DNA of 32,000 nucleotides, from NCBI GenBank assembly GCA_016235425.1, contig JACRLC010000064.1:6242-38241 (forward strand), read 5' to 3'. How positions within the stretch are numbered: position 1 is the stretch's first letter; each line of letters starts with the position of its first letter. Both the position numbers and the translations under genes were made by a program. The stretch comes from Chloroflexota bacterium. Lineage in GTDB: Bacteria; Chloroflexota; Anaerolineae; Anaerolineales; Villigracilaceae. The notes below the pieces were generated by a model that saw only the letters and a program-made list of their open reading frames with translations, did no database searches and was not told the origin of the DNA. Positions 1-32,000 of the stretch are shown here, piece after piece.

Positions 1-2
1 CC

Positions 3-872
3 ATTGACCTGTGCCTCCATGCCGCCTGCCGCCCCGGGGATATTGTGGCGATTGAGTCCCCGATGTATTTTGGCACGCTCCAGACTCTCGAAGTTCATGG
101 ACTGCGCGCGTTGGAGATTCCCACCCATCCGCGCGATGGCATCAGCCTGTCTGCGCTGGAATTTGCACTTGAGCATAATCCCATCCGCGCCGTGTTGACC
201 ATTTCCAATTTCAACAACCCGCTGGGGAGCCAGATCCCGGACGACAGGAAGAAAGACCTGGTGGAGATGCTGGCGCGCCGCGACATCCCGCTGATCGAGA
301 ATGACGTTTCCGGGGAAATCTATTTCGGCGAGAAGCGCCCGATGGTCTGCAAAGCCTTCGATAAAAAAGGATTGGTGATGCTCATCTCGTCGTTCTCGAA
401 GGATATTGGGCCGGGACTGCGCGTCGGCTGGGTTGCGCCCGGACGATTCAAAGCAGAGGTGGAGTGGCTCAAGTTTACGGTCAGCGCCGCGTCACCGACC
501 CTGCCGCAGATGGCAGTGGCCGAATTCATCGAGAGCGGAGGTTACGAGCATCACCTGCGGCACATCCGGCGCGAATACGCCCGCAATGTGGACCTGCTGT
601 CAGCCGCGGTCATGCGTTATTTTCCCGGCGAAACGCGCGTGACGCGTCCATCGGGCGGGTTTGTTCTTTGGGTGCAATTGCCTGAGAACATGGACTCGCT
701 CGAACTGTACAAGCTGGCTTTGCAGGGCGGCATCACGCTTGCGCCGGGATACGTCTTCTCGGCGACCCAGCAGTTCCCAAACTTTATCCGCCTGAATGCC
801 GCGGAGTTCAATTATTCCACCGAGCGCGCGATTGAGCAGTTAGGGGACATGATTCTGGAGATGGGAAAATGA
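3..872 (+). CDS. PLP-dependent aminotransferase (class I/II fold), 5' end cut by window edge
   Basis: The frame stays open back to nt 3 (IDLCLHAACRPGDIVAIESPMYFG), so the listed Met at 45 is internal. SSFSKDIGPGLRVGW is an SxSK PLP-lysine motif. The C-terminal small domain is typical of aminotransferases. Confidence 0.8.
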   Translation: MDLCLHAACRPGDIVAIESPMYFGTLQTLEVHGLRALEIPTHPRDGISLSALEFALEHNPIRAVLTISNFNNPLGSQIPDDRKKDLVEMLARRDIPLIENDVSGEIYFGEKRPMVCKAFDKKGLVMLISSFSKDIGPGLRVGWVAPGRFKAEVEWLKFTVSAASPTLPQMAVAEFIESGGYEHHLRHIRREYARNVDLLSAAVMRYFPGETRVTRPSGGFVLWVQLPENMDSLELYKLALQGGITLAPGYVFSATQQFPNFIRLNAAEFNYSTERAIEQLGDMILEMGK

Positions 873-932
873 AAATCGAAACGGGAGCAGGCCTCAGGTC
901 CGGCTTGGAGGCGGGGATTTTGAATCCCGCGC

Positions 933-1337
933 TTACACTTTGAATTCAGCCAAAGCCGCGCCCACAGCGCTCAACGTCCCGGTAATAAATGAGCGCCAAA
1001 CTGTGTAGGAGAGAAATGTCAGGGGGGTGATTCCGTCAATATCCATGAGGAGAGACATCACCGCGATCAGGATGCCTGTGCTGATGCCGCTGACCACAGC
1101 CAGCAAGACTCTCCTGACCGATGATGCGCCCCCGCTTCCCACATTCACCAAAACCCCACCGAGAAAACCGCTCACGATCAGGGCTGGGGCAATATATTTG
1201 AGCGACAACTCCAGGCCGGTTCTGGTTATGTAAAGATATTCCGCATACCCGCCGACCAATGCAAAAATGAATACGATGAAGACGGCATGCCAGGCGCGCG
1301 GTTTTTGTGTTTTACGCAATTCCTCACGTTCATTCAT
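933..1337 (-). CDS. small polytopic membrane protein (about 134 aa, roughly 4 TM)
   Basis: The ATG at 1337 overlaps the TGA stop (1336-1334) of the upstream gene in an ATGA arrangement. The product MNEREELRKTQKPRAWHAVFIVFIF... has several hydrophobic helices. The ORF-track start at 1445 is a TTG extension. Confidence 0.55.
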   Translation of the reverse strand: MNEREELRKTQKPRAWHAVFIVFIFALVGGYAEYLYITRTGLELSLKYIAPALIVSGFLGGVLVNVGSGGASSVRRVLLAVVSGISTGILIAVMSLLMDIDGITPLTFLSYTVWRSFITGTLSAVGAALAEFKV

Positions 1338-3412
1338 TTTGCGGCGGATCGTAAGCGGCAGGTTGTAGAAGGCGGTGAAGATCTTTTGTTCGAGCAAAGC
1401 CCCGCTTTCGCCAAAGACGGGCACCGCACCGTTCGGGTCGCCCAAAACCCTGCCATGAAACGGGCCAGGGTGGGATAGCGATAGGTCATTTGAATGGGAA
1501 AGGACAGGTAACCGACGTATTTGAAAAACGCCAGGAAGAGGGCAATGCTATAGTCCTTGAAGTTCTTTTCCTTGATGACGAGGTACAGCACGTATAAGCC
1601 GCGGGCAAGCGAGCCGGGTGATATGGGGATGATCTGAAAGAGCGCAATGATGCCCGCGGCCACGGCGTATGCCTGCGCCCTGGGCATATCCGGGTTGTTG
1701 AACAGATACAAGGCCGCGAGGCCGATCGAAACAATGTGCGTCGTCGGCGCGAGGCACACGTGAACCGCAAGGCTTCTTAAATACTTGTGGATATACGGTT
1801 CATTGACCCGCGAGATGATTTCCTGCGCGTCCTTGCCGCTGATGATCCCTGCGGCTTTTCCCTCCTCGACCATTTCCTTCAGCCACTCTTCCCGCAGGGC
1901 TGCATCGAAATAAAGCCGCAGTGGCCGTATGAAAATGCGATACGCTTCGAGGCGGAAAAATTCGCGGTCCGAAAGAAAGCGGTGCAGGTTGACCGGCAGT
2001 TTGGCAAGCGGGATTTGATACAGATAGAGAAGCAGGGATTGGGAGATCTTATCAACCGCCTGCTCCGTGACCCTTCCCGCCCGGTGCCAGCGCAGGAGGG
2101 ATTCGATCCGCTTGGCAAAGAGAGCCTTTTTGATATATGGGATATCGTAAAGCAGTCTTTGGTAGTGTGAACGAAAGTCGGGCCTGCCAATGTATTTTCG
2201 GAAGGCGGATCCGAGGAAAGGAATGAAGCCGAGCAGGATGAAGCACATCAAAAAGAGTTTGTTGGCCCGCAGGCGCGCTTCGGTTTCATCGTCAATGATA
2301 TTCTTAATGCGCCAGCCGCCGACCGCGCTGCTGAAAATGGCCGCCCAGAGTGATTTGCTGGTCAGCAGGCGAATGCGATTGTGGGTCACATTGGGGACGG
2401 AATCTCTGTAGATGCGTTCGCACTCTTTCAATTCATCGAGAAGCGGGAGCATATCCGCGAAATCTTCACGGTTCTTTTCCACGAAGGCTTCAAGCCGGCT
2501 GAGATCGCCCCGGTCAAACTGGACGAGACTGCCGCGCTTGATCCCCTGAAAGATCAGTTTCACATCTCCCGGACTCATGGGCAGGAAGGGGAGCAAAGTG
2601 AGGCCTGCGCGGAAGTCCACTGCGGTCAGTCCGCGCGCAGGATCGGGGTCCGATTCGAGGCGCTTGAGGCTGTTTGGCTGGCTTTTCCACGTGGACCATT
2701 CATATTGGCGGGCAAACTCGTGCGCGCCCATCTCGTGCAGGAGCGACACAAAATCCCGCATGAAGGTTTTCTTTGCACGGTACTCCGGGGAACCCAGCAA
2801 AACGCTTTCCGTCTCTTCCCCCCTTTCCCAGTGTGAGAGCTGGTCTACGTGCTCGTCCACTTCCAGCCGCCAGGTACGCCCTTCCACCCAGTTACTGATC
2901 TCTCCGCAACTGCCGAGGGTGTGATCAACGAAAGTCCCGTGGATATCGTTGACCGAATTCTCGTCGCGAAAGCGCAGGGATGCCGCGCGGCGGATGAACT
3001 TTTGCCAGAGCGCGCCGGCGCGGGCGGCCAAAGGATTGACCTGTAATTGGAACGATCCCTGGAAACCGACGGCATAGAGCAGGTTTCTGAAAAATAACGC
3101 GCCGCGGGACGGAGGAATAAATATCTTTAAAGCATAAGGCTGGCCGACTTTGAATACCTGATTTTCCCCTTCAACCGAAACCACCCTGGCTTTATAAACC
3201 TGCCCGGCAAAACCGCCGCCGACATATCGTTCGACAGCCAATGAAACACGAATACAATTTTTCCGCGTTGCAACAGAGGCCAACGTCACATCATATGTGA
3301 GTTGATCATCCGGGTCATACCGCTCAACCCGCATGGGCCGGTCGAGCTGGCAGGCCGTAAACCTTTTTTCAAGGTCCTTGCACTTCCCTACCGAATAAAT
3401 TGTCACTGTCAA
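1334..3412 (-). CDS. atypical protein-kinase-like domain fused to a C-terminal polytopic membrane domain
   Basis: 692-aa ORF. GGGFAGQVYKA is a glycine-rich loop and YALKIF is a VAIK-type lysine. AVDFRAG could be a DFG-like motif. The C-terminal third is hydrophobic (LFLMCFILLGFIPFLG, IGLAALYLF, AAGIIALFQIIPISPG). Confidence 0.6.
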   Translation of the reverse strand: MTVTIYSVGKCKDLEKRFTACQLDRPMRVERYDPDDQLTYDVTLASVATRKNCIRVSLAVERYVGGGFAGQVYKARVVSVEGENQVFKVGQPYALKIFIPPSRGALFFRNLLYAVGFQGSFQLQVNPLAARAGALWQKFIRRAASLRFRDENSVNDIHGTFVDHTLGSCGEISNWVEGRTWRLEVDEHVDQLSHWERGEETESVLLGSPEYRAKKTFMRDFVSLLHEMGAHEFARQYEWSTWKSQPNSLKRLESDPDPARGLTAVDFRAGLTLLPFLPMSPGDVKLIFQGIKRGSLVQFDRGDLSRLEAFVEKNREDFADMLPLLDELKECERIYRDSVPNVTHNRIRLLTSKSLWAAIFSSAVGGWRIKNIIDDETEARLRANKLFLMCFILLGFIPFLGSAFRKYIGRPDFRSHYQRLLYDIPYIKKALFAKRIESLLRWHRAGRVTEQAVDKISQSLLLYLYQIPLAKLPVNLHRFLSDREFFRLEAYRIFIRPLRLYFDAALREEWLKEMVEEGKAAGIISGKDAQEIISRVNEPYIHKYLRSLAVHVCLAPTTHIVSIGLAALYLFNNPDMPRAQAYAVAAGIIALFQIIPISPGSLARGLYVLYLVIKEKNFKDYSIALFLAFFKYVGYLSFPIQMTYRYPTLARFMAGFWATRTVRCPSLAKAGLCSNKRSSPPSTTCRLRSAAK

Positions 3413-3660
3413 AATCCTCGATTACATTACTGATAAACAAAGAGGACATTAATAGTCTTATTATTGTGAATTATATGTGCGAACGCCTTTTCAGGCAATA
3501 GGCCGCCCGGCAATCGGGAAATACTTTTCATCGTTACTCCTTTGCCAAACCGGTGTTATTGGTAATCGTCTGGATCGTAAAAATAATTAGCCCGCACTTC
3601 CTATTGAATATCACAGAGCCGGGGGATAAGATAAAAATACGCCGACATATTAGGAGAATT

Positions 3661-4416
3661 ATGAGAAACCGCCAAAGTCTTGTCGGACTGGCGTTGGCCG
3701 CGGCATTAAGCGCGTGCAGTTTATCGCCCGACTCAACCACACCGCTTTCCGCGGAGCCGACGACTGGTTCGCCCACCGAATTACAGGTTCAGCCCTCAAG
3801 CACGCCACCGCCACTCATCCCGCCGACAGATCTTCCCACCCTCACAGCAACTCCCGCTCTCGAAGAAGTGACCGCGTTCGCGAAAGAGGAACTGATCAAT
3901 TGCCGCTTTGGGCCTGGCACTGTTTACATCGTTATCGGCCAGCTGAAAGAGGGGCAAAGCGCCCGCGTGGTTGGCAGGGACGCGGGAAGCGCCTGGTACT
4001 ATGTCCATGACCCCGGCAACCCGGATGGATTCTGCTGGCTCGCGGCGGATGTAGTCGAGATAGAAGGCAACCCGGAAGCCCTGGCCGTAGTTTCACCTCC
4101 CGCACCCTCCGTGACGGATATTACGGTCGTCGTGGAGCCGAACCGCATGGTGGTCCCGTGCAGTCAGTTTCCGCAAGTCGTTTACATCACCGCCGAGGTC
4201 ACCACGGATGGTCCTGCGCTCGTGACCTATCGCTGGGAAGCCAGCACGGGCGTGTCGTCCGTGGATAATGCGATTGCCTTCGAGGAAGCGGGCACGCAAA
4301 CGATCCAGGATTACTACCAGATTGGCGCTCCCAACGATTATTGGATCGGTCTGCACGTGCTCGGCCCAAACGATTTAAGCGAGCAAACCAACTTCCGCGT
4401 GATCTGCAACCCATAG
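3661..4416 (+). CDS. secreted lipoprotein with bacterial SH3-like domain
   Basis: AGGAG RBS 6 nt before the ATG at 3661. MRNRQSLVGLALAAALSAC is a lipobox signal. A Pro/Thr linker follows, then NCRFGPGTVYIVIGQLKEGQSARVVGRDAGSAWYYV, an SH3b-like pattern. Confidence 0.7.
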   Translation: MRNRQSLVGLALAAALSACSLSPDSTTPLSAEPTTGSPTELQVQPSSTPPPLIPPTDLPTLTATPALEEVTAFAKEELINCRFGPGTVYIVIGQLKEGQSARVVGRDAGSAWYYVHDPGNPDGFCWLAADVVEIEGNPEALAVVSPPAPSVTDITVVVEPNRMVVPCSQFPQVVYITAEVTTDGPALVTYRWEASTGVSSVDNAIAFEEAGTQTIQDYYQIGAPNDYWIGLHVLGPNDLSEQTNFRVICNP

Positions 4417-4423
4417 CGCTGTG

Positions 4424-4450
4424 TTCCACCGCAGTTGAACTGCGGTGGAA
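4424..4450 (+). terminator. 12-bp perfect stem hairpin after the lipoprotein gene
   Basis: ttccaccgcagt-tga-actgcggtggaa lies immediately after the stop at 4416. The T-run is weak. Confidence 0.45.
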
Positions 4451-4476
4451 ACTTTGAGTGGGGTACAATTTGGCCC

Positions 4477-5085
4477 ATGCCCAAACTCAAGTCCCCTCTT
4501 GCATCGTTCTTTATCACAATCCTTGCAATTACCCTGTTGGCTTTCCTTGGGCCGGAGGAGAAATCGCTTGGCGCAAACGTGCGGATCGTGTACCTGCACG
4601 GCGCGTGGGTGCTGGCCGCTGAGATGGCATTCGCTGCCGCCGGTCTCGCGGGATTGATCGGCCTGGTTGCGCGAAGGGAAAAGTTCCACGCCTGGTCCGC
4701 CGCGCTGGGCCGCGCCGGCATCGTCTTCTGGTTGACGTACCTGCCGCTTTCACTGTTTGCCATGCAGGCCAACTGGAACGGACTTTTCCTAGCCGAGCCG
4801 CGCTTCCGCCTGGCAACGACCTTCGCCATTGTAGGCATTCTCCTGCAAGTTGGCCTATGGGTCATGAATATGCCCTGGGTCACTTCGCTGGCGAACCTGA
4901 TTTTCATTGTTGTCCTGCGCTTCGTGTTTTCCACTGCATCCAACATCATGCACCCACCGCCTTCGCCGATCTTCAATTCGGGGAATTATGCGATCATCGG
5001 ATTCTTTGTCGGTCTGAACTTGCTGGCCTGGGTCGCGGCATATTTTCTGACACGATGGTTCCTCGGCATAAAAAATAATTCATAA
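4477..5085 (+). CDS. polytopic membrane protein, distant CcmC/CcsA-like look
   Basis: Likely start MPKLKSPL at 4477. Six hydrophobic segments. VRIVYLHGAWVLAAEMAF resembles the RIxYxHVPxAW region of cytochrome c assembly proteins, but no Trp-rich WWD motif is seen. Confidence 0.6.
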   Translation: MPKLKSPLASFFITILAITLLAFLGPEEKSLGANVRIVYLHGAWVLAAEMAFAAAGLAGLIGLVARREKFHAWSAALGRAGIVFWLTYLPLSLFAMQANWNGLFLAEPRFRLATTFAIVGILLQVGLWVMNMPWVTSLANLIFIVVLRFVFSTASNIMHPPPSPIFNSGNYAIIGFFVGLNLLAWVAAYFLTRWFLGIKNNS

Positions 5086-5135
5086 CAACCGTTACTGATC
5101 ACTGTTCACTGATTACCGCCTATTGATCCCTCCAT

Positions 5136-6281
5136 ATGCGCCTGCGCTTCCAACTCTTCATTTTCATGCTCTTACGCACCATCCTGAATACCATGCACAG
5201 GATGGTGTATCCATTTTTGGCAGTCTTTGCACGCGGCCTCGGTGTGGATGTCACGACATTATCGTTGGTCGTTACCGTGCGTTCGTTCGCCGGGATGCTG
5301 GGTCCGCTCTTTGCCCCCATCGCGGATAAAAAAGGGCGCAAGTTTGGCATGTTGGCGGGGATCGTGATCTTTACATTCGGTGTGGGGTTGGTTGCAGTCT
5401 ATCCCAGCTTGTACACGCTCTCCGCCGGTTTGATCCTTGCATTGTTCGGAAAGTATTTTTTGGACCCCGCCACACAAGCCTATTTTGGCGACCGCGTACC
5501 TTATGAACAACGCGGCACGGCGCTGGCTGTGGCGGAAATGTCCTGGTCACTGGCGTTTATCGTGGGGGTACCATCGATAGCTTTTTTGATCGCACGTTAC
5601 GGTTGGTCTGCGCCGTTTCCGCTTTTGGCAATGCTCAGTATTTTGATGTTTGCAGTCATCTGGAGCATTGTCCCGCATGAAGACGAGCATCATGAAAAGA
5701 TGAACAACTCACGCGATGGTTACCACGCGGTATTCACTTCCATCCCCGCTTTGGCGGGAGTATCGATTGCGTTATGGGCCAGCGCGGCGAATGAGATGGT
5801 CAACCTGGTGTTTGGTGTATGGCTGGAAGATTCGTTTGGGTTGAAGATTGCGGCGCTTGCAGGAGACTCCACAGTGATCGGGGTTTCGGAATTGGGCGGG
5901 GAGGGCCTCGTTGCGCTCACAACGGACCGGCTCGGCAAGCCGCGCGCCCTGGCGCTGGGACTGGCATTGAACATGATCGCGTCCATTCTGTTGCCATTCA
6001 TCGGCAGGACGCAAATCGGCGCGTTGGTTGGGCTTTTCTTCTTTTACATCACCTTTGAATATGTGATGGTCAGCCATATCCCGATGATGCCCGAATTGGT
6101 TCCGAAGGCGCGGGCAACGATGTTGTCACTTAATATCGCCGGTCACTCCGTGGGGCGTGCGCTTGGAGCACTGCTGGCAACTTTCATCTACCAGCAGTTT
6201 GGTTTCGTTTTCGTTGCGCTCTCCGCGGTCATTTTCAACGTGTTCAGTTTGCTGGCCCTGCGTCGAATGATGCGGTCATGA
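5136..6281 (+). CDS. MFS transporter
   Basis: 381 aa with about 12 TM segments. PIADKKGRKFG is the loop 2-3 motif typical of MFS proteins. Confidence 0.8.
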   Translation: MRLRFQLFIFMLLRTILNTMHRMVYPFLAVFARGLGVDVTTLSLVVTVRSFAGMLGPLFAPIADKKGRKFGMLAGIVIFTFGVGLVAVYPSLYTLSAGLILALFGKYFLDPATQAYFGDRVPYEQRGTALAVAEMSWSLAFIVGVPSIAFLIARYGWSAPFPLLAMLSILMFAVIWSIVPHEDEHHEKMNNSRDGYHAVFTSIPALAGVSIALWASAANEMVNLVFGVWLEDSFGLKIAALAGDSTVIGVSELGGEGLVALTTDRLGKPRALALGLALNMIASILLPFIGRTQIGALVGLFFFYITFEYVMVSHIPMMPELVPKARATMLSLNIAGHSVGRALGALLATFIYQQFGFVFVALSAVIFNVFSLLALRRMMRS

Positions 6282-6844
6282 ACGGCATGTATATTCCGGC
6301 GATTCTTGCCGCGGTCGTTGTATTACTGGCAGGGCTGTGGGTTCTTGTTCCCATCCTTTATGGTGTGCCATGGCGGCCAACACATGCAGACCGAATCCGC
6401 AAAGCGTTAAAGCTTGCAGGCCTGAGACCAGATGAGCTTGTCTACGACTTGGGCGCGGGCGATGGGCGCGTCATTATCCTCGCGGCGCGTGAATTCGGAG
6501 CGCAGGGAGTGGGGATCGAGGTCGGTTTTTTGCAGGTTATGTTCGCGGGGGTAATGGCCTGGTTTAATGGGGTCAGTTCCAGGGTCCGCATGATGCGAGG
6601 GAATTTTTATCGGGCCGATCTGCATGAGGCGGATGTTGTGTTTGCATATCTCACGTCCGACCAGGCATTTCATTTGCAAAAACAATTGGGAGCCCAGTTG
6701 AAAAATGGGGCGCGAGTAATTACGATTTCGTTCGATCTGCCCGGCTGGCAGCCCGAGGCTTTTGACCGCGACAATCTGATCTTTCTATATCGGATACCCC
6801 CTGTAAAAGGAGACCTGGCTTCATTTTTGAATGCGCAGGAATAA
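6278..6844 (+). CDS. class I SAM-dependent methyltransferase with N-terminal TM anchor
   Basis: ATGA overlap with the MFS stop. VYDLGAGDGRVIILAA is SAM-binding motif I. N-terminal hydrophobic helix. Confidence 0.8.
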   Translation: MNGMYIPAILAAVVVLLAGLWVLVPILYGVPWRPTHADRIRKALKLAGLRPDELVYDLGAGDGRVIILAAREFGAQGVGIEVGFLQVMFAGVMAWFNGVSSRVRMMRGNFYRADLHEADVVFAYLTSDQAFHLQKQLGAQLKNGARVITISFDLPGWQPEAFDRDNLIFLYRIPPVKGDLASFLNAQE

Positions 6845-6879
6845 AAAAAGAACCCTGTCTTTCGACAGGATCCTTTTCT
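6843..6879. terminator. bidirectional hairpin terminator between convergent genes
   Basis: cctgtc-tttc-gacagg (6854-6869) is flanked by an A-run upstream and ccttttc downstream. Confidence 0.5.
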
Positions 6880-6894
6880 ACAACGATTGAGCGA

Positions 6895-7050
6895 TTACAC
6901 ACCGCCGAGGCTGGAGTTGATGTCGCTGAAGACGTTGCCGATGATCGGGCCAAGAACCATCAAAGCCGCGATAACAACAATGGCAACCAAAACGAGAATC
7001 AGCGCATATTCAACAAGACCCTGGCCTTTTTCTTTGGGGGCAAATAACAT
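6895..7050 (-). CDS. flp: Flp/Fap family type IVb pilin (51 aa)
   Basis: MLFAPKEKGQGLVEYALILVLVAIVVIAALMVLGPIIG contains the G/xxxxEY Flp processing motif followed by a hydrophobic helix. AGGAGA RBS upstream of the ATG at 7050. Confidence 0.75.
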   Translation of the reverse strand: MLFAPKEKGQGLVEYALILVLVAIVVIAALMVLGPIIGNVFSDINSSLGGV

Positions 7051-7315
7051 GGGGAAAGTCTCCTTTCTTCTAGAATTTCCCAGGAAGGCCTCCTGAGATT
7101 GTCTATATTGTACTTGCTTGCATAAAAAATACAAGAGGTTATAAAACGATTTTCCTAACAGTTATGTTAGACTAACAGGAATGAAAGTGCTTAAATGGCA
7201 CGGGGCACCAGGAAAATTTAAAAAAACCGAAACATTCGGTACAGTTGTACCATTTTACTGTTTAAGCTCACAGTTTAAAATTAATTTTATACTAATGAAG
7301 CATGAGGTATTTCAC

Positions 7316-7684
7316 ATGACACTTCAAAACATGTTTCTCGTCAATTCGGCGATTTCAGTATTCTTCTCGCTGGCCCTTCTGCTGATGCCCGGCCCCATGC
7401 TTGAACTATTCAGCCTGTCTGGAAATCCCACAGAGAAGTTGTTGTTGCAGTTTTTTGGCGCTCAACTGCTGGCCACGGGTTTGCTCACGCTTTTCGCCAT
7501 GAATACAAAGGAACTGCGCTCCCAGCGTTCCCTGACACTGGCTTTCTTCATTGCCGATGGGATCGGTTTTATCGTGGCGCTCGGCGGTATGCTCACCGGC
7601 GTGATGGGTACACTGGGTTGGGGATTTGTCCTGGTGTATCTGCTTCTTGCGCTGGGATTCGGATATTTCCAGTTCATCGGTTGA
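7316..7684 (+). CDS. small 4-TM membrane protein
   Basis: The most plausible start is MTLQNMF at 7316, with tgaggt 7 nt upstream. The upstream part of the ORF is AT-rich and non-protein-like. Confidence 0.55.
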   Translation: MTLQNMFLVNSAISVFFSLALLLMPGPMLELFSLSGNPTEKLLLQFFGAQLLATGLLTLFAMNTKELRSQRSLTLAFFIADGIGFIVALGGMLTGVMGTLGWGFVLVYLLLALGFGYFQFIG

Positions 7685-7798
7685 AGTTGATCCTTCGATA
7701 AGGTTGCCGCCTCCCGGGAGACGGCTTTTTGCGCCGATCTGCTAAAATAGTATCATCCTGCCTGTGCGAATGAAAAAAAGTACAAACGGTCACGAACC

Positions 7799-9073
7799 AT
7801 GCTCATTCACTCTGCCTCTCAACTTCTCACTCTTGCAGGCGGCCCGCAACGCGGACGCGCTCTCGGCACGCTGGGGGTCATCGAAAAAGGCGCGGTGTTG
7901 ATCCGCGATGAAAAGATTGTCCAGGTCGGCCCGACCGCAGAACTGAAAGCCTCATACCCCGACGAACCATCCCTCGATGCCACAGGTTGCGTGGTGATGC
8001 CTGGCTTTGTCGATCCGCACACACATCTCATCTGGGGCGGCGACCGCGCCAACGAGTTTGAGATGAAGATGGCGGGAGCCAGGTATCTGGATATCCTTGC
8101 CTCGGGGGGCGGGATCATCTCAACGGTCCGCGCGACGCGCACAGCATCCATCGAATCGTTGATCGCACAGACTCGTCCGCGTTTGATCCGTATGTTCGCG
8201 CACGGCACGACGACCGCCGAAGCAAAAACCGGTTACGGCCTGCAAACCGCCACCGAATTACGCCTGCTCAAGGCCCTGCTCGCCCTCGACGATGAATCCC
8301 CGCTCGATATTGCCATCACCTTTCTCGGCGCGCACGCCATCGCACCCGAATTTAAAGACGATCCGCAAGGCTACACCGACCTGGTCTGCGAGACGATGCT
8401 TCCCATGCTCAAAGAATGGTGGGGGACTCACGCCCCGAAATTGACTCTGCCCTTTGTGGACGTCTTCTGTGAAAGCCAGGCTTTTGATCTCAAGCAGTCG
8501 CGTCAAATCCTGACAAAAGCAGGGTCGCTGGGATTCCCGCTCAAGATCCACGCTGATGAATTTGACAACCTTGGCGGCGCGAGCCTTGCAGTGGAATTGG
8601 GCGCGGCCTCCGCCGATCATCTGGTCAAGACCTCGGACGCAGACATGGCCGCGCTCGGAAAATCTGATACTGTTGCAGTGGCCCTGCCCTGCACGCCCTT
8701 TGGCCTCGCCGAAAAAGATTACACACCTGCGCACAAATTGATCGAGGCAGATGCAATTCTTGCCCTCGCAACGGATTGCAACCCAGGCACATCCTGGAAC
8801 GAGTCGATGCAATTCTCCATCGCACTGGCCTGCCGTTACATGGGGTTGACTCCCGCGCAGGCCATCGCCGCCTCTACGATCAATTCCGCGCACGCCATCC
8901 GCAGGTCCGATACGATCGGTTCGCTTGAAGCGGGCAAACAAGCCGATCTTCTGATCCTATCTGTTCCAGATTATCGTCATTTGGGTTATCGCTACGGGAC
9001 GAATCTCGTCAAGCAGGTCATCAAACACGGACGCGTCTACTCGGTGGATGTGGGTTATTATCGAAGCGCCTGA
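7799..9073 (+). CDS. hutI: imidazolonepropionase
   Basis: GFVDPHTHLIWGGDRANEFEMKMAGARYLDILASGGGIISTVRATR, IHADEF and ATDCNPGTS are hallmark HutI amidohydrolase motifs. Confidence 0.9.
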   Translation: MLIHSASQLLTLAGGPQRGRALGTLGVIEKGAVLIRDEKIVQVGPTAELKASYPDEPSLDATGCVVMPGFVDPHTHLIWGGDRANEFEMKMAGARYLDILASGGGIISTVRATRTASIESLIAQTRPRLIRMFAHGTTTAEAKTGYGLQTATELRLLKALLALDDESPLDIAITFLGAHAIAPEFKDDPQGYTDLVCETMLPMLKEWWGTHAPKLTLPFVDVFCESQAFDLKQSRQILTKAGSLGFPLKIHADEFDNLGGASLAVELGAASADHLVKTSDADMAALGKSDTVAVALPCTPFGLAEKDYTPAHKLIEADAILALATDCNPGTSWNESMQFSIALACRYMGLTPAQAIAASTINSAHAIRRSDTIGSLEAGKQADLLILSVPDYRHLGYRYGTNLVKQVIKHGRVYSVDVGYYRSA

Positions 9074-9122
9074 TCGCCTGCCGATCCAATTCAAACCAAC
9101 TTAGAGCTAAACTTCCTTGAAC

Positions 9123-10742
9123 ATGCAGTGGATTATCTTTGCCGGTATTTTGATCACGAATGCAATCGCGGCTCTGGTCATTGCAATCCTGCTGGCACGC
9201 AGACCATCAACTCCCGGCATTCACTCGATGACCTGCCTGCTGGTGGGGCTGGGTGTTTGGTCGTTCAGTTATGCAATGATCACACTCTCCCCCTCGCTCG
9301 AGGCCAAGCATCTTTGGTTGAAATTGGAAAACGCGGGCATCGTCACAGTTCCCGTCCTGTGGTTCTTCTTTACATTGAAATACACGCAATTTGACAAGTG
9401 GCTGACTCGAAAACCAGTCATGCCGGTGTTCTGGATCATCCCTGCTGTGACGCTGATATTGTTGTTCTCCGGGCGCTGGTTCCATTTCTATTACACATCC
9501 ACTCACACCGCGCTCGAAACAGGCGGCCCGCTCGTCATCAGCCGCGGACCGTGGTACCTGGTCCAGCTTATCCAGAGTTATGCCTTGACCCTGGCCGGGG
9601 TGGGCGTACTTCTTTGGAGTTTTATCCAGTCCCGGCTCGTGTACCGAAAACAACTGCTGTTACTGATTGGGGCGATTTTGATCCCCTTTATGGTCAATGT
9701 TCTATATCAGTTGTTTCCGGGCATCATGCCATTTTTTTCATCTCCCATCGATCTCACCCCGCTCTCTTTCACATTGACGGCCATCCTGATTGCCATAAGC
9801 GTCTTTGGAATGCGCCTGTTCGATCTGGTGCCGATTGCCCGCGTTACGGTAATGGAGCATATCCCCGAAATGGTGTTTGTTGTCGACACCTATGATCGTG
9901 TCATTGACGCCAATTCCATGGCGCAAAAATGGCTGGGAAAAACCATCGAAGAGATTTCCGGCCAGGACCCGGTGGTGGTTTTTCGCAATTGGCCGCAATT
10001 GCTCAATCGTTTCTTCTTTACTGAACACACGCGCGAGGAAATACAGATTCCCGGGGATCCGCCGCATACATTGGAACTGGTCATCACGCCGATCTACAAT
10101 CGTTTCAACGTTTTGGAAGGACGTGTGATCGTGGCGCACGACGTCACAGACCGTAAAATCCTGGAAGATAATTTAAAAGAGGCGAACGAGTCTTTGAAGA
10201 TACAGCTCGCCGAGATCGAGTCCCTGCGGGCGAAACTTCAGGAACAGGCCATTCGCGATCCGTTGACCGGCGCGTTCAACCGCCGTTTCTTTGCCGAATC
10301 GCTGGATAAGGAAGTGGCGCGTGCCGTGCGCGAAAACATTCCCTTCTCGGTCATCATCATGGATGTGGATCATTTCAAGCAATTCAACGACACCTACGGC
10401 CACAAATGCGGCGACCTGGTCCTGCAGTCGCTGGCGAAATTTCTCAACGACAATACCCGCCGCGGCGACATCGTCTGCCGCTATGGCGGGGAGGAATTTG
10501 TCATCCTGATGCCGGATGCAACGGTTGAATCTGCCTATGAACGCGCAGAGAGTTTCCGCTCAAGATTTGAAAATAGCCTGATAGAGTACGAAGACAAGAA
10601 ATTACGCTATACCTTCTCCGTGGGGCTGGCTACCTATCCATTGCACGGCATCACCGGCGAGACGCTTCTCATAATGGCCGACAATGCGCTCTATCAATCC
10701 AAAACCAACGGCAGAAATCGCGTAACAATCTATTCCCCCTAA
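9123..10742 (+). CDS. diguanylate cyclase: N-terminal 7TM sensor, PAS-like domain, GGDEF domain
   Basis: Seven N-terminal TM helices of the histidine-kinase 7TM type. A coiled-coil linker precedes DPLTGAFNRR ... RYGGEEF. The ATG at 9123 is preferred over the TTG at 9117. Confidence 0.85.
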   Translation: MQWIIFAGILITNAIAALVIAILLARRPSTPGIHSMTCLLVGLGVWSFSYAMITLSPSLEAKHLWLKLENAGIVTVPVLWFFFTLKYTQFDKWLTRKPVMPVFWIIPAVTLILLFSGRWFHFYYTSTHTALETGGPLVISRGPWYLVQLIQSYALTLAGVGVLLWSFIQSRLVYRKQLLLLIGAILIPFMVNVLYQLFPGIMPFFSSPIDLTPLSFTLTAILIAISVFGMRLFDLVPIARVTVMEHIPEMVFVVDTYDRVIDANSMAQKWLGKTIEEISGQDPVVVFRNWPQLLNRFFFTEHTREEIQIPGDPPHTLELVITPIYNRFNVLEGRVIVAHDVTDRKILEDNLKEANESLKIQLAEIESLRAKLQEQAIRDPLTGAFNRRFFAESLDKEVARAVRENIPFSVIIMDVDHFKQFNDTYGHKCGDLVLQSLAKFLNDNTRRGDIVCRYGGEEFVILMPDATVESAYERAESFRSRFENSLIEYEDKKLRYTFSVGLATYPLHGITGETLLIMADNALYQSKTNGRNRVTIYSP

Positions 10743-10754
10743 CAGGAGAGAACC

Positions 10755-11654
10755 ATGCAAATTGACGTTATCGGCGTGCCCATTGACCTCGGCGCGGACC
10801 GCCGCGGTGTGGACATGGGACCCAGCGCCATTCGTTACGCCCACCTGCAACAAAAACTCGAATCGCTCGGTTACACCGTGCAGGACGAAGGCAATGTGGA
10901 AGTACCCATCGCCGAAATGTGCAAGATCACAAATCCAAAATTAAAGTACATTGATTGCATCGTGCCAATGTCCCGCCGCGTGGCAGGCGCGGTTGCCACA
11001 TCCGTGCAGGGCGGACGTTTCCCGCTCGTCCTCGGCGGCGACCACAGCCTCTCGATTGGCTCCGTGCGCGGCGCGGCGCGCAACAAAAAGATTGGCGTGA
11101 TCTGGATCGACGCCCACGGCGATTTCAACACCGCTGAAACCACGCCCTCGGGCAACATCCACGGCATGTCTCTCGCCGCCCTTGCAGGGCTTGGGGACCA
11201 GAGTCTCACTCAATTGTGGGACGAGCAAATCCCGGTCATAGATCCGAAGCGGATCGCCGTCATCGGCGCGCGCGATCTCGATCCCGGAGAAAAATCCAAC
11301 CTGCAAGAAGCCGGTGCAATGGTCATGAGCATGGAACAGATCGACCGTTATGGCATGGTCACGGTTGTCGAAAAGGCCATCGAACGCGCCAGCCGCGATA
11401 CGGACGGCATTTACGTCTCCCTCGACCTCGACGCCCTCGACCCGCGCCATGCGCCCGGCGTGGGCACGCCCGTCCCTGCGGGACTTACCCAGCGCGAAGC
11501 CCACCTCGTCTGTGAACTCATCGCCGAAACGGGCAGGCTGGTCGGCATGGATTTGGTGGAGGTCAACCCCATCCTCGATATACAAAATCAAACTGCCCTG
11601 CTCGCCGTGGACTTCGCCCTCACGGCCCTGGGCAGTCGCATTTGGATGGGATGA
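10755..11654 (+). CDS. rocF: arginase (ureohydrolase family)
   Basis: AGGAG RBS. GGDHS, DAHGDFNT, SGNIHGM and SLDLDALDP are the Mn-binding ureohydrolase motifs. The overall pattern is arginase-like. Confidence 0.8.
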   Translation: MQIDVIGVPIDLGADRRGVDMGPSAIRYAHLQQKLESLGYTVQDEGNVEVPIAEMCKITNPKLKYIDCIVPMSRRVAGAVATSVQGGRFPLVLGGDHSLSIGSVRGAARNKKIGVIWIDAHGDFNTAETTPSGNIHGMSLAALAGLGDQSLTQLWDEQIPVIDPKRIAVIGARDLDPGEKSNLQEAGAMVMSMEQIDRYGMVTVVEKAIERASRDTDGIYVSLDLDALDPRHAPGVGTPVPAGLTQREAHLVCELIAETGRLVGMDLVEVNPILDIQNQTALLAVDFALTALGSRIWMG

Positions 11655-11715
11655 CAGTTTAATTGCAATGGAGTAGTCGCAATTATCGAACGGTGAAAAG
11701 GGGTAAAATTGCGAT

Positions 11716-12339
11716 ATGAATAATAAAGATGGCAAGATCCTTGTCGTGGAGGATATCCCCAGCATTCTCGACCTGCTTGAGATCACGTTGAAGTTTAGAG
11801 GCTATCAGGTAATGACCGCACGCAACGGGCAGGAAGCGCTCGAAAAGATCGAGGAAGAACGGCCAGCCCTGATCATCTCCGACATTCTCATGCCGACGAT
11901 GGACGGCTTTTCCTTCGTCCAGAAACTTCGCACCAATCCGAAGACCCTCGATATTCCCGTGATCTTCCTCTCGGCCACTTACGTCACACCGGAGGACAAG
12001 GCCTTCGCACTCAGCCTCGGCGCATCCAATTTTATCGAGAAGCCGATTGACACCGAGGAATTTCTGCTCACCATTGCCGAACTTCTCACGCAAGGCACCC
12101 CCACCACCCCGCGCCCGCTCGACCAGGAAAGTTTTTACATGGGCTATCGCGCCCGCCTCGAAAACAAACTCCGCTACAAACGGACGCAGATCGCCCGCGC
12201 AGAGCGTTTGGTACAAACCGTGTCCGAAGATCAAAGGCCCGCTTACGAGGCGCTCCTTCAACAAGCCTTGCTGGACCGCAGGGAAATCGAGAAAGAACTC
12301 AAAGAAGTCCTTCGAATCATTGAAGAATTCCAAAAATAA
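11716..12339 (+). CDS. response regulator receiver domain with C-terminal coiled-coil tail
   Basis: ILVVEDIPSILDLL ... LIISDILMPTMDG ... IPVIFLSA is a CheY-like receiver. No DNA-binding domain is visible. Confidence 0.8.
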   Translation: MNNKDGKILVVEDIPSILDLLEITLKFRGYQVMTARNGQEALEKIEEERPALIISDILMPTMDGFSFVQKLRTNPKTLDIPVIFLSATYVTPEDKAFALSLGASNFIEKPIDTEEFLLTIAELLTQGTPTTPRPLDQESFYMGYRARLENKLRYKRTQIARAERLVQTVSEDQRPAYEALLQQALLDRREIEKELKEVLRIIEEFQK

Positions 12340-12340
12340 A

Positions 12341-13054
12341 ATGCAGCCCAACTTAAAATTCATTGAACAATTAGCCCGCGGTGCGGGTGAAATTTTGTCT
12401 GCCGGTTACCAGCGCGAACATAAAGTGAAATACAAGGGCGTGATTGACCTCGTCACCGAAGTGGATCACCAGTCTGAGGCCTATCTCATCGGCGAGATCC
12501 AAAAACAATTCGACGGTCACCATATCCTCGCGGAAGAAAGCGGCGAGACAATTGGAGACAAGGGTCACGTCTGGTACATCGATCCATTGGACGGGACGGT
12601 CAATTACGCGCATCACATCCCGATCTTCTGCGTCTCGATAGCCTACGCCTCACGCGGGACCGTCAAGCTGGCCGCCGTTTACGATCCTCTTCGCGGCGAA
12701 ATGTTTTCCGCCGAACGCGGCAAAGGCGCGCACTTGAACGGCAAGCCGCTGAGCGCATGGAACACCCCAAACGATAACTTCAACAACTTTGTCAAATTCG
12801 CCAAGATGACACAGGGTGTTCGCCGCCTCGGTTCCGCCGCACTGGATTGTTGTTACGTGGGCGCAGGCCGCTTCGACGGCTTCTGGGAACTCACCCTCAA
12901 ACCCTGGGACATCGCCGCGGCCGGATTGATTGCCGAGGAAGCAGGCGCGCGGGTGACCAACGTAAGAGGCGGACCCGATTACATCTCATCGCCGCAATCC
13001 ATCGTCGCATCTGCGCCGGGGATACACCAGCAAATCCTGGATGTGCTGAAATAA
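12341..13054 (+). CDS. suhB: inositol monophosphatase family protein
   Basis: The start MQPNLKFIEQLARGAG lies 1 nt after the upstream stop. EESG, WYIDPLDGTVNY and KPWDIAAAGLIAEEAG are IMPase motifs. The region between them is shorter than usual. Confidence 0.8.
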   Translation: MQPNLKFIEQLARGAGEILSAGYQREHKVKYKGVIDLVTEVDHQSEAYLIGEIQKQFDGHHILAEESGETIGDKGHVWYIDPLDGTVNYAHHIPIFCVSIAYASRGTVKLAAVYDPLRGEMFSAERGKGAHLNGKPLSAWNTPNDNFNNFVKFAKMTQGVRRLGSAALDCCYVGAGRFDGFWELTLKPWDIAAAGLIAEEAGARVTNVRGGPDYISSPQSIVASAPGIHQQILDVLK

Positions 13055-13057
13055 AAC

Positions 13058-13100
13058 AAAACCCACCTCGATGCTAATCTTTCGAGGCGGGTTTTGTTGT
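13058..13100. terminator. bidirectional rho-independent terminator
   Basis: aaaacccacctcga / tcgaggcgggtttt forms a 14-bp stem with one mismatch, with an A-run before it and a T-run after it. It sits between convergent genes. Confidence 0.6.
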
Positions 13101-13134
13101 AAATCAGAGGGACGCTGAAAAACGGGGATGTTTT

Positions 13135-13920
13135 CTATGGCTGTACGCCCGGTTTTACCTCACCCCCAATTACCTCCCCAACAGTCTTTACAATAAGACC
13201 ATTCCCTTGCTGTTCGTTCAACCACCGGGCAAACTCCGTGAACAATGCAAGGTCAATCGCATACTGGTCGCATTTATCGCAGACGTGGTGAAAGACAAAG
13301 AGTACCCAACCGCCGCCGTCATCTTCCACTTGCGTAACATATCGTTTCATCTTCGCTACGCGTGTGTCCGTCACGATATACGGCATGGCTTGTACCGCGT
13401 ACGCATCGCCGGGCGGGACAGAATCAGGGCCACCGGTTACGACGCGCGAGCTGTTGAACCCGCAATTCAACACTGCCTGCTTTGCTTCTTCATCGTAATG
13501 CCCGAATGGATAGGCAAACGAGACCACGTCAAATCCCAGCGACATCAAATCCAGCCGGTTCTGGCAAACCTCGCGCCGCAAATCCGCGCCGCGCACCTCG
13601 GTCAATTTCACGTGACTGACGGTGTGACCGCCAATCTCATTTCCGTCTTCGTACAAACCGCGTAATTGGTCGGCAGTCATGAAGCCGTCTGTGCCGGTAA
13701 ACCCGCTCACAATGTAAAACGTGGCGTGCAAATTGTTTTCGGCAAGAATGGGACGAACATCGTAATTGTCCGCATCGCCATCGTCGAATGTTAGGCTGAC
13801 GGTGGTATTTTCAAAACTCAGTTCATCACCTGTCGGCGCGTTGACTAGTGCAGTGGGCGCGGTGTTACAACCGGAAAGAAAGATAAATAAAATTGTGAGT
13901 ATTGTGTGGGGGGATTTCAT
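13135..13920 (-). CDS. polysaccharide deacetylase (NodB domain) lipoprotein
   Basis: MKSPHTILTILFIFLSGC is a lipobox signal. TFDDGDADNY, GGHTVSH and YPFG are NodB motifs. The ORF-track extension to 13971 is a read-through of the tRNA fragment. Confidence 0.8.
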   Translation of the reverse strand: MKSPHTILTILFIFLSGCNTAPTALVNAPTGDELSFENTTVSLTFDDGDADNYDVRPILAENNLHATFYIVSGFTGTDGFMTADQLRGLYEDGNEIGGHTVSHVKLTEVRGADLRREVCQNRLDLMSLGFDVVSFAYPFGHYDEEAKQAVLNCGFNSSRVVTGGPDSVPPGDAYAVQAMPYIVTDTRVAKMKRYVTQVEDDGGGWVLFVFHHVCDKCDQYAIDLALFTEFARWLNEQQGNGLIVKTVGEVIGGEVKPGVQP

Positions 13921-13939
13921 GAGGAAACTGGAAAGAAAA

Positions 13940-13974
13940 GTGGGCCCGGCAGGATTTGAACCTGCGACCAAGCG
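13940..13974. repeat. attL: 35-bp displaced copy of the tRNA-Met 3' end
   Basis: GTGGGCCCGGCAGGATTTGAACCTGCGACCAAGCG is identical to 22899-22933. Confidence 0.8.
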
Positions 13975-14011
13975 GGAGAAATTTGTTCCAGTTCGGCTAT
14001 ATTTTTATGTT

Positions 14012-14344
14012 TTATGGAGGGGATATTTGAACTGGAAGCCATAGTGTTGGGGTTGGAGATGGATTTGTTGTTGAACCTGTGAGAGCATTTATGACTGTTA
14101 CGATTATACAGAAGTATAGGATTATGCCTATGCTTGAAATTATTATATTTGCTGTCATAAAGTGTCCCCAGATTGCGAAGGCCCTGGGGAAAAACTTGTT
14201 GCTAAAAATATTGCTTTTTGGGGGTCTTGTTGTTGATATTCTTTTGCTGAGTTCTAGGTTTTCTTCTTGCAGAGTTTTTATTTGTTGTTCTAGGCTTGTT
14301 AGGTATTCTGTGAGTTCGTTCATGTTTTTGAATTGTGGCGCCAT
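14012..14344 (-). CDS. prophage membrane protein with N-terminal coiled coil
   Basis: aaggga RBS 12 nt after the repressor stop. LTSLEQQIKTLQEENLELSKR is a coiled coil and IIISSIGIILYFCIIVTVINAL is a TM helix. Confidence 0.6.
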   Translation of the reverse strand: MAPQFKNMNELTEYLTSLEQQIKTLQEENLELSKRISTTRPPKSNIFSNKFFPRAFAIWGHFMTANIIISSIGIILYFCIIVTVINALTGSTTNPSPTPTLWLPVQISPP

Positions 14345-14356
14345 TGTATTTCCCTT

Positions 14357-14713
14357 TTACGTGTCTTTTTTGATGTTTTTTAGTTTCAGTCTTATTTGGT
14401 CTATTTCTTTGAATTTTTCATCGGTAGGTAGTTTGTTGAATAGATCGAGCATTTCTTCTTCAAGTCTTGATAGTTTTATGATTGTTTCGGAGGGGTAAAA
14501 GTAACTGATTGGTTTTTTGTAATGGTGGGCTATTTGCACTAGTAGGGAGGCGTTGATAGCTGTTTTTCCCCTTTCCATGTCAGATATTGCTACTCTGGAT
14601 TTATTTAGTGCTTTTGCTAGTTCTCCTTGATTTTCGTTTGCATCGAGGCGTGCTTGTAGTATTCGTCCCCGAATGTATCTGTTGATAGCGTTGTCTTCTT
14701 GTTGCTTTGGCAT
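14357..14713 (-). CDS. XRE-family HTH repressor (cI-like)
   Basis: NQGELAKALNKSRVAISDMERGKTAINASLLVQIAHHYKKPISYF is an HTH_3 pattern. It is divergent from the main phage operon. Confidence 0.75.
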   Translation of the reverse strand: MPKQQEDNAINRYIRGRILQARLDANENQGELAKALNKSRVAISDMERGKTAINASLLVQIAHHYKKPISYFYPSETIIKLSRLEEEMLDLFNKLPTDEKFKEIDQIRLKLKNIKKDT

Positions 14714-14734
14714 CTTTGCAAAATTGTTGGTTAA

Positions 14735-14780
14735 ATTGTAGCATTTTTACCCTTGACGTGTGGTCGGTTTTGAATAAAAT
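14735..14780. promoter_or_regulatory. back-to-back divergent promoters (prophage switch region)
   Basis: Plus strand: TTGACG (14753-14758), 16-nt spacer, TAAAAT (14775-14780). Minus strand: extended -10 TGCTACAAT (14743-14735). AAATTGT direct repeats at 14721 and 14733. Confidence 0.45.
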
Positions 14781-14796
14781 TATAAGAAATTCCGAC

Positions 14797-15048
14797 ATGA
14801 CTACAAACACTACTGTAAACGTTCGCGAACTGGTTACGACCGGCTTTTTCACCGGTGACTGGTCAGAATTTGATAAACATCATCAAGCGTCCATGGATGC
14901 GATTTTTGGCGTCATGCAGTTGAGGCGGGAATTTCGTGTCACTCGCTCGCTTGGTTGTGTTGAAACAGGTCTATTCTTTGCCTTCGATGAGGTGAAGGAT
15001 AGATTTTTATTTGCCTGCACAGGTTTTGTGCAAGGGAGGTTATTGTAA
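14797..15048 (+). CDS. prophage hypothetical protein (83 aa)
   Basis: First ATG downstream of the plus-strand promoter. The stop overlaps the next start (TAATG). Confidence 0.55.
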   Translation: MTTNTTVNVRELVTTGFFTGDWSEFDKHHQASMDAIFGVMQLRREFRVTRSLGCVETGLFFAFDEVKDRFLFACTGFVQGRLL

Positions 15049-15548
15049 TGGCAAAGTTTTCAGGTTGGCTTCATTCAGTCGAGTGGTCAAACTCGCACAC
15101 TAATCCGCCTGCGGAGGCGCCGCGTATTTTGGCAGAAGTATTCACGCTCGAAAAAGACACGCCGATTGAGTTTCAAAACTTTTCTTATTCGCTCGGTGGT
15201 GGTTATTCGAAGACTATACGCTATGTAGCCGAAGCCAGTGGAAAAGAATTGTCAAAAGAAGTGCTTGCCAGTGTTCGCAAGAAACGATTGGTGCGGCGCG
15301 TGAAGGCAAAAGTTCCGATGTTCGCTGATTTTTTCATTGAGCAGGAGATACAGAGAAAAGCAGAATATTATGACGGCATAACCGATGGAGGTTTACAGCA
15401 GGCGAGAGAAGAAGTCTTGGCGCATGAGTTGGAACGCTTCGAGTTTTTCAAAGCGAATGTCAATAAGGTTTTCATCTATGCCGATGAACCAAATGAGTGC
15501 AAAGAAAAAGCGGCGCGCTTACGGGTTGAAATGCTTGCAATCCAGTAG
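15048..15548 (+). CDS. prophage hypothetical protein (166 aa)
   Basis: Translationally coupled to the preceding ORF. Protein-like composition, but no motif recognised. Confidence 0.65.
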   Translation: MAKFSGWLHSVEWSNSHTNPPAEAPRILAEVFTLEKDTPIEFQNFSYSLGGGYSKTIRYVAEASGKELSKEVLASVRKKRLVRRVKAKVPMFADFFIEQEIQRKAEYYDGITDGGLQQAREEVLAHELERFEFFKANVNKVFIYADEPNECKEKAARLRVEMLAIQ

Positions 15549-15554
15549 GTCAAT

Positions 15555-15713
15555 ATGTTTGACGAGGGCGCATCTGTCCATCACTGGTATTACGGCTTCG
15601 GTACGGTTGAGGAGTGTCAATCGGTTCGTGGCGGGCTTCTGCGTTACCTGGTGTATTTTGAAAGTGTGCTGGATCGTCTTTGGGTTTGGTCAAGTGATTT
15701 GGTAGGCAATTAG
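15555..15713 (+). CDS. small prophage ORF (52 aa), not in ORF track
   Basis: Hand translation gives MFDEGASVHHWYYGFGTVEECQSVRGGLLRYLVYFESVLDRLWVWSSDLVGN. It fills the gap between neighbouring genes on the same strand. Confidence 0.4.
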   Translation: MFDEGASVHHWYYGFGTVEECQSVRGGLLRYLVYFESVLDRLWVWSSDLVGN

Positions 15714-15791
15714 CGGACGTTCCGCTTTGTGTGTCAACTTGCCCGAATTGGCACAAAAAATTATAGGGCTAATCAAAAAGGAGTTTATCTG

Positions 15792-16052
15792 ATGAAAGTT
15801 CAATTCAAAGGTTTCGTTCGTGACATCTACGTCAGCGACAAGGACAAGAACGGGAACGCAAAGACCAATCCTGTTCATTACATCACGTTCGTTGACATGG
15901 AAACAGGCGGGGATGTCAAGCTGTCATTTCCCGAGGGTCATGGTCTGGCTGTTGGTCAGCAGGTCAATATTGACGCAGTTGTGAAGGGTCGTACCTTCTC
16001 GAACTCGGTTGGCTATCATGTTGAACAACTGAACGGAAGCAAGCCGAAGTAG
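15792..16052 (+). CDS. small beta-rich protein, candidate ssDNA-binding protein (gene V analogue)
   Basis: AAGGAG RBS. 86 aa, MKVQFKGFVRDIYVSDKDKNGN ... QQVNIDAVVKGRTF, which looks OB-like. It sits immediately upstream of the coat genes, as in Ff phage. The function is an inference. Confidence 0.45.
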   Translation: MKVQFKGFVRDIYVSDKDKNGNAKTNPVHYITFVDMETGGDVKLSFPEGHGLAVGQQVNIDAVVKGRTFSNSVGYHVEQLNGSKPK

Positions 16053-16116
16053 GGCATATCGGGCGGCTTGGTCGTATGGTCGCTCGTTTGACTTTCAAGG
16101 AAAGGAGGAATACATC

Positions 16117-16230
16117 ATGACGATTGCCGCCGCAATTACCGCTCTCACTGACTTGGGCGTCCTGCCCGTGATCACTGTCGTGGCGACTGTGTTCATTGCC
16201 GCCTATCTCTACAAGTCCTTCAAACGCTAA
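16117..16230 (+). CDS. mini coat protein candidate 1 (37 aa, no signal peptide)
   Basis: AAAGGAGGAA RBS. MTIAAAITALTDLGVLPVITVVATVFIAAYLYKSFKR has an amphipathic N-terminus, a TM helix and a basic C-terminus, a Pf3-type coat architecture. Confidence 0.6.
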   Translation: MTIAAAITALTDLGVLPVITVVATVFIAAYLYKSFKR

Positions 16231-16299
16231 TTTTGCGTTGACGGGCTGTCTATCGAATGTGCCTGGGGTAACACTCAGGCACATTTAAAGGAGTGATAC

Positions 16300-16428
16300 A
16301 TGCCCCCTAATCTTATGACTATTGCCGCCGCGATTGTTGCGCTGAATGATTTGGGTCTCTTGCCTGTAGTTACCGTTGTGGCGACTGTGTTTGTCGCCGC
16401 CTATTTGTACAAGTCCTTCAAACGCTAG
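16300..16428 (+). CDS. mini coat protein candidate 2 (42 aa), paralogue of 16117-16230
   Basis: AAAGGAG RBS. MPPNLMTIAAAIVALNDLGLLPVVTVVATVFVAAYLYKSFKR. A canonical terminator hairpin follows at 16450-16479. Confidence 0.6.
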   Translation: MPPNLMTIAAAIVALNDLGLLPVVTVVATVFVAAYLYKSFKR

Positions 16429-16492
16429 TCGTCGAGGATTTTTTGAAGGTGCGCCTGAGTAATGCTTAGGCGCATTTTTCAAGAGGTGAAAC

Positions 16493-16609
16493 ATGTTACA
16501 TGCCGCCATTGAATTACTAAAGGATTTGGGTGTCTGGCAGGCCGTTCAAGCGGTCATTGCCATTGTGTTTACCTGGCTTGCGTATCTGGGTTTTGTCAAT
16601 CGTCGTTGA
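16493..16609 (+). CDS. mini coat-like protein 3 (38 aa)
   Basis: AAGAGGTGAA RBS. MLHAAIELLKDLGVWQAVQAVIAIVFTWLAYLGFVNRR has the same architecture and a diverged sequence. Confidence 0.45.
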   Translation: MLHAAIELLKDLGVWQAVQAVIAIVFTWLAYLGFVNRR

Positions 16610-16619
16610 AAGGCAGAAA

Positions 16620-16814
16620 ATGAATGCACAAGATTATCTATTCCCTGCTTACTTCGTGGTTCTCGTCTTTGTTGCTTCGTTCTCGTCGAAGCTACAGCGG
16701 GTCGCGGTCGTTTCGGCTCTCGGCCTTGTGGCGGTTTATCCGAACCCGGATGCTGGCACTTTCATTTTTCTTTTTATTATTCCTGCCGCTATTCTTGCCA
16801 GTTTCACGGGTTGA
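16620..16814 (+). CDS. small hydrophobic protein (64 aa), uncertain
   Basis: aaagg RBS. Two or three hydrophobic segments. It overlaps the start of the next gene by 65 nt, and the T-rich DNA gives hydrophobic peptides in several frames. Confidence 0.35.
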   Translation: MNAQDYLFPAYFVVLVFVASFSSKLQRVAVVSALGLVAVYPNPDAGTFIFLFIIPAAILASFTG

Positions 16815-17931
16815 GGCACAAACTCCGACTGATACGCCTGCGCCTGTAACGGCTACGGCAACAGGTCATCCGTTATGGCCTTCGATGACGCCTGAACCGA
16901 CGCAAAATTATACCTGTCCTGGGTCTCAGCCGATTGGATGGGGGACTGTAACGCCCGATCCGTATTGGCTTCTCAATTGTCAGGTGTGCGTTACTCCGCA
17001 AGTGCAGGCGACTGAGACGCCCTATCCCGTATCAACTTACATGATCCCGCTGACACAGACGGCGCAAGCTGTCTCTACGCTTACACCTGGTACGGCGACT
17101 GTGACGGTTACTCCTGCCGCCACGTCTATCGCTGGTACGTCTACTCCTGGCAATCCGCTTTTGGTTTGTGATAGTCCTGGCTGTGTCGAGTTGAGTGATA
17201 CATCCATAATGCAACATTTTGCGGGGGAGGTTCTGGTATCTACTCATCCGCAGGTTGTTGTTACGATGAACTATCATCGCACGTCGTCGGCGTGGGCTTC
17301 GCTTTATGTTTACTACTGGGTGACGCATGCGGAATTGCAGAATACGACGGGGTCAGGTAAGAACGTGGCGGATTTTTACAGGACTACTTCTAATGTGAAC
17401 CTTATCAATTATCAGTTCCCTGTCACGGGTATATCGGCAGGGACGACGAGGGATGCTACGTTTGATTATAGTGCGGTCACGTCCAGTACTAACTGGGTGG
17501 GTACTATTTTTACGGGCATACAGTTGGACGGGGCGATAGGTGTTATCTATCGTTACGATATGGACATATATGTTTCTACTGTGCCGATGGATTTTGGCCT
17601 TTTGACTGTTACGCCTACTCCGGTTGTTACCGCTACACCTTATAGCAACTGTGGCGCTGTTGATCCTGATCCAGACACAGGCGGTGATGGTGATTTCGAG
17701 ATACCCGATCCTTGGATTGGTGGCACGACCTGCCCGATTGATTTTGGTGGGGTGGATATTCCGCTGTACGGTATTTTCGGTCTTTCTGATTTTCATCTTC
17801 CTGGTTTGCGGGTTTGCTTTACCGAGATTACGTTTGGCACGCTGGTTTACTATGGTGTTGCCGTGGACGTAGATTATCTTGCTTACATTCTGGCGGCCGC
17901 CGCTCTGATCGGCATGTTTACGAAAGGTTAA
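16750..17931 (+). CDS. g3p-like minor coat / adsorption protein candidate
   Basis: MLALSFFFLLFLPLFLPVSRVEA is a signal peptide. Thr/Pro-rich linkers (TPTDTPAPVTATATG, TLTPGTATVTVTPAATS, TVTPTPVVTATP) separate domains. C-terminal TM anchor YLAYILAAAALIGMF. Confidence 0.55.
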   Translation: MLALSFFFLLFLPLFLPVSRVEAQTPTDTPAPVTATATGHPLWPSMTPEPTQNYTCPGSQPIGWGTVTPDPYWLLNCQVCVTPQVQATETPYPVSTYMIPLTQTAQAVSTLTPGTATVTVTPAATSIAGTSTPGNPLLVCDSPGCVELSDTSIMQHFAGEVLVSTHPQVVVTMNYHRTSSAWASLYVYYWVTHAELQNTTGSGKNVADFYRTTSNVNLINYQFPVTGISAGTTRDATFDYSAVTSSTNWVGTIFTGIQLDGAIGVIYRYDMDIYVSTVPMDFGLLTVTPTPVVTATPYSNCGAVDPDPDTGGDGDFEIPDPWIGGTTCPIDFGGVDIPLYGIFGLSDFHLPGLRVCFTEITFGTLVYYGVAVDVDYLAYILAAAALIGMFTKG

Positions 17932-17935
17932 TGAC

Positions 17936-18046
17936 ATGGGCGATATTGAAATTACGTTCCTTATGAACCCGCATGTACTGACGGCGTTGGGCGTTTGGCT
18001 TTTGGCGACACTGGTCAAGTGGGTTGTTGGCTTTTTTCGAGGCTGA
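17936..18046 (+). CDS. 36-aa single-TM protein (minor coat g6p/g7p/g9p analogue?), not in ORF track
   Basis: Hand translation gives MGDIEITFLMNPHVLTALGVWLLATLVKWVVGFFRG. It lies between the g3p-like and Zot-like genes. Confidence 0.4.
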   Translation: MGDIEITFLMNPHVLTALGVWLLATLVKWVVGFFRG

Positions 18047-18048
18047 TT

Positions 18049-18864
18049 ATGCCGTTCATGGGAGCGCAGGTTGCTTTTGCTACACTGCATGGGTATCGCA
18101 TGGTCTGGATACCTGGCGCATTTGGCAATGGCAAGACGTTGCTTTCGATGGGTATTTACGCACAGTACTTTCAGCCGCGAGGTTACAAGCTTGTTTCGAA
18201 TACTCGTTCTATCTGGACAGAAGAGAGTTTGGACAATGTTCGGATGGATGATAACGGTCATCTAAAGGCGTTTATCCTGATTGACGAGGGCGGGCAGTAC
18301 TTTACGGATGGTGATGATATTCGGGAGTTGTTGCGTAATCCCCGCAAGATGGATTATGTCTTGTGCTTTCCGTCTTTTCATCCGCCGCATCGTTCGGCGC
18401 AAATTTATCAAATGCAACCCACTTGGAGTTTTCGGTCTGCTGGAATTCCGCTGATACATTTCGACTGGTATGTCAAGATTGGTCAGTACAAGACAAAAGG
18501 CGGCTTCAATTGGGTGCTTTTTCAGGAGATGTATGGAACTTATTCGAGTCAAAACCCTGGCGCATCGCCTGCGTCAATTCGTAAGTGGCTTTCGGCACAG
18601 AACAAACTTTTTCGGGAACGCTTCGGCTATGACGACGAAGATGATGTTCTCGACAATCAAGAGGGCGGCTCTGTCGCTGGTGACTGGCTTCGGAAGATGG
18701 AGGGCGAAAAGCTTACAGCCGAAGAAAGACGGGTTCAAGACTTGCTCCAAAGTGCGCTTCGGGCTAATCGAGACAGTGAGGATAATTTGGCACTTATGGA
18801 GGAAGAAACCGCTGAGCTCGAGGCCGTACTTGCTCGAAGTGCAAAGCGGAGGAAACGGGGCTGA
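18049..18864 (+). CDS. Zot / pI-like P-loop morphogenesis ATPase
   Basis: Walker A GAFGNGKT and Walker B FILIDEGG at Zot-family spacing. The position after the g3p/g6p analogues fits. The C-terminus is an acidic coiled coil with no TM helix. Confidence 0.75.
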   Translation: MPFMGAQVAFATLHGYRMVWIPGAFGNGKTLLSMGIYAQYFQPRGYKLVSNTRSIWTEESLDNVRMDDNGHLKAFILIDEGGQYFTDGDDIRELLRNPRKMDYVLCFPSFHPPHRSAQIYQMQPTWSFRSAGIPLIHFDWYVKIGQYKTKGGFNWVLFQEMYGTYSSQNPGASPASIRKWLSAQNKLFRERFGYDDEDDVLDNQEGGSVAGDWLRKMEGEKLTAEERRVQDLLQSALRANRDSEDNLALMEEETAELEAVLARSAKRRKRG

Positions 18865-18874
18865 TGCCGCTGGT

Positions 18875-19528
18875 GTGGTGGCGTTCATTGGCTTTATGAT
18901 GTATATCGCTTTTATGTTGCGCTTGTTCCTGCCGATGATTGGTAACATTCCGTTTTTCAGTTCTGCCGATACCGCAATCGAGCAGGCCGAATTTGTACCT
19001 GCTCCTGCTACGGCTGTTTATGGTGCTGGCTATACGGGTCTCTCTGTTCCTGGGTCTACTCCGGTTTTCAATCTTCCTGTGCCTGCTGTCACGGCTACGG
19101 TTGTGCTTGAGCAACCGACGTACACACCTTATCCGACGTACACGCCTTATCCGGTGGCGACCCAGGATGTCTTGACTATCAAGGTACAGTACTCATATTA
19201 CTGGCCGCCGCTCTTAGGCCCTAACTGTCATCCTGATAATCTGCTTCCCGAGGGCGGCTGTCGGGATACTACATCGAGCGGTTTGCCCTGGTCGCAATAC
19301 CGAGGCAAGGGAGTGGCGATACCGTTACTTTGGACTGAGGCTGTCCCGCTTGGGTCAACGGTTCGGGTTTTGTCTCCCGTCGAAATGATAGGCGACTATC
19401 TTGTTATAGATTACTGCGGTGGTTGCATCAAGTCAGAGTACCCTGATTTGGTTTGGCTGGACTTTCTGGATGATACACAACGGTTGAATTGGTCTGCCGA
19501 TATGACGGTGCAAATCATTCCGCCGTGA
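18875..19528 (+). CDS. membrane-anchored protein with C-terminal 3D / RlpA-like (DPBB) domain
   Basis: The start is uncertain: GTG at 18875 or 18878, or ATG at 18896. N-terminal TM VVAFIGFMMYIAFMLRLFLPMIG, then a PTYTPYPTYTPYP linker. SYYWPP..TSSGLPW..GVAIP..VPLGSTVRV..IGDYLVIDYCGGCI..LDFL resembles 3D-domain muralytic proteins. Confidence 0.5.
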   Translation: MVAFIGFMMYIAFMLRLFLPMIGNIPFFSSADTAIEQAEFVPAPATAVYGAGYTGLSVPGSTPVFNLPVPAVTATVVLEQPTYTPYPTYTPYPVATQDVLTIKVQYSYYWPPLLGPNCHPDNLLPEGGCRDTTSSGLPWSQYRGKGVAIPLLWTEAVPLGSTVRVLSPVEMIGDYLVIDYCGGCIKSEYPDLVWLDFLDDTQRLNWSADMTVQIIPP

Positions 19529-20199
19529 AATATAACGGTAAATGCCTGGGGCTTGAAAATCGCTTGTAGAATGTCTGGCCGTTCCGTGTGCAATGTCTAT
19601 CGGAGCGAGAATTTACCAGACGAGAGCGCATCAGGTAAAACGGAAAATGCCGGTGATACTGTCAATCTTCCAGCGTCGTGAATGCCTGTTTTTGCAATGC
19701 CTGGGTTGCGGTGATGTGGTGAGAAAGGTGCTTTTGTGATCTCGGCTCTCGGCTTGGCTACGCGACCCCTTCTCCGCCTGTGTGTCGGTAGAATGTTTTT
19801 GGTAGGGAATGTCTGTTGTTTTTAGTGCGTATCCGAAGTTCACGCAGTGGTGCGGCGTTGGTATTTTGCGGTGATGTGTTGCCGATAGTGTAAGCGTTGA
19901 TACTGGTTCTTTGCTGGTTTTGTAGTGGCGCATATCTTTTCTATGCGAGCTAACTTAGCGAAGATGTCGGGTTTGTGCGGATGTGCGCCACTGCAAATTT
20001 AGCAAATGATGGAGTCGAGGACGGAACGGAGAACGAGGACTGGAGCGGAGCGAAGCCCGCAGTTCGAGTACCGCCCGCAGTTGCAAAATAACAAGACGCC
20101 CCCACTACTGATAGGGGGGCGGAGTTTTGTAAAGTTATATTTTGGACTTTCTCGGTCTGGTTTTTCGGTCGAGACTTGTCTATACAAAGGATAATATCA
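19529..20199 (+). promoter_or_regulatory. prophage large intergenic region: candidate origin / packaging / regulatory region
   Basis: About 670 nt with no convincing ORF. Same-orientation AATG[CT]CTG[GT] 9-mers, a 13-bp direct repeat, a 12-bp stem inverted repeat, a purine-rich tract and a GC hairpin at 20097-20121, all upstream of rep. Confidence 0.4.
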
Positions 20200-21147
20200 A
20201 TGCGTATACACTGGTTTGCTTTTACTGTTCACGCTGACGAGGCTCATGGTCGGGCTTTGTGGCAACGTCACTTTTTTCATTCGCTCGGTGCGTTGGTTTC
20301 TACTGAGCGTAAGGGCCGAGGGTTCGAGGCTATTGATGTGGCTTTGAACGAGGCGAAGTTCTATTATTCTCCGATCCAGCCCAAGAAAAAAGGTGAGGAT
20401 GATCCTGAGCCGAAAAAGTTGGAGTACTACAATTTCGAGATACCTGGCTCGGCTTGTGATGCTCTTGTTCCCACGGTTTTTCGGGATGTTGTCGGGGAGT
20501 TGAGTGCTTCGGGCTTGCGTTGGTCGGTCAGGCGGATAGATGTTGCCTGGGACGGATTGCCTTTTACGCCTGTCGAATTTGCTCATGCAGTTATTCGGGG
20601 CTATGCTGTGACTTTGGCAAAACGTGAGACATTATCACTGGTTCAATCTCCGTTTGCAGTGCGTGAAGATGGTTCGGGATTTGGCTGTGATACCTGTTAC
20701 ATAGGCAGTAAGGAAAGTCAACGTTTCATCCGTGTTTATAACTCTCGTGGCTTCAATCGTCTTGAAATTGTCTTTCGTGATGAGCGTGCGCATGTGGTTG
20801 CGTTGGATGTTTTTAATTATCGGTATGAATTTTGGGATTTGAAAGCTCGTGAGCATTTGACGCAATATATCCGCTTTACCGAGGAGTTCTCACAGTGGGA
20901 TGATTTTATTCAAGGCGCAAAAAGTGCCAATATAAAAGTCTCGTCTGCTCGCGTGATTTCGCTTGCTCGTGGCGAAAGTTGGATTGAAAAGCAGGTTGCC
21001 GTATTTCTTTCGGTGCATGAGGATGTTTGGGGCAGAAAGCAATCAAGAGACCGAATAGGGAAATTGGTCAATCATGCGCGGGCTACTCGTGACCGTACTC
21101 GTTACTCCGCTGTTCTTCAACTAGCGAATGCTGGTGGGATGTTGTGA
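20200..21147 (+). CDS. rolling-circle replication initiator (Rep_trans family)
   Basis: MRIHWFAFTV (IDWLxFT-like), FEIPGSAC, VRRIDVAWD, TCYIGSKESQRFIRVYNSRG and NRLEIVFRDERA match the Rep_trans motif series as remembered. Confidence 0.8.
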   Translation: MRIHWFAFTVHADEAHGRALWQRHFFHSLGALVSTERKGRGFEAIDVALNEAKFYYSPIQPKKKGEDDPEPKKLEYYNFEIPGSACDALVPTVFRDVVGELSASGLRWSVRRIDVAWDGLPFTPVEFAHAVIRGYAVTLAKRETLSLVQSPFAVREDGSGFGCDTCYIGSKESQRFIRVYNSRGFNRLEIVFRDERAHVVALDVFNYRYEFWDLKAREHLTQYIRFTEEFSQWDDFIQGAKSANIKVSSARVISLARGESWIEKQVAVFLSVHEDVWGRKQSRDRIGKLVNHARATRDRTRYSAVLQLANAGGML

Positions 21148-21530
21148 TGCTTCTCAAAGGTCGCTTGAATGGTCGTGAAAGAACACGTCTCGGAAAACTT
21201 CTTGACATGCTTTATATGCCTAGCGAGTTGGCCGAGGAAGTAGGATTTATTACTCGTCAAATCTATCGTGTTTATGTTCCTTTGGGTTGTCCGTCAACTA
21301 AAGAAAATGGTCACATCTGGATAAATGGCAAAGACTTTGCGGAGTGGTATGAAGCGACTTATCCAAAGCAGACATTATTACCAGATGAGGCTTTTTGTCT
21401 TACTTGTAAAAAGGCCGTGGAAATGGTCAATCCTGAAAGGCGTAGAAAAGGGCGTTTGCGTTATTGGGTTTGTGGTTGTCCCAGGTGCGGGCGTCCACTT
21501 GCGAGAATAATAGACAGGGAAAAGAGGTAA
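21144..21530 (+). CDS. excisionase-like HTH plus CxxC/CxxC zinc-ribbon protein
   Basis: Overlaps the rep stop. MPSELAEEVGFITRQIYRVYVPLGCP..NGHIWINGKDFAEWY resembles the HTH_17/Xis pattern. CLTCKK...CGCPRCG is a zinc ribbon. Confidence 0.45.
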   Translation: MMLLKGRLNGRERTRLGKLLDMLYMPSELAEEVGFITRQIYRVYVPLGCPSTKENGHIWINGKDFAEWYEATYPKQTLLPDEAFCLTCKKAVEMVNPERRRKGRLRYWVCGCPRCGRPLARIIDREKR

Positions 21531-21535
21531 GAAGA

Positions 21536-21841
21536 ATGCGTAATAGTTTGGATTATCAAATGATGCGGGTTTTGCCTGAGCAGTTGTTGCATTTGCGGGG
21601 TTGGCATTCGCAGGATGAAGTATCATCTGCTATTGGGGTGCGTCGTGCAACTGTTTCGGACTGGGAGAATGGAAAGTCTCTTCCTTCTCTTGGTGTCTTT
21701 TTCAAGTTGCTTTTTTGGTTGTGTCAAAATAGGGGTCTGTATAGGTCTGCGGTCGAGAATTGTACGGTCGAGTTGACATTGCCAGGCGGTGTACGGTGCA
21801 GGGTACAGTTTATCGAGGAGCGGGGGAATGGTAAATCGTGA
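21536..21841 (+). CDS. HTH (Cro/C1-type) DNA-binding protein
   Basis: SQDEVSSAIGVRRATVSDWENGKSLPSLGVFFKL is an HTH_3 pattern. Confidence 0.6.
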   Translation: MRNSLDYQMMRVLPEQLLHLRGWHSQDEVSSAIGVRRATVSDWENGKSLPSLGVFFKLLFWLCQNRGLYRSAVENCTVELTLPGGVRCRVQFIEERGNGKS

Positions 21842-22856
21842 TAATTGGAAATATGTTCGAGCATATCTAAGGTATCGGCGGGAGGTAGATCGAATTTCCA
21901 AGAGTTCTCAACGCTTAGAGGAAAGTCGTCTTAGACAATTGTTGCAGTGGGCTGATGCTCGGTCATTTTCAAAGGTGATGGGTATTCGCCCTGTGTTTCC
22001 TGAATATCTGGAAAATCAGGGGCTGTCACGGATTTATGTTCTTCATGTTTTGCGCTCGTCTCGTCGCTTTCTTGGATGGCTTAGAAAGCATGAAATTGGA
22101 TTTTCTGTGATTACTGAGGGCTGGTTGGATACGCTAAAACCATCTAGGGGTAATCCTGAGTATAAAGAGCATGAAGCGGTGACGTTGGAGGAAATACGGG
22201 CTATGGCATGTGCGTCTGTTGAAACGATAGGTGAAAGGCGTATTAGGGCTTCCGTGGTCTTTTGGTTTTTATCGGGTATTCGTGTTGGTGCATTTGTTAC
22301 TTTACCGCTGTCTGCTGTGGATTTAGAAAACCGGACAGTCAAGCAATGGCCTAAGCTGGGAGTAAAGACAAAATTTGGGAAACACGCCACTACGTTTTTA
22401 TTAGATATGCCTGATTTGTTGGAAGTAGTGCAGGAATGGGATAGAGAAGTGCGGGAAGCTGGTGCAAGATATTGGTTTGCTCATGTTGACCCTGAAACGG
22501 GAAAAATTCTTCCAGGAGGCGATGAGGCGGGAAAACATCGGGATGTGAGGGCGAGAAAGGATTTGCAAGCGTGGCTTGGTCGGGTTGGTTTGCTTTATCA
22601 TTCTCCTCATAAATTTAGGCATGGTCACGCCACTTATGCTTTGAAAGGTGCGAAAGATGTACCTGCGCTAAAAGCGATAAGTCAAAATTTGATGCACAAG
22701 AATTTGAGCGTTACGGATGGGGTTTATGCTATTTTGTCGGATTTTGACGTGAAAGAACAAATCACGGAGTTAGGCAAAACTATAGCAGGTAGCCAAAATA
22801 GGGATGAATTGATTGAACTTTTGAAGCAGGTTTTGAAGCAGAATTCCCCCAAATAA
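21828..22856 (+). CDS. int: tyrosine integrase
   Basis: HKFRHGHATYAL is the HxxR box and LMHKNLSVTDGVY carries the catalytic Tyr. N-terminal SAM-like domain. It abuts the tRNA-Met attR. Confidence 0.85.
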   Translation: MVNRDNWKYVRAYLRYRREVDRISKSSQRLEESRLRQLLQWADARSFSKVMGIRPVFPEYLENQGLSRIYVLHVLRSSRRFLGWLRKHEIGFSVITEGWLDTLKPSRGNPEYKEHEAVTLEEIRAMACASVETIGERRIRASVVFWFLSGIRVGAFVTLPLSAVDLENRTVKQWPKLGVKTKFGKHATTFLLDMPDLLEVVQEWDREVREAGARYWFAHVDPETGKILPGGDEAGKHRDVRARKDLQAWLGRVGLLYHSPHKFRHGHATYALKGAKDVPALKAISQNLMHKNLSVTDGVYAILSDFDVKEQITELGKTIAGSQNRDELIELLKQVLKQNSPK

Positions 22857-22898
22857 AAGATTGAATTGGTACAAAACGGCTCTAAAAAAGTGCCTTTT

Positions 22899-22933
22899 GT
22901 GGGCCCGGCAGGATTTGAACCTGCGACCAAGCG
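22899..22933. repeat. attR: 35-bp repeat inside intact tRNA-Met
   Basis: Identical to 13940-13974. Confidence 0.8.
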
Positions 22934-22972
22934 ATTATGAGTCGCCTGCGCTAACCGCTGCGCCACGGGCCC
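22900..22972 (-). tRNA. tRNA-Met (anticodon CAT; could alternatively be a lysidine-modified tRNA-Ile2)
   Basis: Hand-folded cloverleaf: acceptor GGGCCCG/CGGGCCC, anticodon loop CTCATAA, T-loop TTCAAAT. No encoded CCA. Confidence 0.85.
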
Positions 22973-23053
22973 CGGGTTAATTGTCAGGTGCTCCAGTGTC
23001 ATGTGTCACGATGCCTGACACCTGAAACGTGACACTGAAGCACCTAACCTGAG

Positions 23054-23125
23054 AGCGGGAGACGGGATTCGAACCCGCGAATATCAGCTTGGAAGGCTGA
23101 TGCCTTACCACTTGGCGACTCCCGC
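23054..23125 (-). tRNA. tRNA-Gly (TCC)
   Basis: Acceptor GCGGGAG/CTCCCGC, anticodon loop CTTCCAA, T-loop TTCGAAT, discriminator U. Confidence 0.85.
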
Positions 23126-23169
23126 ATGAGACCTAGATTTTACTTGGATGGGCATAGTCAGTCAAGCGC

Positions 23170-23198
23170 TTGACCTTCCCCTAAATCTAATGTAAAAT
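23170..23198 (+). promoter_or_regulatory. sigma70-type promoter for tRNA-Arg
   Basis: TTGACC, 17-nt spacer, TAAAAT, ending 18 nt before the tRNA. Confidence 0.6.
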
Positions 23199-23216
23199 AC
23201 TCGCCGCTAACAAGAT

Positions 23217-23293
23217 GCCCTCGTAGCTCAGTGGATTAGAGCGCTTGCTTGCGGAGCAATAGGTCGCGTGTTCGAGTCGCGCCGAGGGCGCCA
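23217..23293 (+). tRNA. tRNA-Arg (GCG), CCA encoded
   Basis: Acceptor GCCCTCG/CGAGGGC, anticodon loop TTGCGGA, T-loop TTCGAGT. One mismatch at the base of the anticodon stem. Confidence 0.8.
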
Positions 23294-23301
23294 CGTCAGA
23301 G

Positions 23302-23328
23302 GAGCGGGTAATCCCCGCTTCTTTTGTT
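23302..23328 (+). terminator. rho-independent terminator after tRNA-Arg
   Basis: agcggg-taatc-cccgct followed by tcttttgtt. Confidence 0.55.
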
Positions 23329-23336
23329 ATCAGGCC

Positions 23337-24146
23337 ATGAATAATAATCGTCCCCACATTCTCCTAACCAACGATGACGGCATCCGCTCACCCGGGTTAT
23401 GGGCCGCGGCTCGCGCGCTTTCCGAGATCGGCTACGTGACTGTCACCGCGCCGCGCGACCAATCTTCGGGCATGGGGCGTAGTTTGCCGAATACGTCAGA
23501 TGGGATCATCCGCGAAGAGAAGGTGCAGGTCAACGGTCAGGAATGGGGCGTGTATGCTGTTGGCGGGTCGCCTGCCCAGGCGGTGTTACATGCCATTCTG
23601 GAGATCGTCCCCCGCAAGCCTGACCTGGTCGTATCCGGGATCAATTACGGTGAAAACGTCGGGCTGGGTGTCACCATTTCCGGCACGGTCGGCGCGGCAA
23701 TGGAAGCCGCCGCGCTGGGCTATCCGGCTTTGGCAATATCGCTCGAAGCCGCCACACATTTGCACCTGACCTATTCCGAAGATGTGGACTTTTCCGCGGC
23801 AGGATATTTTGCGGCCTACTTCGCGAAGATGTTGCTGAACAAAACCTTTACGCCGGAAGTCAACCTGCTCAAAGTGGACGTGCCATCCGATGCGAAGCGG
23901 GAGACCGGCTGGCAAACCACCCGCCTCTCACGCCAGCGATATTTTGAACCCGTGCCGCCACAGCGTGATTCATGGGAGCAGCCTGCCATTATCACTTACA
24001 GGGAAGCCGCCCAACTGGACAATGAACTCGAGGACACGGACGTGTACGTTTTGCGGCGCAAGCGCATGGTCTCGGTAACGCCGATTTCACTGGATATGAC
24101 TGCGCCGGTGAATTTACAAAATTTCGAGAAATTTTTACGGGAATAA
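23337..24146 (+). CDS. surE: 5'/3'-nucleotidase SurE
   Basis: ILLTNDDGIRSPGL ... APRDQSSGMG ... SGINYGENVG are SurE signatures. The ORF-track start at 23268 reads through the tRNA. Confidence 0.9.
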   Translation: MNNNRPHILLTNDDGIRSPGLWAAARALSEIGYVTVTAPRDQSSGMGRSLPNTSDGIIREEKVQVNGQEWGVYAVGGSPAQAVLHAILEIVPRKPDLVVSGINYGENVGLGVTISGTVGAAMEAAALGYPALAISLEAATHLHLTYSEDVDFSAAGYFAAYFAKMLLNKTFTPEVNLLKVDVPSDAKRETGWQTTRLSRQRYFEPVPPQRDSWEQPAIITYREAAQLDNELEDTDVYVLRRKRMVSVTPISLDMTAPVNLQNFEKFLRE

Positions 24147-24173
24147 AAACGGGCTTCTCTCGAAGCCCGTTTT
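24146..24173. terminator. bidirectional terminator between surE and trx
   Basis: aaaacgggcttc-tctc-gaagcccgtttt. Confidence 0.65.
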
Positions 24174-24175
24174 CG

Positions 24176-24499
24176 TTAGACGTGGGGAGTGACTTTCGCG
24201 ACCAGCTTGTCCTTCGGCTGGAAGCCTGTGATACGCTCCTTGACTTCGCCGCCCTTGAACAGCATCAGCGTGGGAATGCCCATCACGCCATATTGCATCA
24301 TGATGTTCGGGTTCTGGTCGGCATCCAGTTTCACCACCTTGACCCTGCCATCCCATTCCACCGCCAACTGCTTGACAATCGGGTCAATCATCTTGCAGGG
24401 CTGGCACCATACCGCAGTGAAATCAACCAGCACAGGCAGGTTGGATTGGATGACTTCGTCTTGAAAATCAGATTCGGTTACATATTGCATTTCAGCCAT
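24176..24499 (-). CDS. trxA: thioredoxin
   Basis: GGAGGC RBS. MAEMQYVTESDFQDEV..VLVDFTAVWCQPCKMI..KLDADQNP..GIPTLMLFKGG, with a WCQPC active-site variant. Confidence 0.9.
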   Translation of the reverse strand: MAEMQYVTESDFQDEVIQSNLPVLVDFTAVWCQPCKMIDPIVKQLAVEWDGRVKVVKLDADQNPNIMMQYGVMGIPTLMLFKGGEVKERITGFQPKDKLVAKVTPHV

Positions 24500-24545
24500 T
24501 TTTGCCTCCGGGGTGTTAGATGCGGCGTGTTCCGCCGCTATTACG

Positions 24546-24574
24546 TTGACGGTAATATTTTCGCGTGATAGAAT
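24546..24574 (+). promoter_or_regulatory. sigma70-type promoter for tRNA-Lys
   Basis: TTGACG, 17-nt spacer, TAGAAT, ending 18 nt before the tRNA. Confidence 0.6.
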
Positions 24575-24592
24575 GCAGTCCGCTTGATTTAT

Positions 24593-24664
24593 GGGCGCGT
24601 AGCTCAATGGCAGAGCAGTGGCCTTTTAAGCCATTGGTTGAGAGTTCGAATCTCTCCGCGCTCA
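24593..24664 (+). tRNA. tRNA-Lys (TTT)
   Basis: Acceptor GGGCGCG/CGCGCTC, anticodon loop CTTTTAA, T-loop TTCGAAT. Confidence 0.85.
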
Positions 24665-24670
24665 CCTTCC

Positions 24671-24700
24671 AAATCCTCCCGCATGGGAGGATTTTTTGTT
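24671..24700 (+). terminator. rho-independent terminator after tRNA-Lys
   Basis: aaatcctccc-gcat-gggaggattt followed by a T-run. Confidence 0.7.
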
Positions 24701-24775
24701 TAAGTAATCATCCGCGTTGAGCGTAGTCGAAACGCTGATTTTGATGGGCCTGTCCTTCGGCTGTGGAACCTCGAC

Positions 24776-25228
24776 TTACACCCGGCTCCTCCGCTCAGGA
24801 CGAAGAGTCAACATCTCCATCAGACCATCGGGATAAAGCGGGGATTGGGGATTGAATTCATCGAGACGTTTCCACAGCACTTTGAACTGACTGCCATCCG
24901 CTTCGGTCGCGGACATTTGAGCCTGATCATACAACCCGGAGTTGACCAGCCTCCCGTCATAGACCTGCACGATCTGGTGGCCGGGATCATCATTGGATAT
25001 GTAGATGTTTTCAAGTGTGCCGAGATAATGAAGGTTGGCAATTTCCCCGCCAAGTTCTTCTTTGATTTCGCGGCGAACCGTGTCTTCCGAGTATTCACCA
25101 AATTCGATCCCGCCGCCGAGGGGGCGGTAGTAGGTCTGTTTTTTGGCAGGGTCGTAAGCTTCGAAAACGAGGATTTTATCTTCGTTGCGAAAGACGCAGA
25201 TGGCAATCGGACGGATTTTGTTTTGCAT
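24776..25228 (-). CDS. NUDIX hydrolase
   Basis: GGGIEFGEYSEDTVRREIKEELG is the Nudix box. GGAGGGA RBS. Confidence 0.85.
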   Translation of the reverse strand: MQNKIRPIAICVFRNEDKILVFEAYDPAKKQTYYRPLGGGIEFGEYSEDTVRREIKEELGGEIANLHYLGTLENIYISNDDPGHQIVQVYDGRLVNSGLYDQAQMSATEADGSQFKVLWKRLDEFNPQSPLYPDGLMEMLTLRPERRSRV

Positions 25229-25236
25229 GTTCCCTC

Positions 25237-25271
25237 CAAAAAGCAGGGCGAATTGGCAATTCGCCCTGCTT
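25237..25271 (-). terminator. miaB terminator (14-bp perfect stem)
   Basis: aagcagggcgaatt-ggc-aattcgccctgctt, with a T-run on the minus strand. Confidence 0.6.
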
Positions 25272-25273
25272 GG

Positions 25274-26626
25274 TTACAGTGAAATTAAGGCAGGTTGCTT
25301 TTGCGAGTGTACTCCCGCGAGCGTCGCCTGCATGGACCACGGCCCCGTCCATGTAACGGTGACGTTGAGCAGTTGGCCGCGTAAATCCTCGTCCGATTCG
25401 ACGAAGACGAGTTTGTTGGTGGGAGTGCGGCCGCGCCAGCGTCCCTTTACTTTTTCCTCGAAGAGGACTTCCACCTGCTGGCCGAGATATTTCGTGTTGA
25501 TCTCGCCGACGACTTCCTCCTGCAATTCTTCGAGCAGGCGGAAGCGGCGCATTTTTTCGTCGTCGGTCACGTTATCGTCCATGCGGCGGGTGGCAACGGT
25601 ACCCTCTCGAACGGAGTAGCGTGCCAGATGAGCGACATCCAGCTTGAGGTCCGATAAGACGCGGTAGGTTTGCATGAATTGTTCGTCGGTCTCGCCGGGG
25701 AATCCGACGATGATGTCCGTGGCGATGGAACAGTCCGGCAGTTTGGTGCGGATCTTGGCTACGAGGCCGCGATAATCCTGCTGGGTATAGCCGCGCTTCA
25801 TGTTGGCGAGCACTTCATCATCGCCTGCCTGGATGGGGAGTTCGATGTGAGGCATGACGCGGGGAAGTTCGGCGATGGCTTCGATGAGATCGGCGTCGAA
25901 ATAGTTGGGATGCGAGGTCAGGAAGCGGATGCGCTTGATGCCCTCGACTTCGTGAATGAGGCGCAGGAGGCCGGCGAGGTTGGGGCCGTCGGGGACATCC
26001 TTGCCGTAGCGGTCAACGATCTGGCCGAGGAGCGTGATTTCCTTGACGCCCTGCCTGGCGAGCGAACGGACTTCGCCGACGATGTCGCCGACGGGACGGC
26101 TGCGCTCGATGCCGCGTTTGTAGGGGATGATGCAGAAAGCACAGGCGTGCGAACAGCCATAGACGATGGGCACGTGCGCGCTGATGAGTTTATCTTGCTC
26201 GGCGGCAGGCAGGATGAGTTCGTCGTCCATCATCAGGAAGCGGCGGGCGGTTTCGGCGTTTTCGAGTGAATGGACTTCGCCCTGTGTGAGATGCGAGATG
26301 AGTGGGCCGGGGTCGGAGGGCGGGGAGAAGACGTCCACGTAGGGCAGCTTCTCTTTGAGCTTTTCTGCACCGCGCACGCCGACCATGCATCCCATCAGGT
26401 TGATGATGAGATTCGGGTTTTGCTGCTTGAGCGGGCGCAGCGAACTCAGGCGTCCATAGGCTTTGTCTTCGGCAGACTGGCGCACGACACAGGTGTTGAG
26501 GACGATGATATCCGCTTCTTCGGGTTTATCGGTAAAAGAGTAGCCCAAATGCTCCAACGACGAGCCGACGCGTTGCGAGTCGGCCACGTTCATTTGACAG
26601 CCTTCGGTCCAGATGTGGTATTTCAT
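25274..26626 (-). CDS. miaB: tRNA-i6A37 methylthiotransferase MiaB
   Basis: The N-terminal UPF0004 domain has CQMNVADS. Radical-SAM motif CSHACAFCIIPYKRG. C-terminal TRAM domain. Confidence 0.9.
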   Translation of the reverse strand: MKYHIWTEGCQMNVADSQRVGSSLEHLGYSFTDKPEEADIIVLNTCVVRQSAEDKAYGRLSSLRPLKQQNPNLIINLMGCMVGVRGAEKLKEKLPYVDVFSPPSDPGPLISHLTQGEVHSLENAETARRFLMMDDELILPAAEQDKLISAHVPIVYGCSHACAFCIIPYKRGIERSRPVGDIVGEVRSLARQGVKEITLLGQIVDRYGKDVPDGPNLAGLLRLIHEVEGIKRIRFLTSHPNYFDADLIEAIAELPRVMPHIELPIQAGDDEVLANMKRGYTQQDYRGLVAKIRTKLPDCSIATDIIVGFPGETDEQFMQTYRVLSDLKLDVAHLARYSVREGTVATRRMDDNVTDDEKMRRFRLLEELQEEVVGEINTKYLGQQVEVLFEEKVKGRWRGRTPTNKLVFVESDEDLRGQLLNVTVTWTGPWSMQATLAGVHSQKQPALISL

Positions 26627-26801
26627 AGGACGCAGATTATACCAATTATCATGTTACTGCGAGCGAAACGAAGCAGTCCCCTCGCTCACCGGGAGATTGC
26701 TTCCCTGGCCTGGTGCCAGCCTGTCCTGGACGGACAGTCCAGGGTGCAGGCGGGCTTCGCCCTCGCAATGACATACGGTTATGGTAAAATCTTTCCCGCC
26801 T

Positions 26802-26889
26802 GGAGGGATGGCCGAGCGGCTGAAGGCGCATGTCTTGAAAACATGTTTGGGTCACACCAACGTGGGTTCGAATCCCACTCCCTCCGCCA
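26802..26889 (+). tRNA. tRNA-Ser (TGA), CCA encoded
   Basis: Acceptor GGAGGGA/TCCCTCC, anticodon loop CTTGAAA, long variable arm, T-loop TTCGAAT. Confidence 0.85.
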
Positions 26890-26923
26890 GGTACATTTAC
26901 GATTGACGATTTTGGATTTCAGA

Positions 26924-26953
26924 TTGACAATCGTAAATCGTCAATCGTATAAT
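26924..26953 (+). promoter_or_regulatory. consensus promoter for tRNA-Ser(GCT)
   Basis: TTGACA, 18-nt spacer, TATAAT, ending 13 nt before the tRNA. Confidence 0.6.
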
Positions 26954-26966
26954 CGTAAATCGTTAT

Positions 26967-27056
26967 GGGGAGGTGCCAGAGTGGCTGAATGGGCTCGCCT
27001 GCTAAGTGAGTGCCGGGGTAACTCGGTCGCGGGTTCGAATCCCGCCCTCCCCGCCA
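26967..27056 (+). tRNA. tRNA-Ser (GCT), CCA encoded
   Basis: Acceptor GGGGAGG/CCTCCCC, anticodon loop CTGCTAA, long variable arm, T-loop TTCGAAT. Confidence 0.85.
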
Positions 27057-27060
27057 CAGG

Positions 27061-27096
27061 AACACGCTCGGTTTTCGGGCGTGTTTTCTTTTTCGG
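27061..27096 (+). terminator. rho-independent terminator after tRNA-Ser(GCT)
   Basis: A 10-bp stem aacacgctcg/cgggcgtgtt followed by ttctttttc. Confidence 0.65.
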
Positions 27097-27123
27097 TCAC
27101 GCGTCCCCACAGGGGGGATGATA

Positions 27124-27147
27124 TTCGAATCCCGCCCTCCCCGCCAC
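27124..27147. repeat. 24-bp duplicate of the tRNA-Ser(GCT) 3' end
   Basis: TTCGAATCCCGCCCTCCCCGCCAC is identical to 27034-27057. Confidence 0.75.
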
Positions 27148-27167
27148 TTTCGGATGCTTCGCAGCAG

Positions 27168-28382
27168 CTATTTCTTTTTCCACTCGGGTTTATAGAATGG
27201 CAATTTAACGACGCGGGCAGGCGCATGTTGACGATGGTGTTCCACCGTAATTTCCATTCTCACATTCGCTCCAACCACCCCCCCTTCAGGGATTTCATAA
27301 TACGGCTTCTGCAAATGCGCCAGCGCAATGTACTTCTTCAGCAACGGCGACCACGTTGACGTGGACGCATATCCCACCTGCACATTCCCCACCAACACAG
27401 GCAGACTCGCCCGCACCGCCATGCCAGGGATTTGCGGCGGCAAGCCAACTTCGGCAAACAACTTCTCCATGCCCACCCAATCCACTTCCAACCCAACCAG
27501 CTTCCACGCCGAGCCTTCCTGCTTCTCGCGTTCCAGCGCGCGGCGTCCCACAAAATAACCTGGCTTATCGAGGTTCACCGTCCAGTCGAGTCCCAACTCG
27601 AACGGCGACGACTTCTGCGGCTCGATCCACGCGTGGCTCGCGGACGTGTAATCCACTTCGATCATGAACAGTCCCGCCTCCACGCGCGCCATGTCCATGG
27701 CGAGAATGCCCACGGGGGTGATTCCGTAATCGGCGCCCGCGTCCATCAACAGGTCCCAGACGCGAAGCGCATGTTCGGCATCCATCCAAATTTCGTAGCC
27801 CAAGTCGCCCGTGTAGCCCGTGCGCGAAATCGTGACGGGGATCCCATCCATTTTGTTTTGCATGAGACGGAAATATTTCAGCCCGTCCACATCGGACTCA
27901 CAAACCCGCTTCAAAACGGACCTCGAGTTGGGTCCCTGAAAACTGAGCGCCGCCACGCTGTCAGTGACTTCCGTGATCCCCACGTCCAGGCCGACCGCGT
28001 TCATCGAAAGCCAGCGCAGGTTCGGGTCCGCGGACGTGAGGCGGAACGTGGACTCATCCAGCCGCGAGACGGTGCCATCGTCGATCATCTTGCCGTCGTC
28101 GTCGCACCAGCCTGTGTAATAGACCTGACCCACGCTCATCTTCTGGATGTTCCGCGTGGTGACTCGGTCGAGCAAGCGCGCCGCACCGCGTCCATTGATG
28201 ATGTACTTCATCAACGGTGAGACGTCGATCAACGCCGCCGAATTGCGGATCGCCCAATACTCGCGGTCGAGCGTCAACTCGTATGAGCCAGCAGCCAAAT
28301 ACCCCGCCCATCGCCGCCAGTTTTGCGGGAGGCAAAGTTTGGATGTTCGTTCGTGGAAGGGGGTGTGTCGGAGTTGAAGCAT
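27168..28382 (-). CDS. aminomethyltransferase (GcvT) family protein
   Basis: 404 aa. AALIDVSPLMKYIINGRGAARLLDRVTTRNI, YTGWCDDDGKMIDDGTV and ISRTGYTGDLGYEIW follow the GcvT/DmdA-type folate-binding pattern. Confidence 0.75.
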   Translation of the reverse strand: MLQLRHTPFHERTSKLCLPQNWRRWAGYLAAGSYELTLDREYWAIRNSAALIDVSPLMKYIINGRGAARLLDRVTTRNIQKMSVGQVYYTGWCDDDGKMIDDGTVSRLDESTFRLTSADPNLRWLSMNAVGLDVGITEVTDSVAALSFQGPNSRSVLKRVCESDVDGLKYFRLMQNKMDGIPVTISRTGYTGDLGYEIWMDAEHALRVWDLLMDAGADYGITPVGILAMDMARVEAGLFMIEVDYTSASHAWIEPQKSSPFELGLDWTVNLDKPGYFVGRRALEREKQEGSAWKLVGLEVDWVGMEKLFAEVGLPPQIPGMAVRASLPVLVGNVQVGYASTSTWSPLLKKYIALAHLQKPYYEIPEGGVVGANVRMEITVEHHRQHAPARVVKLPFYKPEWKKK

Positions 28383-28561
28383 AATATAACCTTGTTATTG
28401 TCGTTTCGCCGAAATATAGCATAGAATCCTGAAAACGAACCCTCACATAGTGCAACTCGAACAATCAGGGGCACTGCGGTTGCGCAGTAAAAATTCGGCT
28501 TAAACAAACGGGGGATTTTGTGCTAAAGTAGGGACATCACTGTCACCAAAGGGAAACGGCT

Positions 28562-28621
28562 ATGGCAGAAACAGACTTCAAATGCGATGTTTTCATCGCC
28601 TACAGCCACAAGGATAGATAG
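28562..28621 (+). pseudogene. 19-codon stub with TIR-domain N-terminal signature
   Basis: MAETDFKCDVFIAYSHKDR then TAG. DVFIAYSHKD is the canonical first strand and loop of bacterial TIR domains. The ORF stops 2 nt before the next start codon. Confidence 0.45.
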
Positions 28622-28623
28622 CT

Positions 28624-29292
28624 ATGCCTACAAGCGAAAAAATAGTTTTTCTGTTCGGCTCTGGTATATCAATTCCAGCAGAATTGCCTTCAACGGAGGA
28701 TATAACTCAGATCCTTCTTCGTGGCGAAGGGATAGTCCGCGCCACAGACGGAACGTATTATCTCGGTGATAGTCAATCTGGATACAATCTGACCGACGAA
28801 TATGTTCCAAGAGTCAAGGCATTTCTTGAAAGGATAAAACTTGAAATTGACGCCTTTTACCCTGAAGACTCGCACGAGACAAACTATGAAGATTTCTATT
28901 ATATGGCGTCACAAATTAGAGATTGCGAGGATGGGGAGTATGATAATCCAGCAATCAAGCCATTAATTGACAAGATTTATCCTGACATAAAACCACTTCT
29001 CGATAAACGAGAAAATGATACACATTATGACTGGACATTGCTTGATCTTGCCGCTGAATCAGCCAATTGTATTCGTGATGTGGTATGGCGTTGTTTGTTA
29101 CGAGTCTCAAAACGCCTTGACCATCTTCAACTCATTAAGCGCCGTATTTGTCTACCAATTGGCAACTCTCTATTGCCATCTGCACAACCTGGACTTGCGT
29201 CTCGGTCTCAAAGTTCTCGTCAAAGCCGCATAAGATTTATGTCCAGGCCTCATTTATTGGAAAAGTGCAATAGGAGAGGAAAGATGTATTAA
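28624..29292 (+). CDS. SIR2-like (DHS-like NAD-binding) protein, probably decayed or truncated at the C-terminus
   Basis: KIVFLFGSGISIPAELPS is the GxGxS motif of the SIR2_2 family. The last 50 or so residues (ICLPIGNSLLPSAQPGLASRSQSSRQSRIRF) look out of frame. A TTNYD-like STNWQ string appears in another frame near 29150. The DNA here is AT-rich. Confidence 0.45.
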   Translation: MPTSEKIVFLFGSGISIPAELPSTEDITQILLRGEGIVRATDGTYYLGDSQSGYNLTDEYVPRVKAFLERIKLEIDAFYPEDSHETNYEDFYYMASQIRDCEDGEYDNPAIKPLIDKIYPDIKPLLDKRENDTHYDWTLLDLAAESANCIRDVVWRCLLRVSKRLDHLQLIKRRICLPIGNSLLPSAQPGLASRSQSSRQSRIRFMSRPHLLEKCNRRGKMY

Positions 29293-29409
29293 AGTGAATA
29301 TGATTTATACACTCCAAATTGCGCGCTTTGTCACGCTGATTTGTGACGCCTGTCACTGGCAGTAATGTCTGACATCCTTTAAACTGTGAGCATTAGTCAG
29401 GAGATTGAT

Positions 29410-29628
29410 ATGGCAGAGCGAACCTGGCAGGTACAACAGATCAAGTATTGTGAACGTGTAGGCCACGAGATCGCGCTTGAAAATGAAGTAGTGTACCCCG
29501 CCGAACATCTGCCCGATCAACCGCCCCGCATCATCGCCCATCGCTGTTCCAACGCCATCGAATGTAACATGATTGATAAAGCTTCCTGCGCCGTGTGCGG
29601 CACAAACCCTGACGTTGACTTTGTGTAA
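29410..29628 (+). CDS. small Cys-rich protein (72 aa)
   Basis: AGGAG RBS. Five Cys residues, including a terminal CAVC pair. No family recognised. Confidence 0.5.
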   Translation: MAERTWQVQQIKYCERVGHEIALENEVVYPAEHLPDQPPRIIAHRCSNAIECNMIDKASCAVCGTNPDVDFV

Positions 29629-29741
29629 AAGCGGGCATTCCTCCGAATTGCCCCTTACAAACTCTCTCTCCTCCCTCTGAGTTGGTCTTTGGCTGTCCCG
29701 CGAGCGATCGCGGGATATGCCGTTAAAATGGCGTCCGCCTG

Positions 29742-30716
29742 TTAAATTGAAACCTGCTCACCGCTGTGCGACGGGTTGTATCCGTGAAGCAGGTTGAGGT
29801 CGTTGCGGAAGGAGGCAGTTTGCAGGTAATCAAGCAGTGGGGAAAGGGATTTTTCATTCTCCTGCGGTAAAACAAGATCGTAGCGTTCTTCAAAGAGCGG
29901 AATGAAATCAAGGTTATGCAGGTGCGCCGCGGCTTGCAGTCCGAGGGACACGTCCGCTTTACCTGCTTCAATCAACGCGGCAGCCTCACTATGAGTTTTG
30001 ACCGCTACGTCATAGCCGTTGACTTTATTTGCGGGAATGCCCAGCTTTCTGAGCTGACCATCGATCCACAAACGCGTCCCTGAACCGGCGTTGCGGTTCA
30101 CAAAGCGGACATTGGCATTTGCGAGGTCGGCAACCCTCTTGATGCCTTTGGGATTGCCGGATGTGAGCATGAGTCCCTGCGTGCGATAGGCAAGGGTGAC
30201 AATTTCAACGTCACGGTCCGGGAAGAAATGACGTACGAAAGGCGTGTTGTATTCGCCGCTTTCATCCAAAAGGTGCGATCCCGAAATCTGGCACAGTCCC
30301 TGGCGCAAGTTGACCAGGCCATCCAGCGAACCGACCGGCATGTTCAATAATGTGACGTGCTTTTCGAGATGTTCTGCGATGCCTTCCAAAGCAAGATCGT
30401 GACTGCCGGAAAAGATAAGCGCGGGCTTCCTGCCTTTCGGCAGGATGGTCTCCTGTAGGAGGAATCCAGCGGCTTTGGCGCGGTAGAACTTTTCCGTCAC
30501 CTTGCCCATTTTACGGATCTCGGCCACTTCGATCAGGTCCGCGGATTCAAGCGCGAGGATGTGGTGACGTATCCATGCCGGGGACCGCTTCAAGGTCCGC
30601 GCGAGATGCGTGAGCGTGGCGGGGGAATCCATCAGCAGGCGGAGAATGTCCATGCGGCGGGAGTCCGCGAGGATTTTTATCTGTTCAAAACTTTGAATGG
30701 GATGAACGTTTTTCAT
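29742..30716 (-). CDS. ArsR-type HTH regulator fused to a periplasmic-binding-protein-like domain
   Basis: The N-terminal ILADSRRMDILRLLMDSPATLTHLARTLKRSPAWIRHHILALESADLI is a winged HTH. The C-terminal segment of about 220 aa is PBP-like (molybdate/tungstate-type fold, by pattern). Confidence 0.75.
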   Translation of the reverse strand: MKNVHPIQSFEQIKILADSRRMDILRLLMDSPATLTHLARTLKRSPAWIRHHILALESADLIEVAEIRKMGKVTEKFYRAKAAGFLLQETILPKGRKPALIFSGSHDLALEGIAEHLEKHVTLLNMPVGSLDGLVNLRQGLCQISGSHLLDESGEYNTPFVRHFFPDRDVEIVTLAYRTQGLMLTSGNPKGIKRVADLANANVRFVNRNAGSGTRLWIDGQLRKLGIPANKVNGYDVAVKTHSEAAALIEAGKADVSLGLQAAAHLHNLDFIPLFEERYDLVLPQENEKSLSPLLDYLQTASFRNDLNLLHGYNPSHSGEQVSI

Positions 30717-30783
30717 GGTTGCTAAAGAAAAACTTAATCGCGAGTTTACAGGCGAATTGAACAGGTGTCAAGCGAATTTTTAT

Positions 30784-30812
30784 TTGACATGCTTCCCTGC
30801 CCATGATATAAA
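30784..30812 (+). promoter_or_regulatory. promoter upstream of the SAM riboswitch
   Basis: TTGACA, 17-nt spacer, TATAAA, ending 21 nt before the P1 helix. Confidence 0.6.
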
Positions 30813-30833
30813 ACGCAAATAATTGACGGAAGA

Positions 30834-31061
30834 CTCATCCAGAGAGGCTGAGGGACCGACCCTTTGACGCCTCGGCAACCGGTGTTAGTCGTCTAGTCTG
30901 ATAGTCAACTAGTCTTGTAGTCAGATAGCCATGAGACTACGAGACCATGCGGCCAAAAGACCACAAGACTTATTACGGTGCCAATTTCGGCAGACAGATG
31001 TCTGGGAGATGAGAGATGACTTTGTATGAAATGTCGCCTCTCATTGCGAGAGGCGATTTTG
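30834..31061 (+). promoter_or_regulatory. SAM-I (S-box) riboswitch with intrinsic terminator expression platform
   Basis: P1 is CTCATC/GATGAG. Core strings AGAGAGGCTGAGGGA, GCAACC, GGTGCCAATTTCGGCAGA and GAGATGAGAG are present. Terminator tcgcctctc-attgc-gagaggcga-tttt at 31034-31060. The antiterminator would pair gatgagag with ctctcat. Confidence 0.8.
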
Positions 31062-31077
31062 TTGCAGGTGTGAATTT

Positions 31078-31416
31078 ATGGAAATCGGCGAAACACTTTA
31101 CGTGACTGCCCGCGGTGAATTTCGCAAGTGGCTTCAGAAGAATCACAAAACCAGGAAAGAGATTTGGTTGATTCAATACAAGAAAGCCGCGAAGAAGCCG
31201 TCCATCAATTATGTGGAAGCGGTGGAGGAAGCCATCTGCTTCGGCTGGATCGATGGATTCGAAAAAGGCATGGATGCGGAACGCTACGCCACGCGCTTCT
31301 CACCGCGGCGACCAAAGTCCAATTGGACGGAGACGAACAAGGAACGCGCGAGGAAGATGATCGCGGCAGGAAAAATGACCGAGGCTGGCCGCGCGGCCCT
31401 GCCGAAAGACATTTAA
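31078..31416 (+). CDS. YdeI/OmdA-like family protein
   Basis: FRKWLQKNH..EIWLIQYKK..SINYVEAVEEAICFGWIDG..RFSPRRPKSNWTETNK..MIAAGKMTEAG matches the YdeI/OmpD-associated family pattern as remembered. Confidence 0.65.
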   Translation: MEIGETLYVTARGEFRKWLQKNHKTRKEIWLIQYKKAAKKPSINYVEAVEEAICFGWIDGFEKGMDAERYATRFSPRRPKSNWTETNKERARKMIAAGKMTEAGRAALPKDI

Positions 31417-31506
31417 CCGCGAAGACTGCAAAGATCGCGAAGAAAACAGAAAGGATGTCTTCGCGTGCTTAGTGGTTCCAGGATTGTTGTGAAACTTTGG
31501 AGTATT

Positions 31507-31941
31507 ATGAACTGTCCCGAATGTGGCGCAATTGACAACGCATGTGAATCTCGATTCCACGAATTCCTCGTCAAAGAATTCGAGGGCGTGGGCTGCGGCG
31601 CGGTCCACCACTTGACCGTGGCCGCGTACATGCTCCAGCACTCCAGCAAGTTGACGCGCGAAGGCTGGCTCCATGAGCGAGAGTTATTGAGAGAGTTCCT
31701 TGTGGAGAAGAAACCGCCCTCGTTCATCCGCAAGCAAAACAGGGACTTGGTGGACAGCGGCAAACGAAATTTCAAAATTAAGTCGAGAGACGGCTTGCCT
31801 GTCATCAATAAAACCACATGGACGAAGACGATATTGGATGTCCGCGTGGAGAATGCGGAAGTTTATTGTGAAGATGTGAACGCATGGGCGAGGTCCGCGC
31901 TGGAAGATTCAGAAGGAATGTTCTTAAAAGATTTGCGCTAA
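31507..31941 (+). CDS. hypothetical protein with N-terminal CPxC motif
   Basis: Likely start MNCPECGAIDNACESRFHEF at 31507, with tggag upstream. Conserved-looking but unassigned. Confidence 0.55.
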   Translation: MNCPECGAIDNACESRFHEFLVKEFEGVGCGAVHHLTVAAYMLQHSSKLTREGWLHERELLREFLVEKKPPSFIRKQNRDLVDSGKRNFKIKSRDGLPVINKTTWTKTILDVRVENAEVYCEDVNAWARSALEDSEGMFLKDLR

Positions 31942-31950
31942 GGAACAACT

Positions 31951-32000
31951 ATGCAAACCTATTACCTTACACCACGCTTCAAGTTCATTTCAAAAATAGT
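31951..32000 (+). CDS. start of an ORF running off the window
   Basis: aaggaa RBS and ATG at 31951 (MQTYYLTPRFKFISKI). Too short to judge. Confidence 0.25.
   Translation, partial: MQTYYLTPRFKFISKI

Follow-up and report, generated by a model that had tools for sequence, protein, structure and literature searches.

A complete-looking prophage, probably of a divergent inovirus-like lineage, at a tRNA-Met gene in a Chloroflexi genome

The interval 13940-22933 of the window, a 32,000-nt stretch of contig JACRLC010000064.1 from a Chloroflexi MAG, probably holds a temperate prophage that looks complete and belongs to a divergent lineage of filamentous phages (Tubulavirales/inovirus-like). In all likelihood, the element's own tyrosine integrase inserted it at the 3' end of tRNA-Met. 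Coordinates below are those of the window and refer to the plus strand unless stated otherwise.

Boundaries, insertion site and sister elements

The 35-mer GTGGGCCCGGCAGGATTTGAACCTGCGACCAAGCG is present exactly twice, at 13940-13974 and 22899-22933, in identical copies that enclose 8,924 bp; it was absent from 100 shuffles even with three mismatches permitted, which upholds the perfect direct repeat reported in the first-pass annotation. Both ARAGORN and Rfam call an intact minus-strand tRNA-Met(CAT) (22899-22972), and the right copy (attR) is therefore the 3' 35 nt of this tRNA, as had been claimed. Neither ARAGORN nor Rfam found a tRNA at the left copy (attL), which duplicates the 3' end of tRNA-Met. 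The stop of the integrase ORF, at 22856, lies at the 43-nt distance from 22899 that was originally noted.

A related metagenomic genome (L033) provides the empty site. It is collinear with the window on both sides, through SurE and tRNA-Arg/Gly/Met on one side and deacetylase, IMPase, and arginase genes on the other, and lacks the insert, having ~340 bp where the window has ~9.1 kb. The homology continues beyond the end of the tRNA into the attL flank of the window, so that the sequence outside attL corresponds to the native tRNA 3' flank of the empty-site genome. The same gene module adjoins the 3' ends of tRNA-Thr (L012), tRNA-Asn (L002), and tRNA-Leu (L003); flanking repeats of 35-37 bp were confirmed for the first two, which are elements of 9.0-9.25 kb.

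The G+C content of the interval (about 0.39-0.52) is below that of its flanks (about 0.51-0.58), and its plus strand is strongly skewed, with G>C and T>A. As the first-pass annotation had stated, nearly all genes are co-oriented (15 of 17 on one strand) and capsid, portal, terminase, and tail genes are absent, no element protein matching such genes in Pfam or PHROGs.

Regulatory, replication and virion-like genes

A divergently transcribed XRE/HTH_3 regulator (14357..14713, minus strand), which matches PHROG repressor/regulator families and is kept in L012 and L002, is likely on sequence grounds to be the prophage repressor. A promoter-like site, TTGACG-16-TAAAAT (14753..14780), a pattern match only that agrees with 10 of 12 positions in a consensus scan, faces the long plus-strand gene string. 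Also on the minus strand, a 110-aa accessory protein (14012..14344) combines an N-terminal coiled coil with a TM helix (67-85); it has a 55% identical homologue in L012 and no family (Pfam, PHROGs) or defence match. The plus-strand string begins with ORFs for an 83-aa early protein (14797..15048; 65% identical in L012 and also called as a gene in L020), a 166-aa protein (15048..15548) of phrog_27524 (E 2e-13; function not assigned there), whose sole tblastn match among phages came from Rhodobacter phage RcapNL (a hypothetical protein), and a 52-aa protein (15555..15713; 73% identical in L012).

Toward the other end lie the replication and integration genes. A 315-aa Rep_trans rolling-circle replication initiator (20200..21147; PF02486, E 2.3e-11, 44.1 bits, cut-off 29.6) is followed by a 127-aa protein ORF (21147..21530) with a Zn-ribbon-like C-terminal Cys cluster, conserved in L012 (72%) and L002 (52%), and by a 101-aa HTH_3 protein (21536..21841; Pfam E 9.4e-9; also called in L020), possibly an excision/directionality factor or a second regulator. 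The 342-aa tyrosine integrase (21828..22856) shows HKFRH and GVY motifs and matches Pfam Phage_integrase (E 3.6e-7, 30.6 against a cut-off of 27.1) and phrog_1 integrase (2.5e-16). Initiator, integrase, and divergent XRE regulator (HTH_3, E 1.9e-10), all three called before any profile search, thus pass their Pfam thresholds. Rep_trans is also found in the initiator of the classified inovirus VGJphi, whereas phage B5 has Rep_1; the same two types recur among family members, L003 and L018 having Rep_trans and L016 Rep_1. No Rep relatives were found by tblastn in 50,697 phage records.

A 670-bp non-coding region contains a long imperfect hairpin (19910..20006; 27-nt arms, 81% complementary, DNA fold z -4.9), a putative packaging signal or minus-strand origin. 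Upstream of rep lies a GC-stem hairpin, CGCCCCC-ACTACTGATA-GGGGGCG (20097..20121; DNA fold z -4.2), identical in L012 and nearly identical in L001, where the remainder of the region cannot be aligned; it is a candidate double-strand origin carrying the nick site.

The 86-aa protein (15792..16052), previously described as OB-like, is predicted by AF2 to have five strands (pLDDT 87), and its top PDB fold matches are all SSB, PriB, or RPA OB folds (probability 1.0, E about 1e-2, TM about 0.55), in agreement with that description. It is a candidate ssDNA-binding protein in the role of gene V, as far as the model indicates; in Pf3 and M13, the ssDNA-binding gene occupies the same place just ahead of the coat genes, although the 86-aa protein is closer to cellular SSB/PriB than specifically to gene V protein.

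Three coat-like genes follow. The product of the first, c37 (16117..16230; 37 aa), with an acidic N-terminus, a TM helix, and a KSFKR tail, is a candidate major coat protein; it is preceded by the strongest Shine-Dalgarno sequence (GGAGG) and recurs without a single change (100% identity) in L001 and L012 despite the divergence of their other proteins. The second encodes a 42-aa paralogue (16300..16428), a tandem duplicate with 80% nucleotide identity, and the third c38 (16493..16609; 38 aa), a candidate minor coat protein. These proteins, called coat-like already in the first-pass annotation, match the coats of Pf3, VGJphi, and M13 in length, charge pattern, and basic tail. The 37- and 42-aa proteins resemble the Pf3 coat also in being without a signal peptide, and the distant relatives L018 and L019 have coat-like proteins in the textbook signal-peptide form. 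A stable hairpin follows c37 (16255..16286; RNA fold -23.2 kcal/mol, z -5.5), and an intrinsic-terminator-like hairpin with U-runs (16441..16484; -25.1 kcal/mol, z -7.2) lies directly after coat genes, in the same place as an annotated terminator of Pf1.

Membrane and adsorption-like genes come next. A 64-aa protein with two TM helices (16620..16814), overlooked in the earlier gene inventory, shares the amino-acid pattern ALGLVAVYPN.D across loci, being conserved in L001, L002, L012, and the deltaproteobacterial L003, and its gene is also called in L012 and L021. It overlaps, in a different frame, the stretch upstream of 16750, the true start, at the signal peptide, of what had been listed as a 435-aa ORF. 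The corrected 393-aa product (16750..17931) carries a signal peptide, a Thr/Pro linker, a Cys-containing domain, and a C-terminal anchor; signal peptide, linker, a 'CP..P.GWG.VTPD' block, and the hydrophobic anchor are kept in all eight loci examined. The g3p architecture ascribed to it is thereby sustained, the likeness to g3p being limited to architecture, and no family match was found in Pfam, PHROGs, or NCBIfam. A 36-aa single-TM protein (17936..18046) occupies the pVI position, and a TM gene of 35-42 aa directly precedes the ATPase in every locus. Overlapping the ATPase stop is a membrane protein gene of about 232 aa (start near 18830; 18830..19528), formerly a 352-aa ORF, whose product has an N-terminal TM, a PTYTPY linker, and a Cys-rich outer domain and shows no similarity to Pfam, PDB, or the C-terminal part of pI; gene and overlap are repeated in L012, L016, L019, and L020. 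The coat, adsorption, and small TM proteins gave zero matches to known families in Pfam and PHROGs. The gene order, from SSB through the coats, the large adsorption-like protein, and a small TM protein to the ATPase and Rep, has a parallel in Pf3 and B5 and is shared by eight loci whose ATPase identity falls to as little as 22-31%.

The ATPase and the nature of the element

The weakest point of the inovirus-like reading is the Zot identity of the 271-aa P-loop ATPase without TM helix (18049..18864; start corrected from a 289-aa ORF). Its Walker A (GAFGNGKT) and Walker B (LIDEGG) motifs are present as first described. The accompanying Zot/pI-like call gains support from profile alignment, the top viral fold match, and controls, but not from family recognition: no match reached threshold in Pfam Zot, which matches 4 of 51 ATPase family members (best 0.0086) while the generic nSTAND3 matches 45 of 51, and PHROGs and NCBIfam recognized nothing. 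The suggestion of a divergent lineage, made at the outset, is upheld. In hhalign, the family profile against seven pI/Zot proteins gave 97.2% (E 4e-11) over 148 columns, an alignment that runs the full length of the Zot domain and takes in the W..P.E.(F/Y)G.Y.(S/T) motif at its end. Single M13 and Pf3 pI sequences gave 75-84%, and the control ATPases PRD1 P9 and pleolipovirus VP8 gave 3 and 6%. The best viral structure match (Foldseek, BFVD) was an Inoviridae Zot (E 1.5e-5), with low TM-scores against Zot of 0.33-0.39, and PDB fold matches were generic RecA-like ATPases. Of the reference pI proteins, five of seven have the TM helix that this ATPase lacks. Relatives of the ATPase were found neither in 50,697 phage records (tblastn) nor in IMG/VR (motif scans). 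Because of the profile-profile alignment, the top viral Foldseek match, and the negative controls, the protein appears to be a distant pI/Zot relative, a link supported at the level of remote homology, and it is a candidate assembly/extrusion motor.

Some Rep_trans proteins are plasmid initiators and others ICE relaxases. The element could accordingly be non-viral, an integrative RCR plasmid or integrative mobilizable element whose Rep_trans protein is a plasmid initiator or MobT-type relaxase and whose ATPase and membrane proteins work in DNA transfer or maintenance and not in the building of virions. This is unlikely. It gains from a faint NCBIfam MobT match (E 3e-4), the ATPase's lack of a family assignment, and the absence of family members from the virus collections searched. 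However, the MobT match reaches 19.7 bits where the cut-off is 600, domains of the FtsK/T4CP, T4SS, or relaxase accessory kind are absent by Pfam, and an FtsK-HerA packaging control, unlike pI/Zot, does not align with the ATPase. Nor would such an element have a role for conserved, highly expressed-looking coat-like genes with a basic tail, for the terminator, for the OB-fold protein, or for the adsorption-like protein.

Very unlikely is a membrane-budding, non-filamentous virus like pleolipoviruses or plasmaviruses, which in 7-12 kb also pair an RCR Rep and a P-loop ATPase with small membrane proteins and a signal-peptide spike anchored at its C-terminus. The HRPV-1 genome is similarly arranged (Rep, VP3, VP4 spike with signal peptide, VP8 ATPase), several top viral fold matches of the ATPase are unnamed 269-286 aa proteins or archaeal-virus proteins such as ATV ORF286, and the IME1 preprint (10.64898/2026.09.15.751708) stresses that budding viruses, too, possess pI-like ATPases and small TM proteins. 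Against this, the VP8 score of 6% quoted above is that of HRPV-1, far below those of the pI proteins; the coat-like proteins of 37-49 aa (mature length where a signal peptide is present), in which a single helix joins an acidic head to a basic tail, fit the coats of inoviruses but not VP3 with its 132 aa; and the OB-fold candidate occupies the gene V place.

Mobility and proposed life cycle

Least likely is a cryptic or defective prophage or satellite, inovirus-like but unable to excise or form particles alone: although no circular junction or free form of the exact element was found, the sole circular-looking contig (8,984 bp, Logan) being rejected as a free circle because a k=31 assembly graph gives exactly that for a repeat-flanked insert, and although there is no secretin gene and no recognizable pI TM or periplasmic part, the conserved genes are all uninterrupted, no mismatch separates the att repeats, contigs of several runs carry the element in identical form, the coat protein is strongly conserved, and a sister with morphogenesis proteins 94-100% and Rep 94% identical occupies another tRNA and has an integrase of 70% identity, which argues for recent mobility. 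The missing secretin fits the host phylum, which is generally held to be without a classical outer membrane. Among relatives, L018 is a contig of 9,273 bp whose ends overlap by 55 bp, and thus a circle, at 45x coverage.

For the favored inovirus-like prophage, the following cycle is proposed. The divergent XRE protein would repress the plus-strand operon; upon derepression, Int would recombine the two 35-bp cores to release an 8,959-bp circle, possibly helped by the 101-aa HTH protein. Rep_trans would nick the replicative form within the 670-bp non-coding region, with the GC hairpin as candidate site, and rolling-circle synthesis would then yield ssDNA to be covered by the 86-aa OB-fold protein. 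The 37- and 42-aa coat proteins would gather in the membrane and take the place of the OB protein during the threading of the DNA outward, a step that the ATPase would power with the 36-, 64-, and 232-aa TM proteins as membrane partners, and the signal-peptide protein with its C-terminal anchor would cap the filament and mediate adsorption. The kind of element is already known: as a class, inovirus-like prophages integrated in tRNAs are well documented (Roux et al., 2019; PMC6813254). The ATPase of the present element belongs to a family that standard virus databases miss.

Integration of the element and its empty site

The stretch 13940–22933 is almost certainly a site-specifically integrated mobile element. 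The perfect 35-bp direct repeat described in the first-pass annotation was found exactly twice, at 13940–13974 (attL) and 22899–22933 (attR), and was absent from shuffled sequences. As that annotation proposed, the target is a tRNA-Met(CAT) gene, which ARAGORN and Rfam both place intact at 22899–22972 on the minus strand and whose 3' end is the right repeat copy; the left copy lies outside any tRNA detected by these two tools. The predicted tyrosine integrase was likewise recognized (PF00589, 30.6 bits against a cut-off of 27.1; phrog_1, E 2.5e-16), and its gene ends 43 nt from attR. The G+C content of the island is below that of its flanks, and its plus strand is strongly biased toward G over C and T over A. 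The flanks consist of housekeeping genes, with those for inositol monophosphatase and polysaccharide deacetylase on one side and those for tRNA-Gly, tRNA-Arg, SurE, and thioredoxin on the other. One 86-aa protein of the island is 100% identical to an NCBI protein (locus tag HZB19_) assigned to a "Chloroflexi bacterium" MAG.

An empty counterpart of the site, sought in relatives, is present in the metagenomic contig JGI Ga0335394_10001301 (L033), in which the flanks are collinear on both sides and contain no insert. This contig came from a scan of metagenomes in which the deacetylase served as the query, and its own deacetylase is 64% identical to that of the window. Alignment by blastn showed collinearity across SurE, tRNA-Arg/Gly/Met, deacetylase, inositol monophosphatase, arginase, and further, and the distance from the end of tRNA-Met (window position 22899) to the start of deacetylase homology (window position 13809) is ~340 bp in L033 vs. 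~9.1 kb in the window. The homology of L033 extends past the tRNA end into the attL flank of the window. In two additional contigs, L090 and L037, the tRNA-Gly/Met run likewise adjoins the deacetylase gene, with tRNA-Arg included in L033 and L090. Exact-protein look-ups with the deacetylase and SurE in search of empty sites returned no match.

A Logan contig (L020; SRR12113396) of 8,984 bp, identical to window positions 13945–22928, was considered as a possible excised circle and rejected as such. It has a 25-bp terminal overlap, and it opens with precisely the last 30 nt of the 35-bp repeat and closes with the first 30. A k=31 assembly graph that branches in the repeat is expected to give just this product, so that the contig offers no evidence of a circle.

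Two features elsewhere in the window were recorded in passing. At 30832–31015 on the plus strand, Rfam identified a SAM riboswitch (RF00162), with 72 bits where the gathering score is 44; it is unrelated to the element. A patch of low G+C content (0.43) at 28500–29500, containing a 222-aa open reading frame (28624–29292) that lacks a Pfam match, may be a further small foreign insert.

Gene content and corrected gene models

The element is 8,959 bp in length, within the range of about 5–15 kb taken for inovirus-like genomes, with 15 of its 17 genes on one strand. It begins with an XRE repressor and a 110-aa transmembrane (TM) protein, both encoded on the minus strand, followed by three small or uncharacterized early genes and an 86-aa OB protein. 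Coat-like proteins of 37, 42, and 38 aa come next, then a 64-aa protein with two TM segments, a 393-aa adsorption-like protein, a 36-aa TM protein, and the 271-aa P-loop ATPase. A 232-aa TM protein, a 670-bp non-coding region, and the Rep_trans protein follow, and a 127-aa Cys-cluster protein, an HTH protein, and the integrase complete the series. Pfam matches above threshold were obtained for Rep_trans, Phage_integrase, and two HTH_3 proteins; searches of the small and uncharacterized proteins against Pfam, PHROGs, NCBIfam, and PADLOC yielded nothing beyond HTH-domain matches, and no capsid, terminase, or tail gene was matched in the element by Pfam or PHROGs.

The replication initiator proposed at first reading was borne out, the Rep_trans domain scoring 44.1 bits against a Pfam cut-off of 29.6, and the same domain is found in the Vibrio phage VGJphi. 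A non-viral integrative and conjugative or mobilizable element (ICE/IME), in which this protein would act as a MobT relaxase, is argued against by a score of 19.7 bits against the MobT equivalog cut-off of 600 and by the lack of FtsK, T4CP, or T4SS domains in Pfam searches.

Three gene models required revision, on the basis of conservation across loci and of the genes called on contigs that match the element exactly or nearly so. The ATPase reading frame was first drawn with a different extent and is now placed at 18049–18864 (plus strand; 271 aa). The start of an open reading frame initially read as 435 aa was moved to a signal peptide at 16750 (MLALSFFFLLFLPLFLPVSRVEA, followed by Q), as its first 42 codons (16624–16749) are an alternate frame of the 64-aa two-TM gene at 16620–16814 (plus strand). 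This small gene, which overlaps the large-protein gene by 65 nt, was missing from the first-pass annotation; its sequence is kept even in a deltaproteobacterial relative and is conserved across phyla. The A-poor plus strand yields several long spurious open reading frames, and those at 18470–18829 and 17353–18261 (minus strand) are probably not genes, since alternate frames of such a strand contain few stops.

The 37-, 42-, 38-, and 36-aa proteins each contain one hydrophobic helix, and the coat-like ones also have a basic tail. These coat-like proteins match the coats of Pf3, VGJphi, and M13 in length and in layout, with an acidic head, one helix, and a tail of basic residues. The 37-aa protein (c37; 16117–16230, plus strand; MTIAAAITALTDLGVLPVITVVATVFIAAYLYKSFKR) has the best Shine-Dalgarno sequence, and it is 100% conserved across elements whose remaining proteins are 40–83% identical. 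Two distant members of the family, L018 and L019, encode signal-peptide forms of these proteins whose mature parts resemble textbook class I coats, and the L018 form carries the same DLG motif. Directly after the tandem coat genes lies a hairpin with U-runs (−25 kcal/mol, z −7.2), matching the position of the terminator annotated after the coat gene of Pf1. Each of the eight loci compared encodes a large protein with the same layout of signal peptide, Thr/Pro linker, Cys block, and anchor at the C-terminus, and its resemblance to g3p is confined to this architecture. The 86-aa OB protein was modeled as a five-stranded barrel (pLDDT 87), and its top PDB fold matches were all ssDNA-binding OB folds (SSB, PriB, and RPA).

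Two structured elements were predicted in the non-coding region. A long hairpin at 19910–20006 (z −4.9) could serve as a packaging or minus-strand signal, and a GC-stem hairpin at 20097–20121 (z −4.2) may contain the nick site for Rep. The latter is conserved in two related loci, L012 and L001, the remainder of the non-coding region being unalignable with L001, and its loop resembles the pT181 nick region.

The ATPase and its relation to pI/Zot proteins

The inovirus-like reading of the element hinges on its ATPase, because pI is the sole marker common to filamentous phages (Roux et al., 2019; PMC6813254). The initial description of this protein as Zot/pI-like stands at the level of profiles and fails at the level of Pfam, for which no Zot (PF05707) match was obtained. 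The ATPase also lacked matches in PHROGs and NCBIfam, and a PDB sequence search returned none. Among 51 members of its family, a weak Zot match was seen in only four (best E 0.0086) and the generic nSTAND3 model in 45; six proteins of the first pI reference set tested matched Pfam Zot. The family comprises 27 close relatives and at least 450 representatives at 50% identity among 1.84 billion proteins. The members listed are all 120–370 aa in length, and each name given by its source is "hypothetical protein."

A relationship to pI emerged from profile–profile alignment. With a reference set of seven pI/Zot proteins (M13, Pf3 ORF301, Pf1, B5, VGJphi, Cf1c, and RSM1), hhalign aligned the ATPase family profile at a probability of 97.2% (E 4e-11) over 148 columns, which begin at Walker A, extend as far as the Zot domain does, and take in its terminal W..P.E.(F/Y)G.Y.(S/T) motif. 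Compared singly, Pf3 scored 84%, M13 75%, VGJphi 28%, and B5 11%. The controls scored 6% for the pleolipovirus VP8 ATPase of HRPV-1 and 3% for PRD1 P9, for which only Walker A aligned; the VP8 value also speaks against the reading of the element as a budding virus of the Pleolipoviridae type. An AlphaFold2 model of the ATPase (pLDDT 78) had as its best viral fold match in BFVD a Zot protein of the Inoviridae (E 1.5e-5, TM-score 0.33–0.39), and its PDB fold matches were weak and represented generic RecA-like ATPases. The ATPase is a genuine but very distant relative of pI/Zot.

A TM helix is absent from the ATPase, whereas the pI reference set has one in five of its seven proteins; the scan was a crude one based on hydropathy, which likewise showed none in B5 and missed the helix of M13 pI. 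At the family loci, a TM protein of 189–237 aa is encoded directly after the ATPase, usually overlapping its stop codon, and this protein showed no similarity in Pfam or PDB profile searches. The proposal that it supplies the C-terminal half that this pI lacks was rejected when hhalign revealed no similarity, leaving a "split pI" as a positional idea only. A programmed frameshift fusing the two proteins was also rejected, because the open frame at 18470–18829 is of the kind that fits an A-poor strand and because the downstream gene of L018 begins past the ATPase stop codon without overlap.

In the window, the downstream protein is the 232-aa membrane protein (18830–19528), whose outer domain contains the motif SYYWPP.GPNC...ACP..LG..V.V...DF. 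A 3D/DPBB fold resembling lytic transglycosylases was considered for this domain and was set aside, as Pfam and PDB profile searches gave it no support. An 18-nt tandem repeat within the gene (19115–19150; two copies of CCGACGTACAC(A/G)CCTTAT) encodes its PTYTPY linker, and a similar repeat occurs at 11067–11102 of L002, a related locus.

Relatives, known systems, and implications

Related modules occupy different tRNA genes in other genomes. The module lies in a 9,251-bp unit with 35-bp repeats at tRNA-Thr in L012, in an 8,992-bp unit with ~37-bp repeats at tRNA-Asn in a Brevefilum fermentans MAG (L002), and next to tRNA-Leu in a "Deltaproteobacteria" MAG (L003). When positions 5833–15118 of L012 were compared with 13940–22933 of the window, the morphogenesis and structural proteins were 94–100% identical and Rep 94%, vs. 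70% for the integrase and 55–79% for the regulators, with tRNA-Thr and tRNA-Met as the respective targets, a pattern of typical mosaicism. Distant members are found on contigs of 8–9.3 kb with Rep_trans or Rep_1, the initiator types of VGJphi and B5, respectively. The two ends of one of these contigs, L018 (45× coverage), overlap by 55 bp, and it is therefore a circular molecule. The element family is mobile. Two repeats were observed incidentally in these loci: a 167-nt stretch of the L012 early region that occurs as direct copies at 7164–7330 and 7537–7703 (96% identical), and a 76-nt hairpin-containing sequence present three times just outside attL of L002 (4313–4388, 5220–5295, and 5787–5862), which may belong to a small host repeat family.

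Among characterized phages, Pf3 (Inoviridae, Tertilicivirus) shares with the element the order of ssDNA-binding protein, short coat, large virion or adsorption protein, small TM protein, and pI-type ATPase. Its coat is signal-less, at 44 aa compared to 37 aa, and no other single sequence matched the ATPase family as well in hhalign as its ORF301, which aligns over 149 columns with a common terminal W.FP.E.F.FYTS motif. Pf3 differs in having a pI with a TM helix, an encoded secretin, a Rep of the G2P rather than Rep_trans type, and no integrase, and its sequence similarity to the element is undetectable beyond the ATPase. In the Pf3 genome record (L005), the pI-type ATPase ORF301 (3449–4354) is annotated only as hypothetical, and the RefSeq label "pIV assembly protein" for ORF430 (2084–3376) is correct, as this protein matches the Secretin model.

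The Propionibacterium phage B5 (Paulinoviridae) has the order coat, large structural protein, small protein, and ATPase of ~300 aa, with Rep directly next. Like the element, it is devoid of a secretin; the same hydropathy scan that failed on M13 pI found no TM helix in its ATPase, and its Rep_1 type also occurs in the family member L016. Its ATPase is recognized as Zot-related in the seven-protein set and aligns only weakly with the element family, and B5 differs further in having neither an integrase nor a tRNA att site. VGJphi (Inoviridae, Fibrovirus) resembles the element in being temperate and in its Rep_trans, 44-aa coat with basic tail, and divergent regulator, and it differs in its pI, where the Zot domain is clear and a TM helix is present. 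According to its annotation and established knowledge, it uses host XerCD at dif-like sites, unlike the element, which encodes its own tyrosine integrase acting at a tRNA.

The kind of system is already known. Inovirus-like prophages integrated in tRNA genes are a documented class, defined operationally by a pI-like ATPase, single-TMD proteins of 30–90 aa, genes of short length, and att sites formed by direct repeats that lie within a tRNA or beside an integrase (Roux et al., 2019; PMC6813254), and the element falls within this definition with its ATPase taken as a pI homolog at the profile and fold level. A Chloroflexota element with a pI-like ATPase has also been described, IME1 of Dehalococcoides, which is 21–28 kb, proposed to be dsDNA, and equipped with a primase-helicase instead of a rolling-circle Rep (Nesbo et al., 2026 preprint; 10.64898/2026.09.15.751708). 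IME1 and the present element share a Chloroflexota host, a pI-like ATPase, tRNA-adjacent integration by a tyrosine recombinase, small TM proteins, and a terminal HTH repressor; the present element differs in its 9-kb size and in its Rep_trans and OB-fold proteins, with no primase-helicase or large metallophosphoesterase-like gene. On balance, the element is likely an inovirus-like prophage, and it represents a clean, well-delimited example with a useful new marker family rather than a new kind of system.

What is new is an ATPase clade invisible to the curated models tried (Pfam, PHROGs, and NCBIfam), the pairing of an anchor-less ATPase with a separate TM protein, and the conserved 64-aa two-TM protein. 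Megablast of the island against phages gave no match, tblastn searches for the ATPase and for Rep identified no relative among 50,697 phage records, motif scans of IMG/VR found no member of the ATPase family, and a full-text literature search combining filamentous phage with Anaerolineae found no paper. Tentatively, the 271-aa ATPase might mark a large clade of elements resembling filamentous phages that has so far gone unannotated, in which the pI motor would have lost its anchor and use a separate TM protein. Such a clade would range over Chloroflexota (Anaerolineales and Brevefilum) and include one or more MAGs of "Deltaproteobacteria," in both tRNA-integrating and free circular forms. It would then be a lineage of Tubulavirales at the level of a family, missed by current virus-detection resources, and might provide hosts of the Anaerolineae type with their first candidate filamentous phages.

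Filamentous phages affect biofilms, virulence, and gene flow, and they are detected almost wholly via pI/Zot. Here, this marker does not reach the threshold of any curated model tried, while the gene order, coats, replication module, and mode of integration are classic. If particles are made, surveys of inoviruses count too few of these phages in Chloroflexota, a phylum of high abundance in anaerobic digesters, sediments, and groundwater, and the ATPase family profile would be a new search marker. In that case, the TM-less ATPase and its membrane partner would also provide a system for testing which parts of pI are needed for secretin-free extrusion.

Follow-up and report, generated by a model that had tools for sequence, protein, structure and literature searches.

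An overlapping gene pair encoding a soluble pI-like ATPase and a membrane-anchored 3D-like barrel protein in an inovirus-like prophage of a probable Chloroflexota host

INTRODUCTION

The transmembrane domain of pI, the assembly ATPase of filamentous phages, is located at the C terminus as a rule and at the N terminus in approximately 30% of species (Roux 2019, PMC6813254), and inovirus families which infect monoderm hosts have already been recognized (PMC6813254). The interaction of filamentous phages with Gram-positive walls has been stated to be unexplored or unknown (PMC10061712). Only a handful of monoderm filamentous phages have been studied. In the phylum Chloroflexota, whose members are increasingly considered monoderm (bioRxiv 10.1101/2025.08.19.671072), the IME1 elements have been proposed to represent filamentous or budding viruses, and the main text of that report mentions no peptidoglycan-related protein (bioRxiv 10.64898/2026.09.15.751708).

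Here, we describe two overlapping genes of a prophage detected in the window, i.e., the whole 32,000-nt stretch of DNA that was analyzed. The two ORFs are proposed to constitute a conserved, translationally linked two-subunit assembly and egress module, the outer domain of which would cleave or loosen peptidoglycan for the filament, a reading to which we assign a probability of roughly 0.55.

RESULTS

An inovirus-like prophage integrated at tRNA-Met

The gene pair sits inside a 9-kb element which is a filamentous-phage (inovirus)-like prophage integrated at a tRNA-Met gene (Table 1). The element is bounded by 35-nt att repeats, between the two copies of which the GC content falls and the GC skew is strongly positive, and it carries genes for an integrase, a Rep_trans initiator, a repressor, and coat-like and pIII-like proteins in an Ff-like order. 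Each of the three small coat-like genes specifies one hydrophobic helix, with the basic tail YKSFKR ending two of the three products, while the first and second genes are paralogues (a 113-nt repeat, 80% identical). The pIII-like gene occupies the position of gene III of M13, and family searches with its product (Pfam, PHROG) returned no match. The only long ORFs of the element are those encoding the pIII-like protein, the ATPase, its partner, Rep, and the integrase, and the inverted repeat upstream of rep may be an origin or a hairpin that serves in packaging. Location of the ATPase gene after gene III-like and gene VI-like genes is common to the homologous loci L001, L002, L005, L023, L024, and L026; the HTH_3 gene is found at an equivalent position in L001, L005, L023, L024, and L026, and gene calling in L005 and L026 likewise picked the 36-aa single-helix ORF.

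Table 1. Features of the prophage and of the ATPase-partner gene pair (positions in the window)
Feature	Position	Strand	Remarks
attL, 35-nt direct repeat	13940..13974	.	Copies 3' end of tRNA-Met; identical to 22899-22933
HTH_3 repressor-like gene	14357..14713	-	Divergent from phage operon; Pfam HTH_3 E 1.8e-10
Three small coat-like genes	16117..16609 (16117-16230, 16300-16428, 16493-16609)	+	37-42 aa
pIII-like protein, 435 aa	16624..17931	+	Hydrophobic N-terminal signal, C-terminal anchor (ORF and hydropathy)
36-aa single-helix ORF, gene VI position	17936..18046	+	Ends 2 nt before ATPase start
Putative soluble pI-like P-loop ATPase, 271 aa	18049..18864	+	Core residues 1-190, acidic helical tail, basic end RSAKRRKRG
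Overlap zone, predicted partner 5' end	18776..18864	+	+1 frame of ATPase gene
Partner protein (putative pXI-like membrane subunit)	18776..19528	+	250 aa from 18776; 232 aa from 18830
Transmembrane helix VVAFIGFMMYIAFMLRLFLPMIG	18875..18943	+	Hydropathy maximum 2.27; AF2 helix pLDDT >90
Pro/Thr/Ala-rich linker	18944..19177	+	Low confidence, pLDDT 46-75 (AF2); PTYTPY tandem repeat 19115-19150 inside
3D/MltA/YuiC-like double-psi beta-barrel domain	19178..19525	+	pLDDT 88-98
Imperfect inverted repeat, 27-nt	19910..20006	.	Within 650-nt gap before rep
Rolling-circle replication initiator (Rep_trans)	20176..21147	+	Pfam PF02486 E 2.3e-11
Tyrosine integrase	21789..22856	+	Pfam Phage_integrase E 3.6e-7; phrog_1 E 2.5e-16
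tRNA-Met (CAT)	22899..22972	-	ARAGORN and Rfam; 3' 35 nt = attR (22899-22933)

A secretin had been reported as missing from the element, and indeed no secretin-family match was obtained for any of its major ORFs. The partner, a protein of 217 to 250 aa with one helix and a double-psi beta-barrel (DPBB) domain, is also unlike a secretin (pIV/GspD), which is a large multimeric channel of the outer membrane with secretin domains and N-domains. Relatives that lie in named genomes all belong to Chloroflexota (4/4), a phylum increasingly considered monoderm, and a secretin is, for this reason, not to be expected; the element probably resides in a member of this phylum that lacks an outer membrane. 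Among the inoviruses of diderm hosts, many that encode no secretin use one of the host. The preliminary description, by placing the partner gene "where a secretin would sit," is misleading in this regard. The topology of the partner and the tight overlap of its gene match the membrane/periplasmic part of pI/pXI and not pIV.

A soluble P-loop ATPase

Both ORFs of the preliminary description were recovered at the positions it had given. The first extends from an ATG at 18049, with GAGG located 7 nt 5' of it, to a TGA at 18862-18864, and its product contains the Walker A and Walker B motifs GAFGNGKT and ILIDEGG, which are invariant (as GxxGxGKT and hhhDEGG) among relatives of the ATPase. These relatives form 64 homologous clusters, all of 197 to 314 aa. 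The AF2 model (mean pLDDT 85.6) has an ASCE/RecA-type fold, with structural matches to RecA/RadA, the packaging NTPase B204 of STIV2, and P4 of phi8. The C-terminal part is predicted to consist of helices, including a long helix formed by residues 224 to 270, followed by the basic tail. That the protein lacks a transmembrane segment is corroborated by hydropathy analysis, in which its highest 19-residue Kyte-Doolittle mean was 0.87, as opposed to 2.27 for the helix encoded by the next ORF; a membrane helix is also absent, on the same measure, from 61 of the 64 relatives. The window ATPase is not unique in this respect, since pI-like ATPases without a helix occur elsewhere, namely, Orf8 of phage B5 and ORF14 of Ralstonia phage NP-2014.

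The earlier designation of this protein as Zot is weak. Pfam Zot (PF05707) did not match the window ATPase at an E value of ≤0.1 and matched 5 of 45 relatives (best E 0.023); generic P-loop models score higher, with nSTAND3 being matched by 43 of the 45. In PHROG, weak matches were obtained to "protein I of M13" (14/45 relatives; best E 0.0018) and to "Zot-like toxin" (6/45; best E 0.0012). Comparison of the 45 relatives with seven pI/Zot proteins by hhalign yielded a probability of 95.4% (E 1.7e-8) over 97 columns, reaching from Walker A to an RK-x-D motif that follows Walker B, although this is not specific proof because P-loop profiles cross-match easily. What stands of the label is this profile-profile match and the gene order, which weakly suggest a pI-like role for what may be a distant, soluble pI-like P-loop ATPase.

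The partner gene overlaps the ATPase gene, and the pair is conserved

The partner had been thought to start some 10 nt downstream of the ATPase gene; the GTG at 18875 is, however, merely the first canonical start codon past the ATPase stop. Three lines of evidence, namely, suppressed variation at synonymous sites, conservation of start codons, and conservation of a basic N-terminal motif, favor a predicted start approximately 35 to 90 nt inside the ATPase gene, where GTG 18776, CTG 18809 (ATG in relatives), and TTG 18830 are the candidates. In the ATPase frame, the share of conserved codons with a synonymous change decreases from 0.53-0.65 to 0.30-0.12 over codons 231 to 270, the suppression being confined to the last ~40 codons of the gene. 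An NTG codon 86 nt 5' of the ATPase stop is kept in five of six close loci at a site where the ATPase residue is variable; relatives possess an ATG 53 nt 5' of the stop with GGAGG ahead of it, and a gene caller chose the equivalent of TTG 18830 in L005. The start codons, as well as the partner-frame N-terminal motifs RPYL or YPERTFKGRDR, are conserved. Signals for a promoter or terminator in the region between the two genes were not above chance. The partner frame, which reaches ~660 nt past the ATPase stop in the +1 frame, had also been described as open for about 400 nt back into the ATPase gene. It is indeed open from 18455, 135 codons 5' of the ATPase stop, but most of this stretch is without coding constraint.

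The two-ORF arrangement proved to be conserved in 15 of 15 distinct homologous loci, in each of which the partner gene follows the ATPase gene directly, overlaps it, and is read in its +1 frame. The 15 assemblies are independent, with ATPase identities to the window protein ranging from 27% to 99%. Given 15 distinct loci and 24 invariant positions in the C-terminal domain across 37 sequences, the recurrence of the pair is far beyond chance.

A membrane-anchored protein with an outer barrel domain

As had been claimed, the partner is anchored by a transmembrane helix that lies in its own frame, the linker PTYTPYPTYTPYP is present in the same frame, where it is encoded by an 18-nt tandem repeat, and all of the C-terminal motifs cited previously were found there too. 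The linker is variable in length and sequence among homologues, with the motif PTxTPYPT retained. Counted from the sequence with a start at 18776, the segment that precedes the helix has a net charge of +3 and the segment that follows it one of -3; an N-in/C-out topology is, therefore, predicted. The basic cytoplasmic N-terminal segment is RIIWHLWRKKPLSSRPYLLE, while group-2 relatives have YPERTFKGRDRVSLVPRW ahead of the helix. A word-indexed search identified 36 partner homologues, and an exhaustive profile search produced ~197 representative clusters.

Structure prediction of the C-terminal domain upheld the suggested kinship with 3D-type folds, as it yielded a DPBB fold related to those of 3D, MltA, and expansin. 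Foldseek comparison with the PDB retrieved expansin, kiwellin, MltA (2pi8, 7esj), and loosenin with probabilities of up to 0.99, together with the N-domains of NSF/Cdc48; the top matches are all DPBB proteins, with E values of at least 0.014 and TM-scores of at most 0.5. Against BFVD, the top match (E 2.3e-4) was to a protein of a Bacillus phage annotated as "cell wall-binding protein," and a "3D containing protein" was matched at E 3.4e-3. In sequence searches, the window domain itself was below detection, being unmatched by Pfam 3D (PF06725) up to an E value of 10 and likewise by DPBB_1 and PDB sequences, whereas PF06725 did match 7 of the 28 sequences in an alignment of the wider family (best E 7e-4). 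These wider-family relatives were collected with a profile of the window subfamily (E ~1e-10 to 2e-5) from a library of 1.8 billion proteins, and relatives with the classic DRGGAI motif were linked via the exhaustive profile search. YuiC was the top PDB sequence match (E 0.3). Two relatives of the partner are fused to Peptidase_M23 (E 5e-13 and 7e-16). On the basis of the structural matches, the DRGGAI relatives with weak Pfam 3D matches, and the M23 fusions, the barrel is a divergent 3D/MltA/YuiC-like domain.

Among the residues of the barrel, four cysteines are invariant. D179 (of the D-x-x-G-G-x-I motif) and D196 (x-D-F-L motif) are invariant in 37 and 28 sequences. Judging from motif order and a partial alignment with YuiC, D179 and D196 correspond to D151 and D162 of YuiC and to D297 and D308 of MltA, of which MltA D308/YuiC D162 are catalytic and D297/D151 bind the -2 sugar (PMC4499186). 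Two of the three signature aspartates are, thus, kept, the catalytic one included. The first, which forms part of A-V-D in YuiC, is replaced by Pro150 in the window subfamily (A-I/V-P) and by Cys-Pro in the wider family (A-C-P). The loop DRGGAI reads DYCGGCI in the window subfamily, with two new invariant cysteines, and this substitution implies a possible loss of catalysis.

These changes speak for an alternative in which the partner is a membrane subunit of the assembly machine with a non-catalytic barrel. The barrel would then serve only to anchor or scaffold, with peptidoglycan, an S-layer, or a virion protein as its ligand, much as the periplasmic domain of pI/pXI only contacts pIV. In keeping with this alternative, several of the best structural matches (expansins, kiwellin, loosenin, and the NSF/Cdc48 N-domains) are DPBB proteins that are not hydrolytic, and the top BFVD match is annotated as binding the wall. 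We nonetheless consider it rather unlikely: the presumed catalytic and sugar-binding aspartates are invariant, a genuine wall hydrolase (M23 family) is the fusion partner of some relatives, and loosening of the expansin kind would constitute wall remodeling too. The enzymatic activity assumed for the barrel in the proposed egress module is a predicted property.

DISCUSSION

Proposed function of the gene pair

In the proposed two-subunit module, the first subunit (18049-18864) would be a soluble ATPase which drives the assembly of virions on the cytoplasmic side of the membrane, while the second, beginning within the 3' end of the ATPase gene and extending to 19528, would be a bitopic N-in/C-out membrane protein. 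The basic cytoplasmic segment of the latter may dock the ATPase at the membrane, a physical interaction between the two proteins being presumed, and its one transmembrane helix would be followed by the flexible Pro/Thr linker, reaching into the wall. Jointly, the two subunits would perform the job of the single pI, with its nested pXI, in Ff phages. The outer barrel is envisaged to cleave or loosen peptidoglycan locally so as to permit passage of the filament, thereby replacing the contact with a secretin; such wall remodeling during egress is plausible. More tentatively, and at somewhat less than even odds, the module may represent a secretin-independent exit route of filamentous phages of wall-bearing monoderms, in which the membrane partner with the overlapping gene physically couples the motor ATPase to a dedicated 3D-like domain that opens the wall precisely where the filament is extruded. 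The subunit ratio would be set by the overlap, perhaps aided by small amounts of a frameshifted fusion product, in the way that pI and pXI are balanced in Ff.

A role in egress is preferred over one in entry because of genetic coupling only, and the partner could conceivably be a virion-associated protein, i.e., a minor coat protein that is inserted in the membrane and, on infection, uses its wall-cutting domain to breach the peptidoglycan of the next host, in the manner of the 3D lysins of tailed phages. The coat proteins of filamentous phages are all membrane-inserted before assembly, 3D domains are present in tailed-phage proteins (as among the BFVD matches), and phrog_6631, a viral family of unknown function, is matched by 25 of 28 wider-family members. 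The partner gene, however, is located outside the coat-gene block and overlaps the ATPase gene in all 15 loci, which argues for expression coupled with that of the ATPase; furthermore, the cytoplasmic motif at the N terminus of the partner shows covariation with the tail of the ATPase, and its N-in/C-out topology and long basic N-terminal segment resemble those of pXI and not those of pIII or pVI. An entry function is judged distinctly improbable.

A further explanation, in part already raised in the preliminary description, invokes a programmed +1 (or -2) ribosomal frameshift by which some of the ATPase would be made as an ATPase-helix-barrel fusion equivalent to pI, the separately initiated partner taking the role of pXI. 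At all loci, the partner is read in the +1 frame, which is open for 76 to 194 codons 5' of the ATPase stop; this frame contains slightly fewer stops than do synonymous shuffles (combined P 0.015; six lineages, last 40 codons fixed), and the synonymous suppression starts ~30 nt 5' of the first conserved start codon. Yet the overlap alone fixes the frame relation, the open-frame P values of individual loci range from 0.02 to 0.8, and no conserved slippery site was found in the aligned junctions, where four close loci have CTT, CTT, GTT, or TTA as the codon before the candidate site. The data are explained by the conserved start codons and their Shine-Dalgarno-like motifs, and no fused homologue occurs among the 64 ATPase clusters or the ~197 partner clusters, where the only partner relatives of >500 aa are the M23 fusions. 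A frameshifted fusion is, hence, neither required nor backed by the data, and we regard it as very improbable. The reading of the split as an artefact or as decay (a sequencing frameshift or a pseudogenized single pI-like gene), for which the sole point is that the concatenated architecture of ATPase, helix, and outer domain resembles canonical pI, is for practical purposes refuted by the comparative data, given separate ORFs in 15 independent assemblies, the absence of fusions, and two intact ORFs with purifying selection visible in both frames.

The proposed two-subunit module suggests how filamentous phages might exit hosts that possess a wall but lack an outer membrane. A wall-enzyme-like domain which is conserved and gene-overlapped with an assembly ATPase provides a concrete hypothesis on exit through a thick wall, and one which is testable by mutation. 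It would also imply that pI function is divisible between two polypeptides, which bears on how well such lineages are recovered by inovirus detectors for which a transmembrane domain in pI is obligatory. The lineage is missed by current tools: a scan of IMG/VR found nothing, a tblastn search with both window proteins against 50,697 phage records revealed no similarity, and the ATPase fails the Zot model. The partner gene offers a second marker by which this lineage may be found.

Comparison with known systems

In common with pI and pXI of the Ff phages, the ATPase gene follows genes for a pIII-like and small membrane proteins, and two products are specified by overlapping coding sequence. The P-loop ATPase family of the window aligns at the profile level with pI between Walker A and RK-x-D, and the partner resembles pXI in its short basic cytoplasmic N terminus, single helix, and external C-terminal domain. 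Unlike in Ff, the ATPase and the membrane part are separate polypeptides with a +1 overlap of ~35 to 90 nt, whereas the start of pXI lies inside gene I and in its frame, so that a single ORF encodes both products. The external domain of the Ff protein comprises ~75 aa and contacts pIV; that of the partner is a 120-aa 3D-like barrel borne on a Pro/Thr linker of 70 to 100 aa.

With MltA of E. coli and with YuiC and the Sps proteins of B. subtilis (3D domain, PF06725), the partner shares the double-psi beta-barrel fold, the motif order T-x-SG, A-V-x-P ... P-L-G-S/T, D-x-G-G-x-I, x-D-F/L, and the second and third aspartates, which are invariant in its family. It differs from these transglycosylases in the proline that replaces the first aspartate, the DYCGGCI loop, the four invariant cysteines, and an N-terminal strand with an SYYWPP...NC motif. 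The 3D transglycosylases are, moreover, lipoproteins or secreted, whereas the partner is tethered by an N-terminal signal-anchor helix.

Dedicated peptidoglycan lytic enzymes accompany several envelope-spanning machines, such as VirB1 in type IV systems and the EtgA-type transglycosylases in type III secretion, and LytF reportedly aids extrusion of the competence pilus in Streptococcus sanguinis (PMC12424861). The likeness to the present module is one of concept, in that a wall-active enzyme is encoded with, or recruited to, a filament or channel machine which crosses peptidoglycan; the folds are different, being lysozyme-like/SLT and CHAP/NlpC. To our knowledge, no such lytic enzyme is gene-overlapped with a motor ATPase, and none has been described for a filamentous phage.

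The inoviruses of monoderm hosts, i.e., Propionibacterium phage B5 (Paulinoviridae), Clostridium CAK1, and the Enterocloster inoviruses, likewise have small genomes with Rep and small coat genes and a pI-like ATPase in the absence of a secretin, the B5 protein Orf8 also being without a membrane helix. No wall-active partner has been described for them, and, unlike in the window element, rep is the next gene after the pI-like gene in B5. The IME1 elements of Dehalococcoides (bioRxiv 10.64898/2026.09.15.751708), although larger (21 to 28 kb) and proposed to have dsDNA, as opposed to the 9 kb and rolling-circle Rep of the window element, resemble it in host phylum, in a pI-like ATPase gene followed by membrane-protein genes, and in their integrated/episomal state.

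An inovirus-like prophage at a tRNA-Met gene

The ATPase gene and the reading frame that follows it (here, the partner gene) lie within an element of approximately 9 kb, which is bounded by two exact copies of a sequence corresponding to the 3′ end of a tRNA-Met gene. Within this element the GC content drops from approximately 0.55 to 0.39-0.51, the GC skew is strongly positive, and all ORFs other than the two at the left end are on the plus strand. Its gene order mirrors that of M13. The element represents an inovirus-like prophage in its integrated state, and its features are listed in the table. Among ten of its ORFs scanned, clear matches to PHROGs were obtained only for the repressor, the integrase, and the 166-aa ORF product, the last of these matching phrog_27524 (unknown function; E 2e-13). 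The tandem coat-like paralogues, of approximately 40 aa and both terminating in YKSFKR, reside in a 113-nt direct repeat with 80% identity and are a candidate duplicated major-coat pair. The imperfect inverted repeat 3′ of the partner gene may serve as an origin of replication or as a hairpin for packaging.

Features of the prophage and of the adjoining host DNA (window positions)
Feature	Position	Strand	Remarks
Direct repeat, left copy	13940-13974		35 nt
ORF	14012-14344	-	left end of element
HTH repressor	14357-14713	-	left end of element
ORF	15048-15548	+	166 aa
Several small ORFs		+	including three coat-like proteins, 37-42 aa, single helix each
Coat-like paralogue	16117-16230	+	tandem pair
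Coat-like paralogue	16300-16428	+	tandem pair
pIII-like protein		+	435 aa; signal sequence, C-terminal anchor
Membrane ORF		+	36 aa; between pIII-like gene and ATPase gene
ATPase	18049-18864	+
Partner	ends at 19528	+	follows ATPase gene
Gap			650 nt, non-coding; between partner gene and rep
Inverted repeat	19910-19936 / 19980-20006		27 nt, 81% complementary, 43-nt spacer; in 650-nt gap
Rep_trans initiator		+	3′ of gap; E 2.3e-11
ORF		+	128 aa; between Rep_trans and integrase genes
Tyrosine integrase		+	last of the listed element genes
Direct repeat, right copy	22899-22933		35 nt
SAM riboswitch (S box)	30832-31015	+	72.4 bits (gathering score 44.4); host DNA downstream of prophage

The ATPase and its partner form a conserved two-gene unit

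The two-gene organization set out in the preliminary description was evident on re-examination, with an ATPase devoid of any hydrophobic segment and, in the next frame, a helix (VVAFIGFMMYIAFMLRLFLPMIG), a Pro/Thr linker containing an 18-nt tandem repeat, and the C-terminal motifs quoted there. Word-indexed searches retrieved 36 partner homologues (194-344 aa) and 27 close ATPase homologues (241-314 aa), and profile searches extended these to 197 representative clusters for the partner domain (exhaustive search) and 64 clusters for the ATPase family (197-314 aa); no fusion of the two proteins was found in any of these four sets. Fifteen distinct loci harboring both genes were fetched, the ATPases of which share 27% to 99% identity with that of the window, and in all 15 the partner gene comes directly after the ATPase gene and is read in the +1 frame. 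Because this layout recurs in every locus and ATPase fusions are absent among the homologues, a sequencing frameshift is excluded as the cause of the split. Long hits to the partner domain were also considered as ATPase fusions and rejected, a pair of 518-519 aa being fusions to an M23 peptidase and the others being gene calls which run into the open +1 frame.

The ATPase-partner pair is constant across loci in which the replication module has been exchanged: the window, L005, and L023 encode a Rep_trans initiator, whereas three close relatives (L024, L026, and L028) encode REP_ORF2-G2P. Three ENA contigs from other assemblies (L005 to L007) carry a prophage with a 99%-identical ATPase at a different chromosomal site, flanked by PIN/AFOR genes on one side and a glycosyltransferase gene on the other, which suggests a recently mobile element. 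The partner gene is followed in L024 by a gene with a faint D12 methyltransferase match and in L001 by a 219-aa ORF.

The partner gene is predicted to start within the ATPase gene

A start approximately 10 nt past the ATPase stop codon (GTG 18875) had been proposed for the partner gene, whereas four lines of evidence place the predicted start inside the ATPase gene. Across six ATPase genes with 59-86% identity, the fraction of conserved codons with a synonymous change is 0.53-0.59 up to codon 225 (45-codon bins) and 0.43-0.65 up to codon 230 (10-codon bins), and then falls to 0.30, 0.27, 0.24, and 0.12 in successive 10-codon bins over codons 231-270 (18739-18858). An NTG codon, represented in the window by GTG 18776, is preserved 86 nt 5′ of the ATPase stop in five of six close loci, at a position where the ATPase residue varies (S, I, L, or V). 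A second candidate start, an ATG preceded by GGAGG, is present in relatives 53 nt 5′ of the ATPase stop (L023:3788, L024:3764, L026:3770, L028:3779, and L008:1897). Finally, distant relatives retain the partner-frame peptide preceding the helix despite a different ATPase-frame sequence, examples being RPYL-x-E...GG-x-G for one group and YPERTFKGRDRVSLVPRW for the second.

As the ATG of the relatives is replaced by CTG 18809 in the window lineage and in L005 to L007, the window would use GTG 18776, TTG 18830, or the non-canonical CTG; TTG 18830 is preceded by GAGG, and its equivalent was selected by the gene caller in L005 (99% identical). With a start at 18776, the net charge is +3 before the helix and -3 after it, which points to an N-in/C-out topology, as needed for an external domain.

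The partner frame is indeed open for approximately 400 nt back into the ATPase gene, as had been reported (from 18455; 135 codons), and in all 15 loci the +1 frame is free of stops for 76 to 194 codons 5′ of the ATPase stop (for example, L023:3290-3840). Second-frame constraint at synonymous sites is, however, confined to the last 40 or so codons, and a long overlapping gene of 135 codons was rejected on account of normal synonymous variation (0.53-0.65) up to codon 230. In shuffles of synonymous codons that left the last 40 codons unchanged, the length of the open run gave per-locus P values of 0.02-0.8 and a combined P of 0.015 over six lineages, assumed to be independent, which amounts to a weak depletion of stops. 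The aligned junctions of the close loci contain no conserved +1 slippery site, and the overlap alone locks the frame relation of the two genes. A +1 frameshift that would produce an ATPase-partner fusion, as formerly entertained, is unsupported, unnecessary, and improbable. The sequence CTT-CGG-G at approximately 18745 is a possible slippery site in the window, but its codon is not conserved in close relatives.

The ATPase is probably pI-like

The ATPase possesses Walker A and B motifs and terminates in RSAKRRKRG. Its maximum hydropathy over 19 residues is 0.87, compared with 2.27 for the partner helix; maxima were compared in place of a Kyte-Doolittle cut-off of 1.6, which is too strict given that the known helix of M13 pI scores only 1.31. 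Its AlphaFold model (mean pLDDT 85.6) consists of a P-loop core followed by helices, including a long helix at residues 224-270, and its structural matches (RecA/RadA, the STIV2 packaging NTPase B204, and phi8 P4) are all ASCE-type NTPases.

The window protein matched neither Pfam Zot nor any PHROG. Among 45 relatives, 43 weakly match the generic P-loop model nSTAND3 and only 5 match Zot (best E 0.023), while weak matches to the PHROG “protein I of M13” and matches to “Zot-like toxin” were obtained for 14 and 6, respectively. Profile-profile comparison with seven pI/Zot proteins (those of M13, IKe, fs2, a Ralstonia phage, two gut inoviruses, and B5) returned a probability of 95.4% (E 1.7e-8) over 97 columns, extending from Walker A to an RK-x-D motif. 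The ATPase is probably pI-like and, as first described, helix-less, but it is not a demonstrable member of the Zot family.

The pI family has been placed in the FtsK-HerA superfamily, its transmembrane domain being C-terminal or, in approximately 30% of species, N-terminal (Roux et al., PMC6813254), whereas none is present in the window ATPase or in 61 of 64 relatives. Several deposited “Zot”/pI proteins are short (223-308 aa among L017, L020, L021, and L022). Two of these, Orf8 of phage B5 and ORF14 of Ralstonia phage NP-2014, resemble the window ATPase in having no convincing membrane helix, and helix-less pI-like ATPases are thus already present in public inovirus genomes. ORF15 of NP-2014 was considered as a separate pXI-like gene and rejected as a precedent, as it has no helix.

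The outer domain of the partner resembles 3D-family proteins

Residues 100-217 of the partner (numbered from 18875) were modeled by AlphaFold with pLDDT values of 88-98. The top Foldseek matches in the PDB are all double-psi beta-barrels (bacterial expansins, kiwellin, loosenin, MltA, NSF/Cdc48 N-domains, and a diffocin baseplate protein), with probabilities of up to 0.99, E values of at least 0.014, and TM-scores not exceeding 0.5, and those in BFVD include a Bacillus phage “cell wall-binding protein” (E 2.3e-4) and a “3D containing protein” (E 3.4e-3).

Searches of the partner protein against Pfam and PHROGs, and of PDB sequences with the subfamily profile, identified no family, and a match to Tenascin-R (E 0.15) was judged to be due to chance. 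In a library of 1.8 billion proteins, the subfamily profile retrieved relatives (E ~1e-10 to 2e-5) in which the DYCGGCI of the window is replaced by DRGGAI, the classic 3D loop. Of the 28 members of the wider alignment, 7 match Pfam 3D (best E 7e-4) and 25 match phrog_6631, a viral family of unknown function; the top PDB sequence match is YuiC (E 0.3). In two distant relatives (P0236 and P0244; 518-519 aa), an N-terminal Peptidase_M23 domain (E 5e-13 and 7e-16) is followed by membrane helices and a C-terminal 3D-like domain; no ATPase gene lies upstream of P0244 on its short contig (L029:226-1782).

In YuiC/MltA, D162/D308 is catalytic and D151/D297 binds the -2 sugar (PMC4499186). The corresponding residues of the partner, D196 and D179, are invariant in the family, and the first signature aspartate is replaced by Pro150. 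On the basis of these structural matches, sequence links, and residues, the earlier suggestion of a 3D/DPBB-type fold was right, and the predicted outer domain forms a divergent lineage within the 3D family and may still be catalytic. In a less probable rival reading the partner is a non-catalytic anchor; the loss of the first aspartate speaks for this reading and the retention of the other two against it.

A proposed role in egress through the cell wall

The host of the window is probably a member of the Chloroflexota, as assigned from four relatives in named genomes (two “Chloroflexi bacterium” MAGs, an Anaerolineales MAG, and a Herpetosiphon). Among inoviruses of diderm hosts, many have no gene IV of their own and rely on a secretin of the host. 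A monoderm envelope is increasingly attributed to the Chloroflexota (bioRxiv 10.1101/2025.08.19.671072). The lack of a secretin is therefore unsurprising, and the partner is better compared with the membrane and periplasmic part of pI/pXI than with pIV; the absence of a secretin had been correctly recorded, but the position of the partner “where a secretin would sit” was the wrong comparison.

We propose that the basic cytoplasmic N-terminus of the partner would recruit the soluble ATPase to the membrane. A single stretch of DNA, read in two frames, specifies both this N-terminus and the ATPase tail, and the two segments change together from one group of loci to the other. The partner would cross the membrane once, its flexible Pro/Thr linker of 70-100 residues would allow the 3D-like barrel to reach the peptidoglycan, and the barrel would cleave or loosen the wall at the site of extrusion. 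We infer this docking and wall activity, and also a role in egress rather than entry, the alternative to the last being that the partner is a virion-borne entry lysin.

Neither the ATPase nor the partner matched any of 50,697 phage records (tblastn), a scan of IMG/VR with the partner alignment found no relative, and the literature yielded no description of a wall-active pI partner. The interaction of inoviruses with Gram-positive walls has been described as unexplored (PMC10061712), and the value of the present system lies mainly in making this question testable. Each of its parts is of a known kind: the inovirus itself, the pI-like ATPase, the 3D domain, and the attachment of a wall enzyme to an envelope machine. 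Precedents related to the wall role proposed here for the partner are the dedicated transglycosylases of secretion systems and a wall hydrolase which is reported to aid pilus extrusion in a Gram-positive bacterium (PMC12424861).
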